The notes under the pieces were generated by a model, which had not been told where the DNA came from, did no database searches, and saw nothing but the letters and a program-made list of their open reading frames with translations. Below, one piece after another: positions 1 through 64,000 of a DNA stretch of 64,000 nt (within the stretch, counting starts at the first letter, position 1; the number at the start of each line of letters is the position of its first letter). The stretch is taken from positions 1,062,561-1,126,560 of the forward strand of contig OZ244595.1 in the NCBI GenBank assembly GCA_965218235.1. Reading direction: 5' to 3'. Source of the DNA: Thermomicrobiales bacterium (GTDB lineage Bacteria; Chloroflexota; Chloroflexia; Thermomicrobiales; UBA6265). The translations under genes and the position numbers were made by a program.

Positions 1-71
1 CGCGATACACGGCCGGTGCCCTTCGATCGCCGGACCACCGACGCGCAGTTACGACGAAAGGGAACGCTCCT

Positions 72-752
72 ATGTCAAAGCAGGAACTGATCCGGCTCTA
101 CTCCAAGGGTCTACTCCCACGGCGCGACTTCGTCAGGCGACTGACCCTCACCGGCGTCTCGGCCGGGGCGGCGATCGGCTACGCCCAGAGCCTTGCCCCA
201 TCCGCCAGTGCTGCCGTTCGGCCGCTCGATCTCCGCCGGCAGGCCGATTACGGTGGGCCGATCAACTCGGGAGATCTCGACGAGGCGATCCAGACGCTGA
301 ACGCGATCCTGGACACGCTCATCGATTACTTTTCAGGGGCGTTCGAGCAGTTCAACTCGGGGGACTTCGCCGACTTCCTCGGCGGTGACGTGGATGTATT
401 CGGCCAGTTGCAGACGCTGCTCGATCAACTTCAGACCGAGCGGGATACGCTCGGTGCCGAGACAGGGTCGGGCACCTCACTGGACGTCCAGCCGGCTCAG
501 TCCGGATCGGTGGACGACTTCCTCGCGGATCTCGGCGATGTGCTCGATGTCATGGTTCAGCTCTATGCCGGCCTGATTGGCGCCGCTGAAGATGTGGAAC
601 TCCGTCAGACCCTAGCCAGCCTGGGGCTCGTCAAGGGGGAGCAGGCATCCTTCGTGCGGACCCTTCGCGGTCTGGGTGCGTTCCCAAGCGCGCTGGAGAC
701 GCCGATCGACGCTGCGGAAGCCCGCAATCAGATCGCGTCGATCCTCGCCTGA
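72..752 (+). CDS. Tat-signal secreted protein, ferritin-like-domain flavour (family tentative)
   Basis: 226-aa ORF. Twin-arginine leader RRDFVRRLTLTGVSAGAAIGYAQSLAPSASA. Acidic helical body. GC-rich third codon positions. Confidence 0.5.
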   Translation: MSKQELIRLYSKGLLPRRDFVRRLTLTGVSAGAAIGYAQSLAPSASAAVRPLDLRRQADYGGPINSGDLDEAIQTLNAILDTLIDYFSGAFEQFNSGDFADFLGGDVDVFGQLQTLLDQLQTERDTLGAETGSGTSLDVQPAQSGSVDDFLADLGDVLDVMVQLYAGLIGAAEDVELRQTLASLGLVKGEQASFVRTLRGLGAFPSALETPIDAAEARNQIASILA

Positions 753-782
753 TCTCGTAAATCGCGTCAACCTTCGTCTCTT

Positions 783-821
783 GCCGCGCCCCCCAGCGCC
801 CTGGGGAGCGCGGCACTTTTT
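783..821. terminator. Hairpin plus T-tract between convergent genes (putative intrinsic terminator)
   Basis: GCCGCGCCCCCCAG / CTGGGGAGCGCGGC arms with 1 mismatch and a 4-nt loop, followed by ACTTTTT. Lies 30 nt after the stop of the 72..752 ORF. Confidence 0.5.
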
Positions 822-843
822 CCGGAGAGGCCGGAGACCTGCC

Positions 844-3009
844 CTACTGTGACATCCGACCCGGTACGCGGTTGCGCGGTTGCGGGGATGCGGCACCCTG
901 TAAACCACCGTCAATGCTGGCAGATGATCGGACGACGGTGAACGGCCGTGTCAGCGCCGCGACGATGACGAACCGCCGGACGATCGACATGGGGCGATTG
1001 CGACATCCGCCGGCTAAGAGGATCGTTGGGACCATTCGCCAGTATCGACCTTCGACCGATGTGGATTGGGCAGCGCGGGGCTCGTGCAGAACGATGTGCG
1101 CTCGCAGGCCAGTGGCCATCTCGATTGCCGCAATGCGATCGCCTGTTGACAGATGACGATCGACCGCGCCGAGGGACGGTCCATCCGAACCACGCCACGA
1201 CTCAAGGGTCAGGACCTGTGCATGACGGGTCGTCAGATCGAGCCGGAGTAAATCGGCCTCCCACTCATCACCCTCCGAGACCGTGAGGACGACGACGTCG
1301 CGGTACCCAGTCAACCGTGCGAGTTTGCCGGGTCGGGGCCGTAGGATCTCCAGCCACATCCCTGCCCATCCCGCGATGACGCCAATCTTGACTAACCAAC
1401 GCACCGACGCATACTGCGCCGCCAGCTCCGGGTCGGCCCGGGCGACGCCGTCGTCGATCCGAGCCATCCAGCCGGGAATGTGCCTGAACAACCGCTGTCG
1501 AAGGAATGACCAGTCGATCACTGCCGCGTCGGCCGGTGGGTCCGCGGTCGCGAGCCGGCCCCACCCCCGGCCGCGGGTCAGGTGATGGCCGATCAACCCG
1601 CGGGTGCTCCGGCAGGGGCTGCTGTGATTGAACCGGATGGCAGGCTCGCGAAAGGCCACGTATCCCTGACGAACGAGGGTTTGGTTGACTTTCGTGTCCT
1701 CGGCTGAGCGAACCCCCTCCGGAAAGCCGCCGGTCTGGACCAGCGGCTGCCGGGCGTAGGAGCAGTGGGCGGGCGGTCCGTCGATCCGGGCGGGCCGGTG
1801 GCCGGGTAGGCCGGCATGATGGTCGATGAAGTACGACGCCCAGCCAGCCGGGGTCCGATTGCCGTTGACCGCGACCCCCGTCACCATAGGATAGCCACGC
1901 CGGTGAGCATCGAGCCGCGCCTGGAGGCTGCCCGGCGGGAGTTCGACATGGGAGCCGGGGAAACTGATGTACGTCCCCGAGGCAACCCGCAGACCGGCGT
2001 TGCGGGCTTCTCCCGGCAACGCCCGGCGGGGCAACTCGACCAGTCGGACCCGCGGGAATCGCTGCCGAACGATCGCTGCCGTCCGGTCCGTCCCGCTGGT
2101 CACGACGATCACCTCGAACGGCTCCGACACCACCTGACCGACGATGGAGGCGACGGTCCGCTCGATCGTCCGTTCATCGTTGTAGGAAATCACGACGACC
2201 GACAGTGGCAATTCGGCCTCTGGCGGGAGAACCGGGTCAAGACCGCTGTCAAGCCCGAAGGGAGCGGGAGTCGGACCGGGATCGTGGGCCACGGCTTCGG
2301 CCAGCAGGACCGGTTGTCCCGCTGGCCGCGGTTCCCAGCGTCGCAGCTCCGTGGTGCGAGGACCGGCCAGGAGCCGATCGTAGTCCGCCCGAAAGAATCG
2401 CTCGGGGTCCGCCTCGACGTACTTTGCGAACCGCTCAAGTCGCCGGGCGTCCGTCATTCCGCCGAGATGCTGGATGCGCAGTGTCGTGCGGACCCATAGC
2501 GAGCGGGGCAGATCGGTCGGCACGGGAACGAAGTGCAGGCGCTGGTCGGTGAACCGCTGGCCCCGCTCCCAGGCGAATAGCCGGTAGACCCATTGATCGT
2601 CCGGCAGAAACCACCCGTCCCTCTCCCGCATCGGAACGTGCCGGAAGCCGTAGGCGCAACCCGGTAACGCGTCCGTCCCGAGGAACTGGCGCAGGGCGGC
2701 GGCGTCGGCGGCGTCCATGCGTTCGTCTGCGTCCAGCGACAGGATCCAGTCGGGTTCGTACTCCGCGGAGGCCGTAAGGAGCCGGTTCCGGTTGACAGCA
2801 TCGTCCCAACCAGCGTATGACGTCCGGATCGGGTTGATCAGGATGTCCCGGACGAGCGGTTCCCGCTCGAGCAACCGGCGAGTGTCGTCGGTGCTGCCAT
2901 CGTCCAGTGCGACGATTCCGTCGCAGAGTGGTCGTAGGCAATCGAACAGGCCGGGCAGGTCCCGCGCAGCGTTTCGTACCGGCAGAAGAACGATGAGTCG
3001 TTGCGACAT
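844..3009 (-). CDS. Two-domain family-2 glycosyltransferase (722 aa from the internal ATG)
   Basis: The ORF track gives 844..3228. I prefer the start MSQRLIVLLPVRNAARD at 3009. Two GT-A modules are present. The first is VLLPVRNAA...ALDDGSTDDT...LSLDADE. The second is LSVVVISYNDERTIERTVASI...GEARNAGL...YISF. Confidence 0.8.
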   Translation of the reverse strand: MSQRLIVLLPVRNAARDLPGLFDCLRPLCDGIVALDDGSTDDTRRLLEREPLVRDILINPIRTSYAGWDDAVNRNRLLTASAEYEPDWILSLDADERMDAADAAALRQFLGTDALPGCAYGFRHVPMRERDGWFLPDDQWVYRLFAWERGQRFTDQRLHFVPVPTDLPRSLWVRTTLRIQHLGGMTDARRLERFAKYVEADPERFFRADYDRLLAGPRTTELRRWEPRPAGQPVLLAEAVAHDPGPTPAPFGLDSGLDPVLPPEAELPLSVVVISYNDERTIERTVASIVGQVVSEPFEVIVVTSGTDRTAAIVRQRFPRVRLVELPRRALPGEARNAGLRVASGTYISFPGSHVELPPGSLQARLDAHRRGYPMVTGVAVNGNRTPAGWASYFIDHHAGLPGHRPARIDGPPAHCSYARQPLVQTGGFPEGVRSAEDTKVNQTLVRQGYVAFREPAIRFNHSSPCRSTRGLIGHHLTRGRGWGRLATADPPADAAVIDWSFLRQRLFRHIPGWMARIDDGVARADPELAAQYASVRWLVKIGVIAGWAGMWLEILRPRPGKLARLTGYRDVVVLTVSEGDEWEADLLRLDLTTRHAQVLTLESWRGSDGPSLGAVDRHLSTGDRIAAIEMATGLRAHIVLHEPRAAQSTSVEGRYWRMVPTILLAGGCRNRPMSIVRRFVIVAALTRPFTVVRSSASIDGGLQGAASPQPRNRVPGRMSQ

Positions 3010-3320
3010 GAACCTGCTCCGGTGGGACGTCTGGGTCGCTCTGGAGCATAAACGACCGACCGATCCTGGGAACGGATGGCGCGGAGGGAGCGACCCTTGG
3101 TCCCTTCCGTCCGGCCTGGCCTGGCGTGGCGGTAACCATCGGTCAGCCGACCAGCAGATCGGATGAGACGTTTGTGCTACGGAAGAAGGCGCCAACACGA
3201 TAGTACACTCTGGACCATGCGCCCTCATCGGGGCGCCCGTACCAATCTCCGCGACCCGACCCGGACGATCCCCGCGGCCACCTGGCGTCCGCCAGTTTCC
3301 CTATCAGGAGACAGCCTCCC

Positions 3321-4943
3321 TTGAACCTCGATCTCAGAACGCTGCTGCGGTTCGCGCGACGCTGGTGGTTCCTACTGCTGCTCGGTCCCCTCGTCGCTGG
3401 CGGAGCGGCCTACTGGACGTCCTCCCAGCAGGAGGAGATGTACGCGGCGACCGCGACGCTGTTCATCTCCCAGACCGATCCCAGCCAGCAGGACCTGAGC
3501 GGTCTTCAGGCGGGTGAACGGCTCGGGTCGACTTACCAGCAATTGGTGAACACCGATCCAGTTCTCCAGGCGGTGATCGACCGGCTTCAGCTTCCAGTGA
3601 TGATCGGCGATCTGCGCGGCAGTGTCAGCGCCTCGGTCGTGACGGGAACACAGCTTCTCCACGTGTCGGTCTCCGACTCGGACCCGCGCCGCGCCGCTCA
3701 GGTCGCCGACGCAGTGGCGGAGGAGTTCGCCCGCGTGCTGAGCGAGCGATCCACCCAGCTCTCGAGTGCCTCGCGCGAAGCGCTGCAATCGCAACTGGAC
3801 AGGGCCGAGGGGCAGATCACGGACGTCACGACGCAGATTGATCAGCTCGAGGCATCCGGGACGGTCGGGTCGGCGGAGGTGCAAACGCAGCTCAGTTCGC
3901 TCCGCGTCACGCTCAGCCAGGCTCAGGTCGTTTACGGCGACCTGCTCAGCCAGCAGCAGCAGATGGACCTGGCTGAGGCCGCCCTCCAGAGCCGGGTCAC
4001 GGTTTGGGAACACGCCCGACTCCCAGGTACCCCGTACGCACCGCGCACGTCGCTGTACACGCTGCTGGCTTTGATCGCGGGGATGATCGTCGCGGCCGCA
4101 AGCGTCTTCCTGCTGGAATACCTCGACAACACGGTCAAGAGCGAACAGGACATCGTTGATCTGACTGGCGTCCCGATGCTCGCCGAAGTTCGCGTCGTGC
4201 CCAAGCTGCTTCCGGGCCGGGACCAACTCTATGTTTTGAACCGTCCGGCATCGGCCGCGTCGGAAGCGATTCGGCTGCTTCGGACCAACCTCGAGTTCGC
4301 TTCGGCATCGAAGGAGGTCGCGGTCATGCTGGTCTCCAGTGCGGGGCCATCCGAGGGCAAGAGCACGGTGACGGCGAACCTGGCGGCGGCGATGGCAGGG
4401 ACGGGACTGGTCACGGTCGTGATCGATGCCGATCTGCGGCGACCCACTCAGCATCGCATCTTCGACTTGTCCAACGAGCGTGGACTGACGTCCCTGCTGA
4501 CGCATCCGGCGCAACCGTGGAGCTGGGCCGCGGCCGAAGTGATCCCTGGTCGCCTGTTCGTCGTTCCGAGCGGCCCACAGCCCCCGAATCCGTCCGACCT
4601 GCTGAGTACCGAGCGGATGCGTCGCCTGCTCGAGGATCTTCGGTCGACCGTCGACCTCGTCATCATCGACTCACCGCCCCTACTTGCGGCGGCGGACGCT
4701 CTTGTCCTCGCCCCCCATTCCGACGGCGTCGTGCTGCTCTGCCGCGCCGGTCAGACGCGTCGTGAGGCCTTGCAGCGGGCGGTCGGCGCCCTCCGCAACG
4801 GTTCGATTCGGGTGATCGGCACGGTCCTCAACGGGCAGTCCAGTTCGGGTGAGAGCGGCTACTACTATGCCGGCTACTACTCGAGTGAGACCACGGACCA
4901 GCGGCCCAGCCTTCCGGCTCGTGAACCCGCAACGCAGCCGTAG
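3321..4943 (+). CDS. Polysaccharide co-polymerase / BY-kinase fusion (Wzc/CpsCD-like tyrosine autokinase)
   Basis: N-terminal TM segment plus a long coiled periplasmic region and a second TM segment. Walker A is SSAGPSEGKST, Walker A' is VVIDADLRRP and Walker B is LVIIDSPP. C-terminal Tyr cluster GYYYAGYYS. TTG start. Confidence 0.85.
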   Translation: MNLDLRTLLRFARRWWFLLLLGPLVAGGAAYWTSSQQEEMYAATATLFISQTDPSQQDLSGLQAGERLGSTYQQLVNTDPVLQAVIDRLQLPVMIGDLRGSVSASVVTGTQLLHVSVSDSDPRRAAQVADAVAEEFARVLSERSTQLSSASREALQSQLDRAEGQITDVTTQIDQLEASGTVGSAEVQTQLSSLRVTLSQAQVVYGDLLSQQQQMDLAEAALQSRVTVWEHARLPGTPYAPRTSLYTLLALIAGMIVAAASVFLLEYLDNTVKSEQDIVDLTGVPMLAEVRVVPKLLPGRDQLYVLNRPASAASEAIRLLRTNLEFASASKEVAVMLVSSAGPSEGKSTVTANLAAAMAGTGLVTVVIDADLRRPTQHRIFDLSNERGLTSLLTHPAQPWSWAAAEVIPGRLFVVPSGPQPPNPSDLLSTERMRRLLEDLRSTVDLVIIDSPPLLAAADALVLAPHSDGVVLLCRAGQTRREALQRAVGALRNGSIRVIGTVLNGQSSSGESGYYYAGYYSSETTDQRPSLPAREPATQP

Positions 4944-5070
4944 CGACCGGTGTGCCTCCGTGGACGGCCGAGGGAGTGGTCGGAACCGATCATCGCTCCG
5001 GTGGGTTCCGCGCGGGATGGCCATGCCCGGGGTTGGGTACGGACCGATCCCGACGATTGCCTTGGGGCCG

Positions 5071-5880
5071 TTATCGGGCGCCCCGCCCAATCGGCCACCA
5101 GCGACGCGGGCGTCGCTGGAAATCACCTTCACCGGCTTGCTCGCCCAGGGCAATGTCGTCGCCGGAGAGGATCGCCACCGGGTTGCGGTTCACGATCCGG
5201 TCCCGCCGTTCTCGCCCGACGATCTGCTCCAGGCGACGCAGCGCGTCCGGGACGGCCGCCAGCCGGTGATCGTCCCCGTGGGCGTCCGAGGCAACCAGAG
5301 TGATCGCGCCGGCCTCGAGTAGCCGCGTGGATACCTTCTGGATCCGACGGGACGATCCAGTCAGGCTCTGCAGCGTCAATTGCAGCTGGACCCCGCGACG
5401 GGCCAGGGCGATCGCGAGGTCGGGCTGCTCCTGCACCGCGCGGTAGCGTTCCGGGTGGGCGAGGATCGGGCGGTAGCCGGCCGCCTGAAGGGCGAACATC
5501 GTCGCCTCGGTGTAGGTCGGCCAGCCGACGAACGGCAGTTCGACCAGGATTGCCCGAGTCCCGGCGATCGTCGAAGGTTCCCCCGCCTCGAGCCGGCGGG
5601 GCAGATCGGGCGACAGGAAGACCTCGTAGCCACCGATCACGCTGATTCCATATGGCCCGGCCTCATGCCGCACCTCAGCCAATCGGGTCTCCACAGCCAA
5701 CCGATAGTCCCCGGCGAGCTGGACATGCAGGTGCGGCGTGGCGACGATGGTCCGGTATCCCAGCTCAACCGATCTGGCTAGCAGGAGCCGTGTGCCGGCC
5801 ATGGATGAAGCACCGTCGTCAACCCCTGGGAGCAGATGATTGTGCAGGTCTATCACAGGTTTACTCCGATGCTCACCCAC
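5071..5880 (-). CDS. CpsB/YwqE-type PHP-family protein-tyrosine phosphatase
   Basis: N-terminal motif IDLHNHLLPGVDDG, then ATPH and a later HPER/DAHG His cluster. Convergent with the BY-kinase gene. Confidence 0.8.
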   Translation of the reverse strand: MGEHRSKPVIDLHNHLLPGVDDGASSMAGTRLLLARSVELGYRTIVATPHLHVQLAGDYRLAVETRLAEVRHEAGPYGISVIGGYEVFLSPDLPRRLEAGEPSTIAGTRAILVELPFVGWPTYTEATMFALQAAGYRPILAHPERYRAVQEQPDLAIALARRGVQLQLTLQSLTGSSRRIQKVSTRLLEAGAITLVASDAHGDDHRLAAVPDALRRLEQIVGRERRDRIVNRNPVAILSGDDIALGEQAGEGDFQRRPRRWWPIGRGAR

Positions 5881-6304
5881 TAGCGGGTATCGCCGCAGTC
5901 TGGTTCTACCACGTGGGCGCCAGATGGGTGCCAGACAGGGGGCCGTGGTCGGCCCGCCCCTGTCCTGATGATGGCGCTCCGAGCCCGATCATGACTCTTG
6001 GGGGGTTCGATCTATACCTTCTGGCCTAACCCGACTGTCGAATCGTGGCGTGCTCGATCCCAGAACCAGTCCATGCCATGGCAGGAGGACGGGCTCGGGT
6101 TCAGGAAGGGTGCCATTCGGACTGTCAAGTCCGGTTTCATGCGGGACCAGAAATGACTATGCCGGCAGGATGAATGGCCTATTTCCAGTCGATGGTGCCA
6201 TTGCGTAGGGTTAGAGAGGTTCCCGCTCGGTCCAGACTCGCCTATCCATTGGCGGCCTGCACAGCGCGGCATCATGCCGGATTCGGACCCAGTGGATTCA
6301 GGCG

Positions 6305-7198
6305 ATGTCCACGCGCTGGACGTCCAGGCATCTTCGCCTCAGTCTCGGGCGCATCCCAATGGAGGTCGCGATGTCGGTTGGTGCCCTCGAGGTCGATGAT
6401 CAGATCGCATCCCGTGTGGAGCGTGTGACTGGCTCGGATCTCTACATCGTTCCGGGCGGCCGGGTCGTGTCCGGCGACATCCATGAGGTCCCGCCTCGTT
6501 CCTGGCAGGGTGCGGTCGTCGCGATTCCCGTCGGTCCAGACACGGTCCGGGTCGAGGCGACGTTGCCGATTGGGGGCGTCATGGACCCCGGTGTCGCCTA
6601 TCACCTGATCAAGCGATCGCTCGACATCGTGGTGGCTCTCCTCGCCATCGTCCTGCTCCTCCCGTTGATCTTGATGATCGCCATAGCTATCCGGGTCAAT
6701 AGCCCTGGACCGATCCTGTTTCGTCACCGCCGTGTAGGGCGGGACGGAGTTCCCTTCTCGTGCCTGAAGTTTCGAACGATGGTGGCGGACGCCGATACGC
6801 GACTCAAGACCGATGCAACGCTTCAGGCGGAATTGATGCTCAAGTGGAAGTTGAATCGTGATCCTCGCGTGACGTCAGTGGGTCGAGTCCTCCGCAAGAC
6901 GAGCGTCGACGAACTTCCCCAACTCCTGAATGTTCTCAAAGGACAGATGAGCCTTATTGGTCCTCGGCCGGTGCCTCGCGTTGAGTTCGATGCGAATTAT
7001 CATCGACATGGCCATCTGATCTTCAGCGTGCGACCGGGGATTACCGGCCTCTGGCAGGTGTCGGGAAGATCGAGTCTCACCTACGAGGAGCGAATCGCGC
7101 TGGACCTCGATTATGTCCGAAGCCGCTGCTTCTGGATGGAACTTCGGATTCTCGTGATGACCATTCCCGCGGTTCTCCTGAGGCGGGGAGCAGTCTGA
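6305..7198 (+). CDS. Bacterial sugar transferase (polyprenyl-phosphate glycosyl-1-phosphate transferase, priming enzyme)
   Basis: [21 protein letters not shown] helix. Motifs [42 protein letters not shown] and [14 protein letters not shown]. The true start may be downstream at MEVAMSVG. Confidence 0.85.
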
Positions 7199-8546
7199 TG
7201 ACCCTTGAGAGGCTCAATCTCCTGATTGTCGGCCTCAACTATTGGCCGGAAGACACGGGAAGCGCTCCCTACACGACAGGCGTGGCTGAAGCCATGGCGG
7301 CGCGCGGGGCAAACGTCACGGTGCTGGCAGGCATGCCCTATTATCCAGGCTGGCGGGTTTCGGCGTCCTATGCCGGCCGGCTCTCCATGACCGAACGACA
7401 CAATGGTGTCACGATCCATCGAGTTCGTCAGTATGTCCCGGGCCGGCAGTCGGCGGCTCGTCGTGGTTTCTCGGAACTCTCCTTCCATTCGCACCTGCTA
7501 AGACTGTCTCGTCTATCCCGACCTGATCTCATCCTTGCCTCGATGCCGTATGTCGCGAACGGCGTCCTGGGTAGATGGGCGAGTCGGCGCTTTCACGTGC
7601 CGTATGGGCTCATCATCCAGGACCTGTCCAGTCAGGCAGCTGCTCAGTCATCCATTCGTGGGGGAACACGAGTCGCAACGATATTACGGTCAGTCGAAGG
7701 TCGAATGCTTCGCGATGCCGCTGGCGTTGGTCTCGTGGCGGACGGCTTCCGGGCCAGCGTCGAGGCGATGGGGGTCGCGCACGACCGGATCACGATGCTC
7801 CCGAACTGGTCGCACGTCTCGTCGCCGACCGGTGACCGGACGCGGACCCGGGCCGAGCTGGGCTGGGACGACGCGACGCAGGTCGTCCTGCACGCCGGGA
7901 ACATGGGGCTGAAGCAGGGGCTGGAGCACGTCGTCGCGGCCGCGCGGGTCGCGGAACAGCGCGAGGATCCCGTCCGGTTCATACTGATGGGGGATGGCAA
8001 CCAACGGGTCGCCCTGACGATACTCGCCCGTGGAACCGCCGCCATCGAGTTCCTGCCCCCGCAGCCCGCCGACCGGTTCATGGATGTCCTTGCCGCTGCC
8101 GACGTCCTGCTCGTCAATGAGCGAGCGAGCGTCGTCGACATGTCGCTACCCAGCAAGCTGACGTCGTACTTCATGGCGGGCCGCGCCGTCGTAGCCGCGA
8201 CGAACCCGCTGGGAATCACCGCCCAGGAGGTGTCGCGGTCCGGGGCGGGAGTCTCGGTCCCGGCGGAGGATCCGGAGTCGCTGCTGGCGGCGCTGGGAGC
8301 GCTCCGGGCCGACCCGGCGCTGGCCGGCGAGCTCGGCGCCAACGGCCCGCGTTACGCCGCCGCTCACCTCGGGGCGGACGCCGCCTACGATCGGGTCGAG
8401 CGGTTCCTGGAGGGGTTGCTCGGCGACGCGCCAGCGCGAACTGTCGTGGGCGGTCCGGTTCCCACCCCGACCCAAGCCTCAGCCATGCCCGTCGCCGGAC
8501 GCGACGTCGCGGCGGCGAGCACCGTACGGATTGGAGACATCGGGCG

Positions 8547-8550
<4 letters not shown>
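7198..8550 (+). CDS. GT4-family glycosyltransferase, WcaI-like
   Basis: [39 protein letters not shown]-terminus is typical of WcaI-type GT4. Its start overlaps the upstream stop (ATGA). Confidence 0.8.
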
Positions 8551-10591
<2,041 letters not shown>

Positions 10592-10682
10592 GACCATCGA
10601 GGCTTGGATGGACGTCGACTGGGGCGACGGGACACACCGTTGAAGACGAGGGTTCTTGCGTTCGACGCTGGGGGTGCCGGTC

Positions 10683-11348
10683 ATGCAGGTATTGACGAAA
10701 GTTCTGGGGTCCGGCGATCACCGCAAGTCACGGTTCCATACCAGACGCGGCCAATTGCTGCCGATTCACGCCTGGCCACAGCTGATCTCATCTGCGCGCC
10801 AGAGGGTCTCCCGTCACCAACCGACTACGCCATGGCTAGCGTCATCCGCAGTCGCATTCCTGGATGAGTCGATTCAGGCAACGTGGAATGTCTTTGAGTT
10901 CGGTTCCGGTGCGTCGACAGCCTGGTATGCTCAACGGGCCGGAACAGTCGAGAGTGTCGAGAACAACCCGGAGTGGCACCGCCAAGTGAGCGAGCAGCTT
11001 GCCCATGCTGGGGTCGAGAATTGCACGCTGACTTGGCTGGATTCGTCTCGGGATTTCCCGAGTTATCTCGAGCAATACAGCGATGACTCGTTCGATCTCG
11101 TCGTCGTCGACGGCTACGAGGCTCGATCCGGGCATCGAATAGAGTGCCTGAAGGTCGCAAAATCTAAGACAAAGCCGGGAGGGTTAATTGTGCTCGACGA
11201 TTCCGACCGGCTCGAGTACCGCGCCGCTGATGACATTTTGATGGGGTGGACGGTTAGGCGCTTCATCTCAGTGAAACCGTTCCCTCTGGCTTCAGTTGAG
11301 ACAAGTGTCTTCATTCGGCCACTCGAGCCGACGGAGTCTACCGAATGA
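10683..11348 (+). CDS. Class I SAM-dependent methyltransferase
   Basis: VFEFGSGASTAWYA (motif I) and an acidic loop VESVENN. GGLIVLDD. First gene of the lower-GC cassette. The track ORF begins at 10656 (TTG); I prefer the ATG at 10683. Confidence 0.6.
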   Translation: MQVLTKVLGSGDHRKSRFHTRRGQLLPIHAWPQLISSARQRVSRHQPTTPWLASSAVAFLDESIQATWNVFEFGSGASTAWYAQRAGTVESVENNPEWHRQVSEQLAHAGVENCTLTWLDSSRDFPSYLEQYSDDSFDLVVVDGYEARSGHRIECLKVAKSKTKPGGLIVLDDSDRLEYRAADDILMGWTVRRFISVKPFPLASVETSVFIRPLEPTESTE

Positions 11349-11434
11349 GCTCAAGTGGCCTTTTGGAGCATAGGAGTCCGTGGCACCGGCAAATGTATCG
11401 TGCTACCCCGATGGTGCGTCCGATGTCCAGTTCG

Positions 11435-11620
11435 CTCGCTGGAGCGTTCGCCGGACAGAGTGCATTACTCGTAGGGGATAACGTCTGGGCCCCTGCCAAA
11501 GCCGATGGCCACCCCCGCGCTGGCTCCGATACCTCCCGCGCCAGGCAGGAGTTCGGCTTAACAGCCAGCACGAGCTTCGAGGATGGACTACGTGGAACGA
11601 TCGATTGGTACGAGGAGTGC
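11435..11620 (+). pseudogene. Relic of the 3' end of a second, diverged fcl gene
   Basis: Translation ...[45 protein letters not shown] aligns with the fcl C-terminus [46 protein letters not shown]. Shared nucleotide blocks are GATACCTCCCGCGC, GAGTTCGGCTT, ACGAGCTTCGAGGATGGACT and GATTGGTACGA. No upstream Rossmann part is present. Confidence 0.65.
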
Positions 11621-11666
11621 CTCGATGAGAGTTCGATCCGGATGCAGGACTCACTGGACAAACGTC

Positions 11667-12272
11667 ATGGTTGATACATCGCCTCTTAGACAGCAGCTCT
11701 CGTATTTACGAGAGGATTGGAAACAGAACAGCTCACTCGTCGTGCGCACAGCACTCGTCAACTATCGGCTGGGTAGGGGCGTTTCTCTATCCTCATTGCC
11801 AGCTCCGGCGAAGAGGATTGTACGACTTATCGGGGCGATTGTTGACGCGCTGATTGTGATACCAATGGGCTGCGGCAAGATATTCTCGACCTCCGAGATC
11901 GGCCCAGGGTTCATCATGGCTCACCGAATGACTGGTTCTGTCATCCACCCGCACGCTCACATCGGGAAGGCCGCCAAGATTTTCCATCAAGTGACCATCG
12001 GCAACGCCGGGAGCAAGAACGGAGGCGCCCGCGTGCCAATAATCGGCGACGGCGTCACGATTTATCCGGGAGCCATTCTGGTGGGAAAAATCACGATTGG
12101 CGACAATGTCGTGATTGGTCCGAACGCGCTGGTCAACCAGGACGTGCCGTCTGGCAGCAGGGTGGTGGCACCGAGGGCCACCGTACTCGCTTCCATCATT
12201 GATAGCCGTGCGGGCGAACTCAAGTATGAACAAGCCTGGGAGGTAGTGGCACGGATACCGCCCGACGATTGA
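11667..12272 (+). CDS. Hexapeptide-repeat O-acetyltransferase (serine acetyltransferase/EpsC-like)
   Basis: Left-handed beta-helix repeats IGKAAKIFHQVTIGN..., PIIGDGVTIYPGAILVGKITIGDNVVIGPNALV. The start is trimmed to the ATG at 11667 because the upstream part of the track ORF overlaps the fcl relic. Confidence 0.7.
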   Translation: MVDTSPLRQQLSYLREDWKQNSSLVVRTALVNYRLGRGVSLSSLPAPAKRIVRLIGAIVDALIVIPMGCGKIFSTSEIGPGFIMAHRMTGSVIHPHAHIGKAAKIFHQVTIGNAGSKNGGARVPIIGDGVTIYPGAILVGKITIGDNVVIGPNALVNQDVPSGSRVVAPRATVLASIIDSRAGELKYEQAWEVVARIPPDD

Positions 12273-12385
12273 CTGATAGTGCATACCCCGTGCCCCTCAG
12301 TCCGAGCGTCTGATGCTGTTCTGGCTCGCGAGACCACGGTAGAGAGATCACATCGGAACTGGAGAGCTAGCTAAGCAAAAGGGAG

Positions 12386-13072
12386 ATGCGTGAAATGACC
12401 AATGTTGAAGATTACCTCCGACTTCAATACGCATCTGGGGTTTCGGAATACACGTGGGGGGACCGTGCGAAGAATATTGCGACCTTACTGCTCCGTCCCG
12501 TCGAGCGAAGAAAGGCGGCTCGGTTGGTGGCGAAGGGTGACCGACCTTTACGGCTTCATCTCGGCTGCGGCAATACATACAAGGCCGGTTGGCTGAATAT
12601 CGATCTCGCACGTCCAGGGCGCACGCTAGACCTGAAGTGGGATTTACGCGCTGGATTGCCTTTTTCAAACCAAAGCGTTGAGTCGATTTTCTCAGAACAC
12701 TTATTTGAGCATATTCCCCTTCCCAGTGTCATGATCTTGTTGAAGGAGTGTCGTCGCGTTCTTGCGCCTGACGGTGTAATCCGGATCGGCGTCCCGGATC
12801 TCGAACGCTATGTTCGAGCCTATCTCGGCAATGATCCCATCATCGACGAAGTCAGGCCGGGACGGCCTACGAGAGCCATCGCGATAAGCGAGATCTTCTA
12901 CTTTCACAATCATCGCGCAGCGTACGACGCAGAGACCTTGTGCTTATTGTTAACCGAGTCGGGTTTCAGTAGCGCTGGTCAAGCAAGCTTTGGCCGGAGC
13001 TCAATCAGTCCAGCTCCAGACTCGCCCAACAGGCAACGGGAAACGTTGTACGTGGAGGCGATCGCGTCATGA
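12386..13072 (+). CDS. Class I SAM-dependent methyltransferase (Methyltransf_11/23-like)
   Basis: LRLHLGCGNTYKAGWLNID, SVESIFSEHLFEHI and ECRRVLAPDGVIRIGVPD. An alternative in-frame ATG at 12395 sits behind GGGAGA. Confidence 0.75.
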   Translation: MREMTNVEDYLRLQYASGVSEYTWGDRAKNIATLLLRPVERRKAARLVAKGDRPLRLHLGCGNTYKAGWLNIDLARPGRTLDLKWDLRAGLPFSNQSVESIFSEHLFEHIPLPSVMILLKECRRVLAPDGVIRIGVPDLERYVRAYLGNDPIIDEVRPGRPTRAIAISEIFYFHNHRAAYDAETLCLLLTESGFSSAGQASFGRSSISPAPDSPNRQRETLYVEAIAS

Positions 13073-13109
13073 TTCTTCTTAGTGTGAACAAATCGTCGGA
13101 TCCGATAAC

Positions 13110-15902
13110 GTGAGAGTGAATCACAACCTCCGACCTATCGGGTCATGGCGCGATCAAATTCTTCGAGCGATGCCAATCGCTCGGACGATGCTTGGCTCGC
13201 TCGCCGCCGCGTTTATAGCGCAGGGAGCGTTACTCGTCAGTGGCATCCTCGCGGCGCGACTTCTCGGTCCAGAGAACCGGGGGCATCTCGCACTGCTCAC
13301 GTTGATCCCGGTCGTTATCTGTCAATTGGGAATGCTGGGGGTTGAAAAGGCAGTTTCATATCATATAGCCCGTAATGAGAAAGCCATCGCATCGATTGTC
13401 GCAACCGCAAGACAATTGGGAGTTATCCAGTCAATACTTTGCAGTGTTATCAACGGTGTCGTTTTATGGTCGCTGATGGGCGGCGATGCGAATGAGGTGC
13501 GGTGGAGCGCCGCGATAACGATGATGGTGCCTGTTACCATCTTCATTCGAAACTACGTTTTAGCCATCCTGCAGGGAATGCGTCTCTTCCGCGCCTACAA
13601 CTTTCAGCGAAACGTTCAACCGTTTCTGTACGCTGCGGGGTTGCTGCTCCTTTGGTCGCTCCATGAACCGTCCCTTCTGGTCGCCACTGGCATATGGACC
13701 CTAACGAGTATCGTGTCAGCGACGATTGGTATCATCTCGGTAGCCAGAGCCCTACCTCGTGATGCTAGGAGCGAAGTGCCTACACCGTCGGCCGGTGAAC
13801 TTATGCGGTTTGGTGCCAAAGGGTTCCTGGGTTCTGCCTCTCCGCTTGAGACTTTTCGCCTCGACCAAGCCGCTGTCGGACTTTTTCTCTCTCCAGCCAT
13901 GCTGGGAATTTATGTTGCGTCGCTTGCGTTCACGAACTTGCCTCGGTTCGTGTCACAAAGTGTTGGAATGATCGCATTTCCACATATCGCTGGACAGCCC
14001 AACGACAAGTTGGCGGCTCGCTCGATGTGGCGGTTCTTCTGGCTATCATTGGCTATGTCCATCATGATCGCAACTCCCCTAATAGTAGCAGCGCCAGTTT
14101 TAGTGCCATTGGCATTCGGCGAGGACTTCCGTGATGCCATTGCGCCGATGCAGATTCTCCTTATTGGCTCGGTTATCTTCGGAGCCAGGCGGACGCTTGG
14201 AGACGGAATGCGAGGCCGGGGCATGCCTCTCGCTACTACATGGGCGGAAATTGCCTCCTGGGTTTGCCTTGTACCGGCACTAGTCATTTTTGTTCAGTGG
14301 AGCGAACTCAAGGGCATCGCAGTCGCCATTGGTGCGTCAGGGGCGGTGGGACTGGCGGCCCTTGTCTTCTTGCAGCGGGCCAAAGAACTGAAGCCAACAG
14401 GAGTACCGCTGGAGAAGGAGTCATTATCGTCCCGGTTGACCGACGTACGATTCGTGCGTGCTCTGTTTAGCGTACATCGGAAGGCGCGACCGGAAATACA
14501 ACCATCTCGTAGGAACTCCTTTGGACTATCCATCAAGGTCGTGCGCATTGCGACCGTCTTGCTGCTCTTCCTTATTACTGTGCTTACGGTGGGAGCGGCA
14601 ATACCGTTACTTGGAACTGGACTCGCTATTCTTCTCGTCGTCGCGGTGATTGGCGCAGCAGCAACAGGCATTGTATGCGTTCGACTCGGCTATCCTGGTC
14701 TCATTATGATGTTATTCGCAGCGTCATTTGTTCTATTGGCGATGAATGGAGTCCGGGTCAACTCCAGTATCGCGATGAGCGATGTGCCGCTTTTGCTTGC
14801 TGTGCTTCTATCACTGCCCCTCCTAATGCAAAGTCGTCGGCAAGCAGTGCCGCGAGAACTCAAACGATTCATGATCGGTGTAACGTTACTTATTATTGGG
14901 AGTTTTATCGCCACAGCATTCTCTTCTGCAGTTACCGAAAGCTTAGTGCGGCTGATTAAGATGTCGACTTCGGTAGCAGTCGTTCCCCTCGCCATTGTGC
15001 TGCTTGCTCCTTCGACACGCTTTCTACGTCTCTTAAGTCTTCTATGGATAGCATCCGTGTCCCTGAGCGTCTTCATCGGCGTCGTTCAAGGGCCACCTCA
15101 TAACAGCAGTCGTATTATCGGCCTTGCGACGCATCAAAACGTTCTAGCATTTACTTGTATTTTGGCACTTGGACCCGCTCTAGCGTTCATGGTGGCCGGT
15201 AATCGTATCGAACGATTCATTGCCTTGGGTGGTACTGTTAGCGTCCTTATGGGCGTCTACTTTAGCGGGTCTCGGGCGGGACTGGTCGGCACGTTGGTGG
15301 TGGTTCTCATTTTCGCTATCATCACTCGCAACCGTGTACTGACGCTATTTCTCACTACAGCAACTCTACTCGGTGTGGCCGTCGGAGTGTTTGGCGTTCA
15401 AGTTCCATTCGAGCAAGGCACTTCGATCGAGAGACTGCTGCATTCAAGGAGTTCGGATGTGACGGTAGCGGCTAGTGACGAGGGACGCCAGGAGCGATTT
15501 GCGCAAGGGATTGCCAGTATTGAACAGCGACCCTTCGTCGGTATAGGTCTACAAGAAGCACGTGCCGCGCATAACGTCTACCTTCAAGTGCTATCGGCGT
15601 CGGGAGTAATTGGTTTCGTCGGATTCATTGTCGCCATCTGGGCGGCTCTTGCTCCGCTTAGGGATCGAACATTGAGGGCAAGAGCAAGAGTGGGCGAAAA
15701 GGCGCCGTTAATCATAGTCGGCTTTGGTGCTGGATACGCAGGTTTTCTGGTAGGAGAAGTGTTCAACAACAGCCTGTGGGAGCGGTTCATGTGGGCGTAT
15801 CCAATCGTTGGGCTGCTGCTCTATCTACGTTACAAGGAGGGTTCGTCCGAGATCAGCACGCTAGGCCTGGCTGACGCCAAGATTGAATGGAGAAGCCGAT
15901 GA
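13110..15902 (+). CDS. Fused Wzx-like flippase (N-terminal ~440 aa) and Wzy/O-antigen-ligase-family polymerase (C-terminal ~450 aa)
   Basis: Single 930-aa polytopic ORF. The N-terminal half looks like an oligosaccharide flippase of the MOP superfamily. The C-terminal half carries the Wzy_C-type loop YFSGSRAGLVG ... RPFVGIGLQEARAAHNVYLQVLSASGVIG. GTG start. Confidence 0.7.
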   Translation: MRVNHNLRPIGSWRDQILRAMPIARTMLGSLAAAFIAQGALLVSGILAARLLGPENRGHLALLTLIPVVICQLGMLGVEKAVSYHIARNEKAIASIVATARQLGVIQSILCSVINGVVLWSLMGGDANEVRWSAAITMMVPVTIFIRNYVLAILQGMRLFRAYNFQRNVQPFLYAAGLLLLWSLHEPSLLVATGIWTLTSIVSATIGIISVARALPRDARSEVPTPSAGELMRFGAKGFLGSASPLETFRLDQAAVGLFLSPAMLGIYVASLAFTNLPRFVSQSVGMIAFPHIAGQPNDKLAARSMWRFFWLSLAMSIMIATPLIVAAPVLVPLAFGEDFRDAIAPMQILLIGSVIFGARRTLGDGMRGRGMPLATTWAEIASWVCLVPALVIFVQWSELKGIAVAIGASGAVGLAALVFLQRAKELKPTGVPLEKESLSSRLTDVRFVRALFSVHRKARPEIQPSRRNSFGLSIKVVRIATVLLLFLITVLTVGAAIPLLGTGLAILLVVAVIGAAATGIVCVRLGYPGLIMMLFAASFVLLAMNGVRVNSSIAMSDVPLLLAVLLSLPLLMQSRRQAVPRELKRFMIGVTLLIIGSFIATAFSSAVTESLVRLIKMSTSVAVVPLAIVLLAPSTRFLRLLSLLWIASVSLSVFIGVVQGPPHNSSRIIGLATHQNVLAFTCILALGPALAFMVAGNRIERFIALGGTVSVLMGVYFSGSRAGLVGTLVVVLIFAIITRNRVLTLFLTTATLLGVAVGVFGVQVPFEQGTSIERLLHSRSSDVTVAASDEGRQERFAQGIASIEQRPFVGIGLQEARAAHNVYLQVLSASGVIGFVGFIVAIWAALAPLRDRTLRARARVGEKAPLIIVGFGAGYAGFLVGEVFNNSLWERFMWAYPIVGLLLYLRYKEGSSEISTLGLADAKIEWRSR

Positions 15903-17113
15903 AGCCACTACCGCGTGTTGTCTACTGGAACAATATCCCTAGTCCGTATGTGGTCGGGAGATTCAATGCCGTGGCGCGGCGTGGGAACATTGACCTCCAA
16001 GCGTGGTTCAACTCGCGTACGAATCCTGATCGAAGTTGGGATGTAATTGAAAGCCACTGGGAGTTTCCCGCGCGATACATTCCGTCCGTCCAGATCGCTG
16101 GGCAGTCGCTGCACTTGCCCTTCGCCGAGCTGCGTCAGTCGCAACCAGATCTGGTAATCTGCCTGTATAACCCGGTGTCGTTTGCGCTAGGAAGCGTCGG
16201 AATGGCCGCAAGCGGAGTTCGCTTCGCCTATCGTGTGCTCCCTACATACGGCAGCTGGGTGCGTCGCTCGACCGCCAAGGAGCTTTCGAAGAAGTTGCTT
16301 TTCCGCTTGGCCGATGCAGCGAAAGTACCTGGCCCGGAGGGCGCTGCTGTTGCTCTGCGTTACGGAGTTCCCGAAGAGCGGATTTTTGCCGTTCGCCAGT
16401 CCGTCGACGTGGATCACTTTGCGACGGCATCTGACGTGCCGGTCGTCGTACGTCGTAAAGAACGAGATCGCAGAGCCCTTCATGGATGCGTCTTCATCTA
16501 TGTTGGAAGACTCTGGCGGGGTAAAGGCCTCGATTACCTGTTTGACGCATTTGACCAAGTCCGCCAACACAATCCGGAAACTTCGCTGCTGATTGTAGGA
16601 GACGGCATTGACGAGGGACGCTATCGGACGCAGGCGAGGCAAAATCCGAATATCCACTTCGAGGGATTTGTGCAGCCAGCAGATATGCCGTCGATGTACG
16701 CGCTTGCGGATGTCTGTGTGTTCCCTACGCTTGGAGATCCTCACGGATTAGTGACGGAAGAGGCAATGGCTGCTGGGCTTCCTGTGATCGTTACGGAAGC
16801 GGCGGGTGACATTGATCGACGGTTACCGGACGGTGAGGCAGGTTTCATCGTTCCGCCGAGGTCAGCAGACGCCCTCGCTGCCCGAATGCTGGATCTCGCG
16901 AATGACGCTTCTATACGCCACCGATTTGCCCGATGCGGTCAAACACTGGTCTCATCACGTACACATGATGAATATGCGCTTGATCTTGAGGTTATGGTTG
17001 ATCGCGTTTTGTCTCTCCCCCGACGACGGCAACCCAGTCCAATAAACTCCCTGGCCTTCCGCTCCTTGCATACAGGCTTACGGCGGGATCCGGCACCTAT
17101 GGTGAGTCGATGA
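15887..17113 (+). CDS. GT4-family glycosyltransferase
   Basis: C-terminal GT-B motif FPTLGDPHGLVTEEAMAAGLPVIVTEAAG. An alternative start at 15899 gives an ATGA overlap with the upstream stop. Confidence 0.8.
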   Translation: MEKPMKPLPRVVYWNNIPSPYVVGRFNAVARRGNIDLQAWFNSRTNPDRSWDVIESHWEFPARYIPSVQIAGQSLHLPFAELRQSQPDLVICLYNPVSFALGSVGMAASGVRFAYRVLPTYGSWVRRSTAKELSKKLLFRLADAAKVPGPEGAAVALRYGVPEERIFAVRQSVDVDHFATASDVPVVVRRKERDRRALHGCVFIYVGRLWRGKGLDYLFDAFDQVRQHNPETSLLIVGDGIDEGRYRTQARQNPNIHFEGFVQPADMPSMYALADVCVFPTLGDPHGLVTEEAMAAGLPVIVTEAAGDIDRRLPDGEAGFIVPPRSADALAARMLDLANDASIRHRFARCGQTLVSSRTHDEYALDLEVMVDRVLSLPRRRQPSPINSLAFRSLHTGLRRDPAPMVSR

Positions 17114-18378
17114 GCGCGAAGGTGTTTTCGTCTGCGGGTCGCGATCAACCACCCGAGGTGAGGATGTCGTGGAAGCACGAATCGGAACAAGCAGGGTTGC
17201 GCGTACTGCAAGTGGTGCCTTCAGTTGGGATAAGCGAGGGAGGACTCGCTGTAGTCGTCGTTGAGCTTAGTGACGCCCTCCAACGCGCCGGAATGGCGGT
17301 GCAGATAGTTACGACGAACTCCGCCATACCCGGGCGTTCGGGGCAACCCCGCCGAAGCGTTGCAGAAACGGACTTGCCTTATGGCGCCGAAAACCTTGAC
17401 ATCCGTTACTTCCGAGTGCGGAGACCCTATCGCTTTCTGTTCGCCCCCGATATGGCGCGCGCGCTGAACACTTCGATCAGTTCCTTCGATCTTGTGCACA
17501 TCCATGGAATATGGAGCTTCTGCGCGCGTGCAAGTTGGAGAGCAGCCAGGCGCGCCGGCGTACCGATCGTCGTCTCTACACATGGGATGCTCGATCCATT
17601 CTTACTTGGCCGAGGAAGGGCGCAGAAGTTCATTGCACTAAACGAGTGGGTTCGACCGATGTTGCAAGGCGCCGCAGCCATTCATTGTACTTCGGAGCTC
17701 GAACACGACCAGATCTCCTCGTTTGCTCCTAACACCCAGCGCGCCGTGATTCCGAATGGTTTTCATCTCGACAGACTTGCCGTAGCGGCCGACTACGGCT
17801 CGTTTCGGCGCGAAATGGGAATCGGGGAGTCCTCGGCCATAGTGCTCAATCACGGTCGGCTCTCATATAAAAAGGGTTTGGACGTTCTTTTACGCGCATT
17901 CGCGAGGGTTTGTGACCAAGTCCAAGATTGTCGCTTGGTTCTTGTAGGTCCAGATGATGAGGGGATTCGAGCCGAACTTGAGGCACTGGCGAGCGATTTA
18001 GGGATCGGAAATGACGTTATATTCACGGGCGAGCTTTCCGGCGCAAAGCTGGCTAACGCGATTGCCGCTGCGGACGTGTGGGTACTCACTTCACACGCGG
18101 AAAACTTCGGAATGGCGGTCGTCGAGGCGATGTCCGCCGGTAAACCAACGGTGATTTCGAGTGCCGTCAATATAGCTCAGGATGCTGAGCAAGCGGGCGC
18201 TACTCTGAAAGTTGATGTCGATGCGAATGCTGCAGCATCGGCCATCGTCGAGTTGCTCAACGATCAAGAATTGAGCCGTGCCATTGGCCGCAGAGCGCGC
18301 CGGTTCGTCGAGCGATTCGATTGGGGAAAGGTTTCTGATCAATACATCTCGCTTTATCGGGAAGTAAGTGCCCGATGA
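17110..18378 (+). CDS. GT4-family glycosyltransferase
   Basis: LRVLQVVPSVGISEGG N-terminus. SHAENFGMAVVEAMSAGKPTVISS. An alternative start at 17164 (MSWKH) sits behind GAGGTGAGG. Confidence 0.8.
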   Translation: MSAKVFSSAGRDQPPEVRMSWKHESEQAGLRVLQVVPSVGISEGGLAVVVVELSDALQRAGMAVQIVTTNSAIPGRSGQPRRSVAETDLPYGAENLDIRYFRVRRPYRFLFAPDMARALNTSISSFDLVHIHGIWSFCARASWRAARRAGVPIVVSTHGMLDPFLLGRGRAQKFIALNEWVRPMLQGAAAIHCTSELEHDQISSFAPNTQRAVIPNGFHLDRLAVAADYGSFRREMGIGESSAIVLNHGRLSYKKGLDVLLRAFARVCDQVQDCRLVLVGPDDEGIRAELEALASDLGIGNDVIFTGELSGAKLANAIAAADVWVLTSHAENFGMAVVEAMSAGKPTVISSAVNIAQDAEQAGATLKVDVDANAAASAIVELLNDQELSRAIGRRARRFVERFDWGKVSDQYISLYREVSAR

Positions 18379-18406
18379 TGTCCGGCGCCGATAGTGCGCC
18401 GGACAT
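18378..18406. terminator. Perfect 11-bp stem hairpin right after the GT4 stop (possible terminator or attenuator, no U-tract)
   Basis: ATGTCCGGCGC-cgatagt-GCGCCGGACAT. Confidence 0.35.
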
Positions 18407-18532
18407 AGCAACCGAAGGAGTAGAAGGGTGTAGCCGAGAAGAATCCCATTTCATACTCGTGGCTCAACTGGCATTCAGAAACGGCTACTCCTAGCTCACC
18501 CGATTCGTAAGTACCCCAAGGAGACCTACAAC

Positions 18533-19642
18533 ATGGACCTTAACGGAAAGAACGTTGTTCTTGTATCAAGCTGGTCACAAAACATCGGCAACGCTTTCTT
18601 CAGTGTGTCGGGACGATGGATCATGGAACAGGCGGCCCCTGGCGCACGTGTCACATGGTTTCAAGACCAGCCCGGATATCGCACGTTTCATAACCAAACT
18701 AGGGGAAATCCTCAAAACCATGCGAGTCTGATCGCATCCCTCGATGTTGATTACCTCGTACTTCAGGGCCCGATGCTGACCTCCACCTTCCGCGCTATTT
18801 GGGAACCTTCGTTCCGTGCGCTGCGGGAGCGCGGCACCAAGATCGTGCTCCTTAGTGCCGGACTTTTCCGATACACCTCTGAGGAGATCGCTTCCGTGCG
18901 CGAATTCTTGTCCGAGTATCCGCCGGCCATCTTGGCGACTCGCGACTCAGTGACCTATTCTCACTTCCACGACCTGTGCGAAATATCCTACGACGGTATT
19001 GAGAGCGCGTTCTGCATTCCAGATGCTTATCAACCGCCCAAGATTGACTATCCTTCGTTTGCGGCGGTTTGCTTTGACCGCTATCCGGAGCCAGAGATTG
19101 TTATCGGCGGTCAGCCCTCACCATCCGCGCCAAATGGACGTAGCGGCAGCTTCGAATTCGAGGACGCGACCTGGAACTGGACGTTTCCACGGATCCCGTA
19201 CTTGCTCGCGAAGAAGGGACAAGGCGTTGCCTATCTCGGGGCTATGGCAGACCGAAGAAAGTCAATGCCTAACGCGTTGAATGGATTGGCAATCTTGCGA
19301 CCCGAGCACCGCACGAACCCTTTCATTGGTTGGAAAGTGTATCGCCGTCCCGGCGCAGTGGCCACGGATGAGCCGTATACCTATCTAGCCACGTACGCCA
19401 ATGCGGAGTTGACTCTAACTGATCGCGTCCACTCGGGCGTAGTTGCATTGGCGTACGGAACGCCGGCGATGCTCTTTGGAGCGACCCCGCGGGATGCACT
19501 CTTCGAGCGCATGGGAATCGCTGACATTCGGCGTCACCCGGTTACGCTTCCTGAAGAGCAGCGTGTGGCTGAGCGAGAAAAGCTGGTCGATTTCCTTCGA
19601 AGCGGACTTGAACGGCTCGAATCCCGGGGCCAAAGAAGCTAA
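18533..19642 (+). CDS. Polysaccharide pyruvyl transferase family protein (tentative)
   Basis: N-terminal NIGNAFF, mid RDSVTY and C-terminal LTDRVHSGVVALAYGTPAMLF resemble the PS_pyruv_trans pattern. RBS AAGGAGA lies upstream. Confidence 0.55.
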   Translation: MDLNGKNVVLVSSWSQNIGNAFFSVSGRWIMEQAAPGARVTWFQDQPGYRTFHNQTRGNPQNHASLIASLDVDYLVLQGPMLTSTFRAIWEPSFRALRERGTKIVLLSAGLFRYTSEEIASVREFLSEYPPAILATRDSVTYSHFHDLCEISYDGIESAFCIPDAYQPPKIDYPSFAAVCFDRYPEPEIVIGGQPSPSAPNGRSGSFEFEDATWNWTFPRIPYLLAKKGQGVAYLGAMADRRKSMPNALNGLAILRPEHRTNPFIGWKVYRRPGAVATDEPYTYLATYANAELTLTDRVHSGVVALAYGTPAMLFGATPRDALFERMGIADIRRHPVTLPEEQRVAEREKLVDFLRSGLERLESRGQRS

Positions 19643-19723
19643 GCCCGCCGTTCGACGCTGCGTTCAGGGTGCCGCTCGACAGCCAGTCCATTGGCATCCT
19701 AAAGTAGGGAAAGAGGTGCACTG

Positions 19724-20323
19724 TTGGGTCGTATCCAATTATCGCTGACATCCCAGCGCGGTTACCAGGCAGGGCGGCCGTTCTGGTTCCGAAGCCTCTG
19801 GCTCGTGGTCGAGGCGGTCACCCTCCTCAACCCTGTTTTCGTCCCGTACGGGCTCAAGGCCCGCATCCTCCGCCGGTTCGGCGCGACCATCGGGCGGAAC
19901 GTCATCATCAAACCGTCGATCCATATCAAGTACCCGTGGCACCTCGCGGTCGGCGACGATGTCTGGCTCGGCGAGCGGATCTGGATCGACAACTTCGTCC
20001 CGGTCACCATCGGCGACGATGCCTGCATCTCCCAGGGTGCGTACCTCTGCACGGGCAACCACGACTGGGCCGACCCTGGGATGGGTCTGGTCGTCCGACC
20101 AATCGCGGTCGAGCGGGGAGCCTGGGTCGGCGCGTTCGCCCGCGTCGGACCGGGCGTGACGGTTGGCGAGGAGGCGATCGTCACCCTGGGGTCGGTCCTG
20201 CTCAGGGATGCCGCGCCGCGTGGCGTCTACCGCGGCAATCCGGCCGAGTGGGTCCGGGAGCGTACGATCCGGGACCGGCCCGGGCCCGGCGGCGGTGGCG
20301 ACGCTGGACCGGCGCCGGAATGA
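19724..20323 (+). CDS. WcaF-like hexapeptide acetyltransferase
   Basis: RFGATIGRNVIIKPSIHIKYPWHLAVGDDVWLGERIWIDNFVPVTIGDDACISQGAYLCTGNHDW. TTG start. GC returns to the high level here. Confidence 0.8.
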   Translation: MGRIQLSLTSQRGYQAGRPFWFRSLWLVVEAVTLLNPVFVPYGLKARILRRFGATIGRNVIIKPSIHIKYPWHLAVGDDVWLGERIWIDNFVPVTIGDDACISQGAYLCTGNHDWADPGMGLVVRPIAVERGAWVGAFARVGPGVTVGEEAIVTLGSVLLRDAAPRGVYRGNPAEWVRERTIRDRPGPGGGGDAGPAPE

Positions 20324-20327
20324 TCCG

Positions 20328-20621
20328 GTGAGGTGGTGGCGCATCGGGCTGGGGATCGTCCTCGCCGGCTGGTTCGTCGGCGTCCTGCTCCTCGGGCTGG
20401 TGCTCAACACCTTCCGGATCGACGAGGGGCCGACGGTGATCGTGGTCGACGCCGCGCGGGGCTGGGGGCTCCACCGGATGGACCTCGTCATGATCGCGGC
20501 CGCCGTCCTTCCGGTCCTCGTCACCGCGCTGGTCGCGACCCTGATGCTCCTCGCATCGTCTGGTTCCCCTGCGCCCCGGCCTGACCGACGGCATCGCGCC
20601 GGCAACCGGCGAGGTGGCTGA
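20328..20621 (+). CDS. Small two-TM membrane protein (hypothetical)
   Basis: A GTG lies 5 nt after the WcaF-like stop. Two hydrophobic helices: IGLGIVLAGWFVGVLLLGLVL and LVMIAAAVLPVLVTALVATLMLL. This is a trimmed version of track ORF 20163..20621. Confidence 0.35.
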   Translation: MRWWRIGLGIVLAGWFVGVLLLGLVLNTFRIDEGPTVIVVDAARGWGLHRMDLVMIAAAVLPVLVTALVATLMLLASSGSPAPRPDRRHRAGNRRGG

Positions 20622-20884
20622 CCCCGTCCGCCTCGTCGGACCACCGGCTGGCCGGTTGGCACCACGCCAGAACCAAACGACCGCTCCGTCGTTCACCGCC
20701 GCGCGAGGTGATCTAGGCAGGACCAACGGCTGGGTGGTTCCGGACGACACGGCCAGATCGGACCATGGATCTGCGTTCGCGCTACTGATACGGTGAGAGT
20801 GATCGGGGAGCTGTGCGTAGTGTTGCCGCTCGCCGGTGGGCTCCATCCGACCCGAGAACCCCTACCCAGAGAGGGACAACCTTC

Positions 20885-21481
20885 ATGGTCGAACAGTCAG
20901 GACTCCGGTTCCAGACCCGACAGTCGCGCCGCCACGTCCTGGCGACCATGGCGACGGCTGGCTCGGCCGTGATGGCCGTGGGCGCGTTCAGCGGGCCGAC
21001 CGAGAGCCATGCCCAGGTCGCTGGGACACCGGACGCGTCACCGCGGCTGGACGCCACGCCCCAGTCGAACGCCACGCCGGATGCCACGCCTCAGACGGAC
21101 GACGACGCGATCGCGCGCATCGCTCCACCCGACTGGTCGTTCACCGTTTACACCGTCCGGGACCCCTACGAGCTCCCGGAGGCGTCGATGCTGGTCGTTC
21201 CGCCAGGGACGCACTACTTCGCCACCGAGGTCGAGATCAACAACGCCTCGAATCAGCCGCTCTCGTTCGCCGCCAGTCAGATCCGTCTGCGCGCCACCGA
21301 TGGGTTCGAATACACAGCCGGTGGCGCGGCGGGCCCGGAAACGACCCTGAAGGCCCGCGTGCTCCCGCCCGGTGACCTGACGCGTGGCTGGCTCTGGTTC
21401 AACGTCCCAGACGACGCGGAGCTGACCAAGCTGGTGTTCATCGCCCAGAGCCCCGAGTTCTCCCTGTCGCTGACGGATTGA
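20885..21481 (+). CDS. Tat-signal DUF4352-like secreted protein
   Basis: Leader QSRRHVLATMATAGSAVMAVGAF. C-terminal immunoglobulin-like pattern FATEVEINNASNQPLSF...RLRATDGFEYTA...RGWLWFNVPDDA. Confidence 0.7.
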   Translation: MVEQSGLRFQTRQSRRHVLATMATAGSAVMAVGAFSGPTESHAQVAGTPDASPRLDATPQSNATPDATPQTDDDAIARIAPPDWSFTVYTVRDPYELPEASMLVVPPGTHYFATEVEINNASNQPLSFAASQIRLRATDGFEYTAGGAAGPETTLKARVLPPGDLTRGWLWFNVPDDAELTKLVFIAQSPEFSLSLTD

Positions 21482-21607
21482 GGCGGACGCGGACGGTACC
21501 GATTCGACCGGGCGGTCCTGGGACTGGCATTGACGCGACACCTGACCGTCCGTCAAAGCGTCGAACCCGGTGACCGTAGGCGCCGCCATGTCGGCCCCCT
21601 TCCATCC

Positions 21608-24600
21608 TCACCCGACGTAGGCGGTATCGCCCTGCCGGAGCAGTGCGTTGAGTTGGCCGACCTCTTCCCGGCCGATCCGCTCGACGGTTCCAACGATCTC
21701 GTCCAGCTCGCCGGTCAACCTGGTGAAGACGTCGCGCGCCTGGGCGGGCGGGGCGAAGTCAGCGCTGTCGACCGACTCGAACAGGGCGTTGAACTTCTCG
21801 TGCAGCCCGCTGGGCCAGAGCTGGGCCTCGTGTATCCCGATGTCGATCAGGCGGGGACGTAGCGGCCCCGTGGCGTCGAGGATTGCCTGGGCAGCCCCGC
21901 TCAGTGCCGGATCGGACGTCCGCGTCAGCCAGTCCGACGCCTGTGCGCGGAGCGACTCGACCCGGATGATCGTCTCGTTGGTCCGGGACAGGCTGGCGAG
22001 GATCTCCAGCAACATTTTGCGCTGGGCGACGAGGTCGGCGATCGGGGCGGTGTTGCGCGGATCGGGCAGGAGCGTGAAGGGCTGCGAGACGGTCTCGCCG
22101 TCGACAATCAGGCGGACTTCGTACTCGCCGGGGACGATCAGGGGGCCGTCGGGCCGCTCCCAGGCAGCCAGCGGAACATCGTGCAGGCTCGTCGCGCCGG
22201 GCGAGCGTAGGTTCCAGGTGAACCGGTTGACGCCGGGCGCGGCCGGAACTCCGGGTTCGCCGAGGGTGAAGCGGCGCACCTCCGTTCCGGCCGGATCATG
22301 GAACGACAGGGTCGCGTCGGTCACTGGGGAATGGGGGAGGTAGTACGTGACGACCATCCCGGCCGGTGGGTTGGTCCCGGCCGTCAGGAGGCGGACCGCC
22401 GGCTGGCCATTTTGGCCGGGGACGGTGTCCCAAAGGACGGGGCTGGTGTCGGCGCTGGCGTAGTTGATGTGGCCGGGCTTGGCATCGGCGACGTCGATCT
22501 CCTGCCGCCGCGCCCGGACCCTCGCCCTTGGCGGGAACAGCCGAACACCCCGCGAGTCGCCGGAGTCGCGGATCAGTTCCCGGAGTGGGTTCAGATCGTC
22601 GAGGATCCAGAACGACCGGCCATGGGTCGCGACGACCAGCTCGTCCCCCTTGATCGCCAGATCGTAAACCGGGACGACTGGCAGCCCACCGCTCATCCGG
22701 TCCCACGACTCGCCTTCATCCAGTGAGACATAAAGACCCGTCTCCGTCCCGGCGAACAGCAGCCCGGGCTGGACCGGGTCCTGGCGGATAACGCGGGTGA
22801 ACTCGTCGGCAGGGATGCCGCCCGTGATCCGCGTCCAGGTGGCTCCGAAATCGTCGGTCCGGAACAGGTAGGGCGTCGTGTCGTCGAGGCGGTAGCGGGT
22901 CGCGGCGATGAAGGCGGTTGCCTCGTGGTGCGGTGACGCCTCGATGATGCTGATCATCGCCCACTCCGGCAGATCCGGCGGGGTGATGTCCCGCCAGGTC
23001 GCGCCATCGTCCTGAGAGATGTGAACGAGCCCGTCGTCGCTCCCGGCCCAGAGGACGCCCTGCCTCAGGGGCGCCTCGGCCAGCGCGTAGACCGTGCAGT
23101 AGACCTCGGCGCCAGTGTTGTCGCGGGTCAGCGGGCCGCCCGACGGTTTCAACTTGTTCGGATCGTTCCGGGTCAGGTCCGGCGAGATCACGCGGAAGCT
23201 GCCGCCCAGGTCGTCGGAGCGGTGGATGTGGTTCGAGGCGACGTAGAGCGGGTGCGGAGCGTGGGGCGAGAACATGATCGGGAAAGTCCACTGGAACCGG
23301 TACTTCATCGACTCCGCGCCGGCGCCCCAGCCGAACAGCTCCGGCCAGACGGTGATGTTGCGCGGCTGCCCGGTCCGGCTGTCGTGGTGCGACATAACGT
23401 CGTTGTAGGCCCGCGGCCCGACCGGACCAGAGGCGACGACGTGCCACGGCTCGTCCGGCTTGATGGCGATGTAGCCGCTCTCACCGCCACCAGGGGCGTA
23501 CCACGTCCGTTCGTGGATCGCGACGTCGTCGGTCGCGCTCGGCAGGGTGATGGCGGTGTTGTCCTGCTGCGAGCCGTAGACGCGATAGGGGTACTGGTCG
23601 TCGGTGATGACGTGGTACATCTGCGCGGTCGGCTGGTTGACGATCGTCGACCAGCTCTGGCCACCGTTGTGGCTGACGCAGGCGCCGCCATCGTCACCCT
23701 TGATCATCGTTCGGTTGTCTCGCGGGTGGATCCAGAGCGCGTGCTCGTCGCCGTGCATCGTCGGCAGCTTCTCGAAGGTCGCGCCGGCATCAGTCGACTT
23801 CCAGATGCCATAGTTCTGGACGTAGACCGTGTCCGCGTCGACGGGGTCGGCGGTGACGTGCATGTAGTACCAGGGCCGAGTCCGCAGCGTGGACTGCTCG
23901 CTGAGCCGAACCCACGACTCGCCGTAGTCGTCGGAGCGGAACAGAGCGCCGTCTCCGGCTTCGATCAGCGTCCAGACCCGGCCCGGCTGGGCTCGAGAGG
24001 CCGCGACGCCGATCTTGCCGAGCAGACCGCCGGGCAGACCCGGCTTCCGGCTGATCTCCTCCCAGGTATCGCCGCCATCGAAGGAGCGGTGCAGGCCGCA
24101 CTCCTCGCCGCCGGAATCCAGGGCGTGCGGATAGCGCCGGACCTGCCAGGACGGAGCGTAGAGGATGCGAGGGTTGTTCGGGTCCATCGCGAGGTCGTGT
24201 GTTCCGGACCGGTCACTCCTGTGAAAGACACGCTCCCAGCTCGTGCCGCCGTCGCGGGAGCGGAAGACGCCGCGCTCGTCGTTCGGACCGAAGGCGTGGC
24301 CGAGAGCCGCGACATAGACGGTGTCCGGGTCGTGCGGGTGGATCTGGATCTTGCCGATGTGCCGCGTATCGCTCAGGCCGGCGTGCTCCCAGGACCGGCC
24401 GCCGTCGGTAGATTTGTAGATGCCGTCGCCATGAGAAACCTGGTTGCGGATCGAGGTCTCGCCGGTGCCGGCGTAGATCACGTTTGGGTCGGACTCGGAG
24501 ACGGCCAGCGCACCGATCGCGGCGGTGTTGAAGAAGCCATCCGAGACGTTGCGCCAGGTAATGCCGCTGTCGGTCGTCTTCCAGACGCCGCCGGCGCAGG

Positions 24601-24736
24601 CCCCGAACCAGAACTGGCCGGGCGTGGAGACGTCCCCCGCGACGGCGACGACTCTCCCGCCGCGATGCGGGCCGATGTTGCGCCATGCGGACGCGTGGAT
24701 GACTTCCTGGGTGAGTTGATGAGCGGTCTCGGTCAT
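21608..24736 (-). CDS. VPS10/sortilin-like BNR (Asp-box) repeat protein, 1042 aa
   Basis: At least 10 Asp-boxes, including TDSGITW, STDGGRSW, SRDGGTSW, SFDGGDTW, SDDYGESW, SHNGGQSW, SQDDGATW, TDDFGATW and SLDEGESW. The start is trimmed to MTETAHQL at 24736. No signal peptide is visible. Confidence 0.8.
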   Translation of the reverse strand: MTETAHQLTQEVIHASAWRNIGPHRGGRVVAVAGDVSTPGQFWFGACAGGVWKTTDSGITWRNVSDGFFNTAAIGALAVSESDPNVIYAGTGETSIRNQVSHGDGIYKSTDGGRSWEHAGLSDTRHIGKIQIHPHDPDTVYVAALGHAFGPNDERGVFRSRDGGTSWERVFHRSDRSGTHDLAMDPNNPRILYAPSWQVRRYPHALDSGGEECGLHRSFDGGDTWEEISRKPGLPGGLLGKIGVAASRAQPGRVWTLIEAGDGALFRSDDYGESWVRLSEQSTLRTRPWYYMHVTADPVDADTVYVQNYGIWKSTDAGATFEKLPTMHGDEHALWIHPRDNRTMIKGDDGGACVSHNGGQSWSTIVNQPTAQMYHVITDDQYPYRVYGSQQDNTAITLPSATDDVAIHERTWYAPGGGESGYIAIKPDEPWHVVASGPVGPRAYNDVMSHHDSRTGQPRNITVWPELFGWGAGAESMKYRFQWTFPIMFSPHAPHPLYVASNHIHRSDDLGGSFRVISPDLTRNDPNKLKPSGGPLTRDNTGAEVYCTVYALAEAPLRQGVLWAGSDDGLVHISQDDGATWRDITPPDLPEWAMISIIEASPHHEATAFIAATRYRLDDTTPYLFRTDDFGATWTRITGGIPADEFTRVIRQDPVQPGLLFAGTETGLYVSLDEGESWDRMSGGLPVVPVYDLAIKGDELVVATHGRSFWILDDLNPLRELIRDSGDSRGVRLFPPRARVRARRQEIDVADAKPGHINYASADTSPVLWDTVPGQNGQPAVRLLTAGTNPPAGMVVTYYLPHSPVTDATLSFHDPAGTEVRRFTLGEPGVPAAPGVNRFTWNLRSPGATSLHDVPLAAWERPDGPLIVPGEYEVRLIVDGETVSQPFTLLPDPRNTAPIADLVAQRKMLLEILASLSRTNETIIRVESLRAQASDWLTRTSDPALSGAAQAILDATGPLRPRLIDIGIHEAQLWPSGLHEKFNALFESVDSADFAPPAQARDVFTRLTGELDEIVGTVERIGREEVGQLNALLRQGDTAYVG

Positions 24737-24965
24737 GGTCGTGTCGACCTCCTCGTCGTGTGGGGCTGGAGTGGGTCTGGATCGGATGGACGCCATTGCA
24801 AACGCCATCGTCTCAGATGGCGCGCGGTTCCGCGATCCGGTAGCCGGCCGGCGGATCGGCGCCGAGCAGATGGCGAACGAAGAAGTCCCAACGACGGCGG
24901 GTGACACACCAGTCGTCGTCCATGCGGGGGGCGTCTTCGAGATCATCTGGGGGACAAACTATCGC

Positions 24966-25394
24966 TCAGGTCCGGCGCTGGATCTCCGCCCAGGAACCGA
25001 CCGTGTCCCAGCCATCCAGCGGCGTGTCCGACGTGTCGGCAATCAGGACGATCGCGAAGGTGAGCACGGTGCAGCCTTCGTGCATGTGGCCGCCCATCGC
25101 CGTCTGCTGGTCCGAGAAGGTGATGTGGGAGTGGACCCGGCCGCCCATGATCGCTCCGGTAACCGTCACGATGTCGAACGGGCCCTCGCCGCGAACGTGG
25201 GCGTTCTCCGGCGGAATCTCGGCCGTCCCGACGACGTGGTAGTGATAGGCGCTGAGCGAGCCGACGCCGCAGAGGATCGCGCCGTGGCGGATGCCCTCTC
25301 GTTCGGCGGCGGCCCGCAGGACCTCGAGCAGATCCTCGCCCGGGTCGGCCCGGACGTAGATGAGCCGGCGCTGGGTCGCGATCTCGGTGTGCAT
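24966..25394 (-). CDS. PPC (DUF296) domain protein
   Basis: AILCGVGSLSAYHYHVV...FDIVTVTGAI...HSHITFSD...GGHMHEG pattern. Confidence 0.7.
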   Translation of the reverse strand: MHTEIATQRRLIYVRADPGEDLLEVLRAAAEREGIRHGAILCGVGSLSAYHYHVVGTAEIPPENAHVRGEGPFDIVTVTGAIMGGRVHSHITFSDQQTAMGGHMHEGCTVLTFAIVLIADTSDTPLDGWDTVGSWAEIQRRT

Positions 25395-25799
25395 GGTGAC
25401 CGCTCCTGATTTTCTGATGGAGTCCTTGGCGGCAACGTCGCGCGGTCAGCTTACCGCCATTCCGGCGTCGCCAGAATGGCGTGCTGTCGAACGTCTGACG
25501 GCCGTGCGGAATCGTCGTCGCCAGCTCGTCGCCCCAGCCCGGGTTGCGCGCCCGACCCATGGGTCGCTCCGGAAGGACGGCCGCCTTTCCGCCATCGGCG
25601 ATGACCTCTTGGCCATCCGGGACGGGATTGTCTGTTCGTCATCGAAGATGGAACGGCTTCTGCGTCACCACCGTTCGAGCACGCGACCAGGTTGGCCAGC
25701 GAGCCGGACGCACCGTGACGATATCGACCACCGTCCGCCGACGAGGAGCGTGGTCGGCAATACCGAACCGCCGGGATGTCCGGCAGAGGGAGATGAGAA

Positions 25800-26135
25800 G
25801 TGGATACGAATGGGATGCGCGAACTACTGCGGGGCTATCTCGGCGACCTGGACTGGTCCGGCGGCGCGACCCAGGATCGGGTCGTTGGCCACCTGGTCGG
25901 GCGCGACCCCGCGCTCGCGACGATGGTCAACCAGTATGTCGTGGATGGGTCATACCGGGACGCCGCCCACCTGATGACGGTCATCCCCGAAGAGGCCTGG
26001 CAGAACGTCCAGGGCGACGCCTGGCGAGGTGGGGACAGCCTGGATCCGGCCGACGTCCCGAGCAACTTCCGGGGCGGAGCGACCGACCGGACCGAGCGGG
26101 ATGCATCCCGCACGAGGCGGGGTGGCGACGCATAG
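25800..26135 (+). CDS. Hypothetical protein
   Basis: 111-aa ORF with GC-rich third positions and GGGAGATGAG upstream. GTG start. No recognisable domain. Confidence 0.35.
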   Translation: MDTNGMRELLRGYLGDLDWSGGATQDRVVGHLVGRDPALATMVNQYVVDGSYRDAAHLMTVIPEEAWQNVQGDAWRGGDSLDPADVPSNFRGGATDRTERDASRTRRGGDA

Positions 26136-26237
26136 GTCTGCGCCCGGTCTGCATGGAGACTTGAAGTCATCAACGTCGACAGGGAAGGCTTGACATCTGG
26201 CCCTCCCTGTTCCGTATTGCCCGGGCGCGGGGATGCC

Positions 26238-28193
26238 TCAGCCGAGATGGATCGCCGGTCGCTTCTTTGGGTCCGGCTCGGCCTGCCGCAGGATCTCATG
26301 GGTCAGCGGCGCGATGTCGCCCTCGCCGAACAGGACGAACCGGGTGAGATACTTGAGCGGATTGCCTTCGGTCCAGCCGAAGTAGACGTGTGGCTTCGTG
26401 CCGGTCCGGTCGCGCAGGTAGAGCAGGACGGCGGCGATCGTGTTCGGCACGGCGGCCCCGTCGGCCCGGAGGATCTGGTAGTCGCCGATCTGGACGCCCC
26501 TGATCCGCACGACCTGAGTGAACTCCGACGCGTCCGGGACGTTGACCTCGAGAAAGAGGATCGGGTCCCTCACCGGGATATGGCTGGCCTCCCGTTCCTC
26601 GCGCTCCTTGATCAGATACTCCCGCCGCGAGCGGCCGTCGGGATTGTTGGCGACGATCCGCAGCTCACGCCCGTTCCGGGCGGCCGCCGAGATCATCTGC
26701 TCGGCGGCCTTATCCAGCACGACGCTCTGGACCCGCAGCTCGGTCGAGCGCCAGACCCGCGAGACGAGCGACACTACCACGATCGCGGCGATGAAGACCA
26801 ACGCGATCTTCAGCCCTTCGGGCCGGCTGACGAGCGTGTCGGCCGTGGTGTAGATGAAGATCACGGCCACGGTTCCAAAGAAGAACGTCGCCCTCCGCTC
26901 CCGGTGTCGCCGGACGGATAGCGTGACCGCGATGGTGGCAGAGGTGATGATGACGAGGACGCCGGTCGCGTAGGCGCCGGCCTGGGCATCGACGTTGGCC
27001 CGGAACAGAATCGTGACGGCGAAGCAGACCAGGGTGAAGATCAGGACCAGCGGGCGGGTCGCGAGCGCCCAGTCCGGTGCCATGCCGTAGCGCGGCAGGT
27101 AGCGCGGCACGATGTTCAGCAGGCCCGCCATCGCCGAGGCGCCGGCGAACCAGAGGATCAAGACCGTGCTGACATCGTAGACCGTTCCGAACGCGTTGCC
27201 GATGTGCTCATGGGCGAGGTACGACAGGGCCCGGCCGTTGGCCTCGCCGCCGTTCTCGAAGGCCTCGGACGGAATCAGCGTGATCGTGATCAGGCTGGTC
27301 GAGAGCAGGAATACGCTCATGATGGTCGCGGCCGTGGTGAGAAGCAGCTTCGAGTTGTGGATCCGACCGGCCGGCCGGATGACGGTGTCCTCCGGAGCGC
27401 CCTTCACCAGCGGCATGACGAGGACGCCGGTCTCAAACCCGGACAGGCCGAGCGCGAGGGCGGGGAACAGCACCAGCGCCGTCCCGAACATCAGGAACGG
27501 ATTGTCGTAGCTGTTGGTCACCTCCTGCCGCCAGCTGCTGAGTTCGGATGGATCCTGGATCAGTTCGATGAACCCGGAGACGACCACCACGGTGTTCAGC
27601 AGCAGGTAGATCGCGACCAGCACCACGGCGATCGAGATCGCCTCGCCGAACCCCTTGAGGAAGACCGCCCCGAGCAGGCCGATCAGGACGAGCGTGACGA
27701 TGATTTCCTGCCCATGGAGAAAGCTCGTTACCGGGTTCTCGACGATGTGCGCCGTCGCGTCGGCAGCGGACAGGGTGATCGTGATGACGAAGCCGGTCAC
27801 GACGAACCCGAGCAGGGCCAGGACGAACAGCTTGCCCTGCCACCACGGCAGCAGGCGCTCGAGCATCGAGATCGAGCCGTCGCCGTTCGGGCTCTTCTCG
27901 GCCACCCGCTTGTACATCGGCAGGGCGCCGAAGAGGGTGATCAGCACCAGGATCAGCGTCGCGATCGGCGACAGCACGCCAGCGGCGAGGGCGGCGATCC
28001 CCGGCTGATAGCCCAGGCTGGAGAAATAGTCCACTCCGGTCAAGCAGACGACCTTCCACCAGGGATAGGTCTCCGCCTGCCGCTTCTTCGTCATCGGGCC
28101 GGGAACGCTCTTCCGGTGTCCCTGGAGGAGCCAGGTCTTGATGCGGTCATTGGATCGTGCCGGACGGAGCCGGGGGATGGTCGCCATCGACAC
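26238..28193 (-). CDS. APC-superfamily permease with a long C-terminal soluble extension
   Basis: About 12 hydrophobic segments are followed by a roughly 190-aa hydrophilic tail. An alternative start MTKKRQ lies at 28094. Confidence 0.6.
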
Positions 28194-28295
28194 CCTGCGT
28201 TTCGATGTGTTGCGAGTGGTGTCCGGGCACGGTGTCTGGACGGGAGTCGGGTCAAGGGTCGTCAGATTCGGTGCGGCGACCGCCGGGCGCGTGGC

Positions 28296-28585
28296 TCACA
28301 GCATCGAAGTATGCCACCAAGCGAGTGCAGAAACATGCGATTCAGCGTCCGGGAATCTTCGATCGGTTGCAGTGCCGTCCCACCCGATGAACCGACGCAT
28401 CGTGACCGCGACGGTCTGGGTGGTGGCGTCCAGCAGATGGGTCGGTGGAGAGCCGTCCCCCCAGCGTCTACCTCTGACGGCCTCCGAATCGTCCAGCGGG
28501 AGAACACGCCACCGCCGGGCTAGCTGGACGGCGAGGTAGATCAGCAGCTTGTCCCGTTCCCGCTCAGACAGACGTGTGTCTGGCA
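28296..28585 (-). CDS. Orphan urease-gamma (UreA)-like small protein, strongly diverged and possibly a relic
   Basis: MPDTRLSERERDKLLIYLAVQLARRWRVLPLDDSEAV resembles the canonical UreA start M.LTPREKDKLLLF.A..A.RR.ARGLKLNYPE.VA. A distal RRFPDAES resembles ATFPDG.K. Rare codons accumulate toward the 3' end. No ureB or ureC is nearby. Confidence 0.3.
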
Positions 28586-28632
28586 TCTCCCGCCGAGACG
28601 GTTCGCGTCGAATAGCCGACCGTTCAGGAGGC

Positions 28633-29664
28633 TCAAGCTGGATTGAGCATCGGCAGCAAATCGCGGCCGATGGCCTCCAGCCAGGTAGCCGGATCGGCGC
28701 TCGGCGGCGCGACGAAGACGACCGAGTCCGCGCCGGCCGCGACCAGCCGTTCGATAGTCGCGGCGGCCTGCTCAGGCGTGCCCGCGGCGGCCAGGTCGTC
28801 CAGCCAGGCATCGGGCATCTCCCGCTGGACGGCATCCTCCCCACCCTGGGCGATCAGCTCGGACAGCTCGTCGGCGAAGGGCAGGGCGGCCATGTGCGCC
28901 GTGAACCCTCCGCCAGCGAGGCCGCCGGCGATCACCGGGCGCAGCGCGTCGCGGGCGGTCCCCGGGCCGTCCTGATCGACCGCCCCGTGCATGTAGACCG
29001 TCAGACGATGGGGGGCCGTTCGACCGGCTTCGGCCATCCCGGCCGCGATGTGGCGACGAGCCGCCGCGACGTAGGCCGGCGACGAGTACTCCGAGAGGAC
29101 CGTGCCGTCGGCCACCCGCCCGGCCAGTTCCAGCGACCGGTTGCCCATGACTCCGACCGAGACCGGAGGAACCACCGCCGGAGCCTGATCCAGCCGCACA
29201 TCGCTGAGCCGGACCGTCCGCCCGTCCATGGTGACGGTCTCGCCGGCCAGCAGCGACCGGACGGCCGTCGTCGTCTCCTCCAGAGCCGCAAGCCACGATG
29301 GCGGCCGAGCGCCAATCTGAGTCATCCATGCCGCGACGCCATGGCCGATCCCGGGGAGGAATCGACCGGGATGCATCCGCGCCAGGGTGGCGAACTCCAT
29401 CGCCAGGATGGCTGCGTTGTGCGCGACCGCCGGGGCGATGCCGAGCCCGACGCGTAGCCGGTGCGTCACGGCCAGCGCGGTCGCCGCCTGGGCGATCCCG
29501 GCGGAGTAGAGCGTGTCCTCGATTACCCACAGTTCGTCAAGGCCGATCGCCTCGGCCCGGCGCGCAAAGGGGATCAGCGTTTCGGGAGACCAGTCCCGCA
29601 GGAACATTGCGCCGACGTCAGGTCGCCTGGCCATCATCATCCCTTCCGTGCGACCGGCCTCCAT
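28633..29664 (-). CDS. LLM-class (luciferase-like) flavin/F420-dependent oxidoreductase
   Basis: TIM-barrel LLM pattern AEAIGLDELWVIEDTLYSAGI...GLGIAPA...GRFLPGIGHG. Confidence 0.8.
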   Translation of the reverse strand: MEAGRTEGMMMARRPDVGAMFLRDWSPETLIPFARRAEAIGLDELWVIEDTLYSAGIAQAATALAVTHRLRVGLGIAPAVAHNAAILAMEFATLARMHPGRFLPGIGHGVAAWMTQIGARPPSWLAALEETTTAVRSLLAGETVTMDGRTVRLSDVRLDQAPAVVPPVSVGVMGNRSLELAGRVADGTVLSEYSSPAYVAAARRHIAAGMAEAGRTAPHRLTVYMHGAVDQDGPGTARDALRPVIAGGLAGGGFTAHMAALPFADELSELIAQGGEDAVQREMPDAWLDDLAAAGTPEQAAATIERLVAAGADSVVFVAPPSADPATWLEAIGRDLLPMLNPA

Positions 29665-29692
29665 CTTGTGGTTGTAGCGTATCGCAGGCTGC

Positions 29693-29740
29693 CCGGTTCC
29701 GGTTCCGGTTCCGGTTCCGGTTCCGGTTCCGGTTCCGGTT
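29693..29740. repeat. Perfect hexanucleotide microsatellite (CCGGTT)x8
   Basis: Counted directly: 8 uninterrupted units over 48 bp. Intergenic, 29-76 nt upstream of the LLM start codon on the minus strand and 244 nt upstream of the LuxR-type regulator ATG. Confidence 0.95.
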
Positions 29741-29983
29741 GGGCTCGACTTTCACGTCGAGGCCATTGTTGGGTCGTCCGCGAGCGGTCCGGCGATCTGG
29801 CCGATTGGACCGCTCATCCAACGCAGCGTGCATTTCGTGCCATCATCGGCACGTCATGCGATTATCAGGAATCCATGTGCCGGTCCAGGAACATGGAGAC
29901 GGTTATCATAGGATGCACCGAGGCATGGTAACCGCATACGTGACGGCTTTGGTTGGGCTTCGAACCAGTGGGAGTGGCGATCG

Positions 29984-32416
29984 ATGTCGATTCCGCGACC
30001 CGCCCGGACCGCGAGGACGACCCAAACGCCAGTTGTGCCGTGGAACGGACTGACCATCGCTCCGCTACCGGTCGCCCTGACCCCGATGATCGGTCGCCAG
30101 CACGAGATCGCGGTCGTCACCGGACTTTTTCAGCGCGGAACGTCCCGCCTCGTGACGCTGACCGGGCCGGGCGGGATCGGCAAGACGCGCCTCGCGATCG
30201 ATCTCGTTCATCATCTCCAGACCGAGCTCCGCTGTCAGGTCGCCTTCGTCCCCCTCGAGGCCATCCGACGTCCCCAGGACGTCGTTCCCGCGATCCTCGA
30301 GGCGATCGGCCTCAGCGATCAGGGGCTGATCGACCCTCCGGCGTACCTCGTGTCGGCCCTCGTCCACGCCGAGATGCTAATCATCATTGACAATTTCGAG
30401 CAGGTCCTCGGGGCGCGAGGCAACCTCGCCGAACTCCTGGCCGCCGCTCCTCGCGTGCGGCTGCTCGTCACCAGCCGGTCCCGCCTGCGACTGCGCGGCG
30501 AGCACGTCGTTCACGTCCCGCCACTGGGGTTGTCGGAGCTGGCCGAACCGGGCCCGGCTGATCCCGAAGCGCCTGGCTCGGACGCGGTGCGCCTGTTCGT
30601 CGAGCGGGCCACCGCGGCGGTCTCAGGACTGAGCGTCTCCGGGGCAGAGGCCACGCTGATCGCGAGCATCTGCCGCCGGCTGGACGGGGTACCGCTGGCG
30701 ATCGAGCTCGCCGCCGCCCGGGTGACGCACCTGTCGCTCGCGATGCTCGACCAGCGACTCGGCCGGAGCCTCCCGCTGCTGATCACGGGTGCCGAGGACC
30801 TGCCGGAGCGCCACCGGACCCTCCGGGACACCATCGCCTGGAGCTACGATCTCCTGACGACCAGCCAGCAGCGCATCTTTCGGCAGGTGGCCGTCTTCCG
30901 GGGCGGCTTCTCCCTGGAGGCGGCCGAGATGGTCATGGGCGAGACGCCGGAGGCCTCGTCACTGGACACGGCGGTCCTCGACGGGTTGCAGACCCTGGTC
31001 GAGGCCAGTCTCGTCATCCACGCGACTGAGGCGGGCGGGGAGTCGCGCTACAGCACCCTGGAGACGATCAGCGAGTTCGCTGGCGAGGTCCTGGCCGCCG
31101 CCGGGGCGCTCGATTCGGCACGGCAGCGCCACGCGGACTGGTATCTCGTGTTCGCCGAATCGCGGGAGGTTCGGCCGTTCAGCCCCGAGGCGACGGAGCG
31201 ATCCCGCCAGCTCGCCGGCGAGCAGCCCAACATGATCGCGGCGATCGAATGGTTCGAACGCACCGGCGATCGAGTTGGTTTCGCCCGGCTGGTCGCGGCG
31301 CTGAGCTGGTCCTGGTGGCTTCGGGGGGAATGGCGATCCGGCCAGCCGTGGCTGGGTCAGGTCTGGGACGATCCGGAGATCCGGGGATCGCTTGCCCCCA
31401 CCGCGCTGACGTCGGTTGGGGTGGCGCTCGGTTTGATCTCGGCGGCCGGCTCGGACGATGTGCCGCGCTCGAAGGAGATCCTGGAAGTTTGCCTGGTCCT
31501 CGTTCGAGCCCGGGGCGATGCGCTCGGCATGATCTGCGCCCGGATCGGGCTGGGCTGGGTGACGGGGATGACCGGTGAAATGGACGCCGGCGCCCGGCAC
31601 CTGGAGGAGGCACTCCGGCTCGCGCGGGAACTACCGGCCTCGCGAATGGCGTCCTCCGTAATGGGGGTCATCCTGAACAATCTCGGCGCTGTCTATCGCT
31701 GGGCCGGTCGATATGACGATGCCGCGGCGGTGCTCGATGAGGGACGTGGCCTCCTGGTCGAGGCGAACAACTCGACCGCGGTCCTTTTCAACCTGATCGA
31801 CCGCGGCTATCTCGCGCGGGACATGGGACGGTACGCGGACGCCGCCAGCCTGTTCGCGCAGGTACTCGGTCCCGCTCGCGGGATCGGTGACCGGCGCTAT
31901 CTGCTCGGTGTGCTGGAGGGGATGGCGACCGTCGCCGTCGCCACCGGAGACCATGTCCGGGGCGTCCGGCTGCTGGCGGTCGTCGAAGGAGAGTACCGAA
32001 CCTTCGGAATGACTGGCCACACGCCGAAGGATCGAACGCAACGTGAGGACGCCACTGCCGCGGCCCGGACGGCCATGGGCGATGAAGCGTACGAGAAAGC
32101 TGAGAACGAGGGCGTCCAGCTGTCCATCGACCAGGCCATGGTCCTGGCCAGCGAGCCGAAGCCGATCGCTGTGGGCGTCCGACCGCCGGAACCGGGTCTT
32201 CTGACCCGCCGCGAGACCGAGCTCCTCCAGCTTCTCGCCGGCGGGCGCACCAACCGGGAGATCGCGGAGAGCCTGTTCATCGGGGAGCGGACGGTCGAGA
32301 GCCACCTCGAGCGCATCTACGCCAAGCTCGGTGTCCGGCGGCGACTGGCCGCGATCGCGGCCGCCAACCGTCTTGGTCTGCTGGGTCCGGCGTCGAACCG
32401 GGAGGACCCGAGCTAA
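29984..32416 (+). CDS. Large ATP-binding LuxR-family regulator (NB-ARC/AAA + TPR-like + LuxR HTH)
   Basis: P-loop LTGPGGIGKTRLA. Long helical repeat region. C-terminal LTRRETELLQLLAGGRTNREIAESLFIGERTVESHLERIYAKLGV. Confidence 0.85.
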   Translation: MSIPRPARTARTTQTPVVPWNGLTIAPLPVALTPMIGRQHEIAVVTGLFQRGTSRLVTLTGPGGIGKTRLAIDLVHHLQTELRCQVAFVPLEAIRRPQDVVPAILEAIGLSDQGLIDPPAYLVSALVHAEMLIIIDNFEQVLGARGNLAELLAAAPRVRLLVTSRSRLRLRGEHVVHVPPLGLSELAEPGPADPEAPGSDAVRLFVERATAAVSGLSVSGAEATLIASICRRLDGVPLAIELAAARVTHLSLAMLDQRLGRSLPLLITGAEDLPERHRTLRDTIAWSYDLLTTSQQRIFRQVAVFRGGFSLEAAEMVMGETPEASSLDTAVLDGLQTLVEASLVIHATEAGGESRYSTLETISEFAGEVLAAAGALDSARQRHADWYLVFAESREVRPFSPEATERSRQLAGEQPNMIAAIEWFERTGDRVGFARLVAALSWSWWLRGEWRSGQPWLGQVWDDPEIRGSLAPTALTSVGVALGLISAAGSDDVPRSKEILEVCLVLVRARGDALGMICARIGLGWVTGMTGEMDAGARHLEEALRLARELPASRMASSVMGVILNNLGAVYRWAGRYDDAAAVLDEGRGLLVEANNSTAVLFNLIDRGYLARDMGRYADAASLFAQVLGPARGIGDRRYLLGVLEGMATVAVATGDHVRGVRLLAVVEGEYRTFGMTGHTPKDRTQREDATAAARTAMGDEAYEKAENEGVQLSIDQAMVLASEPKPIAVGVRPPEPGLLTRRETELLQLLAGGRTNREIAESLFIGERTVESHLERIYAKLGVRRRLAAIAAANRLGLLGPASNREDPS

Positions 32417-32442
32417 CGCCGCGCACGCCTGCCCGTTCGCCA

Positions 32443-33804
32443 TCAGGGAGTTGGGAACGGGTCTCCCGCGGGCCATTCAGTCACAGACGCCGCGGCGCCG
32501 ACCAGGGCCGGACGCAGGGCGCCAAAGAACCCGAGGACATCGGCCGGAAGCGTGTTGGTCAGGAACGACAGCGTTAGCCCGGCGTCGTTGCGGAGCAGGA
32601 AGGCGGCGGTCGAGCCACCGAGGGCGCCGGTGTGGGCCCATTCCCGGCCGAGCGGACCGTCCTGGACGACCCACGCGAGGCCGGTCGCCGGCTCCGTATT
32701 GGCGGCTCCGTTGGCCCCCGTGAACGGCGCGTGCGGCGCGGTCAGCATCTGGTCGATGGTCTCGGGCGCCAGCAGGGCTGGTCCGGCCTGGCCGTCGATC
32801 GCGCCGGCGTAACGAACGAGATCGGCGGCCCGGGCGATCCAGCCGCCGTGGGCGTCCATGCCGTCCAGGAAGAAACTGCCGTAAGCGAACGGGCCGAAGC
32901 CCTCGCCAGGAAAGACCGACGGAACGGCCGGAGGGTACTCCGGGGGAGCGTAGTAGAGCACCTCGCCCTCGGCCCGCTCCGACCGGCGGGTCTTGCCCAG
33001 CACCATGTCGGGAATCCCGGCCGGCGCGAGGACCTGCTCCTGGATGTGGGTCTCGTAGCTCTGGCCCGAGACCGTCTCCAGCACGCGACCGAGGACGTTG
33101 AAGCCGAAGTTGCTGTAGACGGCCATCGTGCCGGGCTCGTAGTCCAGCCCGGAGCCAAGCATGAACCGGACGATCATCTTGGCCGATGCGGGCCCAGGCT
33201 CGCCGAACGTCGCGGCCGCCAGCTGGGACAGCGGCAGGTACTGCGGGTCGCCGGAGACGGGTGCGTTCCAGCCGCCGGCGTGGATCAGGACCTGCCCGAC
33301 CGTGACCGTGGCCATGATCGGGTCCACATACGCGCCGGTCGGTGCCTCCAGATCGAGCAGCGGAAAGACCGCATCGTCAAGCGACAGCTGGCCCGCTTCG
33401 ACGAGCCGCATGATGCCGACGGCGGTGATCGTCTTGGTGACGCTGGCAATCCGGAAGCGGTGCCCCGGCTCGACTGGCTCCAGGGCGTCCCGATCGGCAT
33501 AGCCATACCCGCGATTCAGGACCAGGCGGCCCGCGTAGCCGACGGCGAGCTGGGCGCCGGGCAATCCCCAGGTGGCGACGAGATCCCGCATGGCGGCATC
33601 GAGGGCGGCCAGTTCCGGCACCTCCTCGCCGGAGACCGGAACGTCGCTGGCCGTGGGCGTTCCGGGCTCAGGCGTCGCGCTGGTTCCGGCCGCCCAGGCG
33701 GGGTGGCGACCGACACCGGCGAGGGCAACCCCGGCTGGGATGGCCGCGACGGCGGTGCGCCTGGTGATCCGGGTCCTGGACAAGGCCTTCATCTCGTGGG
33801 TCAT
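32443..33804 (-). CDS. Secreted serine hydrolase, beta-lactamase/DD-peptidase (class C-like) family
   Basis: Tat-like leader RITRRTAVAAIPAGVALAGV. SxxK is FRIASVTKT, YxN is VYSNFGFN, and HTG is present. Confidence 0.8.
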   Translation of the reverse strand: MTHEMKALSRTRITRRTAVAAIPAGVALAGVGRHPAWAAGTSATPEPGTPTASDVPVSGEEVPELAALDAAMRDLVATWGLPGAQLAVGYAGRLVLNRGYGYADRDALEPVEPGHRFRIASVTKTITAVGIMRLVEAGQLSLDDAVFPLLDLEAPTGAYVDPIMATVTVGQVLIHAGGWNAPVSGDPQYLPLSQLAAATFGEPGPASAKMIVRFMLGSGLDYEPGTMAVYSNFGFNVLGRVLETVSGQSYETHIQEQVLAPAGIPDMVLGKTRRSERAEGEVLYYAPPEYPPAVPSVFPGEGFGPFAYGSFFLDGMDAHGGWIARAADLVRYAGAIDGQAGPALLAPETIDQMLTAPHAPFTGANGAANTEPATGLAWVVQDGPLGREWAHTGALGGSTAAFLLRNDAGLTLSFLTNTLPADVLGFFGALRPALVGAAASVTEWPAGDPFPTP

Positions 33805-33854
33805 CTCGCGCTGGCTCCTCGTCGGTACAGGCGATAGGGTGAGGACGGCAATCG

Positions 33855-35108
33855 TCAGGCGACCGGTGTGGCGACCGGGGTTCCGGTGGTCGTCGCGAAG
33901 CGATCTGGGAAGAGCATCTGGATGATCTGGATGAAGATCGGGTCGGCGCTGCCGCCGTCGTTGTTGGCCCGGTTCGTAACGATCACGACCGTGGCGTCCT
34001 CCTCCGGCGCGTGGACCATCCAGGAGCTGTAGCCGAAGATCCCGCCGCTGTGGCCGATCAGCCCGTTGACCTCCAGAATGCCGAGACCGTAGCGCACGTC
34101 CAGCACCTGGCCGGGGAAGACACCCCAGGTCAGCCGCTCCCGCTGGGTCGCCGGGCTGAGGATGGTACCGTCGGCAAGCGCCTTCGCCCAGACCCGCAGG
34201 TCGGCCAGCGTCGAGGTCATCGCCCCGGCGGTCCAGGGGACGTAGGGATTGGACGCGGTCATGTCGCGCAGGGTCGCGCCGGGAACTGCGGCCTCATAGC
34301 CGCGCACGAACGGCTCGGGCAGATCGGGCGTGGTCGGGAAGACGGTGTTCGTCAGGCCGAGGGGCCGGATGATGCGCTCGGTGATCGCCACGTCGGCCGT
34401 CTGACCGGTGATCTGCTCGATGACCAGTCCGAGCAGGACGTAGTTGCTGTTGGAATACTGGACGTGGTCGCCGGGCGCGAAGTCGGCCGGGTACTGCCGT
34501 ATGATCTCGACCGCGTTCTGCGGCGTGAATTCCATCAGCGGGTCGAGCTCGTAGTTGGCGGAGAGGATCGGGTCCTCGACGAAATCGAAGATGCCGCCGG
34601 TCATGCCCAGAACCTGACGGATGGTGATCCGGTCGCCATTGGCGATCCCCGGCACGAACGACTCGAGGACGTCATCCAGACCGAGCTTGCTCTCGTCGAC
34701 GAGCTGCAGGATCACCGTCGCGGTGAATGTCTTGGTGATGCTTGCGATCCGGACGTGGTCGTCGAGGGTGACCGGGACGGCGGTCGCCAGGTCCCTGATC
34801 CCGGCCGCGTAGGTCCAGGCGCCCCGGCCAGGATACCAGATGCCGACCATCGCCCCCGGCGTGTTCGTCTGAGCCAGGCCGGACTCGACGATCGTCGTCA
34901 GCGCGAGCTGCTCCTCCGGCCTGAAGCTCGTCTCTTCGGTGGTGGCGATCGGGGTGGCGTCCTGCGCGGTCACGGCGTTCCGTGCGTCGCCGAGGGGCGA
35001 GAGCGCGACAGCGACGATTCCGGCCAGGCCGCCGCCCAGCGCGACCCGGCGGGTCATCTGATGTCCGGTGCGACGTCTGAGCTCGGCGACGGGAAGTCGT
35101 GGATGCAT
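33855..35108 (-). CDS. Secreted serine hydrolase, beta-lactamase family (paralog of the neighbouring gene)
   Basis: VRIASITKTF (SxxK), QYSNSNY (YxN) and GHSGG. The track ORF extends to 35204; I prefer the ATG at 35108 or 35057 ahead of the RR leader. Confidence 0.8.
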   Translation of the reverse strand: MHPRLPVAELRRRTGHQMTRRVALGGGLAGIVAVALSPLGDARNAVTAQDATPIATTEETSFRPEEQLALTTIVESGLAQTNTPGAMVGIWYPGRGAWTYAAGIRDLATAVPVTLDDHVRIASITKTFTATVILQLVDESKLGLDDVLESFVPGIANGDRITIRQVLGMTGGIFDFVEDPILSANYELDPLMEFTPQNAVEIIRQYPADFAPGDHVQYSNSNYVLLGLVIEQITGQTADVAITERIIRPLGLTNTVFPTTPDLPEPFVRGYEAAVPGATLRDMTASNPYVPWTAGAMTSTLADLRVWAKALADGTILSPATQRERLTWGVFPGQVLDVRYGLGILEVNGLIGHSGGIFGYSSWMVHAPEEDATVVIVTNRANNDGGSADPIFIQIIQMLFPDRFATTTGTPVATPVA

Positions 35109-35433
35109 GGTCGTGGTGGTCCTCGCTGGCTTGCCGGGCGGTGCCGGCAATGGTCGGTCCCTGAGCGCGCCGCGGTTCGACCGGGACCGGCTCCCGCGCG
35201 GCAAGGGCGGCCGTTGGGTCGCCAGCCAGGGCGGCTACACACAGGATAGGGAGCGCGCGTGACATTGGGATGCCGTAGAAATACGGAATCGCCAGCCAGC
35301 CGGTACGGAATCGCCGGACCCGCCTTGCCGGGGCGTGAGCCGGGGTCGGGGTATCGAACGGAAACGGAGCCGGCACAAGGCGTGTGCGCGGCTCCGCTGG
35401 GGGACTCTTCGACTGGAGCGGGGTGCCGTCGCG

Positions 35434-36930
35434 TTACTCGACGACCTCGACGGTGCCCATCATGCCCGCGTCCTCGTGGCCGAGGATGTGGCAGTGGTAG
35501 ACGAACTTGCCGGTGAAGTCGGTGAAGCGCGTGCGGATGACGATCTCCCCGCGCGGTGGGATCGGTGTCGTGTCCTCGTAACTCCGTGGCACCGTCCGGC
35601 CGTTGATGGTCATGACCTGGAAGTCGTTGACATGGATGTGGAACGGGTGCCACTCCGGGCTGGCGTTCTGGATCACCCACTCCTCGAGCGTTCCGAGCAG
35701 CACCGTCTGGTCGATCCGGTCCCCGACGAAGGCCTTGTCGTCGATCGCGAAGTTGGGCGCGGTGCTGTTCTCCTGGAAGACGATCGTCCGCTGGCCGTCG
35801 ATCGGCGACGTGCTGAAGTCCTCGCGGTCGATCAGCGTCGTTGGGAGTGCCGCGGGCTCGACCGGCGCTCCGGAGGAGATCAGCGTGGCGACGAGGAACT
35901 CCGGCTGGGCCTGGCTCGGGATGTCTTCCGCCCAGACGATCGAGCGCAACTGATAGATCCCGGCCGCGCTGCCCTGGATCAGGAACTCGCCCCGCTCGCC
36001 CGGCCCCAGGAGCAGGGTCTCGGTCGTCCTCGCCTCGGGAAACGGGTTGCCGTCGGTGGCGATCATATGGAGCTGGTGCCGGGCGAGCTGGAGGTTGTAG
36101 AAGCCGTTGGCGCTCGCGTTGAGTACCCGCCAGCGCTGGGTCTCACCGGGCTGGATGTCGATCTTCGGGTTGATCTGCCCGTTGACGAGATACTGCGTCT
36201 CCCCGCCGGCGTCGCGGAACGGACCCTGAAGGACAAGCAGACGCTCCTTGACGCCGGCGATCCCCGGCAGGTCGTCAAGCCCGCCAGTGACGACGATTGC
36301 TCCGGCCAAACCAGCCGAGACCTGGGCAGAGGACATGCCGTGGGCGTGCGGGTGATACCAGTAGAGGCCCGGCGGGTGGTCGAGCGGGATGTCATAGGCG
36401 TAGCCAAACGTCTGGCCCTTCTCGACGTGGAGGAAGACATTGTCGCCGTTGTCGCTCGGCGAGACGTGCATGCCGTGGACGTGCAGATTGGTCGTGCCGT
36501 CGTCCAGCCCATTGACCAGGGCGACTCTGAGTCGGTCGCCGGGAGAGACCCGGATCGTCGGACCCGGCAACGACTGCTCGTAGGCCAGACGGCCGGCGCC
36601 TCGGGCGGGATCGGGCTGAGCCTGGAGCGTGACGGCCAGGTAGCCGTCCTCGCTGGCCAGGATGGGCGGCTCAACGAAGCCATCCGCTGCCTCCGGCGTA
36701 CCCGCCAGATTGGCAATTGGTGTTGAGACACCGGCTCCGTGGTGTGCTCCAGCCACGGCCTCGGCCGTGGGTGTGCCGCCCGTGCCGGCCAGGGTGTTCG
36801 CCTCCGACCCCAGCCAGCCGACCGTGGCGGTGGCCAGCGCGGCGACCGCGGCACCGGTCAGGTGCCGACGACTCAGGGTCGGTTGCCACGGTTCGACCTC
36901 TGTTGGCTCTGCCGTTCTGACGCGATCCAT
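35434..36930 (-). CDS. Tat-exported multicopper oxidase (laccase/CopA-like)
   Basis: Leader SRRHLTGAAVAALATATV. All four Cu motifs are present: LHVHGMH, WYHPHAHG, HPFHIHVNDF and HCHILGHEDAGMM. Confidence 0.85.
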   Translation of the reverse strand: MDRVRTAEPTEVEPWQPTLSRRHLTGAAVAALATATVGWLGSEANTLAGTGGTPTAEAVAGAHHGAGVSTPIANLAGTPEAADGFVEPPILASEDGYLAVTLQAQPDPARGAGRLAYEQSLPGPTIRVSPGDRLRVALVNGLDDGTTNLHVHGMHVSPSDNGDNVFLHVEKGQTFGYAYDIPLDHPPGLYWYHPHAHGMSSAQVSAGLAGAIVVTGGLDDLPGIAGVKERLLVLQGPFRDAGGETQYLVNGQINPKIDIQPGETQRWRVLNASANGFYNLQLARHQLHMIATDGNPFPEARTTETLLLGPGERGEFLIQGSAAGIYQLRSIVWAEDIPSQAQPEFLVATLISSGAPVEPAALPTTLIDREDFSTSPIDGQRTIVFQENSTAPNFAIDDKAFVGDRIDQTVLLGTLEEWVIQNASPEWHPFHIHVNDFQVMTINGRTVPRSYEDTTPIPPRGEIVIRTRFTDFTGKFVYHCHILGHEDAGMMGTVEVVE

Positions 36931-36981
36931 GACATCCTCCTCTGGTCTGACGGCTGGTGTGACGGCCCGAGAAGGGTCCGG

Positions 36982-38586
36982 TCAGGGTGTGACGACGACG
37001 GTCGCCTGCATCGCCGGGTCGGTGGTGCTGGTGTAGGCAAAGGTGCCGGCGGAGTCGAAGGCGTGGACCCACTCCTCGCCTGAATCGAGCGTGCCGGAGT
37101 CGAACGACCCATCGGTTGCCGTGACGGAGTGCGGACCGCTGTCGAGGTTGGTCCAGGTCACGATTCCGCCAGCCGTCACCTCGATCTGGGCGGGGGTGAA
37201 GGCGTTGCCCTGAATCAGGACGGCCAGCGACGCGATGCCCGGCTTGCCGCCGGGGTCGTCGGTCGTCGCGTTCGGCGCGGCGCCAGTCTCCGGAGTGGCG
37301 TCGGTCGTTGCCGGAGTGGTCTCCGGCGAGGCGGCCGGGACGGTGTCCGGCGTCCCCTCGGCGGAGACGGGCGGAGCGCAGGTCGAGCCGGCGAACAGAC
37401 CGGTCGGCATCGTTACCGGCCCGGCCAGCGTCGGATCGATTCGGACGATCCCGCCCAGTTCGCCGTCGGTCGCGATCGCCGGCATCGAGACGTAGAGCCC
37501 ATTGTCCGGCCCGAGCGCCATCGAGATCGGGAAGTCCATTCCCTCCACGACGACGTCGAGGCTGGCCGGTCCGGTCTGCCGGACGAGCCGGCCGGTGTTC
37601 GGCAGGATGTTGGGTTCAGTCGTCTGGTTGCCGGTCGCCATCTCCAGGGCGAAGAGGGTGCCGTCGGGCGTCACCGCCAGCCCGGTCACCGTCGTGAGCC
37701 CGGTCCAGAAGTCACTGACCGTGCCGTCCGGCTCGACCTTGATGACCTTGGCGGTCCCATCGATGTGCGGCGACGAGGTCAGGAAGCCGACGTAGACGCC
37801 GCCGTCCGGCGCAAGGGCGATTGCGGTCGGGACCGGGTGACCCTCGGAGATATCGGCCAGGACGCCGACCGTCCCGCTCGTCTCGACCCGAAGCAGCAGC
37901 CCCTGGTTGGCGTCGATGACCAGGAACCCACCGTTCCACGGCACCATGGCGAACGGCTCGCCCAATTCGAGGACGTGGTAGAGGTTGCTGGCCGGGTCCG
38001 CCGCGACGTAGGTGGAGAGGTCGCTCACCAGTCGGACGCCGCCATTCGGGGTGCGGGCGTAGAGGCCGTTGGGGAAGTCCGGCCCGACCGCCTCGTAGCC
38101 GCCCGTGGCGTCCTGCAGGATGTAGAGCTCCCCGTCGAGCATCGCCACGCCGACCGGCCCCTGGACGTCGCTGTACGGGTCCTGGGTGGAGGGTAATCCC
38201 GTCACGACCGGCGTGCCGCAGCCATCGATGATCTGAACGACGCTCGCCGACGTTCCGGTCAGCGTCGGACCCAGCACCTGATCCTCGGGCGAGGCATCCG
38301 TCGAGGTCGTGATCGTCGTTCCGCCGCTACCGGCCAGGGCAACGTAGAACTCGCCGTCCGGCCCCCAGGCGAAGCCGCGGGGATTCGCCAGCCCGGTGGC
38401 CGCGACGACGATCTCGCCGAGGCCGGCCCCTGGAGTGGCTTCGGGCGTTCCACCCGGTGTCCCTTCGGGCGTCGCGCTCTGCGTCGCGCTCAGCGTTGCG
38501 TCCCCGATCCCGGCTGCGACCACGGCGGCACCGGCCACGCCGACGAGACTTCGCCGGTTGAGCGACCCTGACATTCGAGAACTCAC
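36982..38586 (-). CDS. Secreted ScyD/ScyE-like beta-propeller fused to a C-terminal cupredoxin-like domain with a degenerate Cu site
   Basis: Tat leader NRRSLVGVAGAAVVAAG. Propeller blades GLANPRGFAWGPDGEFYVA, GLPS, ALAPDGGVYVG, LAVTPDGTLFA. The C-terminus TWTNLDSGPHSVTA...FAYTSTTDPAMQATVVV has Ser and Asp where its paralog has Cys and His. Confidence 0.7.
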   Translation of the reverse strand: MSSRMSGSLNRRSLVGVAGAAVVAAGIGDATLSATQSATPEGTPGGTPEATPGAGLGEIVVAATGLANPRGFAWGPDGEFYVALAGSGGTTITTSTDASPEDQVLGPTLTGTSASVVQIIDGCGTPVVTGLPSTQDPYSDVQGPVGVAMLDGELYILQDATGGYEAVGPDFPNGLYARTPNGGVRLVSDLSTYVAADPASNLYHVLELGEPFAMVPWNGGFLVIDANQGLLLRVETSGTVGVLADISEGHPVPTAIALAPDGGVYVGFLTSSPHIDGTAKVIKVEPDGTVSDFWTGLTTVTGLAVTPDGTLFALEMATGNQTTEPNILPNTGRLVRQTGPASLDVVVEGMDFPISMALGPDNGLYVSMPAIATDGELGGIVRIDPTLAGPVTMPTGLFAGSTCAPPVSAEGTPDTVPAASPETTPATTDATPETGAAPNATTDDPGGKPGIASLAVLIQGNAFTPAQIEVTAGGIVTWTNLDSGPHSVTATDGSFDSGTLDSGEEWVHAFDSAGTFAYTSTTDPAMQATVVVTP

Positions 38587-38627
38587 GGATCCCTTCCTCC
38601 TTCGCTGCTCGCGCGACCTGTTCGGGG

Positions 38628-40196
38628 CTACTGGACGACGATGGTGGCGACCATGTTCGGGTGGTAATTGCAGTGGTAGGCGACGCTGCCGGCTGTCGTG
38701 AAGGTGAACGTGAAGGTGGCGCCCGGTGCCATGTTGCCCGAGTCGAACGAGCCGTCATCGGCCGTGACCGTGTGCGCGGCGGTGTCGTTGTTGGTCCAGG
38801 TCACGGTAGTGCCGGCCGCGACCTGGAGTGAGGTCGGCGCGAAGGCGTAGTTGATCAGGGAGACAGCCGAGCCGCCGTCCGCGGGCGCCGCGCTTCCGGA
38901 GTCCGATCCGGCCGGAGTCGCCGTTTCCGACATGTCAGGCGTGTCCGGCGTGGCCGTGGGGGTGGGCGTCGCGACGGCTCCGGGACACGTCGAAGTTGCC
39001 AGCAGTGAGTCGCTCATCGTGAGCGTCTCGCCCTGGCTGAGGTTGAGCCGGACGATCGCTCCCATCGCGCTGGTCGGGCCGAAGGCCGGGGTGGCGACGT
39101 AGAGACCACCGTTCGGGCCGAACGCCATCGCCACCGGCCGGTCCAGCCCCGTCGCGATGTCGACCGATTCGGCGGGTCCGGTCTGGCGGACGACCTTCCC
39201 GGTCCCGGCCTCCGCGAACGGCGGCGTATCCGTATTGCCCGTGCCCATCTCAAGCGCATAGAGCGACCCGTCGGAGCCGACGGCGACACCCGTCACCGCG
39301 GTCAGACCGGTCCAGACGTCGGTGACCATCCCGTCGGGCGTGACCTGGACGATCTTCGAGTCGCCATCCGCGTAGGGCGCGGACGTCAGGAAGCCGACGT
39401 AGAGCGACCCGTCGGGCGCCAGCGCGAGCCCGCTCGGAACCCGGTGCGTGCCAGTGGAAAAGTCGACGAGACGGGTGATCGTTCCATCGGTCGTGACTCT
39501 GAGTAACTGGCCGCTGTTGGCCTCGACCAGCCAGAGTTCGTCGTCGCCAGCAACCATCGCGAACGGATCGCCGTCCGGGCTGTAATCGCCGGGCACCACC
39601 GACACGGGATTCGACGCCATCCAGGCGCTGAGGTCCGCGACCAGTTCGGCGCTGCCATCCCCGTCGAGCGCGTAGACGCCGTTGGGCGTGCTCGGGTTGT
39701 CATTGCTCGGTCCGCCCCCGGCGATCGCGACGTAGACCCGATTGTTGAGCAGGGCGACCGCGGCGGGCCCGCGAACGCTGCCAGTCGTTCCGCGCGTCGA
39801 GGGCAGGTCACCTTCGAAGGCGACTGGGCAGCCCCCATCGACGTAGGAGACGGATCCTGTCAGGCCGCCACCCGCCGGTGCCATCCCACTCGCGACCGGG
39901 GTCGCCCCGATCGGGGGCAGCCCGCCCGATCCGCCTTCCGTGACGTAGAACGAGCCGTCGGCGCCCCAGGTGAAGCCACGGGGATTTTCCAGACCGCTGG
40001 CCGCGAGCGTGATGCCCTCGGTCGAGACCACCGGTGTCGCCTGCTGGGCGAGGACGGCCAACGGGGTCGCCAGGAGGAGGAGACTGATGAGGGCCATTGC
40101 GACACCGGCCCATCGCGACCGTCTGACGTTCACGTTCACTCCTTCTGGCGAGCAGACAGACAGCAAGGGACGGTTTGGACTGGACTGTCGTTGCAC
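38628..40196 (-). CDS. Secreted ScyD/ScyE-like beta-propeller fused to a type-1-copper cupredoxin domain
   Basis: Signal peptide. Same propeller blades as the paralog (GLENPRGFTWGADGSFYVT, LPSTRG, LALAPDGSLYVG). C-terminal TWTNNDTAAHTVTA...VAYHCNYHPNMVATIVVQ gives a complete His/Cys/His/Met ligand set. Confidence 0.75.
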   Translation of the reverse strand: MQRQSSPNRPLLSVCSPEGVNVNVRRSRWAGVAMALISLLLLATPLAVLAQQATPVVSTEGITLAASGLENPRGFTWGADGSFYVTEGGSGGLPPIGATPVASGMAPAGGGLTGSVSYVDGGCPVAFEGDLPSTRGTTGSVRGPAAVALLNNRVYVAIAGGGPSNDNPSTPNGVYALDGDGSAELVADLSAWMASNPVSVVPGDYSPDGDPFAMVAGDDELWLVEANSGQLLRVTTDGTITRLVDFSTGTHRVPSGLALAPDGSLYVGFLTSAPYADGDSKIVQVTPDGMVTDVWTGLTAVTGVAVGSDGSLYALEMGTGNTDTPPFAEAGTGKVVRQTGPAESVDIATGLDRPVAMAFGPNGGLYVATPAFGPTSAMGAIVRLNLSQGETLTMSDSLLATSTCPGAVATPTPTATPDTPDMSETATPAGSDSGSAAPADGGSAVSLINYAFAPTSLQVAAGTTVTWTNNDTAAHTVTADDGSFDSGNMAPGATFTFTFTTAGSVAYHCNYHPNMVATIVVQ

Positions 40197-40339
40197 TCTA
40201 TCCGCGAAACGACAATACCGTCAATAGCTACGCGTATGACGTTCGTACTGTCCTGCTCGGCCGCTCGATCCTCCCGCCGGAGGACGGCTCGTCCTGAGCC
40301 GGTTCTGACGATCAGCGGCTGGTGCTCCCAGTGCCGTCC

Positions 40340-40564
40340 TCAAGGTTTGTCCTGGCAAAGGACCACAGCGGCTCGGAATGGGCGAAGCACATCTGGTGGC
40401 CAGTGGAGCGCGCTGGCGGCCATCGTGACGATGCCCTGGTCGAGTCCGGCGAGGCCCTGGATCTCGTCCATCGCGGCGGTCAGTTCCCGGAAGATCTGGT
40501 CGCTATGGCGCAGGAAGACTTCGCCGAACTGGTTCAGGCGAATCCCCATCGCGCCCGCCTTCAT
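40340..40564 (-). pseudogene. LysR-family regulator relic (internal fragment only)
   Basis: GIRLNQFGEVFLRHSDQIFRELTAAMDEIQGLAGLDQGIVTMAA matches the linker helix of LysR regulators. The HTH is missing (stop just upstream) and the effector domain is cut off after about 70 aa. Confidence 0.5.
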
Positions 40565-40592
40565 CGACGACGAGGCACGGCTTGGCTAGGCC

Positions 40593-41189
40593 GTGGTCGA
40601 GACCTCGAAACGGGCCGTGGTGCGCCGCTTCGTCTTCTCGTCCGTCATCCACCCGACGCTCTCAGCGCTCGAGAACCACCGGGCGAAAGGGCCGGTCGAG
40701 GAGGCGGTTCTCACGTCCGACATGGAGTTCACCTTCCTGCACCCGGCCCTCTTCTTTCAGGATCTTGATGATGGGTGGCCAAACGTGGTGAGGACCGGCG
40801 TCTTCGCCCAGCCCTGGTCGATCGGGACGCGCTTCACATGGGTCGACTACCGCGACGTCGCCGAGGTCGCGGCGATCGCGCTAACCGAGGACCGGCTGGT
40901 CGACGGAACGTTCGAGCTCTGCGCCGCGGGCAATCTCAACCGCCACGACGTGGCGGCGCTCATGAGTGAAGCGCTGGGTCGAACCATCCGGGCCAACCGG
41001 CTGGAACCGCCCGCGAGGGGCGACTCCCAGGGGGACCAGATGGTGGGGTTGCGGACGATGTTCGACTGGTACGACCACCACGGCTTGCTGGGCAATTCCC
41101 TGACACTGATGGCCATCCTCGGGCACGAGCCGCGGACGTTACGCACCTACATCCAGGAACTCGCCGCGAAACCGCTGCCGGCCGGGTGA
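40593..41189 (+). pseudogene. NmrA-like NAD(P)-binding protein lacking its N-terminal Rossmann third
   Basis: Begins inside the fold at VRRFVFSSVIHP...HRAKGPVEEAVLTSDMEFTFLHPALFFQ. No GxxGxxG segment is present. It sits only about 30 nt from the divergent LysR relic. Confidence 0.55.
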
Positions 41190-41265
41190 TGACCCGTCTT
41201 ACTGGCTGCGTCTCGCCCGTGACCGATCCGGCTCGGCATTTTCCAGATGCCAAAGGAGGACCACC

Positions 41266-41824
41266 ATGACCGACACCGCAACGACGCCGTCGCAGCCAGC
41301 CTCGCCGATTCCGACTGACGATCTATCGCGCTCGCTGACGGTGGCTCGTCCGAATGACGACCAGTCGCTGCCGCACATCGGGCTCGTGAGCGACACCTAC
41401 ACGATCCTGCTCACCGGCGACGACACCGCCGGCCGCTACTGCCTGATCGACATGCTCGTCCCGCCCGGCGGTGGTCCGGCCCCACATCGCCACGACTTCG
41501 AGGAGATGTTCACCGTGCTCGATGGCGAGTATCGAGGCCAATTTCCGGGGCGAGAGGTCGACCGTGCGGGCCGGGGAGACGATCAACATCCCGGCCAACG
41601 CACCGTATGAGTTCCACAACGTCGCGGACCGTTCGGCCCGGTTGCTCTGCATGTGCTCGCCGGCCGGGCAGGAGAAGTTCTTCATGGAGGTCGGCCAGCG
41701 GGTCGCGACACGAACGGAGGCGCCACCACTGCTCGATGACGCTGGCCAGAAGGCGTTCATGGTCAAGGCGCAGGAACTCGCGCCGAAGTACCGGACCGAA
41801 TTGCTTCCACCGGGAAGCCTGTAG
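41266..41824 (+). pseudogene. Cupin-domain protein interrupted by a +1 frameshift
   Basis: Frame 1 ends ...PHRHDFEEMFTVLDGE. Frame 2 continues IEANFRGERSTVRAGETINIPANAPYEFHNV. One extra base near 41530 (GAG-T-ATC) separates them. Confidence 0.65.
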
Positions 41825-41908
41825 GAGGATCACGGACTCGCTCCCCGTCCATCCGTCGCGGCGCGATTTCCGACGGGGACCGTTCGACGATCCGTAGAAG
41901 GGCGACCC

Positions 41909-42324
41909 GTGAGCACCAGTAACAGCCAGAATCAGCGGATCGTCGATGAATTCCGGGCCAATGGTGGCAAGGTGGGCGGTCGCTTCGCCGGGGCAACGCT
42001 GCTGCTTCTGACGACGACCGGCGCGAAGAGCGGCAAGCAGACCATCCCCCGGTGATCTGCCACGACGAGGGCGACCGGCTGATCATCTACGCCTCGGCCG
42101 CCGGCCGACCCAACAACCCGGCGTGGTACTACAACGTCGTCGCCAACCCCGAGGTGACGGTCGAGTATGGGACCGATCACTTCACCGCCCAGGCAATGGT
42201 CGTCAGCGGCGCCGAGCGGGACCGGCTCTGGGCGGAGCAGGTCGCCCGAATGCCGACCTTCGCCGCCTACGAAGAGAACACGGATCGGATCATCCCGGTC
42301 GTCGCCCTGGAACGGATCCCGTGA
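41909..42324 (+). pseudogene. F420H2-dependent (DDN/nitroreductase-family deazaflavin-dependent) oxidoreductase with a -1 frameshift
   Basis: A GTG-started frame gives IVDEFRANGGKVGGRFAGATLLLLTTTGAKSGKQTIP-stop. The next frame continues VICHDEGDRLIIYASAAGRPNNPAWYYNVVANPEVTVE...RDRLWAEQVARMP. Adding one C to the C5 run at 42046-42050 restores a single ORF. Confidence 0.75.
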
Positions 42325-42406
42325 GCGGTCGGTCTCGTCTGTCTCGTTGAGCTGGTCCCGGTGTTCCCGCATCCTGCGACCCGATACGCGTTTCGGGGCG
42401 CGGGAA

Positions 42407-42750
42407 TCACCCCCGCCGGTAGATGCGCGCCTCCCATGGCCGCAGCGTGATGCCGGTCGAGAGCACCTTGTTCATCGGGTAGTTTCCGAGCAGCATCCTA
42501 ACCGTGCCCATCCGACGGCGTCGAGGAGATCGACCAGTGCGTCCGCACCGAAGAAGTTGGCGACTACCAGCAGCGTCACGCCGTCGAGATGACGCGTGAA
42601 GGCGTAGACCGTCGGGTCGTCCGGCAGCAGCATCGTGAAGTCCCCCCATCGCCACCACCGGCAGGTCGTGCCGCAGCGAGATCAGCTTCCGGTGATGGTG
42701 GAAGACGGAGTTGACGTCCGTCCGCTCGGTCGCGGCGTTGATCTCCGTGG
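42407..42750 (-). pseudogene. C-terminal remnant of a GH13 alpha-glucosidase / oligo-1,6-glucosidase-type gene, frameshifted
   Basis: Minus-strand frames read NSVFHHHRKLISLRHDLPVVAMG / DFTMLLPDDPTVYAFTRHLDGVTLLVVANF / LLGNYP...LRPWEARIY. A frame change sits at the G6 (C6 on plus) run at 42642-42647. The catalytic core is absent. Confidence 0.6.
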
Positions 42751-43083
42751 CGTTCGGGTTAGGTGTCCGTGGTTAAAGGTATATGAGACAACGTTGGGAA
42801 CTGTGTCGTAGTGGTGGACTGCTTCGGCTTCCGAAACGAATCGGCATCCGGGCGGCTCGCTGAGCAGGTGTCCCACTGGTGGGAGGCGGCCGGGGTCCGG
42901 CGGGGAACTGGTGCTCGCTCGATGGTGGATCGGGCATCAGGTCGTTTTCCTGCGAGTGAAATTCCGCAGTCGACGCAAGTCCGCGTTGCTGATTTAGCCG
43001 AGGTTCCGGGGCTTGATACAAGCCGTGCTCGCCCGCCCAAACTTGGCCACGGGAAGACAAGGGATCTCAAGCCAGGTTGAATG

Positions 43084-43578
43084 TCAGATATCCTGAAGCA
43101 TGGATGCCCACTCAATCAACTCGTCCACTTGTCGCCGAGTTACTCCCACACTTGGGTCGGCCTCCAAGAGAAGTGTCGGCTCACGCCGACCTGAAGCCCA
43201 CGCCCGCGCCTCCTCTGTAATGATGTCATCGATCCATGCCACGCAACTATTCAAGGCAAGGCCTCTAATACTGTCAACTTTTTGCTCGGGCCTGAATGGC
43301 TTCGGTGGCATAGATGCAGCGGCGACAAAATCCGGATAATCCAGCACGGTCTTGAGCAAGCGTCTCTCCTCCTCGTTCCAGGCGGTCGCCCAAATCAAAT
43401 TGAATGACTCTGACAGTTCCGCAAGCCAATCAGCGTGTGCAGCGCAAATCCGGACTGGTTCTTCATCGTCGGGAAGCAGGTTGATTTCCACGCATCCTTG
43501 CGGGCAAGGGCCAGCGAACGGATTCAGTACACCGTCGATGTCGACGAAAAGGATGGGGGTGTGATTGGGGGGAATCAT
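43084..43578 (-). CDS. HAD-superfamily-like small protein
   Basis: N-terminal ILFVDIDGVLNP (DxDx motif I). 164 aa. Visibly lower GC than the flanks. Lies between the two GH13 fragments. Confidence 0.6.
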   Translation of the reverse strand: MIPPNHTPILFVDIDGVLNPFAGPCPQGCVEINLLPDDEEPVRICAAHADWLAELSESFNLIWATAWNEEERRLLKTVLDYPDFVAAASMPPKPFRPEQKVDSIRGLALNSCVAWIDDIITEEARAWASGRREPTLLLEADPSVGVTRRQVDELIEWASMLQDI

Positions 43579-43599
43579 AGTGACCGATCTTCTCCAAGC

Positions 43600-43985
43600 T
43601 TACAGAGCGTCATCCAAACCCAACCGCGTCGGGCATTCTTTGATTTCGCTGTGCCAAATCCGGTGGCCACTGGGCGATCCGACACAACATCGGATAGACC
43701 GTCCTTTCGACAGGAGTTGCAACTGGCCGAACCGTCTCGCGGGCAGGGCTGGTGCGCTGGTAGCGTGATGACCGGCAGGTGCACTGGACGGCTGGCTCGC
43801 TGGCCGGGCGTGGTGCCAGGCAGGTCGCCGATGCCATCGCCGTTGCTGCCGGCGAAGCTGCGCGGGTAGATGCGATGGGCAACCACGTACCGCCACCACT
43901 GCTGGTTCAGCCGAAGCGCGCTCCCGTCCGTCGGTAGTCTGGCGCCGGCGTCATGGCACGCCGCGAACGGGACGAGCGGATCCAT
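43600..43985 (-). pseudogene. N-terminal remnant of the same GH13 alpha-glucosidase-type gene
   Basis: QQWWRYVVAHRIYPRSFAGSNGDGIGDLPG matches the canonical GH13 start WW+.AV.YQIYPRSF.DSNGDGIGDL.G. The downstream sequence degenerates in all frames. Confidence 0.6.
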
Positions 43986-44025
43986 CCCGCCCTCGATCGT
44001 CTCGCCGCGCTGAGAATCGAGCTGG

Positions 44026-44895
44026 CTAGAGGTCCTCCAGCCGTGAGCCGAGCTTCACGGTGACGTCCCGGACCCAGGCGGCGGGGTCCGAGCCGGCTGG
44101 TCCGTTCCAGACCGTGTGGATGCCCATCTTCGCGTAGACCTCCATCTGGCGGAGGAAGCCGTCGGTGTCGTCGCGGGCGTCGGGACCGCCGATGATCGTC
44201 TTCTCGATCCGGTCGTAGTCGGTGCCCGCGTCGTCGCAGTGGCCCTTCAGGACGTCGAGCTTGTGCTGGATCCCGGCCGGGTCGGTCAGGAACAGGTTGC
44301 AGGCGTCGCCGTACCGCGCCACGAACCGGAGCGTCTTCCGCTCGCCCTGGCCACCAATCAGGATCGGCGGGTGCGGCTGGCTGATCACCTGCGGGTGATT
44401 CATGGTCTCGGCCAACTGGTAGTGCTTGCCGTTGTAGGGGCCGTCGTTGTCGCTCCACATCTGCCGGACGATCTGGAGGGTCTCCTCCAGCCGCTCGAAC
44501 CGCTCGGCCGTGGGCGGGTAGGGGACGCCGAGGGCGTGGTGCTCGCGCTCGTACCAGGCGGCGCCGATGCCCAGCATCGCCCGCCCGTTGGAGAGGATGT
44601 CGAGCGTCGTGACGATCTTGGCCAGCAGGCCGGGGTAGCGGTAGGTGACGCCGGTGACGAGCAGACCGAGCCGCAGGTTCTGGGTCTGGCCGGCGATGAA
44701 ACCGAGCGAGGTGTAGCCTTCCATCATCGCGTTCTCGGCCGGACCAACGTTGCTGATCTGGAAGTAGTGATCCATCAGCGTCATGGTCGAGACGCCGCCC
44801 TCGTCGGCCGCGCGGGCGGTATCGGCCAGGATCCGCGCCAGCGGCGCCGGGTTGCCGGGGAACGTCATATTGGCGAAGTGGACGGCGAGCTTCAT
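44026..44895 (-). CDS. LLM-class F420-dependent oxidoreductase
   Basis: MKLAVHFANMTF...VSTMTLMDHYFQ...EGYTSLGFIAGQTQNLRLGLLVTGVTYRYPG...GIGAAWYEREH. The start is trimmed to the ATG at 44895. Confidence 0.85.
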   Translation of the reverse strand: MKLAVHFANMTFPGNPAPLARILADTARAADEGGVSTMTLMDHYFQISNVGPAENAMMEGYTSLGFIAGQTQNLRLGLLVTGVTYRYPGLLAKIVTTLDILSNGRAMLGIGAAWYEREHHALGVPYPPTAERFERLEETLQIVRQMWSDNDGPYNGKHYQLAETMNHPQVISQPHPPILIGGQGERKTLRFVARYGDACNLFLTDPAGIQHKLDVLKGHCDDAGTDYDRIEKTIIGGPDARDDTDGFLRQMEVYAKMGIHTVWNGPAGSDPAAWVRDVTVKLGSRLEDL

Positions 44896-45040
44896 GGTGT
44901 TCCTTCTGATCTGTCCGCCGGAGCAGCGCACGGGTGGTGGGGAGGCGCGACGTGCGTAACGGTCGTGAAAGAATTCATAAGGAAGCACGCGAGATCGATA
45001 CCAGCAGGGCGACGCGAGTCGGAAAGTCCGGGCCGGAGCG

Positions 45041-45104
45041 GTCGGTCGGTCGGTCGGTCGATCGGTCGGTCGGTCGGTCGGTCGGTCGGTCGGTCGGTCG
45101 GTCG
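45041..45104. repeat. Tetranucleotide microsatellite (GTCG)5-ATCG-(GTCG)10
   Basis: Counted directly: 16 units over 64 bp with one variant unit. Intergenic, 146-209 nt upstream of the LLM start (minus strand) and 48 nt downstream of the TetR stop. Confidence 0.95.
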
Positions 45105-45151
45105 TAGTTAGCGCATCACGATCGCGTAGGGAAATGGGACTTCGGACGAGT

Positions 45152-45823
45152 TCATGGCGGCGCTGGGCGACTCGCGGGTGCCGGAGACGTCATCCGCAGG
45201 CCGATGAGCGTCAGCATGGCGTCCAGCGCGACCTCCAGTGGTCGGGTGTCGCGCTGAATCTGGGCCAGCAGGAGGCCGCCCTGGAGGGCGGCGAGGGTGG
45301 CGAGGGCGAGCTCATCCGGGTCCACATCCGGGCTGAGGGCTCCGTTCGCGTGCATGGTCCGAAGACCGTTCCCGAGGGCGGACGCCCAGCGATCGAATGC
45401 GGCGGCGACATCGAGCCGGGCCCCGGGGTCGGTCTCGGCGAGCTGGCCCCCCAGCGATCCCAGCGGGCAACCTCCGCGGCCATGGAGCCGCCGATGCTGG
45501 GCGACGATGTCGTCCCGCCAGGCCCGCAACGCCGCCAGGCCCGTCAGATCGACACGTTCCTGGTGCCCGACGATGGTGTCGGACTGGTAGGCGACGACTG
45601 CTCGCACGAGATCCCGCTTGTCGCTGAAGTAGTGGTAAAGCTGCGAACTGCTGACCGTGGCGGCCGCTCGAACCTCGTCCAGGGTCGTGCCAGTGACACC
45701 GTGGTCGAACATCAGCTCCGCCGCTGAGGCGACGATGCGCTGACGGGTGCGGGCGCCTTTGACGGTCAGCGGGTTCGGATGGGGTGCGGGCGAATCAATC
45801 GCGCCGGAATCGTTCATGGCCAT
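45152..45823 (-). CDS. TetR/AcrR-family transcriptional regulator
   Basis: TRQRIVASAAELMFDHGVTGTTLDEVRAAATVSSSQLYHYFSDKRDLV HTH. The start is trimmed to 45823. Confidence 0.8.
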   Translation of the reverse strand: MAMNDSGAIDSPAPHPNPLTVKGARTRQRIVASAAELMFDHGVTGTTLDEVRAAATVSSSQLYHYFSDKRDLVRAVVAYQSDTIVGHQERVDLTGLAALRAWRDDIVAQHRRLHGRGGCPLGSLGGQLAETDPGARLDVAAAFDRWASALGNGLRTMHANGALSPDVDPDELALATLAALQGGLLLAQIQRDTRPLEVALDAMLTLIGLRMTSPAPASRPAPP

Positions 45824-46003
45824 ACCCAAAGTGTGCCAGCTTGAAACCCGCCCCACCACCCGCGACTGCCGCCCCGGCCCGGATGAGCGGGGACGAGCAC
45901 GGCCGAACCGGACGACTGTCGAATGTGGACGAATGGGCGAGGACCGATCGCTGGCCGGACGGCCCTCCTGCATACGATCAAGCTGGCCCGGATCGACCGG
46001 CGT

Positions 46004-46513
46004 CTACGCCGCTCCCGTCTTCTTCGCGTACTGCACCATACCGAGCACATCCTGCCAGCCGAGCCGACCGATCGCACCCGAGCTGTAGAGCGCCACCAGA
46101 ATGCGTCGATCGGGACCCAGGACGAAGCCGGTCGATTGCAGGTAGGGCGACGTGTGGGCTGGGGCCTCTTCGTAGTAGGCGCCAAGGGTCCGTGCCGTCT
46201 CAAGGACCGGCAGGCCATGGGCGACCGGGAACTTGAGCCCCAGCGACTCGACGGTGGATGCGGCGTGCGCCTCATCGTCCACCGAGGCGGCGATGACGCC
46301 GATGCCTTCCTCCGTCAGCCGTGCCAAACCGGACGCATACGACTTCAACTGCGCCTGGCAATAGGGGCACCAGTGACCGCGGTAGAGCAGGACGGCCTGA
46401 AACGGATGATCGAGCTCGTCCGGCACGCGGAGTTGACGACCGTCGGGGAGCTCGAGCTTCATCGTGGGAAAGGCATCGCCGGTGTCGAGTCGATTGCTGT
46501 TGGGGATCAACAT
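46004..46513 (-). CDS. AhpC/TSA-family peroxiredoxin / thiol-disulfide oxidoreductase
   Basis: VLLYRGHWCPYCQAQL redox motif. The start is trimmed to MLIPNSN at 46513. Confidence 0.75.
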   Translation of the reverse strand: MLIPNSNRLDTGDAFPTMKLELPDGRQLRVPDELDHPFQAVLLYRGHWCPYCQAQLKSYASGLARLTEEGIGVIAASVDDEAHAASTVESLGLKFPVAHGLPVLETARTLGAYYEEAPAHTSPYLQSTGFVLGPDRRILVALYSSGAIGRLGWQDVLGMVQYAKKTGAA

Positions 46514-46707
46514 GAATGCTCCTTGTCTGACGCCTGGTCTGACAGCGTCGACGTTCGAAGGTAGCCGGGCGATGACATCAGCGCGATTTTCGGTTGGCTC
46601 GGGTGCGCGATCGCTGGACCGATTCCGTGAACCGGGCGATGGAGTCGTTCGTGAGGGGATAGAGCCACGCCCGTCGTGGTCCCCGGCCACTTCCCTAAAT
46701 GGAGTGC

Positions 46708-46739
46708 ACAATCCATTTTAGCGGGATGCAATGGATTGT
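46708..46739. promoter_or_regulatory. 10-bp inverted repeat in a locally AT-richer patch of a long divergent intergenic region
   Basis: ACAATCCATT-n12-AATGGATTGT. Confidence 0.25.
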
Positions 46740-46899
46740 CAAATCCAGAATGGTGAGATCCCTGCCACACGATCGATGGACGACTGCCTCTTGCCAGAAC
46801 GCTCGTCAGGGACCAGAGTGGGCAGCAGCATCGGGCGGCAGGCTCGGGTTGCCGGGAATACCACCTCCGCGCTCCTGAACGGGGAAAGAGGATCTCGCC

Positions 46900-47511
46900 A
46901 TGGCAGAAGGGTTCATCTCGCGCGCGTTCCGGGGGCGACGGCGTGATCCGGCGCTGGAGGGACGCCTCCCGCCCGGCCAGTATTCGACCGCCGACTTTCC
47001 GGTTCTCTCCGCCGGTCCGACTCCCCGGAGGGACCTCGGTCAGTGGGATCTCCGCCTGACCGGTGAGCTCGACGCGCCTCAACGCTGGAACTGGACGGAG
47101 TTCCTCGCCTTGCCACGCGAGACATTCACGGTCGACATCCACTGCGTGACCAAGTGGTCCAAGTTCGACACGGCCTGGGAGGGCGTCTCGCTCGACACGC
47201 TCCTCGGCACGGTCGAGACGAGCGCGACGTACCTGATCGCCCACTGCGACGGCGGCTACACCACCAACCTGCCGATCGAGGATGTGCGCAACGGCAAGGC
47301 CTGGGTCGCCTTCGGCTACGGCGGCGAGACGCTCGCAGCCGAGCATGGCGGGCCGGCGCGGCTCCTCGTGCCGCATCTCTACTTCTGGAAGAGTGCCAAG
47401 TGGGTCCGCCGGCTGGAGCTCGTGAGCGAGGATCACCCGGGGTTCTGGGAGGGTCTTGGCTACCACAACTATGGTGATCCGTGGAAAGAACAGCGATACC
47501 AGGGCGACTGA
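46900..47511 (+). CDS. Sulfite-oxidase-like molybdopterin-dependent oxidoreductase
   Basis: GRLPPGQYSTADFPVLSAGPTP...WDLRLTGELD...FTVDIHCVTKWSKFDTAWEGV...EHGGPARLLVPHLYFWKSAKW. Confidence 0.8.
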   Translation: MAEGFISRAFRGRRRDPALEGRLPPGQYSTADFPVLSAGPTPRRDLGQWDLRLTGELDAPQRWNWTEFLALPRETFTVDIHCVTKWSKFDTAWEGVSLDTLLGTVETSATYLIAHCDGGYTTNLPIEDVRNGKAWVAFGYGGETLAAEHGGPARLLVPHLYFWKSAKWVRRLELVSEDHPGFWEGLGYHNYGDPWKEQRYQGD

Positions 47512-48233
47512 GCTGGCTGCTCGGCGAAGTCGTCGAGACCATCGTGGAGACGCCGACGACCAGAAGTCTCGTCCTGTCCGTCCCCGGCTGGGGCGGGCAC
47601 CGGGCGGGGCAGCACGTCGATGTCCGCCTGACGGCGCCCGATGGCTACCGGGCGGAGCGCAGCTACTCGATCGCGTCGGCGGCGAGCGGTGAGCGCATCG
47701 AGCTCACGGTCGAGCGCCTGGATGACGGCGAGGTCTCGCCCTACCTGACCGACGAGCTCCGGGTCGGGGACAAGATCGAGCTGCGCGGCCCGATCGGCGG
47801 CTACTTCGCCTGGGACGAGGGGCAGGGCGGGCCGTTGTTCCTGGTCGGTGGCGGCTCGGGCATCGTGCCGCTGATGGCGATGATCCGGCGGCGAGCCGCG
47901 GCCGGGAGCGACGTTCCGGTCCGCCTGCTCCATTCTTCCCGAGCGTATGAAGAGATCATCTACCGGGCGGAGCTCGACCGTCTGGCCAGGGCCGACAAGG
48001 CCCTCGAGGTCTTTCACACGCTGACCCGGAGCCATCCGCCGGACTGGGCTGGCTACCAGCGCCGGATTGACGAGACGATGCTGGCCGAGGTCGCCTGGCC
48101 ACCCGCCGACCGGCCGCTGGTCTTCGTCTGCGGCCCGACCCGCCTCGTCGAGTCGGTCGCGACGACGCTGACCATGCTCGGGCATGAACCGGGGCGGGTG
48201 AAGACGGAGCGCTTCGGTCCGACAGGAGGATGA
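47481..48233 (+). CDS. FNR-type ferredoxin reductase / FAD-binding oxidoreductase
   Basis: RSYSIAS (FAD) and FLVGGGSGIVPLM (NAD(P)H). The GTG start overlaps the upstream gene. Confidence 0.8.
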   Translation: MERTAIPGRLSWLLGEVVETIVETPTTRSLVLSVPGWGGHRAGQHVDVRLTAPDGYRAERSYSIASAASGERIELTVERLDDGEVSPYLTDELRVGDKIELRGPIGGYFAWDEGQGGPLFLVGGGSGIVPLMAMIRRRAAAGSDVPVRLLHSSRAYEEIIYRAELDRLARADKALEVFHTLTRSHPPDWAGYQRRIDETMLAEVAWPPADRPLVFVCGPTRLVESVATTLTMLGHEPGRVKTERFGPTGG

Positions 48234-48508
48234 TGATGGACGACAACGATTTGCGTCTGGATGGAAACACCGCGGCCGGTCCCCTGGCCGAGATCTTCGG
48301 CCGTGAGATGACGACGGCCATCGCGGTCTGCCGAGGCTGCGGGACGGACGCGCCGGTCGGCGGCCTGGCCGCCTACGATCCCGGCATGGGCATCATCCTG
48401 CGCTGTCCCAGTTGCGACACCGCGATGATCCGCGTCTCACGGGTGCGGGGCGGGTACTGGCTCGATGTGCAGGGTGCCAGCGTCCTGCGGATTCAGGCGG
48501 ACGAGTGA
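48230..48508 (+). CDS. DUF6510-like small Cys-pair protein
   Basis: LDGNTAAGPLAEIF...CRGCG...LRCPSCD. ATGA overlap with the reductase gene. I recall this as the usual third member of this operon type. Confidence 0.6.
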   Translation: MMMDDNDLRLDGNTAAGPLAEIFGREMTTAIAVCRGCGTDAPVGGLAAYDPGMGIILRCPSCDTAMIRVSRVRGGYWLDVQGASVLRIQADE

Positions 48509-48638
48509 CGCGAAGCGGGTTCCCGCACGACCAGATACGCCGATCGGTCCGCCAGCGCCAGCGGAATCGGGTCCGGCACTCGCTAGGTGATTCACAGGGT
48601 GGATTCTGGGAGTCCGAGCGCCCGAAACGTCGTGGCCG

Positions 48639-49280
48639 TTGGCCGGAAGGACGATCGACATGGATGAAGCTTCGCGGCTGGTGGGCGAGCGGTACGTGGC
48701 GCTGGGTGATTCCTATACCATCGGGGAGGGCGTCGAGCGATCACGGGCATGGCCGAATCTGCTCACCGATCACCTCCGACGCGAGGGCGTGGCGATCGAT
48801 CTAGTCGCCAACCCGTCCGTGACGGGCTGGACGACGAGTCAGCTGATTGAGCATGAGCTGCCGGTCTTCGAGGCGAGCCGGCCGACCTTCGCGACGGTCC
48901 TGATCGGAGTCAACGACTGGGTCCAGGGGGTCCCCAACGAGGATTTTCGGTCCCGCCTGGTCGCGATCCTCGACCGGGTGCGGGCGACGCTGCCGGACAG
49001 GCGCAAGCTCCTGCTCGTCACCATCCCGGACTTCTCCGTCACGCCCGAGGCCGCCAGGTACCGCAACGGGCGGGACATCGCCCGGGAGATCTCCGCTGTC
49101 AATGACCTCATCAAGGCGGAAGCGTCTCGCCGGTCACTTCCCGTTGTCGATATCTTCCCGTTGTCGCAGCAACTGGTCGGTCGGGAATTCCTGGCGGAGG
49201 ACGACCTGCACCCATCGGCGGCCGCCTACGCCCGGTGGGAAGAGCTGATCTTTCCCGCCGCCCTCTCGCTCCTGAGGTAG
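48639..49280 (+). CDS. SGNH/GDSL hydrolase
   Basis: Block I YVALGDSYTIGEG, block III GVND and block V DDLHPS. Confidence 0.75.
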   Translation: MAGRTIDMDEASRLVGERYVALGDSYTIGEGVERSRAWPNLLTDHLRREGVAIDLVANPSVTGWTTSQLIEHELPVFEASRPTFATVLIGVNDWVQGVPNEDFRSRLVAILDRVRATLPDRRKLLLVTIPDFSVTPEAARYRNGRDIAREISAVNDLIKAEASRRSLPVVDIFPLSQQLVGREFLAEDDLHPSAAAYARWEELIFPAALSLLR

Positions 49281-49411
49281 TCAAGGCGGGCGATCGCCCC
49301 GTTCCGGAACGCCGGCACTGGTGCGCGTCGATTGTGGGAGAACGGCCAGCCGTCGGGATTTCGACGAGCGGTCGTCCAGAACGAGCTCGCGCTCAGAAGG
49401 GATGGCACCAC

Positions 49412-49912
49412 ATGACCAGCAGGTCCCTCACAGTCGAGCAGGTGCTGACGCTGCTCGCCGGGGCGCCGCCGCGCATCGCCGCGCTGACTGACGGTCTGAC
49501 CCCGGCCGAACTGCGAACTCCTCCCGCGGCCGATGAGTGGTCCGCGAACGACGTGCTGGCGCATCTCCGTTCCTGTGCGGACGTCTGGGGAGACGGCATC
49601 CGGATGATCCTCGCCGAGGACCATCCAACGTTCCGGGCAATCGACCCGAGGACTTGGATCAATCGGACGGATTACCCCGACCTGGAGTTCCCGCCGTCAT
49701 TCCAAGCCTTCGCGACGCAGCGAACCGACTTGCTGACCGTCCTCGAACCGTTGACGCCCGACGACTGGGCACGGGCTGTCACGGTGACGGGGGCGGGCGC
49801 GCCACTCCAGCGGACGGTCCTGTCCTTCGCTCAGCGGCTGGCTCGCCACGAACGAACGCATATCAGGCAAATCGACCGAACCGTGCATTCGGTGCGTGAG
49901 TTGCAACGGTGA
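49412..49912 (+). CDS. DinB-family (DinB_2) metal-dependent protein
   Basis: WSANDVLAHLRSCADVW...LARHERTHIRQI His triad pattern. The start is trimmed to 49412. Confidence 0.7.
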   Translation: MTSRSLTVEQVLTLLAGAPPRIAALTDGLTPAELRTPPAADEWSANDVLAHLRSCADVWGDGIRMILAEDHPTFRAIDPRTWINRTDYPDLEFPPSFQAFATQRTDLLTVLEPLTPDDWARAVTVTGAGAPLQRTVLSFAQRLARHERTHIRQIDRTVHSVRELQR

Positions 49913-50516
49913 TGACCGGAACGTGCGGATTGGCCACACCAACCCCGGTGACCAGGGCGTCCCCCGAATAATGACACCGGAAGCAAATAGCGCCAGACGT
50001 CGTCAACACCGTATCGAATGCTGCCGCTTCGTCGAAGAGGACCGGAAGGGAACAGCCCTTGGTGGACGACATCTCTGAACGAGTGCGACGCAACTGGGCT
50101 GGGTGAGCGTGGAAATCGGTCGGGTATAAGGAGTGGGTCGCGCGGGCCTGGGCGAGGAAGCACGTACCAGCTTGCGTGTGCTGAACACCTGCTCGATCGG
50201 GTACCGGTCGGGGAGTACCGGGACAGAAACCACAGCGCGCACCCCGCCGCTGCCAGCCGCTCCTCGGCTCGGGCACCCCGATGAACGCCCCGGCTCACCT
50301 GAACGCTCAGATCCTTCAGCACCACGATCTGCTGACCTGCTGCATCGAGAGTGGCACTGCGGCGAGAGACCGATAACGGTCCCCTGGTCCATCCATTGCG
50401 GCAGCGCCCACGATGTTCTCATCCCGTGCGTATGACGGCTCGATAGCAGCGGGACGATATACTGCGGCATAGTTGCGCCCTTGGGGTGCTGCCAAGCGCA
50501 ACTTGAGGGACGAAAG

Positions 50517-50948
50517 ATGAGCGTACAAGCGACGACCCACGTCAACTTCCGGGGCCGGGCCCGAGCGGCGTTTGCGTTCTATCACTCATTTTTTGGCGGC
50601 GACATCACCATCGCCACGTATACCGACATCCATGCCGTCGAAGACCCGACGCAGGCCGACCAGGTCGCCTGGGGGCAGCTGGCCGCGCCGAACGGCTTCC
50701 GGATCATGGCGTATGACGTGCAGCCGTCCAAAGGCTTCGACCCAGGCGAGAATCCCTTCTACATCGCGCTTCGCGGCACAGACGCTGACGAGATCACGTC
50801 ACTCTGGGCTCCCCTCGCCGATGGCGCGACGATCGCCACACCGCTCGCCCCGGCTCCGTTCGCACCTCTCTGCGGGATGCTCACTGACCGCTTCGGCGTC
50901 ACCTGGATCGTCGACGTCGAGGCTCCAGGACAGGACGCGAATCAATAG
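50517..50948 (+). CDS. VOC-family (PhnB-like glyoxalase fold) protein
   Basis: HVNFRGRARAAFAFYHSFFGG...CGMLTDRFGVTWIV. RBS GAGGGA lies upstream of the ATG at 50517. Confidence 0.7.
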   Translation: MSVQATTHVNFRGRARAAFAFYHSFFGGDITIATYTDIHAVEDPTQADQVAWGQLAAPNGFRIMAYDVQPSKGFDPGENPFYIALRGTDADEITSLWAPLADGATIATPLAPAPFAPLCGMLTDRFGVTWIVDVEAPGQDANQ

Positions 50949-51010
50949 ACTAACCTGTACGGGTCGTTCGCGATGCTGAGCGGCGGGCCAGACTCGCGGT
51001 CCGGCATGCG

Positions 51011-52135
51011 TTGGCTCAGCCAGTAGCGGATCCGCTAGCCGCGACTTCGGCCGTGGTGTGTATGCACGCCACTGAGCCGTCAAGTGTGTATTTGTCCTGT
51101 CGCGCCCGCTGTGGCGCGAGCCGGGCTGACATCGATCACGCGTTGTACACCGATCGTACGATTGTCCGGCAACTGGCGATGCGCCGTACGGTGTTTGCCT
51201 GTCCGCGTGACATGCTGCCTGGGGTCCTCGGTAGCGCCGCTGCCCGGGTAGCGGCTCAACAAGCCAACCAACTTGCCAGAATCATCGTCGCCGACGGAAT
51301 CGCCGACGATGGGAGCGCCTGGGTCCGCCAAACCTGCGATGCGACGCTTGCGCTGTTGAGAGAGGCGCCCGCCACGACGGCACAGCTACGTGCGCGTCTG
51401 CCGGCACTTCAAGAGCGGATCACGCCACCTGAGCGACGAGGGGCAGCTCGAATGCCAGTCGCCTCCCGAGTACTCACCGTGCTGGGAGCCGGTGGCCGTG
51501 TCGTCCGGGGGGTGAACGTCGGCGGCTGGAAGACATCGCGACCAATATGGACGATCGCCGAGGATTGGCTGAGGAGTCCAACGGTGGCGCTTCCTGAGCC
51601 GGAGGGCTACGCCGATCTGATCAGCCGCTGGCTCTGGGCCTTCGGTCCGGGTACTGAAGACGATATGACGTGGTGGCTGGGCGCAACGAGAACGGCTGTG
51701 CGCAGGGCTCTTTCCGACCTTGCTGCTGTACCTGTGCGGCTCGAGGACAGCTCGCCGGCGTGGCTGCATCCGGACGAGGTTGATGAGGTACCCGCAGTTG
51801 CGGATTGGGCGGCGCTGCTGCCAGCACTCGACCCAACGACAATGGGTTGGCGAAGGCGTGACTTCTATATCGACAAGAACACCGTCCCATCGATCTATGA
51901 CCGCGCCGGTAATGGCAGACCGACCGCCTGGTGGAACGGGCGTACCGTCGGTGGTTGGACGCAGGAAGACGATGGCACAGTTGTCGTTCTGCCTGTCTTG
52001 CCGCTGCCGCAGACCGCGATCGCAGCACTTCGAAAAGAGGCGAGAGACCTGACTGAATGGCTCAGCGGCGACGTCATTCGCTCAAGCATGCAGTCACCAT
52101 TGATCGATGGGACGGTCTGCCCAGTGATTCGATGA
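51011..52135 (+). CDS. Winged-helix AlkZ/YcaQ-like protein (putative crosslink DNA glycosylase family)
   Basis: LYTDRTIVRQLAMRRTVFACPRDMLP ... C-terminal WWNGRTVGGW pattern. TTG start. The N-terminus looks short. Confidence 0.6.
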   Translation: MAQPVADPLAATSAVVCMHATEPSSVYLSCRARCGASRADIDHALYTDRTIVRQLAMRRTVFACPRDMLPGVLGSAAARVAAQQANQLARIIVADGIADDGSAWVRQTCDATLALLREAPATTAQLRARLPALQERITPPERRGAARMPVASRVLTVLGAGGRVVRGVNVGGWKTSRPIWTIAEDWLRSPTVALPEPEGYADLISRWLWAFGPGTEDDMTWWLGATRTAVRRALSDLAAVPVRLEDSSPAWLHPDEVDEVPAVADWAALLPALDPTTMGWRRRDFYIDKNTVPSIYDRAGNGRPTAWWNGRTVGGWTQEDDGTVVVLPVLPLPQTAIAALRKEARDLTEWLSGDVIRSSMQSPLIDGTVCPVIR

Positions 52136-52264
52136 GCGGAATTGGAAGACAAACAGGTCTGAGCGGGAAAGCCAGTCGGGTTGAAGCGGTGGGGCACTGG
52201 AGGGCATAAGGCTGTTTCGATGCGACGCACCGGTGGAGGAGTCGATGCTCTCAAGCTCCGGAGT

Positions 52265-53107
52265 CTATGAGAACGCCGCGGCGTTCTCCATGGCGAACTG
52301 TTCAAAGGAACGCGCCGACCGGCCGAGGAGCCCGGGCACGTCGTCAGTGACCCAGTCGGAGTCGCCAGCCGCGAACAGAGCAAGTGCCTGCGCGTTCATC
52401 GTTGCGACCTGAGCGGGGACGCCGGAATCGATCATCGCCTGCCGCTGCTGCTCGAAGGTCAACGGACGGAAGGCGATGGGTCGGCCGAGCACGCGCGCGA
52501 GGAGTGTCGCCGCGTCCGCATATGAGAGCGAGGCCGGACCGGTCAGCCAGTAGGTCTTGCAGGCATAGCTACCCGGATTACTGGCGACTGCCGCCGCGAC
52601 CGCCGCGACATCTCGCGTGTCGACCATGCCGACGCGGCCATCACCCGTGTTCGACCCGAAGCTGTCGTTCCGGGCGATCGACGGGGCCAGCATGAGGAAG
52701 TTCTGCATGTAGGCGTTGTTTCGCAGAAGCGTGTAGGCGAGGCCGGAGGCGATCAGCCCGTCCTCGATCTCGGTCTGGGCGCGGCGCCGGGCAATGGGCG
52801 AGTCCGCTGACGCTTTGCTCGTGATCTTCACGACGTGCTCGACGCCCGCGCGGACGGCACTGTCGACGACGTTCAACTCCTGAGCCGGAATTGCCGGACT
52901 GACGAGAATCACGGCCGAGACATCGCGCATCGCGGCGTCGATGGTCGTCGGTACTTCAAGGTCGCCAGGGACGACGTCGACCCCTATCCGGGCCAGCTCG
53001 GTCACCTTCTCCGGATCGCGAACCAGGAGCCGCACGGGCGCTCCTCGCTGGGCGAGCAGACGTGCCGCCTCCCAGCCCACCTTGCCGGCGGTCGAGATGA
53101 GAATCAT
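52265..53107 (-). CDS. NmrA-like / atypical SDR NAD(P)-binding protein
   Basis: MILISTAGKVGWEAARLLAQRGAPVRLLVRDPEK Rossmann start. Full length, unlike the relic at 40.6 kb. Confidence 0.75.
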   Translation of the reverse strand: MILISTAGKVGWEAARLLAQRGAPVRLLVRDPEKVTELARIGVDVVPGDLEVPTTIDAAMRDVSAVILVSPAIPAQELNVVDSAVRAGVEHVVKITSKASADSPIARRRAQTEIEDGLIASGLAYTLLRNNAYMQNFLMLAPSIARNDSFGSNTGDGRVGMVDTRDVAAVAAAVASNPGSYACKTYWLTGPASLSYADAATLLARVLGRPIAFRPLTFEQQRQAMIDSGVPAQVATMNAQALALFAAGDSDWVTDDVPGLLGRSARSFEQFAMENAAAFS

Positions 53108-53246
53108 GGTCCTGTCTCCTCGTGGCCGAGCTGAAAACTGTCCTCGTTCAGGACAGCAACGTCAGTTGCAGGATGGCTCCGCTGGTCCCGAACGCCCGTG
53201 AACAGCGAAGAAAAGACATCCTTCACACCCAGCGCGGCGAGTCGTA

Positions 53247-54109
53247 GAGCGTGTCATGGACTCTGCGGGGGTCGTAAACTCAGCAAATGAGCACGATCTC
53301 CCGCAAGCCCTACCCGAGCGACGTGACGGACGACGAGTGGGCCTTCGTCGCCCCCTACCTGACGCTGATGACCCCGGACGCCCCGCAGCGCCGGCATGAT
53401 CCCCGCGAGGTTTTCAACGCCCTGCGCTGGATGGTGCGGACCGGCTCGCCGTGGCGCTATCTGCCCGGCGATCTGCCGCCGTGGGCAGCGGTCCACCAGC
53501 AGACGCTGCGCTGGATCGCCGCCGGCTGCTTCGAGGAGATGGTCCACGACCTGCGGGCGCTGCTGCGCGAAGCGAGCGGCCGCGATCCCGATCCCACCGC
53601 GGTGATCCTGGACGCGCGGACCCTGCGCGGCACCCCGGAGAGCGGGCACCGGGCCGGCTACGACGGGCACAAGAAGACCCGCGGCAGCAAGCTCCACGCG
53701 GCGGTCGACACGCTGGGGCACCTGCTGGCGCTGCGCGTGACGCCGGCCAACGATCAGGAGCGGGCGCAGGTGGGCGAGCTGGCGGACGCGGTGCAGGCGG
53801 CGACCGGCAACACCGTGGAACTGGCCTGGGTCGATCAGGGCTACACGGGGGAGGAGCCGGCTGACGAGGCGGAGGCACGCGGGATCGAGCTGGTCGTGGT
53901 CCGGCTGCCGGGAGCAAAGAAGGGCTTCGTCTTGCTGCCGCGGCGCTGGGTGGTGGAGCGCTCGTTCGCCTGGGCGACGCGCTTCCGGCGGCTGGCCAAG
54001 GACTATGAGCGCCTGCCCACGACCGTGGCCGGCTTGCATTTCGTCGCCTTTGCCTGCCTCATGCTTCACAAACTCTCGCTCCTGCCACTCGGAAGTCCAT
54101 GACACGCTC
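53247..54109 (+). mobile_element. Complete IS5-family insertion sequence (IS427-like size), about 0.86 kb
   Basis: Terminal inverted repeats GAGCGTGTCATGGAC (53247-53261) and GTCCATGACACGCTC (54095-54109) are perfect. They are flanked by TA on both sides (53245-46 and 54110-11). Confidence 0.85.
53287..54102 (+). CDS. IS5-family DDE transposase
   Basis: PYPSDVTDDEWAFVAPYL...REVFNALRWMVRTGSPWRYLP (DUF4096-type N-terminus). DDE_Tnp_1 body AVILDARTL...LHAAVDTLGHLLAL...VDQGYTG. Confidence 0.9.
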   Translation: MSTISRKPYPSDVTDDEWAFVAPYLTLMTPDAPQRRHDPREVFNALRWMVRTGSPWRYLPGDLPPWAAVHQQTLRWIAAGCFEEMVHDLRALLREASGRDPDPTAVILDARTLRGTPESGHRAGYDGHKKTRGSKLHAAVDTLGHLLALRVTPANDQERAQVGELADAVQAATGNTVELAWVDQGYTGEEPADEAEARGIELVVVRLPGAKKGFVLLPRRWVVERSFAWATRFRRLAKDYERLPTTVAGLHFVAFACLMLHKLSLLPLGSP

Positions 54110-54396
54110 TAGTTCTCGCGGAGCAGCGCTATTCCGTCTTCCGCGTCTCCGTCGTTCGCGAGTGACTTGCTCACCCAGTTGGCGTACCACGCCTTCGCCC
54201 GACCGGCGTTCAGCACCGCTGAGCGTCGGTCGTCGGGGAGAGGAAGGTCGAGCGTGCCGCGGTCCGGATGAACATGCCCAAGTTCGCGGCCTTCGAACAC
54301 GAATGCCGTGGCGCCTCGCGGGGTGGTTCGGGTGCTGACGCCGGGCCACAGAACGACCACGCTGAGGACCGAGACGGCAGGTGAGACAGGATTCAT
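54109..54396 (-). CDS. Luciferase-family / DUF5519-like small protein, 3' end clipped by the IS5 insertion
   Basis: WPGVSTRTTPRGATAFVFEGRELGHVHPDRGTLDLPLP...WVSKSL...ALLREN. RBS GGAAGGAG. Its TAG stop is formed by the TA target site plus the flank. Confidence 0.6.
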   Translation of the reverse strand: MNPVSPAVSVLSVVVLWPGVSTRTTPRGATAFVFEGRELGHVHPDRGTLDLPLPDDRRSAVLNAGRAKAWYANWVSKSLANDGDAEDGIALLREN

Positions 54397-54995
54397 GGCT
54401 GACTCCTTCCGGGTGAGGCTGGTGAGAACGAGGGCCGCTGATTCTGACAGGAGCCCCGGTCGCCGCGTGTCTCGTTGGGATCCAGCGGCTGGTTCGTGGC
54501 TGTCGGACCTCGCGAGCCAGCCGATGGGTCTCGCGGCCAGGCCAGCCCGATCTGCCGAGCCTGGAGGGCGGCGTCCCAGAAGGCGGCGATTTCGGTGACC
54601 TGGTCGCCGTCCCACTTGACGGTCTGGACGAATTCGGCGTCAAACGCCCCTCCGGTCGGGGCGATCACCGTGCCGTCAGGCAGGCTCATCTCCCCTGTGA
54701 AGGTCCCGGTGACGCGGGTGATCACCGTGATCCAGTCTCCGCTTCCGAACTGGATGGGGTAGGGGTCGTTCTCGACGTGAACGTCGGGGAAGATGCGGAA
54801 GAACTGCGTCATCGCCGCCGCGTGCGCCGCCCGTCCGTAGAGCGGCTCAGCGTTTCCAGTGACGTGCGCGATCATGTCCGGATGGTGTACTGCGTTCATG
54901 GCTTCGATGTCACGGGCGTTGAAGGCGTCGTCGCCCTGCTTCATCAGCGCGAGCAGGTGCGTTGTTCGGTCGGTGATGTCTGAAGGGGTCGTCAT
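54393..54995 (-). CDS. SnoaL-like ester cyclase family protein
   Basis: AFNARDIEAMNAVHHPDMIAHV...FPDVHVENDPYPIQFGSGDWITV...FVQTVKWDGDQVTEIAAFWD. It has an unusually long low-complexity tail. Confidence 0.7.
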   Translation of the reverse strand: MTTPSDITDRTTHLLALMKQGDDAFNARDIEAMNAVHHPDMIAHVTGNAEPLYGRAAHAAAMTQFFRIFPDVHVENDPYPIQFGSGDWITVITRVTGTFTGEMSLPDGTVIAPTGGAFDAEFVQTVKWDGDQVTEIAAFWDAALQARQIGLAWPRDPSAGSRGPTATNQPLDPNETRGDRGSCQNQRPSFSPASPGRSQP

Positions 54996-55044
54996 TCGGG
55001 ATCCTTCTCATGCTCGGTGGGTATCGTCATGCTCAGCTGAAAAT

Positions 55045-55060
55045 TTGTAGTTGAGTACAA
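55045..55060. promoter_or_regulatory. Candidate TetR operator, copy 1
   Basis: TTGTA-GTTGAG-TACAA palindrome in the AT-richer divergent promoter region between the cyclase operon and the TetR gene. Confidence 0.3.
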
Positions 55061-55225
55061 TAATAGTGTAGCACACAGGTAGGCCCAAGGAGATCCGACC
55101 CTGGCGACGCAACTGGATCAGGCGGCTGGAAACACGTTGACGTCCTAAACTGGTGAGTGACGTGCCGAGCGCACCCGTCGAGAAGAGCGACGAGTTCGGT
55201 CATCCAGCTTGGATCTGAATCCAAC

Positions 55226-55241
55226 TGTAGAGTTGAGTGCA
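55226..55241. promoter_or_regulatory. Candidate TetR operator, copy 2
   Basis: TGTAGAGTTGAGTGCA shares the TGTAG..GTTGAGT.CA core with copy 1. It lies 30 nt upstream of the TetR ATG. Confidence 0.3.
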
Positions 55242-55270
55242 GCCTCGGGAGTTCCGAGTAGAATCGTGTC

Positions 55271-55942
55271 ATGCCCAACCCCGGACTCCGCGAGCGCAAG
55301 AAGGCCCGCACTCGCCGACACATCGCCGATACCGCAGCCCGGCTGTTCGCCGAACGCGGCTATGAACGGGTCGCCGTCAGTGACGTCGCGCGCGAGGCCG
55401 AGGTCGCCGAGCAGACGGTCTACAACTACTTCCAGACCAAGGAGCAACTGGTCACCGACCGCGACCGGCAGATTCAGGATCGGCTGTGCGACCTGATCCG
55501 GGCACGGCCACCGGCCATGACGCCCGCAGCGGCCATCCGCGATTTCGTCCTTGAGTCCGTCGCCGGGATTCGCCGTATCCCACCGGAAATCTGGCGTGGC
55601 GAACTCGGTTACCTGGCGGCTATCAGTCCGACCGTCCATCGACTGGTGCTGGAGTTGAACGATCGTCAGGCCGTAGCTCTTTGTCGCACGATCAATGACA
55701 CGTCGACCGTTTCGCCGGAGGTCGCCAGGCTTCAGGGGATTGCGCTGGCGGGGGTCTTTCACATCATCATTACCGAGGCAGGTCGCCGCACTCGCGAGGG
55801 ACATGATCAGGCCACAATTGCCGACGAGTTGTGCGTGGTCGCGACCAGCATCCTTGATGAGCTCGACCGCTGGTTCACCGTCTCCAGTCGGACGTCATGG
55901 CTACAATCCGGTAGCCAGGACGTGTGTCGTCCCGGACATTGA
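55271..55942 (+). CDS. TetR/AcrR-family transcriptional regulator
   Basis: RERKKARTRRHIADTAARLFAERGYERVAVSDVAREAEVAEQTVYNYFQTKEQLV. Confidence 0.8.
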   Translation: MPNPGLRERKKARTRRHIADTAARLFAERGYERVAVSDVAREAEVAEQTVYNYFQTKEQLVTDRDRQIQDRLCDLIRARPPAMTPAAAIRDFVLESVAGIRRIPPEIWRGELGYLAAISPTVHRLVLELNDRQAVALCRTINDTSTVSPEVARLQGIALAGVFHIIITEAGRRTREGHDQATIADELCVVATSILDELDRWFTVSSRTSWLQSGSQDVCRPGH

Positions 55943-56263
55943 TGCACTTCGGCGGCACATTGATAGAATCTCCGTCTGACTGGAAGTTGGGGTATCAACG
56001 TATTGACGGTCGCGGCTTGACGCGTCAGACCGGAGCAAGACGTCGTTCCGGTCGCCTGGCCCTCAATTTCACCCGCAACCAGATGGAGCGCCGATAACGT
56101 CACCGCGGACAGGTGTCTGCGCTACTCTCCGGCAATCGCCCCGCTCGTCGACCCGATTCCTGAGCCAGTTGGTCTGGACTGGTTCCCGAAGTGGAGAGCT
56201 GCTTCGGATCCAATCGAACCGAATCAGGTTCATGCGTGCGAAGAAAGGCGAGCGCCAGGTCGA

Positions 56264-56821
56264 ATGGACCTGGCGCTCGCTGTCCATCTGGTACACACAG
56301 TAGACCGACACTCGAATAAGTCTACCCTGGAGCCCTCGAGCCCTCAAGAGTTGATGCAGCTGGCCCAGCAGATCCGGACCAGTAATCCGCAACCCTTACC
56401 GATCGAGCCCGCTCGAGCCCCGACGAAGAGTCTCCGGCGACGGTTCTCTCCCCAAGAGATCGAAGATCTTGTAGCTCGATACAACGCTGGAGCGGCCATT
56501 CGGGCGTTGAGTTTAGAGTACGGTGTTTCGAGGAGTGGGCTTCGGCAGCTCCTCCAAGCTGAGGGTGTGACGTTGCGGGTACAAGGGATCATGCCGGAAG
56601 ATGCCGAAAAAGCGGTGCGACTTTACGAAACCGGGCTTACGATCAGGCAGGTCGTGGACCTGGTTGGCTACTCGTATGGCACGATCCGGTCAGCGCTCCA
56701 TGAGAACGGTGTCGCCATGCGAGCAGGCCGTGGCGGCATGGGCCACGCGCTGGAACACGGCCGACACCCGCACCAAGCTGCGCCGCCTCTACCCGACATA
56801 GGACGGTTGACAGACCACTAA
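56264..56821 (+). CDS. Tandem-HTH protein resembling the C-terminal half of small serine recombinases (no catalytic domain, likely relic)
   Basis: Two repeats: FSPQEIEDLVARYNAGAAIRALSLEYGVSRSGLRQLL and PEDAEKAVRLYETGLTIRQVVDLVGYSYGTIRSAL. No resolvase Ser-domain lies upstream. The start is uncertain. Confidence 0.4.
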   Translation: MDLALAVHLVHTVDRHSNKSTLEPSSPQELMQLAQQIRTSNPQPLPIEPARAPTKSLRRRFSPQEIEDLVARYNAGAAIRALSLEYGVSRSGLRQLLQAEGVTLRVQGIMPEDAEKAVRLYETGLTIRQVVDLVGYSYGTIRSALHENGVAMRAGRGGMGHALEHGRHPHQAAPPLPDIGRLTDH

Positions 56822-57943
56822 GTACATTCACAGAATTTCTGCGGGATGTGGCTGTACGCCAATGATCGAGCGCATCTGTTTGGGTACGTGATTGTACCGG
56901 TCAAAGAAGGCGGTTGCGGCGGCGATGAGCGCCTTGACGGTCGGGAAGAGTTCGCAGTGGGTGACTTCCCGCCGGAAGTGCCGCCAGAGCATCTCGATCG
57001 GATTGAGCCATGGGCTGTAGCTTGGAAGATAGAGCAGGACGAGACGGCCCGCCGCACCACGCACCACCGCCTCGATCTCATCGCCTTCGTGGGTGGAGGC
57101 GTTGTCCCATGCCACATAGATGGTTCCGGCGGGATGCTTCTCCACCAACGCCTCAAGGAGTTCGGCGATTTCGCGCCGTCGTTTATGCCGGCGGATGAGG
57201 ACGACGGTCTGGCCGGCATGGTAATCCACCGCCCCAATGCCGTACCGTTTCTGTGGCTGGCCAGGCGTTGAAATCATCACCTGCTGGCCTTTGGGACTCC
57301 ACATGGCCGTGAGCGTTGGTAGCCAACTCAGGTTGAACTCGTCGGCATAGTAGAAGTGATCATCGGGGGCGAGGTGGTCACGCATGGCTTCAATCGTCTT
57401 TTTTTGAGCGCGTACGCCGGGTCGGGGCTGGTGATCGTGTGCTGCGGCCGGCTCAGCACGATGCCGACGGCTTTCAGATGCAGGCGCACGGTCTCGTCGG
57501 CAACCCGGATCCCGGTTTGCTCCGCCAGGTAGTCGGCAAGTCGCTGCAAGGTCCACAGTGAGAACGGCAGATCCAGGCTCCGGGGCCGGCGCCGCACGGC
57601 GGCAAGCAACTGGTCGACATAGGCCGCGGTGACCTTGCTGGGCGCTCCGGGATGGGGCTGGTCGCGCAGCCCTTCGATCCCCTCACTCAGGTAGCGTTTG
57701 AGCCAGCGTCGCACCGTGTCCTCGCTCATGCGCACGATGCCGGCAATGGCCGCCGCCGTTAGGTGCTGCTCCCCGGCCAACAACACCATCTGGACCCGGG
57801 TCCGCAGGCGGACATCGCGGCAGGTTCGGTACACCTCGTCCAAGGCGTCAAGCTGCGTCGAGGTGAGTTCGGGAATGCGTACGGGCTGCATCGCCGCCTC
57901 CTTTTTCTCAGCATACACCCCGCAACTTCTCTTTGGTTGTACT
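56821..57943 (-). mobile_element. Complete IS630-family insertion sequence, about 1.12 kb
   Basis: Imperfect terminal IRs AGTACATTCACAGAATTTCTGCGG versus the reverse complement AGTACAACCAAAGAGAAGTTGCGG. Flanked by the TA dinucleotide typical of IS630/Tc1 (56819-20 and 57944-45). Confidence 0.85.
56828..57891 (-). CDS. IS630-family transposase encoded in two frames joined at an A7 run
   Basis: OrfA (HTH) reads MQPVRIPELTS...PDPAYALKK. OrfB (DDE) reads KKTIEAMRDH...YADEFNLSW...VAWDNASTH...YLPSYSPWLNPIEMLW. The frames differ by -1 at CTCAAAAAAAGAC (plus-strand T7 at 57399-57405). RBS AAGGAGG precedes the ATG at 57891. Confidence 0.8.
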
Positions 57944-58149
57944 TAGATCGTCTGCGAGAACGAAACGGCCCTGCGGCAGTCTACAGTGTCAACAGCAAGG
58001 ACTATCCTTCCATCCGTAGGCCTGCCGAGCTGATCTCGACTATTGACGATGGGGCTGGCGCCAGGACCACTTCGGGTTTCCAGGCGGCCGACCGATTACT
58101 TGGGTGTGAGGCGATCTCTACCTCATAGCCTGGGACATGCTAGGGCGGG

Positions 58150-58980
58150 ATGCATTCTGATGGACAGGCTCGACACGGGCGAGGAGTGAGACCGAAGAGC
58201 ATGACGGAGCAATCGGCTCGGCCACCGACCACCCCAAAGCGGCAACTCAAGCAGTACAAGCGCCGCCCCGACGTCGATCTCCAGATCGACGAAGCGCTCA
58301 CCCTCGATCCCGCCGACCTGCGTCGGCGCGTCAATATCGTCTCCCCGACCGAGGAGGGATATTTCAAGGCTGAAACGATCGTCTACTTGCTACGCGAAGC
58401 TCACGCTGTGGGCGATCAGGAGCGCGTGGGCTGGCTTTGGACCTCACTCGTCAGCCGCTCCAAGGGTTACGTCAGAGGGTGGCTGGGTGGCTTGTCTCGC
58501 GAGCTGCAGGGGGAAGCCGTCGACGCTGTCTGGGATCGACTCATCGGGAAACTGCTGGCGCCTGATCACAGCGGGGACTACTACGAGGTTTCCTACTGGG
58601 ACGCGCTGGAGAAGCGGTCCGTCGACGTCTTCCGGAGCTTCACGGCGAAGACGAGTGCTTATCAAGAGACAAGTGTATCCGCCGTCCAGCTCCGCGCCGC
58701 GGACGACGCGGCTGAGCTAGATCCGGTCGATTTGGACCGTTCCTGGCAGCCCGAGTTTGCCACCCTCAACCAGGATGGGAGTCAGAGGATTCTCGCCCTC
58801 ATCCCCGAGCAGTACCGAGAGGCCTTCTACCTCTACGCCGTCGAGGGCTGGCCACTCTCGAGCTCAGATCCCCACCGACCGTCACTTTGCAAGAAGTTCA
58901 ACAGAACACCGGAAACGATACGGACGTGGCTGAGGCGGGCCCGCGCCGCTGCCAAGGAAGGGCTTGGAGAGCAACCATGA
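58150..58980 (+). CDS. Sigma-70-family-like protein (divergent, ECF-sized)
   Basis: The C-terminal IPEQYREAFYLYAVEGWPL...SLCKKFNRTPETIRTWLRRARAAAKE looks like a region-4 HTH. A region-2-like helix AVDAVWDRLIGKLL is present. An alternative start lies at 58201 (MTEQSARPP). Confidence 0.5.
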   Translation: MHSDGQARHGRGVRPKSMTEQSARPPTTPKRQLKQYKRRPDVDLQIDEALTLDPADLRRRVNIVSPTEEGYFKAETIVYLLREAHAVGDQERVGWLWTSLVSRSKGYVRGWLGGLSRELQGEAVDAVWDRLIGKLLAPDHSGDYYEVSYWDALEKRSVDVFRSFTAKTSAYQETSVSAVQLRAADDAAELDPVDLDRSWQPEFATLNQDGSQRILALIPEQYREAFYLYAVEGWPLSSSDPHRPSLCKKFNRTPETIRTWLRRARAAAKEGLGEQP

Positions 58981-59624
58981 GCGAGCGACCGCAGGACGAG
59001 CGCCTGGAGCGCATCCTCAACGAATTCGTGACGGAGGTGCCGTCACCGCACGCCTCCCACGTTGGAGCCTGGATGGCTCGCTTCCCCGAGTACGGTGACG
59101 AGATCATGGCTTTCGCCGCAAGCTGGGCCATGATGAGGGTGTCGCCCCGCAGCCCTAACGTGATCACCGAAGAAGAGGTCGAGGCGCGGGGTCTGGCTGC
59201 ACTCGAACGGTTGCGTTCAGAGTCGGGTGCGTCGAACCATGGAGCGGCATCGGGTGGCATCACGTCGTTGATGCCACCCGGCTCCTCGCTCGACGACCTG
59301 GCCGAACATGCTGGCCTGAGTGTCCCTCTGTGGCGGCAGATCAGCCTGCGCCAGATCGCGAATGTGCCACCCGATGTGATCAAGGACATAGCGGCAGCTA
59401 TCCAGACGTCGTATCAGGCGGTGGCTGACTTCATTCGACAGGGACCACCCCTCGCCGCCCCTGGACATTACAGGGCGGCGGAACAACCCCGGGTAAGCGA
59501 ACCACTCGACTTCTTCGAGGAAGTCCGGCTTGACGACGACCTCACAGAGAGCCAGAAAGCCCGCCTCCTCGCGATGGGTTCGAACACCGCAGAGGATGGC
59601 CTCACCGGCGGACTGATCCGATGA
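58977..59624 (+). CDS. HTH-containing protein (ImmR/XRE- or anti-sigma-like partner), hypothetical
   Basis: ATGA overlap with the upstream stop. Central LDDLAEHAGLSVPLWRQISLRQIANV helix-turn-helix-like segment. 215 aa. Confidence 0.45.
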   Translation: MSERPQDERLERILNEFVTEVPSPHASHVGAWMARFPEYGDEIMAFAASWAMMRVSPRSPNVITEEEVEARGLAALERLRSESGASNHGAASGGITSLMPPGSSLDDLAEHAGLSVPLWRQISLRQIANVPPDVIKDIAAAIQTSYQAVADFIRQGPPLAAPGHYRAAEQPRVSEPLDFFEEVRLDDDLTESQKARLLAMGSNTAEDGLTGGLIR

Positions 59625-62600
59625 ATGACTGGAGTGCGGAGCGACGTGCCGCCAGGTCGCTCCGCACTCGAGCTGGGGCCGAACATCTCTCGCTCGCTTC
59701 CGACGTGATCGCGGCCATCGCGATATTGACCAAGGTGAAGTCGTCGAGCGTCCGCGAGGGGCGTTCCCTTCTGGACGGCGGTCAAGCCAAGCTTGATATC
59801 GACGCGAAGCGAATCTGGTACAGCGCCGCGATCGAGCCCTCGGTACTGCCATTCTTCCTCGCCCACGAGTACGCGCACCTCGAGCTCAATCATGGCGGGT
59901 GCCGAGGTAGAGCGGGCGACGTCGACGTCGAGGCCACCGGCACGGAGATGGACGCCGGCATCGAGCGGGTTCAGGGCTACAGCCCACAGGAGCGACGAGA
60001 ACGAGCGGCCAATATCTTCGCCCAAGAACTGTTGCTGCCGACCCCGCTCCTGCGTCGGTGGTTCCTGGACGACGGGCTGGGCGCTACCGCGATAGCGAAC
60101 CGCGTCAGGCTCGACGTGGGACTCGTTCGCCGCCAGCTGATGGCCGCGCTCCTCGACGTGACCAACGACGCCGCTGTCCAGGAGGATGGTAGCAACGAGG
60201 CCGACGACGAGGTCATGGGTGCGGGTAAGGTTGCGCCGACGACGGACACCGTCCCGGCCGCTCTGGACGACAGCCAGGCCGCCGCCGCGTACGTCGACCA
60301 GGGCCCCTTCCTGCTCGAGGCTGGCCCGGGAACCGGGAAGACCCGGACGCTGATCGCACGCATCCTCCACCTCCTCGCACGGGGCGCCCGGCCTGACCAG
60401 ATCGTGGTGCTGACCTTCAGCAACCGAGCGGCAGCGGAGATCCGGGATCGGGTGGCCCTGACCATGCCGGGAGCCGAGGCGGACCTATGGGTCGGCACGT
60501 TCCACGCCTTCGGCCTTGAGCTGCTTCGCCAGTATGGTCCCCGGATCGGTCTGCCCAAGCAGCTGGACATACTCGACCCGTTCCGGGCACTGCAGTTCCT
60601 GGAGGAGAACCTGCTGCAGCTCGGGTTGGCCCACTACCAGCAGCTCTCGCGCCCGTCACAGCCGCTGCGCGACATCGCGAAGGCCATCTCGCGGGCCAAG
60701 GACGAGCTCTGCGAACCCGATGACTATCGCGGGCACGCCGAGAAGATGTTGATCCGGGCCCAGGAGCGGCGGGATGACGAGGCCATCCTCGTGGCGGAGA
60801 AGGCGATCAAGGTCGCCCACGTCTACCGCTTCTATCAGGATCACCTGGAGCGCAGCGGACTGGTCGACTTCGGTGACCTGATCGTCCGGACGGTGAAGCT
60901 CCTACGGGACGACGCCGGGTTGCGGGACGAGGTTCGCGACCGGTACCGCTACGTCCTCGTCGACGAATACCAGGACGTCAACCACGCCTCCACCGAGCTG
61001 GTCCGGGAACTGGCGGGAGCAGGGGAGGGGCTATGGGTCGTCGGCGACCCACGTCAGGCCATCTACCGCTTCCGTGGTGCCGACCCGAGCAACGTCTCCC
61101 GGTTCACCGAGCACTTCCCGACGGCTAGTCGATCAGCTCTGCGCTTTCAACTACCGCTCTCGCCCTGTGATCATCGAGGCCGTGTCGGGCCTCGCCGGCG
61201 TCATGAAGGCCGCCGACGGGTCAGTGCCTGAGCCCTGGCAGTCGACGCGGGTCGACACGCGTGGTGAGATAGGCCTCGGTATCGCCGCCACGTTCGAGGA
61301 CGAGATGGCCGGCATCGTCGCGGCTATCCGGCAGTACCAGGCGGCCAAGGTGCCGTTCAGGGACCAGGCGGTCCTCTGCCGCACCCATACGATCCTCGGC
61401 CGCGTCGCCGGGGCGCTCAAGGCGGCCGGGATACCCACGCAGTACTTTGGCAACCTGTTCGAGCGGGAAGAGACGCGCGACATGCTGGCGCTCCTCTCGC
61501 TGGCGGCCGAGGCCGACGGCGTCAGCCTGATACGCGTGGCCACCTTGCCCGAATACGCCATCCCGGCCGCCGATGTCGCCCAGCTGCTCGACGCGGCCGG
61601 GGACCGCGCGATGGCCTTCCCGCAGGCACTCTCGCTCACGTCGACCCTGCAGGATCTCTCCGCTGAAGGTCGCGCTGGTTTGGAGCGTCTCGCGGACCAT
61701 CTGGGAGATGTCCCCTTCACGACCGGCCCCTGGGGGTTCCTGAGCCGCTACCTCCTAGAGGTGAGCCAGTACCTCGCGTCCCTGGCCCGTGACGCCAGTG
61801 TCGAGGGGGCCATCAGCCGGTCAGCCCTACTGGCCTTCCTCGACGTTGTTCATGGCTATGAGCGGGCCAACCGGACACCGGACCTGCCGGGCAGGGATGT
61901 GGCTCAGTTGAAGTCCGGCTTCCTCAAGCATGTGCGCGACCTGCAGGTCTACGGCGAGGAGCGACAGTACCGGCAGCCACCCGACCTGCCTGATGGCGTC
62001 GACGCGGTCCGCGTGATGACCATGCACGCCAGCAAGGGGCTGGAGTTTCCGGTCGTGTACCTGCCCTACCTTGGTGGGCAGTACATACCGCAACCCAGGC
62101 AGTCCGACGACTGCCCGCCGCCGGACGGGATGGTCGCCAACCCGGTGTCGGACAACGACACCGACGAGCTCAATGTGTTCTTCGTCGCCGTGTCGCGGGC
62201 GCAGGATGCGCTCTTGCTGTCCCGGGCCGAGCGGTATGGCGATGCGTCCAGCAACGCGTCAAAGTTCCTTGCACACGTCCAGCCCTGGTTGCCCCGGAAG
62301 GCAGACAGCTCGCCGTGGTGGCTTTCGCAGGCCGATCCTCCCATGCCAAGGTCGGGGACAGGAGCCAACCTCGGACGTGACCTGTTCGGTGACCGGGAGC
62401 TGGAGACCTACATCCGGTGCCCCCGACAGTATTACTACGATCGCGTATTACGTCTCGAGGGGCGGTTCGGCGGGACGGCATCGCTGCGGTTCCACCGGTC
62501 GATCCAGCGCACCCTGCGTTGGGTCGAGGGTGTCCACACTGGACCAGCCGGTCAGGCGCCGGCGAACGCCGAGGTCCTTGACCAGCTGGACGCGATCTGG

Positions 62601-63116
62601 GCGGAGACCGGCCCGGTCACGCACCCCTACGAGCCGCTCTACCGGACTGAGGCCAGGCGGATGGTACTGCTGGCCGCGGGCTGGCTGCACCAGCGCGCGG
62701 GGACCTTTGAGGAAGTCACGCTGGAGATCCCGGTCGGCGATGCCCAGGTCCGGTTCCGGCCACACCAGGTCGAGCGGATCGGCACCTCCGACGCGAGGAT
62801 CCGGCGGATTCGCACGGGTCGCGTGCCGCGGAAAGCTCCTGACGACGACCGCGATGCTCTCTACATGTTGGGGACCGGCCAGATCGGGGGCCGCGTGGAC
62901 GCCGAGGCGATGTACCTTGGCGGGGCTGAGGTAAAGATCGAGCCGATCAATCTCTCCCCGAAGAAACGTGCTACACGCATCGAGCACTACCGTGAGGCCA
63001 TCGAGGGCATCAGAGCTGGCGAGTTCCCGGCTAGGCCCAGCAGCCGGCAGTGCCCAGGCTGCCCGTTCCTCTTCATCTGCCCTGCGCCGGAGCCACCCAC
63101 ACTCCCGGCCGGCTGA
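59621..63116 (+). CDS. ImmA/IrrE-like Zn-peptidase + UvrD/PcrA-type SF1 helicase + Cas4/AddB-like 4-Cys PD-(D/E)XK nuclease fusion. The reading frame is broken once near 61.12-61.15 kb.
   Basis: Peptidase motifs FFLAHEYAHLELNHG (HExxH) and ERAANIFAQELLLP. Helicase motifs I AGPGTGKT, Ia VLTFSNRAAAEI, II LVDEYQDVN and III VVGDPRQAIYRFRGA are in the 59621..61231 frame. Motif IV NYRSRPVI, HASKGLEFPVVYL and FVAVSRAQDAL are in the 61074..63116 frame. The C-terminus has YIRCPRQYYY ... RQCPGCPFLFICP. ATGA overlap with the upstream gene. Confidence 0.75.
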
Positions 63117-63256
63117 CTACTTCCGGTTTTTCTGACGGCTCCCGATTACTCCAGTGTGAGGGGATGTCGCCGGCGCCGTGCCGGCGCCCCGCACCGGTCG
63201 GCTGTCTCGCTGACCGCTTATTGGACCGCCCTCACCAGGGCAAGGAGACCGTCACC

Positions 63257-63568
63257 ATGGTCAACCCGACCACCATTTTGCGGCCGATTAAGCCGCGCAA
63301 GGAGATCAAGGTCACCGTCCGCTACCCGGCCGCCGCCAAACCCTTCAAGGACAACAACGCCGCCATCGACGAGACTGTCGGTGAGCTCAAGGTCCGGGTG
63401 CTGCGCGCGTTCGGCCTCGACGCCGGTGGCGACGCCGTGAGCTATCAGCTGTTCCACGGGCGGGCCGCCCTGGATGAAACCCGCACCCTCGGGTCAATCG
63501 AGGCCAACGAGGGCGATGCTGACCGCGAGCTTCAGCTGAAGTTCGCGCAGCAGATCACGCAGGGCTGA
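63257..63568 (+). CDS. Small beta-grasp (ubiquitin-like) candidate ending in Gly-stop
   Basis: 103 aa. RBS AAGGAGA lies 8 nt upstream. Alternating beta-strand pattern EIKVTVRY...TVGELKVRVLRAFGL...SYQLFHG...LQLKF. The terminal residues are QQITQG followed directly by the stop. Adjacent to the E2-like ORF. Confidence 0.55.
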   Translation: MVNPTTILRPIKPRKEIKVTVRYPAAAKPFKDNNAAIDETVGELKVRVLRAFGLDAGGDAVSYQLFHGRAALDETRTLGSIEANEGDADRELQLKFAQQITQG

Positions 63569-63571
63569 TCG

Positions 63572-64000
63572 GTGGACCAGCAGCTAGCCGCGCTCAACCT
63601 TCAGCTGGACCTGGAGCAGATCCGCCAGGAGGTCCTCCCGGCGGAACTGGATCGCTGGGCGATTGCGTTGGTCGGTCCTGTCTGCCTCGACGTCAGCCTC
63701 TCGCCTGGTCGCGACCCCGTCGAGCGCTACCAGGCCCGACTGACTTGGCCGGACTACCCGGACCGGCCACCCTCGGTCCGCTTCGTCGAGCCCGCGACGG
63801 GCCGCCTCGACCTGAGCCGGGCCTGGCCCGATTTTCCCGGCGTCCGCCCGCCGCAGGATATCTCCGCCCCCTGGACCAGCGACGGTCACGCAGCCCACCC
63901 CGAGTGGCACGCTGATTCCCGCTACCGGTGGTCCAGCCACGGCAACCCGCTGCTCCGGATCCTCCGCACGCTCCAGGAACAACTGGACGACGAATACCTA
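63572..64000 (+). CDS. E2/UBC-fold-like protein, 5' partial (runs off the window), Ser at the expected active-site position
   Basis: A GTG lies 3 nt after the Ubl stop, in the same frame, open to the window end (143 codons). It is not in the ORF track because it has no stop. RWAIALVGP...ARLTWPDYPDRPPSVRFVEP...AWPDFPG...DISAPW parallels the E2 pattern W.a.I.GP...F...YP..PP.V.F...HPN...G.IC. Confidence 0.55.
   Translation, partial: MDQQLAALNLQLDLEQIRQEVLPAELDRWAIALVGPVCLDVSLSPGRDPVERYQARLTWPDYPDRPPSVRFVEPATGRLDLSRAWPDFPGVRPPQDISAPWTSDGHAAHPEWHADSRYRWSSHGNPLLRILRTLQEQLDDEYL

Follow-up and report, generated by a model that had tools for sequence, protein, structure and literature searches.

A set of three overlapping genes, found in a 64,000-nt stretch of a Thermomicrobiales genome (hereafter the window), can be read, with a probability of roughly 60%, as a self-contained sensor-regulator module for the defence operon that adjoins it, namely a type I Bil conjugation system in the present case. 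The triad encodes a divergent ECF-like sigma factor (ORF1), a helix-turn-helix (HTH) partner protein (ORF2) and a fusion of an M78 peptidase with a UvrD helicase and a Fe-S nuclease-fold domain (ORF3), and the same bipartite promoter-like motif precedes both the sigma gene and the cargo operon (Table 1). The module probably turns on neighbouring ubiquitin-like anti-phage operons upon sensing abnormal DNA.

Table 1. Coordinates of the module, its promoter-like motifs and the beginning of its cargo operon in the window.
Feature	Position	Strand	Basis or context
P_sig, bipartite promoter-like motif TTCGGGTTT-N13-CGATTAC	58071..58099	+	5' of the sigma-like gene
P_sig, -35-like element	58071-58079	+	Part of the bipartite motif
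P_sig, -10-like element	58093-58098	+	Part of the bipartite motif
ORF1, divergent ECF-like sigma factor, 259 aa	58201..58980	+	Pfam, NCBIfam, Foldseek, PDB profile
ORF2, 215-aa partner protein	58977..59624	+	Position between sigma and helicase genes; PDB profile
ORF3, M78 peptidase-UvrD-Fe-S nuclease-fold protein	59621..63116	+	Pfam, L001 orthologue, motif conservation, PDB profiles
P_cargo, bipartite motif TTCCGGTTT-N13-CGATTAC	63121..63149	+	Ahead of bilA
bilA leader, ~100 nt	63150..63256	+	Stem-loop and Shine-Dalgarno sequence
bilA, 103-aa ubiquitin-like protein with C-terminal Gly	63257..63568	+	First gene of the cargo operon; L001/L002 orthologous operons
bilB (E2-like), truncated by the window end	63572..64000	+	Translation matches L001 BilB

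The ATGA overlaps that the first-pass annotation had reported between the three reading frames are both present, the stop codon of ORF1 sharing these nucleotides with the start codon of ORF2 at 58977-58980 and the stop codon of ORF2 with the start codon of ORF3 at 59621-59624. These overlaps are not due to chance, since they are mostly kept in related loci, as a 4-nt A/GTGA or an 8-nt overlap at the first junction in about 35 of 39 loci and as a 4-nt overlap at the second junction in about 24 of the 39. The stoichiometric co-expression initially read from them was over-stated, as overlaps permit an inference of this kind and stoichiometry cannot be seen in the sequence itself. Regarding the 5' end of the sigma gene, an alternative in-frame ATG exists at 58150, from which the gene had originally been drawn, and it is the less likely start; the ATG at 58201 is the one called in all homologs. 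The locus as a whole is surrounded by IS elements.

ORF1 is a member of a distinct family of ECF-like sigma factors with two domains; the family comprises 630 representatives of about 250-290 aa with full-length matches. The region-4-type HTH claimed beforehand for this product is recovered by the Pfam model Sigma70_r4_2, with 27.2 bits in the window protein vs. a cut-off of 25.7 and with matches in 45 of 54 relatives (2.2e-10 at best); it maps to 58801-58959 and carries an insertion of 8-10 aa ahead of the HTH. Region 2 is far more diverged: a sigma-2-like segment lies at about 58570-58599 (SGDYYEVSYW), and Pfam Sigma70_r2 matches weakly (E=0.023) and in only 2 of the 54 relatives. The NCBIfam ECF model TIGR02937 is found in 46 of these 54 (1.3e-10 at best), the window protein itself falling below the curated cut-off of the NCBIfam ECF model (13.7 vs. 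42.9 bits), and residues 104-216 of the window protein align to positions 37-155 of NF006550; an NCBIfam sigma model spans sigma-2 to sigma-4. Besides, the NCBIfam model for the type III-E CRISPR-associated RpoE-like sigma factor matches a few relatives weakly. The AF2 model (pLDDT 65) consists of two helical domains joined by a disordered linker; when compared with the PDB by Foldseek, its best 43 matches are all sigma factors, the best E-value being only 4.5e-3, and the ECF factors SigE, AlgU, SigW and SigK align with it over about 200 columns. A two-domain sigma-2 plus sigma-4 fold devoid of regions 1.1 and 3 was thus found for ORF1 with AF2 and Foldseek, and the family profile run against the PDB retrieves SigH, AlgU and SigE. 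Together, Pfam region 4, the NCBIfam ECF models, the PDB profile and Foldseek support the sigma fold that had been proposed. No receiver domain was detected with Pfam and NCBIfam models, and PADLOC has no model for the protein. Several orthologues are labelled 'DNA-binding response regulator' or 'transcriptional regulator' by PGAP. The word-indexed protein search returned just 5 relatives, and the search for related loci was run on an 11-sequence alignment of ORF1.

The triad and its cargo share a promoter-like motif. The gap at 63117-63256, singled out at first as a place for a conserved promoter-like element, contains a very strong one, and a second copy stands upstream of the sigma gene. 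This bipartite motif, TTCCGGT-N15-CGATT followed by TA about 7 nt downstream, has a fixed spacing and an information content of about 26 bits over 51 non-redundant sites. Exactly two matches occur in the whole window, at 58071 ahead of ORF1 and at 63121 between the helicase gene and bilA, where 0.00-0.01 would be expected, and the latter copy begins only 5 nt past the helicase stop codon. Across 44 loci, nearly all strict matches occupy one of the two expected positions, strays numbering about 3 in the 1.6 Mb of searched strand. Most related loci have the motif 5' of their sigma gene, and the gap equivalent to P_cargo carries it whether the cargo is Bil, Bub, Pycsar or PARP. In addition, the -35 and -10 variants agree between the two sites of a given locus, a concordance beating 20000 of 20000 permutations, and in locus L038, where the cargo is divergent, the two motifs are oppositely oriented. 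The gap between the two hexamers is an invariant 16 nt, as between -35 and -10 elements. The usual -35 element of ECF factors contains 'AAC', which is missing from the TTCCGGT of the triad motif. Plasmids of Proteobacteria and cyanobacteria differ in that their second motif is located within the sigma gene rather than upstream of it, and the autoregulatory wiring is therefore not universal.

No housekeeping sigma-70-type promoter was found in the region, nor was a convincing terminator, including between ORF3 and bilA, so read-through could also express the cargo. A search of 14 diverse loci for operators revealed no consistently placed inverted repeat or shared element around either promoter. 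The bilA leader is predicted to fold stably (-56.5 kcal/mol, z = -2.5), with a stem-loop at 63228-63241 abutting the Shine-Dalgarno sequence AAGGAG (63242-63247), and other loci have a stem-loop of different sequence at the equivalent leader position. This leader has no Rfam family, and the Rfam scan of the region returned only a chance snoRNA-like match within the helicase gene.

The same triad order recurs in about 36 of 40 genomic loci from many phyla; order and overlaps are seen together in Chloroflexota, Actinomycetota, Gemmatimonadota, Myxococcota, Bacillota, Acidobacteriota and Desulfuromonadaceae. The triad is also borne by proteobacterial and cyanobacterial plasmids, including those of Acinetobacter, Klebsiella and rhizobia, with Agrobacterium and Bradyrhizobium among the plasmid carriers. 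What follows is usually a Bil or a Bub operon, once a Pycsar and once a WGR-PARP operon; the module lies upstream of the cargo and co-directional with it in nearly all loci, with order and spacing fixed in about 30 of 34. In other words, the module moves with different cargoes. In the window, the cargo is limited to bilA and a partial bilB, and the orthologous operons of L001, a locus 96.5% identical to that of the window, and of L002 run on from bilA as BilB-BilC-BilD. With the L001 orthologues, PADLOC matched BilA (0.008), BilB (9.5e-4), BilC (2.9e-13) and BilD (4.9e-25); BilD_N and ThiF domains are found in the L001 operon, the gene order of which is Ubl-E2-JAB-E1, as in type I Bil. Phage records and IMG/VR contained no relatives.

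For ORF2, two readings compete. As noted at first, this product combines an XRE-like HTH, albeit a weak one, with the lack of a Cys-rich anti-sigma motif, being entirely free of cysteines. It consists of a conserved N-terminal helical domain (aa 1-85), an XRE/CapH-like HTH (aa ~98-156; 59286-59357) and a conserved C-terminus with the motif YRxxEQP...DFFxxVR (59469-59537), the HTH thus lying between two conserved domains of unknown function. The window protein matches Pfam HTH_31 weakly (E=0.041), HTH_3 or HTH_31 is found in 3-4 of 22 family members, and no Pfam family exceeds its threshold; among these 22 members, no known anti-sigma family matched at E<=1, and PADLOC has no model for ORF2. 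Against the PDB, the family profile retrieves 7t5u, SinR, HigA and an immunity repressor (E=0.006-0.1), the best match of the HTH being 7t5u (E=0.006), whose deposition number falls between those of CapP (7t5t) and of the CapH C-terminal domain (7T5W). The word-indexed search yielded just 3 relatives and the profile search 18, all of about 215 aa and unnamed, none of which is fused ('Rosetta stone') to a neighbouring gene product. The AF2 model, built from a 3-sequence alignment, is unusable because its pLDDT is 44.7. The gene is invariably placed between the sigma and helicase genes.

From this sequence-based picture, ORF2 is proposed as a candidate anti-sigma factor and protease substrate. 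Its HTH, the sole recognisable domain, is of a DNA-binding type and fits a repressor and an anti-sigma factor equally. Alternatively, ORF2 could be a repressor of the CapH/ImmR/DdrO type, sitting on both promoters until cleaved by ORF3, and ORF1 would then only recognise the promoters and never be sequestered. Unlikely as this is judged to be, it is the likeliest of the alternatives. In its favour are the nature of the only recognisable domain, the nearest solved relatives, namely 7t5u, SinR, HigA and a phage immunity repressor, and a conserved basic 'RR' in the putative recognition helix, and the characterised partners of M78 peptidases are all DNA-binding repressors. Against it stand the 14 diverse loci without a consistently placed operator-like element at either promoter, the conserved 85-residue N-terminal domain that is absent from CapH, and the wiring itself, in that a sigma factor driving its own operon calls for a post-translational brake. 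Anti-sigma genes of classic ECF pairs immediately follow the sigma gene and overlap with it, and this is precisely the position that ORF2 occupies.

ORF3 associates, according to Pfam, an M78 peptidase, a UvrD helicase and a PD-(D/E)XK-like domain. The peptidase domain covers aa 1 to ~205 (Peptidase_M78, 2.4e-8) and exhibits an HExxH motif (HEYAH, 59864-59878); H82, E83, H86, E124 and E127 do not vary among 20 diverse orthologues, and the motifs HExxH and E..AN.FA..LLP are invariant across orthologues. Eight residues past H86, Cys94 (59900), followed by D100 and D102, aligns with the Cys of CapP; such a Cys-switch-like arrangement of Cys and acidic residues is found in the window protein and in most lineages, the Cys being missing in a Dehalococcoidia clade. 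The profile of this domain retrieves CapP (7t5t) first from the PDB, with E=0.0036, and then IrrE; for both the peptidase and the nuclease domains, single-sequence PDB searches gave no matches and profiles only succeeded. No GAF domain was detected in ORF3 with Pfam and NCBIfam models. From about residue 214 onwards comes an SF1 motor (UvrD-helicase, 1.9e-68), with Walker A at 60323 and DEYQD at 60962, the motifs AGPGTGKT, LVDEYQD, VVGD.RQ.IYRFRGA, T.HASKGLEF and FFV..SRA being at least 90% conserved in the family. The C-terminal domain retrieves AdnA (6ppu/6ppj) by profile. Its four Fe-S cysteines, C39, C250, C253 and C259 (C...CxxC...C), are invariant in 20 orthologues and lie at 62418 and 63051-63083 in the window. 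By contrast, the catalytic D...(D/E)xK residues of RecB/AddB/AdnA-type nucleases are absent: opposite VVDLKTGK of AdnA, the family consensus reads vrRlrtGr (IRRIRTG at 62799-62819 in the window), which replaces DxK by RxR, with R168 invariant and R170 nearly so, and the Asp of motif II is variable, being His in the window. Because of this replacement of DxK by RxR, the C-terminal domain is probably a DNA-binding sensor rather than a nuclease. In the window, a +1 frameshift near 61146 breaks ORF3 into two reading frames, 59621-61231 and 61074-63116, and L001 has the gene intact as a single ORF of 1164 aa; unless it stems from a sequencing error, the frameshift may have disabled the sensor.

A role of ORF3 as an AddAB-like effector nuclease was considered and rejected with the loss of the DxK motif. 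In a broader version, the triad would mainly be an effector or repair helicase-nuclease, akin to GajB of Gabija or to AddAB/AdnAB, equipped with its own regulators and adjacent to Bil through mere clustering in a defence island. A strong match of ORF3 to the PADLOC GajB models (2.3e-70), the resemblance to AdnA, the intact SF1 motifs and the setting of the locus, among IS elements here and near HNH/helicase and type I R-M genes in L001, all speak in its favour. This is nonetheless very improbable, considering the invariant RxR and the variable motif II, the presence of the module's own promoter motif at the head of the cargo, directly past the helicase stop, whether this cargo is Bil, Bub, Pycsar or PARP, and the constancy of module/cargo order and spacing. 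As for ORF1 being an HTH transcription activator and the motif an ordinary activator site, this is hardly credible: region 4 alone passes a curated threshold, Pfam hardly detects sigma-2, Foldseek gives modest E-values and the PGAP names would suit it, but the motif is bipartite with an invariant hexamer gap as in -35/-10 elements, no housekeeping promoter accompanies it and no receiver domain was detected.

Coming back to the module as a sensor-regulator of its cargo, the following sequence of events can be envisaged. ORF1 would bring RNA polymerase to P_sig and P_cargo, and ORF2 would keep it inactive, probably through its N-terminal helical domain acting as an anti-sigma. With its CapH-like HTH and C-terminal motif, ORF2 would also be the substrate of the ORF3 peptidase. 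In ORF3, the UvrD motor together with the catalytically dead Fe-S nuclease fold may stand in for the ssDNA-binding GAF domain of CapP and recognise DNA ends or ssDNA that phage DNA or damage to DNA would generate. Such engagement would open the cysteine-switch peptidase, leading to cleavage of ORF2 and release of the sigma factor, and the freed ORF1 would amplify its own operon and induce bilABCD. The cascade of sigma factor, anti-sigma or repressor, and protease put forward in the first-pass annotation is upheld as regards the sigma fold and the conserved promoter element; the proteolytic release of the sigma factor is the part that we infer.

Among the closest known systems is CapH/CapP, related to ImmR/ImmA and DdrO/IrrE, where CapP is a protease that cleaves its HTH partner and thereby induces immune operons. 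More specifically, an M78 peptidase activated by ssDNA, which is bound in a groove formed by the C-terminal GAF domain, cleaves an XRE-type repressor and so controls CBASS, Bil, Bub and other operons, and an autoinhibitory cysteine-switch loop is present in many, not all, CapP proteins. The triad shares with it the HExxH, the E..AN.FA Zn-ligand motif and the Cys-switch-like loop of the peptidase, of which CapP is the best solved relative, as well as a small, weakly XRE-like partner encoded alongside and an association with Bil and Bub under swapped cargoes. It differs in several respects: the GAF domain is replaced by about 950 aa of UvrD helicase and dead nuclease/Fe-S domain, ORF2 carries one more conserved domain at its N-terminus and ends differently, and no palindromic operator was found at the triad promoters in 14 diverse loci. 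Furthermore, capH and capP are reported to be divergent from their cargo, with a shared promoter region, whereas the triad is co-directional with it, and an obligatory third component is here added by a dedicated sigma factor and the promoter motif belonging to it. Genes for CapH, CapP and a sigma-70-family protein have been found together in 24 CBASS loci (Lau et al.).

Protease-released sigma factors are known from type III CRISPR systems, namely CalpL-CalpT-CalpS and Craspase/Csx30/CASP-sigma, in which an infection signal activates a protease that cleaves the partner sequestering an ECF-like sigma factor. The mechanism proposed for the triad would share this logic, with a protease that is an M78 metallopeptidase instead of Lon or CHAT, a signal that is presumably DNA perceived via a helicase instead of cyclic oligoadenylate or target RNA, a partner with an XRE-like HTH, and target promoters that are directly readable from the sequence. 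ECF sigma factors and their anti-sigmas form another group for comparison, and one such pair, DdvS/DdvA, controls a CBASS-CRISPR island. ORF1 is likewise a two-domain sigma-2/sigma-4 protein, with a putatively autoregulated promoter in the window clade, an overlapping partner gene immediately downstream and a defence locus as its presumed target; unlike these pairs, ORF2 is a cytoplasmic protein without Cys and without a match to any anti-sigma domain family, and ORF1 has an N-terminal extension of about 55 aa and an insertion in sigma-4. ORF3 resembles AdnAB/AddAB/RecBCD and GajB in its UvrD-type SF1 motor with all motifs, and AdnAB/AddAB/RecBCD also in a RecB-fold domain with four Fe-S cysteines that aligns to AdnA, but it unites everything in one polypeptide, begins with a peptidase and has RxR for DxK. 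In the literature searched, no description was found of an M78-UvrD fusion with a sigma factor. The triad could tentatively be regarded, at somewhat less than even odds, as an undescribed class of inducible switch, where loading or translocation of a motor on foreign or damaged DNA would lead to proteolysis of a hybrid XRE/anti-sigma protein and release of an ECF-like sigma factor, and which would be a portable, major on-switch of Bil and Bub over a range that extends from Chloroflexota to the plasmids of clinical Acinetobacter and Klebsiella.

The literature consulted says little on what induces Bil and Bub defence operons, and phage protection has not yet been shown for any Bub operon. The module offers a testable route of induction, as it supplies an identified sigma factor, a motif suited to genome-wide searches and a candidate sensor. 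The input of this sensor, DNA ends or ssDNA via a helicase, would differ from the passive ssDNA binding of CapP. As Acinetobacter, Klebsiella, Agrobacterium and Bradyrhizobium, on whose plasmids the triad is carried, can be cultured, reporter and cleavage experiments are straightforward. Where Bub or Bil operons stay silent in a heterologous host, co-expressing the sigma factor may be the requirement for their activation. Beyond these operons, the module links two known families of regulators, namely those of the CapH/CapP type and the protease-released sigma factors.

The sigma-like gene (ORF1), its small HTH partner (ORF2) and the M78 protease-helicase (ORF3) all point in the same direction in the window, and the ATGA overlaps by which the first-pass annotation joined them are indeed found at both junctions. 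Among about 39 related loci, an overlap is kept in most cases at the first junction (4-nt A/GTGA or 8-nt) and in about 24 at the second (4-nt). Two points have to be revised, namely the start of ORF1, which belongs at ATG 58201 (259 aa) and not at 58150, in line with the starts called for all homologs, and the integrity of ORF3, which is split in the window by one additional base near 61146. In L001, a metagenomic locus 96.5% identical, ORF3 is a single 1164-aa ORF, and the indel (region 61130-61165) reads GCGCTTTCAAC in the window vs. GCGCG-TCAAC in L001; the additional base may correspond to a real inactivation (pseudogenisation) or to a sequencing or assembly error.

Regarding ORF1, the region-4-type HTH first noticed holds, as the protein passes the Pfam Sigma70_r4_2 model (27.2 bits vs. 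a cut-off of 25.7), and the sigma fold finds support at several levels. Exhaustive HMMER searching with a profile of ORF1 and four close homologs retrieved only 630 cluster representatives, the best 150 of which are nearly all 250-290 aa long and matched end to end, so that ORF1 belongs to a discrete family and not to the general ECF pool. Across 54 diverse members, Sigma70_r4_2 matches 45 and NCBIfam TIGR02937 (sigma70-ECF) 46, the 25 best-represented NCBIfam families are all sigma factors and the Pfam region 2 model is nearly silent (2/54); the window protein itself scores under NCBI's curated ECF cut-off. Against solved structures, the family profile places the ECF factors SigH, AlgU and SigE on top, with alignments spanning region 2 into region 4. 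The AF2 model (pLDDT 65) has a disordered linker between two helical domains; its top 43 Foldseek hits in the PDB are sigma factors without exception, at modest E-values (4.5e-3 at best). An N-terminal extension of about 55 residues and a conserved insertion inside sigma-4 (GWPIESxDPxxP) are family-specific, and PGAP labels of the orthologues vary between "sigma-70 family RNA polymerase sigma factor", "sigma-24", "DNA-binding response regulator" and "hypothetical". Sequence and model together place ORF1 among the sigma factors, in a family of its own.

ORF2 (215 aa) is unnamed in all sources searched and no Pfam family was found for it. In line with its description as an XRE-like HTH protein devoid of a Cys-rich anti-sigma motif, it contains no Cys, and the best PDB matches of its family profile, i.e. 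7t5u (E=0.006), SinR, HigA and a phage immunity repressor, all fall at residues ~98-156. The entry 7t5u, an "HTH domain-containing protein", is probably the CapH HTH, because its accession lies between those of CapP (7t5t) and of the CapH C-terminal domain (7T5W). Some 35 aligned orthologues share an N-terminal helical domain (residues ~1-85), the XRE-like middle segment and, towards the C-terminus, the motif YRSEQAP..EDFFDAVR; an AF2 model of ORF2 was of unusable quality.

The N-terminal ~205 residues of ORF3 form an M78 peptidase, whose best solved relative is CapP, followed by IrrE, and in which H82, E83, H86, E124, E127 and the motif E..AN.FA..LLP are invariant in 20 diverse orthologues. 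In the window protein, Cys94 with acidic residues after it occupies the position of the autoinhibitory "cysteine switch" of CapP; most lineages retain this feature, and one Dehalococcoidia clade has lost it. From residue ~214 the protein continues as an SF1 helicase of UvrD/PcrA type in which every motif is conserved, and the C-terminal ~270 residues align with the nuclease domain of mycobacterial AdnA, including four invariant Fe-S cysteines. This last domain is probably not a nuclease, since RxRTG (R168 invariant, R170 nearly so) stands opposite VVDLKTGK of AdnA and the motif II Asp is variable (His in the window). Compared with the peptidase-HTH-GAF architecture of CapP, the helicase and probably dead nuclease stand where CapP has its ssDNA-binding GAF domain.

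The gap between ORF3 and bilA (63117-63256), where a conserved promoter-like element had been sought, does contain one, shared with homologous helicase-cargo gaps. Their alignment gives TTTCCGGT(T/C), with hexamers TTCCGG and CGATT(G/A) 16 nt apart and TA ~7 nt further. TTCSGGT-N15-CGATT has exactly two matches in the window, 0.00 being expected from shuffles, and a longer pattern with two mismatches allowed still finds the same two only. Over 44 loci, strict matches occupy both expected positions in most; strays number about three, close to what chance would give, and the motif carries ~26 bits (51 non-redundant sites). Deviant variants recur at the two sites of one locus, namely TTCCA[CT] with CTATT in L034, TTCCGAC in L035, TTATT in L041 and CGACT in L037. 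This agreement exceeds all 20000 permutations and may owe something to a common origin of the two sites. Neither a housekeeping-type promoter nor a convincing terminator was found in the region. Members of the plasmid clade retain the cargo copy, and their second copy sits within the sigma gene, immediately ahead of sigma-4; its preservation there through codon choices (Y/F-R....[S/A/T]-I) suggests an internal promoter, perhaps sigma-dependent, feeding ORF2 and the helicase. Besides, a stem-loop (GCCCU-CACC-AGGGC) directly 5' of the bilA Shine-Dalgarno AAGGAG, without match in Rfam, looks like a structurally conserved element, stems of other sequence occurring at the equivalent place in L007, L021, L025, L027, L037 and L040 (e.g. 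CCCAC-CGCU-GUGGG, UGCCCC-CA-GGGGCA).

Coordinates of the module, its promoter motifs and neighboring features
Feature	Sequence	Position	Strand	Remark
Low-GC island	window	~11500-19650		53-57% vs. ~67% GC
STAND-type protein	window	29984-32416	+	810 aa
IS5-like transposase ORF	window	53287-54102		upstream of module
HTH_58/HTH_7 protein	window	56264-56821		upstream of module
Two-ORF IS630-like element (DDE_3 + HTH)	window	56828-57918	-	directly upstream of module
Motif, sigma copy (P_sig)	window	58071		130 nt before ORF1 start
ORF1 stop/ORF2 start	window	58977-58980		ATGA
ORF2 stop/ORF3 start	window	59621-59624		ATGA
ORF3, first part	window	59621-61231		536 aa
ORF3, second part	window	61074-63116		680 aa
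Motif, cargo copy	window	63121		5 nt after ORF3 stop
bilA leader stem-loop with Shine-Dalgarno	window	63228-63247		
Motif, second copy in plasmid versions (proteobacterial, cyanobacterial)	L045	9559		
Same	L047	8562		
Same	L048	8574		
Same	L049	8589		
Same	L050	8565		
Second UvrD-helicase gene	L045	5828-8566	-	Acinetobacter pittii plasmid

A pattern scan with one genome per species yielded 40 loci, most from Chloroflexota, the others from Acidimicrobiia, Gemmatimonadota, Sorangium, Heliomicrobium, Acidobacteriota and Desulfuromonadaceae, with an identical sigma-ORF2-helicase order in about 36. Of 34 loci with enough sequence, about 30 have a four-gene Bil-like operon directly after the triad; PADLOC detects BilC (2.9e-13) and BilD (4.9e-25) in the window's own clade, the window itself ending within bilB. 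Triad and promoter motif precede Pycsar (PycTM effector and cyclase with AGS-C) in Sorangium sp. So ce388 (L035, 15804-17857) and a WGR-PARP protein in a Chloroflexia MAG (L034, 14748-16034); L038 has a divergent Bil operon, and its two motifs face opposite directions. By tblastn, 56-79 plasmid records were found, type II Bub genes (multiubiquitin, ThiF, DUF6527) following the triad on plasmids of Acinetobacter pittii, Klebsiella pneumoniae, Agrobacterium and Leptolyngbya, and four Bil-like genes in Bradyrhizobium; the phage collections searched contained no relatives. The A. pittii plasmid also carries a separate second UvrD-helicase gene, in divergent orientation and immediately upstream of the triad.

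The locus is mosaic relative to L001, since 57774-60093 (P_sig, sigma, ORF2 and peptidase) is 100% identical with zero differences and, beyond 60093, divergence reaches 16% (33 differences) per 200 nt in the nuclease-like C-terminal part of the helicase and extends to the cargo, which points to recombination or to a faster pace of change in the DNA-contacting end and the cargo. Of the mobile-element genes that adjoin the module on its upstream side, the HTH_58/HTH_7 protein and the IS630-like element also occur in L001, where HNH, DEAD helicase and type I R-M methylase genes flank the locus. Elsewhere in the window, the low-GC island encodes a polysaccharide biosynthesis cluster (hexapeptide transferase, methyltransferase, 930-aa flippase/Wzy-like fusion, pyruvyl transferase and two GT4 glycosyltransferases, both also matching a "GT4-conflict" model), and the STAND-type protein combines AAA/NACHT, TPR and a LuxR/GerE HTH.

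The analysis establishes the fixed gene order with its overlaps, the two-site promoter motif and the swapping of cargo, as well as the sigma family, the CapP-type active site with its cysteine switch, the intact motor and the degenerate nuclease. In the mechanism proposed, ORF1 would read both promoters and be antagonised by ORF2, the putative substrate of the ORF3 peptidase; engagement of DNA by the helicase and Fe-S domain would activate the peptidase, and cleavage would free the sigma factor, amplifying its own operon and inducing the cargo. The main alternative, where ORF2 would be a CapH-like DNA-bound repressor, has against it that a conserved operator-like inverted repeat was not found and that ORF2 bears an extra N-terminal domain, although neither point is decisive.

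Regulators of this kind are already known. CapH/CapP control CBASS, Bil and Bub operons via ssDNA-activated cleavage, and Lau et al. noted, without analysing them, 24 CBASS loci in which a sigma-70-family gene accompanies capH and capP. Protease-released sigma factors are known in type III CRISPR systems (CalpL/T/S and CASP-sigma), and a Myxococcus defence island is under control of an ECF sigma/anti-sigma pair. The literature searched makes no mention of the M78-UvrD fusion, the degenerate nuclease domain of ORF3, the ORF2 family or the promoter of the ORF1 sigma family; "CapH+CapP-associated" loci in tables outside this literature may include the triad. The triad keeps its own architecture constant as its cargo changes, and in this it resembles CapH/CapP and CapW, which are known to be portable.

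What the first reader, a model, noticed from the sequence alone, without database searches (positions are those of the whole stretch)
59621..63116. Triple-domain fusion: ImmA/IrrE-type metallopeptidase + UvrD-like helicase + Cas4-like iron-sulfur nuclease domain
- Seen: HEYAH plus the E..AN.FA.ELL.P signature at the N-terminus. A complete SF1 motif set I-VI follows. The C-terminus has a Cys (YIRCPRQYYY) and a distal CPGCPFLFIC, giving the C...CxxCx5C pattern of Cas4/AddB nucleases.
- Where D-x-K is expected, the sequence reads IRRIRTGR, so the nuclease may be inactive.
- Inference: a DNA-end or ssDNA-tracking motor could allosterically gate a regulatory protease. This would be a one-polypeptide version of DNA-damage-activated ImmA/CapP proteases.
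Basis: partly seen in the sequence, partly recalled or inferred. Interest (0 to 1): 0.7.

Follow-up and report, generated by a model that had tools for sequence, protein, structure and literature searches.

The report
Protease-helicase switch for ubiquitin-like defence
A gene fusing a regulatory protease to a DNA motor and a disabled nuclease (broken here by one extra base) belongs to a widespread three-gene cassette, not described in any paper I could search, that includes its own sigma factor, sits in front of bacterial ubiquitin-like anti-phage operons, and probably switches them on when abnormal DNA is sensed.

Summary
The three domains are real: M78 peptidase, UvrD-type helicase, and a PD-(D/E)XK fold with four Cys. 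However, 59621-63116 is not one ORF. One extra T in TTT (61145-61147), inside helicase motif IV, splits it into two frames. A sister contig (L085) and more than 100 homologs carry an intact ~1,130-1,165-aa gene.

The architecture is common, with about 400 clusters at 50% identity across many phyla, yet no paper I could search describes it. Family-wide, the peptidase and helicase motifs and the four Cys are invariant, while the nuclease (D/E)xK motif reads R-x-R, so the nuclease is probably dead.

The gene always follows an ECF-like sigma gene and a fast-evolving ~214-aa gene. In 23 of 24 evaluable loci this cassette precedes a ubiquitination-like operon (Type II Bil, as here, or Type I/II Bub).

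One bipartite promoter-like motif (TTCCGGTTT-N13-CGATTA) lies upstream of the sigma gene and again just after the fusion's stop codon, upstream of bilA.

Best reading (inferred, untested): a DNA-sensing, helicase-coupled protease releases a dedicated sigma factor that turns on Bil/Bub. This would be a new variant of the ImmA/CapP principle.

The parts
58070..58111 (+). Promoter-like bipartite motif P1 (CTTCGGGTTT-N13-CGATTACT-N3-GTGTGAGG), about 90-115 nt upstream of the sigma-like gene
   Evidence: One of only 2 matches in 64 kb at up to 3 mismatches, with 0 expected. Conserved in L081, L082 and L085. An equivalent site lies upstream of the sigma gene in L084 and L007.
58201..58980 (+). ECF-like sigma factor gene (259 aa from ATG 58201; alternative starts GTG 58186 and ATG 58150)
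   Evidence: Sigma70_r4_2 at 27 bits, hit by 13 of 17 family members. PDB profile hits are all sigma factors. hhalign against sigmaE region 4 gives probability 82%, E=1e-5. An AF2 model (pLDDT 65.6) matches ECF sigmas, with sigmaE region 2 at TM 0.74 and region 4 at TM 0.68. Present in 21 loci.
58977..59624 (+). Fast-evolving 215-aa protein, translationally coupled on both sides (ATGA overlaps); candidate anti-sigma factor or repressor and candidate substrate of the peptidase
   Evidence: Conserved position in 22 loci. Only sub-threshold XRE-HTH similarity: HTH_31 E=0.04 and PDB XRE proteins E=0.2-0.7. No similarity to a CapH-like protein.
59621..61144 (+). Fusion gene, 5' part (reading frame of 59621): M78 peptidase domain (aa 1-190, nt 59621-60190), linker, and UvrD helicase N-terminal half (from aa 216, nt 60266)
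   Evidence: Pfam Peptidase_M78 and UvrD-helicase. HExxH and ERExxNxFAxExLLP are invariant in 87 homologs.
61145..61147 (+). Frameshift site: TTT where intact relatives have TT, giving a +1 shift inside helicase motif IV (..ALRF|NYRS..)
   Evidence: It is the only frame-breaking indel relative to L085.
61148..63116 (+). Fusion gene, 3' part (reading frame of 61074): helicase C-terminal half (to about aa 900, nt 62321) and a PD-(D/E)XK-fold domain with 4 Cys and R-x-R in place of (D/E)xK (aa 915-1164, nt 62364-63113)
   Evidence: Pfam UvrD_C and PDDEXK_1. Weak Cas4 hits at the C-terminus. C933, C1144, C1147 and C1153 are invariant; R1062 and R1064 are nearly invariant. Fold matches are UvrD/PcrA, then AddA, AdnA/B and RecB.
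63120..63161 (+). Promoter-like motif P2 (CTTCCGGTTT-N13-CGATTACT-N3-GTGTGAGG), 4 nt after the fusion's stop codon and 96-137 nt upstream of bilA
   Evidence: An equivalent site lies 5-54 nt after the fusion stop in L081, L082, L085, L084, L007, L002, L004, L005 and L088.
63257..63568 (+). bilA-like ubiquitin-like protein gene (103 aa, ending ...ITQG-stop)
   Evidence: 77% identical to the L081 gene at the same position. A terminal Gly is present. No direct Pfam or PADLOC hit. Orthologous positions in L084, L086 and L087 carry BilA_UBL_2.
63572..64000 (+). bilB-like E2 gene, cut off by the end of the window
   Evidence: 58% identical to L081 bilB, whose product is recorded as BilB-like. Sister contig L085 continues with BilB, BilC (PADLOC 47.7 bits) and BilD (PADLOC 86 bits).

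Best explanation
The finding is a frameshifted copy (or mis-assembled read-out) of a conserved ~1,164-aa protein. That protein has an active-looking ImmA/IrrE-type M78 zinc peptidase, an active-looking UvrD-type SF1 motor, and a RecB/Cas4-fold domain. The last domain keeps a four-Cys (iron-sulfur-type) site but has lost the catalytic (D/E)xK.

The gene is the third in a cassette: ECF-like sigma factor, then a ~214-aa protein, then the fusion. The cassette lies directly upstream of a ubiquitin-like conjugation operon, here a divergent Type II Bil.

Proposed mechanism:
1. The sigma factor recognises a bipartite promoter (about TTCCGGTTT-N13-CGATTA) in front of its own cassette and in front of bilA.
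2. The ~214-aa protein holds the system off, either as an anti-sigma factor or as an operator-binding repressor.
3. The helicase plus dead-nuclease/Fe-S module loads on abnormal DNA, such as ssDNA, DNA ends, phage DNA or damaged DNA.
4. That activates the fused peptidase, which cleaves the inhibitor.
5. The sigma factor is freed and induces Bil, with positive feedback on the cassette.

Shown here: the domain content, motif conservation, synteny, cargo association and duplicated motif. Inferred: the sigma activity, the inhibitor role, the DNA sensing and the cleavage.
For: Domains and conserved catalytic motifs. Confident full-length model of the 79%-identical homolog (pLDDT 89.4, pTM 0.90) with a disordered linker between the peptidase and the helicase.

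The cassette is conserved in 21-22 loci from Chloroflexi, Acidobacteria, Alpha- and Gammaproteobacteria and Verrucomicrobia. Stop and start codons overlap, which indicates one operon.

The cargo is Bil or Bub in 23 of 24 evaluable loci. Type II Bil: window, L001-3, L007, L042, L081/82/84/85, L086-88. Type I Bub: L004, L005, L017. Type II Bub: L008-13, L018.

Sigma identity. The duplicated promoter-like motif appears exactly twice in 64 kb with 0 expected. It recurs at the same two positions in distant loci, with 42 plus-strand against 10 minus-strand regex hits in 526 kb.

M78 peptidases of this family are known to cleave a neighbouring regulator on a DNA signal. PprI/IrrE is activated by direct ssDNA binding (PMC10904395, title and abstract). 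CapP-CapH is described that way.
Against: No experiment exists. The ~214-aa protein has no significant similarity to anti-sigma factors, XRE repressors or a CapH-like protein.

The sigma2 domain is seen only at fold level in a modest-confidence model built from 5 close sequences. No sequence method detects region 2.

The motif upstream of the sigma gene was found only in the Type II Bil-linked clades. In Type I Bub-linked cassettes it lies inside the sigma gene, and in several proteobacterial loci the regex finds nothing.

The regex was derived from some of the same sites it then recovered. Only L002, L004, L005 and L088 are independent recoveries.

The cassette was seen only with ubiquitination-like cargo, whereas known regulators also serve CBASS and other systems. 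That leaves room for a direct role in the Ubl pathway.

The window copy is frameshifted, so it may do nothing in this organism.
Confidence: 0.55

Rival explanations
1. Same cassette, different wiring. The ~214-aa protein is a DNA-binding, degenerate XRE-type repressor sitting on the conserved GTGTGAGG element just downstream of the -10-like box. The peptidase cleaves it exactly as CapP cleaves CapH. The sigma-like protein only supplies promoter recognition.
For: The weak central HTH signal: HTH_31 in 3 of 12 members, and the PDB XRE proteins 3kxa and 2ofy as best though non-significant hits. In the window clade the shared motif extends beyond the -10-like box (CGATTACT-N3-GTGTGAGGSGAT) at both sites. 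M78 peptidases classically pair with XRE repressors.
Against: All HTH scores are below significance. There is no similarity to the CapH-like protein of L084. The gene's position directly after a sigma gene, with overlapping codons, is the typical anti-sigma position (established knowledge of ECF sigma operons). The GTGTGAGG extension was not seen in distant loci.
Confidence: 0.2
2. The fusion protein is an effector or working partner of the ubiquitin-like pathway rather than a regulator. It might be a translocase that finds phage DNA or particles and recruits Ubl conjugation, a target of conjugation, or a provider of an extra Ubl-processing or deconjugating peptidase.
For: In this sample the cassette associates exclusively with Bil and Bub operons. 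Bil operons lack an E3 or other target-recognition factor (10.1101/2024.11.21.623953). A large ATP-driven motor seems costly for a mere sensor.
Against: It would not explain the dedicated sigma gene or the duplicated promoter-like motif. Most characterised Bil and Bub operons function or occur without this cassette, with other regulators in the same position. Bil/Bub already encode a JAB peptidase for Ubl processing. The nuclease is catalytically degenerate.
Confidence: 0.15
3. In this particular genome the gene is a genuine, recently inactivated pseudogene, and the locus is decaying.
For: The window sequence carries the extra T. An IS630-type element lies just upstream of the cassette. In sister contig L085, bilD is split into 442 + 60 aa and is followed by a transposase fragment.
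Against: There is a single 1-nt homopolymer-length difference and no other lesion. Synonymous to non-synonymous codon changes against L085 are 17:15 upstream and 76:76 downstream of the site, so the downstream part shows no extra relaxation. Differences fall mostly at third codon positions (46/43/117). The related contigs are low-coverage metagenome assemblies (L085's name ends in '_6x_l'; the split bilD may be the same kind of error), where such indels are a common artefact (inference). Either way this concerns only the window copy, not what the family does.
Confidence: 0.35
4. It is an ordinary double-strand-break repair helicase-nuclease of the AddAB/AdnAB/RecB kind, lying next to unrelated genes by chance.
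For: After UvrD/PcrA, the fold matches are AddA, AdnA/AdnB and RecB. The C-terminal Cys pattern resembles AddB and Cas4.
Against: The nuclease (D/E)xK is replaced by RxR across the family. There is no partner subunit. An N-terminal M78 peptidase is present. NCBIfam scores are far below every equivalog cut-off, for example recB 90.7 against 696 and addA 83-84 against 708-861. Synteny with the sigma-like gene and Bil/Bub is conserved across phyla.
Confidence: 0.03

Closest known systems
CapH + CapP (and the related ImmR-ImmA and DdrO-IrrE/PprI pairs): an M78 metallopeptidase that cleaves a neighbouring repressor when DNA damage or ssDNA is sensed
   Same: An M78 peptidase with intact HExxH and the downstream Glu motif. 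It sits immediately upstream of Bil/Bub-type operons, where CapH+CapP is found for 15% of Type II Bil and 31% of Bub operons. A DNA-derived signal is plausible, since PprI binds ssDNA directly (PMC10904395).
   Different: The peptidase is fused to a full SF1 helicase and an Fe-S/dead-nuclease domain, not to a small sensor domain. The neighbouring protein is not a recognisable XRE repressor. A sigma-like gene is part of the cassette. The cassette is co-oriented with its cargo, whereas capH/capP are divergent from bilABCD.
ECF sigma / anti-sigma pairs controlled by regulated proteolysis (for example sigmaE-RseA with DegS/RseP)
   Same: A small sigma with sigma4 and probably sigma2, followed by a co-transcribed small protein. 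It has a likely autoregulated promoter and a protease in the pathway.
   Different: Everything here is cytoplasmic and DNA-linked. The protease is an M78 enzyme fused to a helicase and encoded in the same operon. The sigma is longer (~260 aa), and region 2 is undetectable by sequence. The main text of the ECF reclassification paper mentions no helicase, M78 or ubiquitin context.
AddAB / AdnAB / RecBCD helicase-nucleases and Cas4
   Same: A UvrD-like SF1 motor followed by a RecB-family PD-(D/E)XK fold. The fold carries an N-terminal Cys plus a C-terminal CxxCx5C, as in AddB and Cas4.
   Different: The catalytic (D/E)xK is R-x-R in all 87 homologs, and the motif II Asp is His in the window clade. 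The protein is a single chain with an extra peptidase domain and a different genomic context.
CapW/BrxR and CapK + CapS, other DNA-damage-responsive regulators of Bil/Bub and other defence operons
   Same: The same genomic niche (directly upstream of Bil/Bub) and the same modular association with different cargo types.
   Different: The proteins are unrelated: a WYL repressor, and a kinase plus STAS-wHTH repressor. These regulators act by derepression, not through a dedicated sigma factor.
GajB (Gabija UvrD-like helicase)
   Same: The best PADLOC hits (174 bits) come from the shared UvrD core.
   Different: There is no GajA partner. GajB has neither a peptidase nor a nuclease-fold domain. The match covers only the helicase core.

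Membership tests
ImmA/IrrE (Peptidase_M78, PF06114) | HExxH zinc site plus the downstream conserved Glu helix (E..AN.FA..LL.P); score above the Pfam gathering cut-off | tested here: met
   34.3 bits against a cut-off of 22. H82, E83, H86, E127, N131, E136, L138, L139 and P140 are invariant in 87 homologs.
ImmA/IrrE (Peptidase_M78, PF06114) | An adjacent XRE-type HTH substrate/repressor | tested here: inconclusive
   The adjacent 215-aa protein gives only HTH_31 at E=0.04 and PDB XRE hits at E=0.2-0.7. hhalign against a CapH-like protein was negative.
SF1A UvrD/PcrA/Rep helicases | Motifs I, Ia, II, III, IV, V and VI, and the four-subdomain fold | tested here: met
   All motifs are present and invariant in the family. 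Foldseek against UvrD/PcrA gives E about 1e-34.
SF1A UvrD/PcrA/Rep helicases | A continuous open reading frame in this window | tested here: not met
   A +1 frameshift at 61145-61147 lies between FPTASRSALRF and NYRS.
PD-(D/E)XK nucleases of the RecB/AddB/Cas4 type | The fold or profile match | tested here: met
   PDDEXK_1 at 63.6 bits, E=3.6e-17. Weak Cas4 hits over the C-terminal 67 residues.
PD-(D/E)XK nucleases of the RecB/AddB/Cas4 type | The catalytic D ... (D/E)-x-K triad | tested here: not met
   The (D/E)xK position reads R1062-x-R1064-T-G, nearly invariant in 87 sequences, on predicted strand 1057-1064. The motif II Asp is kept in at least 90% of the family but is His in the window, P0001 and P0002. 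The residue correspondence rests on motif order and predicted secondary structure. No sequence alignment to a solved nuclease could be obtained.
PD-(D/E)XK nucleases of the RecB/AddB/Cas4 type | The four-Cys (Fe-S) pattern C...CxxCx5C | tested here: met
   C933, C1144, C1147 and C1153 are invariant. Whether a cluster is actually bound cannot be tested here.
CapH + CapP regulator pair | A stand-alone M78 peptidase plus an XRE HTH repressor, divergently transcribed from the cargo operon | tested here: not met
   The peptidase is part of a 1,164-aa fusion. The partner is not a recognisable XRE protein. The cassette is co-oriented with the cargo.
ECF-type sigma-70 family factor (the 58201-58980 product) | Region 4 (-35 binding HTH) | tested here: met
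   Sigma70_r4_2 in 13 of 17 members. PDB hits are only sigma factors. hhalign against sigmaE region 4 gives probability 82%. TM 0.68 to sigmaE region 4 bound to DNA.
ECF-type sigma-70 family factor (the 58201-58980 product) | Region 2 (core binding, -10 recognition) | tested here: inconclusive
   No sequence signal. At fold level, TM 0.74 to sigmaE region 2 and a 200-column alignment to full-length sigmaE, but from a model with pLDDT 65.6.
ECF-type sigma-70 family factor (the 58201-58980 product) | A cognate bipartite promoter, typically also in front of its own operon | tested here: met
   The same motif lies at 58070-58111 and 63120-63161 and at the same two positions in L081, L082, L084, L085 and L007. 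Function was not tested.
Type II BilABCD operon (cargo) | Gene order Ubl - E2 - JAB peptidase - E1 | tested here: met
   The window holds the Ubl (terminal Gly) and a partial E2. Sister contig L085 continues with BilC (PADLOC 47.7 bits) and BilD (86 bits). L084 BilD scores 564 bits. Pfam BilA_UBL_2, BilB-like and BilD_N are recorded in L084, L086 and L087. The window clade is a divergent member, with no direct Pfam or PADLOC hit for its BilA and BilB.
AddAB / AdnAB / RecBCD | A score above the equivalog cut-offs, a partner subunit, and an active nuclease | tested here: not met
   NCBIfam scores of 83-91 bits against cut-offs of about 700-860. No partner gene is present. The nuclease motif is lost.

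The most novel reading that the evidence does not exclude
The cassette (ECF-like sigma, ~214-aa inhibitor, M78-UvrD-dead-nuclease fusion) is a previously undescribed fourth class of regulator for bacterial ubiquitination-like immune operons. It is the first in which an ATP-driven DNA translocase is physically coupled to a regulatory protease, and the first whose output is a dedicated sigma factor rather than relief of a repressor. It would turn recognition of foreign or broken DNA directly into transcription of Bil/Bub.
Probability: 0.4. Interest if true: 0.8.

Novelty: new variant of a known kind. Interest (0 to 1): 0.72.

Why it matters
Bil and Bub are the bacterial counterparts of eukaryotic ubiquitin and ISG15 antiviral conjugation, and how they are switched on is an open question. 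Three regulator types are known (CapW, CapH+CapP, CapK+CapS), and all respond to DNA damage.

A conserved cassette that couples a helicase to an M78 protease and a private sigma factor would add a mechanistically different input, active DNA tracking rather than passive ssDNA binding. It would also add a different output, a sigma factor with positive feedback.

The hypothesis is immediately testable. There is a defined promoter motif, a candidate substrate, clear active-site residues, and intact homologs in cultured Pseudomonas, Aeromonas, Kluyvera and Sphingomonas strains.

It also gives an example of a RecB/Cas4-type Fe-S nuclease fold that appears to be kept as a non-catalytic DNA-binding module.

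Tried and rejected
- My first repair of the frameshift joined the frames at 61123|61125. Alignment with homologs showed the true site is the TTT at 61145-61147, so I re-did it.
- Programmed frameshifting is rejected. Sister contig L085 and all homologs encode a single ORF, with TT at that site.
- PADLOC and NCBIfam give only generic GajB, PcrA, RecB and Cas4 similarity, and no named system.
- Word-index homolog searches for the two small proteins found only close relatives. I therefore built diverse sets from fetched loci by tblastn and HMM.
- Profile and single-sequence searches of the C-terminal domain against PDB sequences found nothing significant. The inactive-nuclease call therefore rests on motif order, conservation and predicted secondary structure.
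None mentions this fusion or cassette.
- Burroughs et al. 2009 and 2011 are not held, and the Bub paper's Table S1 is not held. An earlier in-silico mention, or a listing of these genes as 'CapP', cannot be excluded.
- Organism identification failed. The exact-match look-ups carry no names.
- A 30-mer comparison between the two intergenic regions was not significant in most proteobacterial loci.

Full report

Partly. Pfam confirms the three domains far beyond chance: Peptidase_M78 at 34.3 bits (curated cut-off 22), UvrD-helicase at 231.5 bits, UvrD_C at 103.1 bits and PDDEXK_1 at 63.6 bits.

The interval 59621-63116 is nevertheless not one ORF. It is 3,496 nt long, and the ORF list shows two overlapping ORFs in different frames, 59621..61231 and 61074..63116. 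The closest homologs (79% identity) read FPTARRSALRFNYRS where the window reads FPTASRSALRF and then leaves the frame.

Removing one T from the TTT at 61145-61147 restores a 1,164-aa ORF. An independent metagenome contig, L085, is 96.5% identical over window 56289-64000 and carries the intact 1,164-aa gene. The inserted T at 61146 is the only frame-breaking difference.

Differences from L085 lie mostly at third codon positions (46/43/117). Synonymous to non-synonymous codon changes are 17:15 upstream and 76:76 downstream of the site. The lesion is therefore very recent or an assembly error. L085 is a '6x' contig whose own bilD is split 442 + 60 aa. I cannot decide between the two without reads.

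**2. What the protein family is**

A search of 5.8 billion proteins returned at least 120 full-length proteins (about 1,117-1,186 aa) with the same Pfam domain set. A search with the family-specific N-terminal 215 residues against 1.84 billion cluster representatives found 403 clusters at E<=1e-3 and 181 at E<=1e-10. About half of the top 150 are full length and the rest look like fragments.

Genome hits span Chloroflexi, Acidobacteria, Alpha- and Gammaproteobacteria (including Pseudomonas, Aeromonas, Kluyvera and Sphingomonas isolates) and Verrucomicrobia. So the architecture is common.

In an 87-sequence alignment the following are invariant:
- the peptidase site (H82, E83, H86, E127, N131, E136, LLP);
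- the helicase motifs (GPGTGKT, DEYQD, NYRS, HASKG);
- four cysteines (C933, C1144, C1147, C1153).

Where RecB/Cas4-type nucleases have (D/E)-x-K followed by T/S-G, the family has a nearly invariant R1062-x-R1064-T-G on the predicted core strand 1057-1064. The motif II Asp is kept in at least 90% of members but is His in the window clade.

A caveat applies here. I could not obtain a sequence alignment to a solved nuclease, so the residue correspondence rests on motif order and predicted structure.

An AlphaFold2 model of the intact 79%-identical homolog is confident (pLDDT 89.4, pTM 0.90), with a disordered linker (192-210) after the peptidase domain. Its best structural matches are UvrD/PcrA/Rep, then AddA, AdnA/AdnB and RecB. 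PADLOC and NCBIfam give only generic helicase and Cas4 similarity.

**3. The surroundings change the picture**

In close and distant homologs the gene lies in one conserved layout:
- a sigma70-region-4-containing gene of about 260 aa;
- a gene of about 214 aa;
- the fusion gene;
- a ubiquitin-like protein, an E2, a JAB peptidase and an E1.

The last four are a Type II BilABCD operon as defined by Chambers et al. (10.1101/2023.09.26.559546). In the window these genes are 58201-58980, 58977-59624, the fusion, bilA (63257-63568, ending in Gly) and a bilB cut by the window end (63572-64000).

Profile HMMs find the sigma-like gene in 21 and the ~214-aa gene in 22 of the 24 loci scanned that carry the fusion gene. 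The exceptions are L006 (which has only the ~214-aa gene), two Ktedonobacteria loci (L014, L015) and one contig too short to judge (L016). L086-L088 were not scanned with the HMMs but show genes of matching size in the same positions.

The cargo downstream is not always Bil:
- Type II Bil in 13 loci: window, L001-3, L007, L042, L081/82/84/85, L086-88.
- Type I Bub (Multi_ubiq+Prok-E2_E, JAB+ThiF, DUF6527) in L004, L005 and L017.
- Type II Bub (DUF6791- or E2-ThiF fusion, DUF6527) in L008-L013 and L018.
- Unclear in one place, with no Pfam records.

The operon definitions come from 10.1101/2024.11.21.623953. PADLOC's Bil models confirm BilD in L084 (564 bits), and BilC and BilD in sister contig L085 at 47.7 and 86 bits.

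**4. The sigma-like protein and its promoter**

A profile of 17 family members matches only RNA polymerase sigma factors in the PDB, over region 4 (best E=3e-4). Thirteen of 17 hit Sigma70_r4_2.

An AF2 model from only five close sequences is of modest quality (pLDDT 65.6). It shows an N-terminal helical domain, a 40-residue disordered linker and a C-terminal domain. Its top ~20 Foldseek matches are all sigma factors, mostly ECF types. They include full-length sigmaE (200 columns, probability 1.0), sigmaE region 2 on -10 DNA (TM 0.74) and region 4 on -35 DNA (TM 0.68).

Independently, the two intergenic regions of the locus share one motif, CTTCSGGTTT-N13-CGATTACT-N3-GTGTGAGG, at 58070-58111 and 63120-63161. 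These are the only two matches in the 64-kb window at up to 3 mismatches, with none in 100 shuffles.

A relaxed form (TYCSGKTY-N12-14-CGAY) lies 5-54 nt after the fusion's stop codon in L081, L082, L084, L085, L007, L002, L004, L005 and L088. It lies 66-131 nt upstream of the sigma gene in L081, L082, L084, L085 and L007. L003 has a variant shared by both of its sites.

Two non-identical half-sites at fixed spacing, present in front of the sigma operon and in front of the cargo, are what a dedicated autoregulated sigma factor would produce. This is an inference, and no binding was tested.

There are three limits. The pattern was partly derived from the sites it then recovers. Several proteobacterial loci give no hit. 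And in Type I Bub-linked cassettes the upstream copy lies inside the sigma gene.

**5. The ~214-aa protein**

It evolves fast (18-26% identity between clades) and has few invariant residues. It shows only sub-threshold XRE-HTH similarity in its centre and none to a CapH-like protein.

Its position is the classical anti-sigma position. It comes directly after the sigma gene and directly before the protease gene, with overlapping stop and start codons. That is the only evidence for that role.

**6. Mechanism proposed**

Shown here: an intact-looking regulatory peptidase and motor, a degenerate nuclease that keeps its Cys site, a three-gene operon with a sigma-like protein, an exclusive link to Bil/Bub cargo of three types, and a duplicated promoter-like motif.

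Inferred: the helicase plus Fe-S module detects abnormal DNA. This activates the M78 domain. The M78 domain cleaves the ~214-aa inhibitor (an anti-sigma factor, or alternatively an operator-bound repressor). The sigma factor then transcribes its own cassette and the Bil operon.

The precedents are ImmA-ImmR, IrrE/PprI-DdrO (PprI is activated by direct ssDNA binding; PMC10904395) and CapP-CapH. Together with CapW and CapK+CapS, these occupy exactly this position in front of Bil and Bub operons.

I put 0.55 on the regulatory-switch reading, 0.2 on the repressor-wiring variant, 0.15 on a direct effector or partner role in Ubl conjugation, and 0.03 on an ordinary repair enzyme. Separately, I put 0.35 on the window copy being truly dead.

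**7. Comparison with the known, and novelty**

It works like CapH+CapP but fails that family's defining features: a stand-alone peptidase, an XRE partner and divergent orientation. It resembles AddAB/AdnAB in fold but lacks the nuclease triad and scores far below the equivalog cut-offs. The sigma-like protein is ECF-like, but region 2 is supported only structurally.

None of ten full-text searches, nor the Bil, Bub, CapK/CapS, ECF-classification or Iyer 2006 papers, mentions this fusion or cassette. Two older Aravind-lab papers and the Bub supplementary table are not held, so an earlier in-silico note cannot be excluded.

I rate it a new variant of a known kind: protease-gated, DNA-responsive control of defence operons, with a new sensor (a helicase) and a new output (a sigma factor).

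**8. Verdict**

The interpretation points in the right direction, and context makes it considerably stronger. The real unit is a seven-gene locus (58070-64000 and beyond), not a lone fusion gene. Interest is 0.72.

Noticed in passing
window 56828-57918 (- strand): An IS630-type element, with two overlapping ORFs whose L085 counterparts carry DDE_3 and HTH_23/28/29 hits. It lies between an HTH gene and promoter motif P1, about 150 nt upstream of the motif. The same insertion, 99.6% identical, is present in sister contig L085. It does not interrupt the motif.
   Followed up: partly
window 56889-64000 compared with L085: Mosaic divergence. The two contigs are almost identical from 56889 to 60093 (4 mismatches; the sigma and 215-aa genes are 100% identical). 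They then diverge from about 60094, inside the fusion gene, peaking at 61989-62438 (the helicase C-terminal part and the start of the nuclease-like domain) and continuing through bilA and bilB (93-96% identity). This suggests a recombination boundary inside the gene, or faster evolution of the sensor and cargo part.
   Followed up: partly
window 56264-56821 (+): A 185-aa protein with HTH_58 and HTH_7 (resolvase-type HTH) hits. A homolog lies upstream of the cassette in L082 (43% identity) and L085. It is unknown whether it belongs to the system.
   Followed up: partly
L004 4992, L005 9048, L017 9090: In cassettes linked to Type I Bub, a copy of the TTCCGGT-N-CGAT motif lies inside the 3' part of the sigma-like gene, about 200 nt upstream of the ~214-aa gene, rather than upstream of the sigma gene. 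It is conserved between Gammaproteobacteria and Verrucomicrobia. It may be an internal promoter or a coding constraint.
   Followed up: no
L085 1047-5166 and 14196-19266: The sister contig places the locus in a defence-island-like setting. An HNH protein and a DEAD/ResIII helicase lie upstream, and a type I restriction-modification system (HsdM, HsdS) lies downstream. bilD there is split into 442 + 60 aa and followed by a DDE_3 transposase fragment. L086 and L087 also have restriction-modification genes beside the locus.
   Followed up: partly
L084 1-748, L086 15143-16279, L088 3356-4591: Classical XRE-HTH plus Peptidase_M78 genes, either as a pair or as a single 378-411-aa fusion, occur within a few kb of the cassette in three loci. 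Islands can therefore hold both the stand-alone and the helicase-fused M78 types.
   Followed up: no
L014 5131-8559, L015 10001-13567, L006 10001-13732: Three loci break the pattern. Two Ktedonobacteria copies (31% identity) have no sigma-like gene, no 214-aa gene and no Ubl genes nearby; their neighbours are a NYN/OST-HTH protein and an FtsH-like protein. L006 keeps a 214-aa-like ORF but is followed by a methylase-like gene, HicB and BrxL.
   Followed up: partly
window 10656-19642 (+): The low-GC stretch (53-57% against about 67%) is a polysaccharide or O-antigen-type biosynthesis cluster. It encodes methyltransferases, a hexapeptide transferase, a Wzy_C/flippase-like 930-aa protein, GT4 glycosyltransferases and a pyruvyl transferase. 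It is preceded by a sugar transferase, a GT4 enzyme and GDP-mannose 4,6-dehydratase (6305-9617). This is ordinary, and probably horizontally acquired.
   Followed up: yes
window 53287-54102 (+) and 53254-54105 (-): A 271-aa ORF whose sequence looks like an IS5/IS4-type transposase. This is my reading of the translation and was not tested with a tool. A nearly full-length antisense ORF overlaps it, which is typical of high-GC DNA. Together with the IS630 element, it marks the region as rich in mobile elements.
   Followed up: no

What the first reader, a model, noticed from the sequence alone, without database searches (positions are those of the whole stretch)
63257..63568. 103-aa protein with beta-grasp-like strand pattern and a naked C-terminal glycine
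- Seen: the ORF ends ...KFAQQITQG-TGA, so Gly is the last residue and no processing would be needed. The RBS is strong, and the gene sits 3 nt before the E2-like ORF.
- Inference: it is a conjugatable Ubl.
- Only a single terminal Gly is present, not GG. There is one beta-grasp-length domain, unlike the tandem ISG15-like BilA.
Basis: inference. Interest (0 to 1): 0.7.

Follow-up and report, generated by a model that had tools for sequence, protein, structure and literature searches.

The report
Single-domain bacterial ubiquitin-like protein (Bil-type)
This small gene encodes a genuine bacterial ubiquitin-like protein that belongs to an already described type of anti-phage "Bil" ubiquitination operon, so it is real but not new, and in this genome its partner E2 enzyme has lost its catalytic cysteine.

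Summary
Window 63257-63568 (+) is a 103-aa gene ending ...QQITQG-TGA, with AAGGAG 9 nt upstream and an E2-like ORF starting 3 nt after its stop.

The AlphaFold2 model (pLDDT 80) is a beta-grasp. Its best PDB matches are Caldiarchaeum ubiquitin, ATG8/GABARAP, FAT10 and ubiquitin.

The family has about 120 clusters at 50% identity. The aligned C-terminal residue is Gly in every member tested: 88/88 cluster representatives and 75/75 metagenome loci. About two thirds end exactly at that Gly; the rest carry 1-10-residue tails.

Wherever enough DNA is available (more than 85 loci across more than 8 phyla), the gene order is Ubl-E2-JAB-E1. The partner genes match PADLOC BilB/BilC/BilD and the solved E. 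aridi BilC and BilD. The Ubl family matches the second beta-grasp of BilA.

This is therefore a single-domain BilA-type Ubl. Single-domain Bil Ubls with an exposed Gly are already published, so it is a new member of a known kind.

Two caveats apply to this genome:
- The E2 has Ser98 where 119/120 homologs have Cys, including a relative 96.5% identical in DNA.
- The upstream M78-UvrD-nuclease gene carries a 1-nt frameshift.

Conjugation in this host is therefore doubtful. The JAB and E1 genes lie beyond the window end.

The parts
63257..63568 (+). Ubl gene (BilA-like, single beta-grasp, 103 aa). The Gly103 codon GGC is at 63563-63565 and is directly followed by TGA.
   Evidence: sequence; family and invariant Gly; beta-grasp model and ubiquitin-like fold matches; PADLOC BilA: window protein E=0.009, 31/64 family members, best 9.5e-10; dN/dS 0.16-0.32.
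63242..63247 (+). Shine-Dalgarno-like AAGGAG, 9 nt upstream of the ATG.
   Evidence: The motif is conserved as A(A/G)GGAG in L011, L001 and L004.
63117..63256 (+). Intergenic region of 140 nt between the helicase-nuclease gene and the Ubl gene, with overlapping GC-rich palindromes at 63161-63192. It is a candidate promoter/operator region.
   Evidence: palindromes; it is 75-96% identical to L001, L004 and L011, as conserved as the flanking coding DNA. No sigma-70 consensus and no Rfam match. The function is inferred only.
63572..64000 (+). E2 gene (BilB-like, UBC fold), cut by the window end. The full-length product is P0137 (147 aa), so 5 codons and the stop are missing.
   Evidence: PADLOC BilB: 36/46 family members, best 7e-8; P0137 is 100% identical; AF2 pLDDT 93.7; Foldseek matches UBE2G2, UBE2L6, UbcH7 and E. 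aridi BilB 8tz0_C, TM 0.67.
63863..63865 (+). Codon TCC = Ser98 of the E2, at the position of the family's invariant, putatively catalytic Cys (TGC in relatives).
   Evidence: 119/120 homologs have Cys, only the window protein has Ser, and L011 (96.5% nt identity) has Cys; in E. aridi BilB the equivalent Cys138 with a nearby conserved His is catalytic, and C138A abolishes conjugation.
59621..63116 (+). Gene for a Peptidase_M78 (HExxH) - UvrD-like SF1 helicase - PD-(D/E)XK nuclease fusion. It is a single 1164-aa protein in relatives. Here it is split into ORFs 59621-61231 and 61074-63116 by one extra T at 61145.
   Evidence: domains; single 1164-1167-aa gene in L001, L004, L011; indel position; HExxH invariant; dN/dS 0.29 downstream of the frameshift.
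58977..59624 (+). Gene for a ~215-aa protein with a weak HTH match, overlapping its neighbours by 4 nt. It is a candidate repressor partner of the M78 domain (CapH-like by position).
   Evidence: HTH_31 E about 0.05 only; conserved 215-aa gene in L001 and L011. The role is inferred.
58150..58980 (+). Gene for a 259-276-aa protein with a sigma-70 region-4-like C-terminal HTH. It is the first gene of the conserved block.
   Evidence: Sigma70_r4_2 E=3e-6; conserved in L001 and L011.

Best explanation
The ORF encodes a ubiquitin-like modifier of the Bil (bacterial ISG15-like) type. It has a disordered tail of about 15 residues, then one beta-grasp domain, and its C-terminal tail ends in Gln-Gly with the Gly carboxylate already exposed.

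In the family, the gene is the first of a four-gene cassette: Ubl, E2 (BilB-like), JAB/JAMM peptidase (BilC-like) and a two-domain E1 (BilD-like).

Inferred mechanism, by homology with the experimentally studied Collimonas and Ensifer Bil systems:
1. The E1 adenylates Gly103 and takes the Ubl onto its catalytic Cys.
2. The E1 passes it to the E2 Cys.
3. The E2 transfers it to lysines of target proteins. In the one type I system studied, the target is a phage tail protein.
4. The JAB peptidase removes conjugates. In family members with 1-10-residue tails or Ubl-E2 fusions, it also trims the precursor.

This copy needs no trimming.

The cassette behaves like an immune operon. In relatives it is preceded by known 'controller' modules (CapH/CapP-like HTH+M78, or CapK/CapS-like). 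In the window's clade it is preceded by an M78 peptidase fused to a UvrD helicase and a PD-(D/E)XK nuclease.

In this genome the E2 catalytic Cys is replaced by Ser and the helicase gene is frameshifted. The Ubl is probably still activated by E1, but conjugated inefficiently or not at all.

What is shown here: gene structure, family, invariant Gly, predicted fold, synteny, and the Cys-to-Ser change. What is inferred: every catalytic step, the targets, the defence role and the regulation.
For: Sequence and family:
- Sequence and spacing are as reported.
- 120 cluster representatives were found. All 88 that reach the end of the profile have Gly there: 56 end at that Gly, 28 have 1-10-aa tails, and 4 have longer extensions, 3 of them Ubl-E2 fusions.
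- In 80 metagenome loci, 75/75 Ubls have Gly at the profile end.
- dN/dS for the Ubl is 0.16-0.53.

Fold:
- The AF2 model has pLDDT 80.4 and a beta-beta-alpha-beta-beta-(alpha)-beta order.
- Foldseek top PDB hits are Caldiarchaeum ubiquitin (E=2.8e-6), ATG8/GABARAP, FAT10 and ubiquitin, with 166 hits at E<=1e-3.
- Viral-library hits are all ubiquitin-like.

Partner genes:
- L001 genes match PADLOC BilB (3e-7), BilC (4e-11) and BilD (3e-28).
- The best PDB sequence hits are E. aridi BilD 8tyz (2e-22) and BilC 8tyx (2.5e-9).
- The E2 model has a UBC fold, with best TM-score to E. aridi BilB.
- JAMM HxH...SxxD motifs, the E1 GxGxxG motif, CxxC zinc motifs and a conserved CYS-domain Cys are present in relatives.

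Synteny (Ubl-E2-JAB-E1):
- 8 distinct loci found by exact protein look-up.
- 20/20 genome loci from 8 or more phyla.
- 57/58 assessable metagenome loci.
- 2 plasmids.

Regulators:
- HTH+M78 pairs lie upstream in L007-L010. A CapK/CapS-like pair lies upstream in L006 and the Janibacter plasmid.
- CapH/CapP and CapK/CapS are published neighbours of Bil operons (PMC10557695, PMC13373217).

Published mechanism:
- BilA's terminal Gly is fully conserved, and G163L abolishes defence (10.1101/2023.09.04.556158).
- E1 C417A and E2 C138A abolish conjugation, and BilC trims tails after the conserved Gly (PMC10557695).
Against: - No conjugation, defence or expression data exist for this protein or its subfamily.
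- The window protein's own match to BilA is weak (E=0.009). No curated Pfam or NCBIfam model covers it.
- The JAB and E1 genes of this genome lie beyond the window and could not be retrieved. Their presence is inferred from L011, which is 96.5% identical over 7.7 kb.
- The window E2 has Ser98 instead of the invariant Cys, plus D73E at a position that is 96% Asp. It carries 10 derived substitutions against 3 in the L011 lineage.
- The Ubl itself has Phe96 where at least 90% of the family have Leu.
- The helicase gene is frameshifted.
- Subtype assignment is unresolved. The Ubl has one domain, unlike type I. The E2 does not match the type II CEHH model (2/46 weak hits) or the E. aridi BilB sequence.
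Confidence: 0.85

Rival explanations
1. The locus is a decaying relic in this strain. The Ubl gene is still intact, but the pathway no longer conjugates anything, because the E2 lost its nucleophile and the upstream helicase-nuclease gene is broken.
For: - E2 Ser98 against Cys in 119/120 homologs, including the 96.5%-identical L011.
- In E. aridi BilB, C138A abolishes conjugation (PMC10557695).
- There are 10 derived E2 substitutions in the window lineage against 3 in L011, including D73E at a position that is 96% Asp.
- The Ubl has L96F at a nearly invariant position.
- A 1-nt insertion at 61145 splits the 1164-aa gene.
- IS630-type transposase remnants lie next to the block.
Against: - The Ubl and E2 reading frames are intact.
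- Window-versus-L011 dN/dS is 0.16 for the Ubl and 0.46 for the E2, only modestly raised. It is 0.29 for the helicase downstream of the frameshift. Any inactivation is therefore very recent.
- The frameshift lies in a short T run and could be an assembly error.
- Ser can still accept a Ubl as an oxyester.
Confidence: 0.4
2. The Ser98 E2 is functional, and the pathway in this strain runs through an E2~Ubl oxyester, as Bub pathways do.
For: - Bub E1 and E2 enzymes work entirely through oxyester intermediates (PMC11601596).
- From general knowledge: eukaryotic E2 Cys-to-Ser mutants are charged by E1 to form stable oxyesters.
- The E2 ORF is otherwise intact, with the invariant His109 retained.
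Against: - This is a single recent change in one lineage. All 119 other homologs, including the nearest relative, keep Cys.
- From general knowledge: Cys-to-Ser E2s discharge very slowly.
- No compensating change can be assessed, because the E1 of this genome is not visible.
Confidence: 0.12
3. It is a sulfur-carrier protein of the ThiS/MoaD type, activated by a ThiF-like enzyme for thiocarboxylate formation rather than for protein conjugation.
For: - It has a beta-grasp fold with a C-terminal Gly.
- A ThiF-family adenylating enzyme is in the operon.
Against: - No ThiS/MoaD Pfam match in any of 64 family members.
- The terminus is Q-G, not G-G.
- None of the 50 PDB fold matches listed is a ThiS/MoaD-type sulfur carrier; nearly all are ubiquitin, ATG8, FAT10 or other ubiquitin-like domains.
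- An E2 and a JAB peptidase are always present.
- The E1 is a ~500-aa two-domain BilD-type enzyme with a CYS-domain Cys.
- No thiamine or molybdopterin genes are in the neighbourhoods listed.
Confidence: 0.02
4. It is a non-conjugated beta-grasp adaptor, for example YukD-like, whose terminal Gly is incidental.
For: Weak sub-threshold YukD hits: E=0.19 for the window protein and 3/64 family members.
Against: - The Gly is invariant at the end of the profile in 88/88 and 75/75 proteins.
- Tails, where present, are short and unconserved, as in published BilA precursors.
- Linkage to E1, E2 and JAB is strict.
- No type VII secretion genes are nearby.
Confidence: 0.03

Closest known systems
Type I BilABCD (Bil, bacterial ISG15-like) anti-phage system, e.g. 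Collimonas sp. OK412 (Millman 2022; Hor et al. 2024)
   Same: - The gene order is Ubl-E2-JAB-E1.
- All four proteins match the PADLOC Bil models: BilA, family best 9.5e-10; BilB, 7e-8; BilC, 4e-11; BilD, 3e-28.
- The Ubl ends in a fully conserved Gly, and a minority of homologs carry short overhangs, exactly as reported for BilA.
   Different: - The Ubl has one beta-grasp domain rather than two, and aligns only to the second domain of BilA.
- Matches are weak, and Pfam BilB-like/DUF7665 is hit only below threshold (14/46).
- The host range found here is mainly soil Acidobacteriota, Myxococcota, Actinomycetota and others.
Type II BilABCD (formerly CEHH/6C operons), e.g. Ensifer aridi TW10 (Chambers et al. 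2024; PDB 8tyx, 8tyz, 8tz0)
   Same: - The gene order is the same.
- 78% of type II Ubls have a single beta-grasp. They have a conserved Gly with tails of up to 9 residues, trimmed by BilC.
- The best PDB sequence relatives of the E1 and JAB, and the best TM-score for the E2 model, are the E. aridi proteins.
- Both associate with CapH/CapP regulators.
   Different: - The E2 family does not match Pfam Metal_CEHH (2/46 weak hits) or the E. aridi BilB sequence.
- It lacks the long beta4-to-Cys loop (Cys98 here against Cys138).
- The Ubl profile does not hit E. aridi BilA by sequence.
Bub (bacterial ubiquitination-like) operons (Ye et al. 2024)
   Same: - They are Ubl/E1/E2 pathways in immune-type contexts, with CapK/CapS regulators.
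- A few members of this family are Ubl-E2 fusions like BubAB (P0023, P0034, P0071).
- The window E2 has Ser at the catalytic position, as Bub enzymes do.
   Different: - The genes are separate, a JAB peptidase is present, and no DUF6527/BubE is listed in any neighbourhood.
- The family E2 nucleophile is Cys in 119/120.
- The Ser is a single-lineage change.
Eukaryotic and archaeal single-Gly Ubls (ATG8, UFM1, Caldiarchaeum ubiquitin)
   Same: - They are the best structural matches.
- From general knowledge: mature ATG8, ATG12 and UFM1 also end in a single Gly rather than GG.
   Different: - Sequence identity is 15-23%.
- The enzymes and the genomic organisation are different.
ThiS/MoaD sulfur carriers
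   Same: They share the beta-grasp fold, a C-terminal Gly, and activation by a ThiF-family enzyme.
   Different: - There is no sequence-model match and no GG terminus.
- E2 and JAB partners are present.
- The fold matches favour ubiquitin-type Ubls.

Membership tests
Bil (BilABCD) operon, broad sense | Four-gene cassette in the order Ubl - E2 - JAB/JAMM peptidase - E1 | tested here: met
   Met in relatives: 8 distinct loci from exact protein look-ups, 20/20 genome loci, 57/58 assessable metagenome loci and 2 plasmids. In the window itself only the Ubl and E2 are visible. JAB and E1 are inferred from L011, which is 96.5% nt-identical.
Bil (BilABCD) operon, broad sense | Ubl with a beta-grasp (ubiquitin-like) fold | tested here: met
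   AF2 model with pLDDT 80.4. Foldseek hits to ubiquitin, ATG8, FAT10 and SUMO-like proteins at E down to 2.8e-6. This rests on a predicted model only.
Bil (BilABCD) operon, broad sense | Conserved C-terminal Gly, exposed or followed by a short unconserved tail | tested here: met
   88/88 representatives and 75/75 metagenome loci have Gly at the profile end. Tails are 0-10 aa, apart from 3 Ubl-E2 fusions and one 26-residue extension. The window protein ends at Gly103.
Bil (BilABCD) operon, broad sense | Sequence homology of all four proteins to BilA-D | tested here: met
   PADLOC: BilA in 31/64 members (best 9.5e-10; window protein only 0.009), BilB in 36/46 (best 7e-8), BilC 4e-11, BilD 3e-28. 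PDB: BilD 2e-22 and BilC 2.5e-9.
Bil (BilABCD) operon, broad sense | E2 with a catalytic Cys and a nearby conserved His | tested here: not met
   Not met in the window copy: Ser98, with His109 retained. Met in the family: Cys in 119/120 and His in 120/120.
Bil (BilABCD) operon, broad sense | Ubl-target conjugation and anti-phage defence | not testable with these tools
Context is suggestive only: CapH/CapP-like and CapK/CapS-like neighbours, type I R-M next to L011, Cap8/SAVED fragments next to L007.
Type I Bil | Ubl with two tandem beta-grasp domains (ISG15-like) | tested here: not met
   One domain in 103 aa, matching only positions 77-142 of the 162-position BilA model. 82 of the 132 Ubl-family proteins retrieved are 90-109 aa long, and no second domain was detected in the longer members by the family HMM.
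Type II Bil (CEHH/6C) | E2 of the CEHH family (Pfam Metal_CEHH; Cys, Glu, His, His) | tested here: not met
   Metal_CEHH: E=0.17 for the window E2 and 2/46 weak hits in the family, none near the cut-off. The E2 profile does not hit E. aridi BilB by sequence. Structural similarity is present (TM 0.67).
Bub operons | Ubl-E2 and/or JAB-E1 or E2-E1 fusions, a DUF6527 (BubE) serine protease, and Ser nucleophiles | tested here: not met
   The genes are separate in all loci, with only 3 Ubl-E2 fusion representatives. No DUF6527 is in the neighbourhood lists. The family E2 has Cys.
ThiS/MoaD sulfur carriers | ThiS/MoaD sequence family, GG terminus, ThiF/MoeB partner without E2 or DUB | tested here: not met
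   No ThiS hit in 64 members. The terminus is QG in 76/88. E2 and JAB are always present.
   Neither model appears among the Pfam hits at E<=0.1 for any of 64 family members. Only scattered weak hits to TUG-UBL1, YukD, ubiquitin, Ufm1 and similar.

The most novel reading that the evidence does not exclude
In the window's clade (window, L011, L001-L003, L004) the Bil cassette may be controlled by a previously undescribed 'controller'. This would be a CapP-like M78 peptidase fused in one 1164-aa protein to a UvrD-type helicase and an Fe-S-type PD-(D/E)XK nuclease, together with a sigma-region-4-like protein and a ~215-aa HTH-like protein.

The helicase-nuclease would process foreign or damaged DNA ends. 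The resulting ssDNA would switch on the fused peptidase in cis, which would cleave the repressor and de-repress Ubl-E2-JAB-E1.

A second, less likely novelty is that the Ser98 E2 is a natural oxyester-using Bil E2.
Probability: 0.25. Interest if true: 0.55.

Novelty: new member of a known kind. Interest (0 to 1): 0.3.

Why it matters
For annotation:
- This subfamily of Bil-type operons is widespread in soil bacteria. At least 173 metagenome stretches and 20 species-representative genomes in more than 8 phyla carry it.
- Its Ubl, E2 and JAB genes are labelled 'hypothetical protein' in the two RefSeq plasmid records examined, and no curated Pfam or NCBIfam model covers the Ubl.
- Recognising the '...QG-stop, ~100 aa, followed by a 146-aa E2' signature would let these operons be called correctly.

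For biology:
- The family adds single-domain Ubls whose enzymes match the PADLOC Bil models, which I take to derive from the type I Bil systems of Millman et al. (2022).
- It shows the same Ubl cassette plugged into at least three different regulator modules.
- It offers a natural Cys-to-Ser E2 variant next to a 96.5%-identical Cys version. That pair is a ready-made test of thioester against oxyester chemistry.

None of this changes the current picture of bacterial ubiquitination.

Tried and rejected
Searches that failed or found nothing:
- Exact-protein look-ups for the window's own Ubl, E2 and helicase ORF found no contig. The DNA beyond 64000 could not be read.
- A genome-contig scan with Ubl patterns found nothing. 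The E2 alignment worked instead.
- A metagenome scan with the M78-fusion N-terminus found nothing. The spread of the helicase fusion outside four loci is therefore unknown.
- No relatives were found in IMG/VR viral contigs or in phage records.
It was rerun with database proteins.
- The first alignment search for E2 homologs timed out.
- My first regex for C-termini was faulty and was replaced by HMM-based mapping.
- Supplementary tables of the Bil papers are not held. I could not check whether these operons are already in the published lists.

Checks on the window that gave nothing:
- Pfam, NCBIfam and PDB sequence searches gave no significant named hit for the Ubl.
- The sigma-70 promoter scan, terminator scan and Rfam gave nothing for the intergenic region.

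Explanations considered and rejected:
- ThiS/MoaD, YukD, Prok_Ub, Multi_ubiq and Bub membership, and a spurious ORF.

Idea not upheld:
- The intergenic region is not more conserved than the genes. It is about equally conserved.
Full report
**1. Observation**

The ORF is exactly as described.
- ATG is at 63257, the ORF has 103 codons, and the last three are T-Q-G followed by TGA at 63566-63568.
- AAGGAG lies at 63242-63247, 9 nt upstream.
- The next ORF starts with GTG at 63572, 3 nt after the stop, and runs off the window end.
- A longer in-frame ORF from GTG 63050 is listed, but homologs begin at the equivalent of 63257.

An ORF of this size means little in 65-68% GC DNA, so I checked that the gene is real by three independent tests.
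- A profile of five close homologs found 120 cluster representatives (clusters at 50% identity) at E<=1e-3, 49 of them at E<=1e-10, among 1.84 billion proteins.
- dN/dS between the window gene and three relatives is 0.16-0.32.
- Its position in a conserved gene cassette is maintained across phyla (section 4).

**2. Fold**

- AlphaFold2 on a 64-sequence alignment gave mean pLDDT 80.4.
- Residues 1-15 are of low confidence. Then come strands at 16-22 and 30-36, a helix at 41-52, a strand at 61-67, a short helix at 78-85 and a strand at 91-100. This is the ubiquitin beta-grasp order.
- Foldseek against the PDB returned 166 matches at E<=1e-3. The top hits are Caldiarchaeum subterraneum ubiquitin (E=2.8e-6), many ATG8/GABARAP/LC3 entries, FAT10, the SUMO-like Rad60 domain, Hub1 and ubiquitin. 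None of the 50 matches listed is a ThiS/MoaD-type sulfur carrier.
- Against predicted viral structures, the top hits are giant-virus ubiquitin-like proteins.
- By sequence alone the signal is weak:
  - No curated Pfam or NCBIfam model matches.
  - The best PDB sequence hits are two ubiquitin-like domains at E=0.12 and 1.3.
  - Across 64 family members, Pfam gives only scattered weak hits to various ubiquitin-like families. None is to Prok_Ub, Multi_ubiq or ThiS.

**3. The C-terminal glycine**

I mapped every retrieved family member onto the profile.
- All 88 proteins whose alignment reaches the last profile position have Gly there.
- 56 end exactly at that Gly and 28 carry 1-10 extra residues.
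- Four have longer extensions. Three of these are Ubl-E2 fusions and one has a 26-residue extension.
- The preceding residue is Gln in 76 of the 88.
- In 80 further metagenome loci, 75 of 75 Ubl ORFs have Gly at the profile end: 50 end there and 25 have tails of 1-10 residues.
- Twelve of 20 genome loci end at Gly. Seven have short tails after the Gly, and one looks frameshifted.

This is the pattern published for BilA:
- The terminal Gly is fully conserved, with 2-9-aa overhangs in a minority, and G163L abolishes defence (10.1101/2023.09.04.556158).
- Type II BilA has a universally conserved Gly followed by up to nine residues, which the JAB peptidase BilC removes (PMC10557695).
- From general knowledge, a single Gly rather than GG is normal for several conjugated Ubls, such as ATG8, ATG12 and UFM1.

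**4. Genomic context**

The window stops inside the E2 gene, so context comes from relatives.

*Closest relative.* L011 is 96.5% identical in DNA to the window over 7.7 kb (window 56289-64000). It carries, on one strand:
- a sigma-region-4-like gene
- a 215-aa gene
- a 1164-aa Peptidase_M78-UvrD-PD-(D/E)XK gene
- the Ubl (103 aa), an E2 (147 aa) and a JAB-like gene (181 aa)
- a ThiF/BilD_N gene

These are flanked by IS630-type remnants and a type I restriction-modification system.

*More distant relatives.* L001-L004, L006 and L007-L010, together with a contig for which only the gene list was available, all show Ubl (~100 aa) - E2 (~146 aa) - ~175 aa - E1 (~500 aa).

*Identity of the L001 partner genes.*
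- They match PADLOC BilB (3e-7), BilC (4e-11) and BilD (3e-28).
- Their best solved relatives are E. aridi E1(BilD) 8tyz (2e-22) and DUB(BilC) 8tyx (2.5e-9).
- The JAB proteins carry HxH...SxxD.
- The E1s carry GxGxxG, two Cys pairs and a conserved Cys in a K-x-I-C-S context. This matches the zinc site and the CYS-domain Cys417 described for E. aridi BilD.

*Wider scans with the E2 alignment.*
- The genome scan found 20 loci in MAGs of Acidobacteriota, Nitrospirota, Myxococcota, Gemmatimonadota, Verrucomicrobiota, Methylomirabilia, Solirubrobacterales and Bacteroidota. All 20 have the four genes in this order.
- The metagenome scan confirmed 173 stretches, of which 80 were kept. 57 of the 58 loci with enough flanking DNA are complete.
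- Two plasmid records carry the cassette: Deinococcus aetherius pDAETH-1 and a Janibacter melonis plasmid. There the Ubl and JAB genes are annotated 'hypothetical protein' and the E1 'ThiF family'. The E2 is 'hypothetical protein' in Deinococcus and has no listed gene in Janibacter.
- No relative was found in viral contigs or phage records.

**5. Which known system**

The Ubl family is homologous to BilA. 31 of 64 members match the PADLOC BilA model (best 9.5e-10). The window protein itself scores only E=0.009, aligned to the second beta-grasp of the two-domain model.

*Evidence on the E2.*
- 36 of 46 family members match BilB, best 7e-8.
- 14 of 46 hit Pfam DUF7665/BilB-like, none at an E-value better than 1.5e-4. 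Only 2 of 46 touch Metal_CEHH, the type II E2 model.
- The E2 profile does not find E. aridi BilB by sequence.
- The E2 model (pLDDT 93.7) is a UBC fold. Its matches include UBE2G2, UBE2L6, UbcH7 and Ubc9, and its highest TM-score (0.67-0.68) is to E. aridi BilB.

*Conclusion on subtype.* The cassette is a Bil operon in the broad sense. Its enzymes match the PADLOC Bil models, which I take to derive from the type I systems of Millman et al. (2022), better than they match the type II CEHH model, while its Ubl has the single-domain architecture typical of type II. I could not place it in a tree with the published sets, because the supplementary tables are not held.

*Published precedent for a single domain.*
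- E. aridi BilA is a single beta-grasp, as are 78% of type II Ubls.

*Architectural variants.* Some longer family members have an N-terminal coiled-coil-like extension (P0008) or repeated extra modules (P0075, P0082). This echoes the published architectural diversity.

The finding is therefore a new member of a known kind.

**6. Regulators and the helicase fusion**

- The more distant loci have an XRE-type HTH gene plus a Peptidase_M78 gene directly upstream (L007-L010 and the contig without DNA). This is the CapH/CapP arrangement reported for 15% of type II Bil operons.
- L006 and the Janibacter plasmid instead have a GHKL-kinase-like gene plus a STAS(DUF4325)-wHTH gene. This is the CapK/CapS arrangement recently reported next to Bil and Bub operons (PMC13373217).
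- Among 41 metagenome loci with at least 2.5 kb upstream, my crude HMMs found CapS with or without CapK in 12, HTH and/or M78 in 10, and a helicase fusion in none.
- In the window's clade the M78 domain keeps its HExxH motif. It forms the N-terminus of a UvrD-type helicase with a C-terminal PD-(D/E)XK nuclease. Two translationally coupled genes with HTH-like regions precede it.
- The two CapP/CapK papers I searched mention no such fusion. This is the most interesting unexplored aspect, but its role as sensor or regulator is inference only.
- The 140-nt intergenic region before the Ubl gene is as conserved as the coding DNA and contains GC-rich palindromes. No promoter consensus or Rfam family matched it.

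**7. State of the locus in this genome**

*The E2 substitution.*
- At E2 residue 98 (TCC, 63863-63865) the window has Ser. 119 of the 120 best homologs have Cys; the single exception is the window's own protein, P0137. L011 reads DICAPW against the window's DISAPW.
- This Cys is the only invariant Cys in the family, and it lies 11 residues before an invariant His.
- In E. aridi BilB the catalytic Cys138 has a nearby His151. Both are conserved in types I and II, and C138A abolishes conjugation.

*Other derived changes.*
- Polarising with a 77%-identical outgroup, the window's E2 has 10 derived substitutions against 3 in L011. They include D73E at a position that is 96% Asp.
- The Ubl has Phe96 where at least 90% of the family have Leu.
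- The helicase-nuclease gene has one extra T at 61145 relative to L011, which splits it into two ORFs.

*Evidence against long-standing decay.*
- dN/dS is 0.16 for the Ubl, 0.46 for the E2 and 0.29 for the helicase downstream of the frameshift.
- Any inactivation is therefore recent, or the indel is an assembly error.

*Alternative.* A Ser E2 could still be charged as an oxyester, as Bub enzymes are (PMC11601596). This remains a minority possibility.

**8. Verdict**

- The system is a Bil-type ubiquitination cassette, a kind already characterised structurally and functionally. The single-domain, Gly-terminal architecture is published.
- What this analysis adds:
  - the definition of a widespread and poorly annotated subfamily with a Q-G terminus
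  - its strict four-gene synteny
  - its three alternative upstream regulator modules, including an undescribed M78-helicase-nuclease fusion
  - the finding that the copy in this window has an E2 without its catalytic cysteine
- Interest is modest, at 0.3.

Noticed in passing
window 63863-63865 (E2 codon 98): The E2 downstream of the Ubl has Ser (TCC) at the position of the family's invariant, putatively catalytic Cys. 119/120 homologs have Cys, as does L011, which is 96.5% identical in DNA.
   Followed up: yes
window 61145 (within 59621-63116): One extra T relative to L011 splits the 1164-aa M78-UvrD-PD-(D/E)XK gene into ORFs 59621-61231 and 61074-63116. It could be a real frameshift or an assembly error. 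dN/dS downstream is still 0.29.
   Followed up: partly
window 58150-63116; L001 942-5871; L004 119-4263; L011 4945-9859: A three-gene block sits directly upstream of the Bil cassette, in this clade only. It comprises a sigma-region-4-like protein, a ~215-aa HTH-like protein, and a Peptidase_M78 domain fused to a UvrD helicase and a PD-(D/E)XK nuclease. Other family loci have stand-alone HTH+M78 (CapH/CapP-like) or CapK/CapS-like pairs in that place. The two Cap regulator papers searched do not mention the fusion.
   Followed up: partly
window 63117-63256: The 140-nt intergenic region is about as conserved as the flanking genes (75-96% identity to L001, L004 and L011). It contains overlapping GC-rich palindromes at 63161-63192. 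It has no sigma-70 consensus and no Rfam match, and may be an operator or promoter.
   Followed up: partly
P0023, P0034, P0071 (representatives): Three family representatives are single polypeptides of about 245 aa, with the Ubl (ending ...QG) fused to the E2, reminiscent of BubAB. They would need cleavage after the Gly. I did not check whether they are true fusions or gene-calling artefacts.
   Followed up: no
P0008, P0075, P0082, P0050/P0070: Longer family members carry extra regions. P0008 has a charged coiled-coil-like N-terminus. P0075 and P0082 have one or two repeated ~70-aa modules before the Ubl. P0050 and P0070 have a C-terminal extra domain after an incomplete Ubl match.
   Followed up: no
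window 56289-57918 and 53287-54102: Transposase ORFs lie just upstream of the block. An IS630-type (DDE_3 plus HTH) element appears split into two ORFs, and its counterparts in L011 are annotated DDE_3/HTH_23. A second ORF pair at 53287-54102 has a DDE-transposase-like sequence (my reading, not tested). Similarity to L011 begins at 56289.
   Followed up: partly
L011 11298-12795: In the 6x-coverage metagenome contig L011 the E1 gene is split into 442-aa and 60-aa ORFs, against a single 509-aa gene in L001. This is probably a frameshift or sequencing error in that contig.
   Followed up: no
L032 (Deinococcus aetherius pDAETH-1, 6620-9425) and L033 (Janibacter melonis plasmid, 6554-9295): In these RefSeq plasmid records the Ubl and JAB genes are annotated 'hypothetical protein' and the E1 'ThiF family adenylyltransferase'. 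The E2 is 'hypothetical protein' in Deinococcus. In Janibacter the E2 region has no listed gene, so it may be a pseudogene.
   Followed up: partly
L007 5002-5575; L011 14295-20312: Neighbours of related cassettes include Cap8 and SAVED fragments (L007) and a complete type I restriction-modification system (L011). This is consistent with defence islands.
   Followed up: no
window 51011-52135: An AlkZ-like DNA glycosylase gene (Pfam E=1.5e-55) lies a few kb upstream. The rest of the window encodes polysaccharide-synthesis, LuxR-type and BNR-repeat proteins, typical of a chromosome.
   Followed up: no
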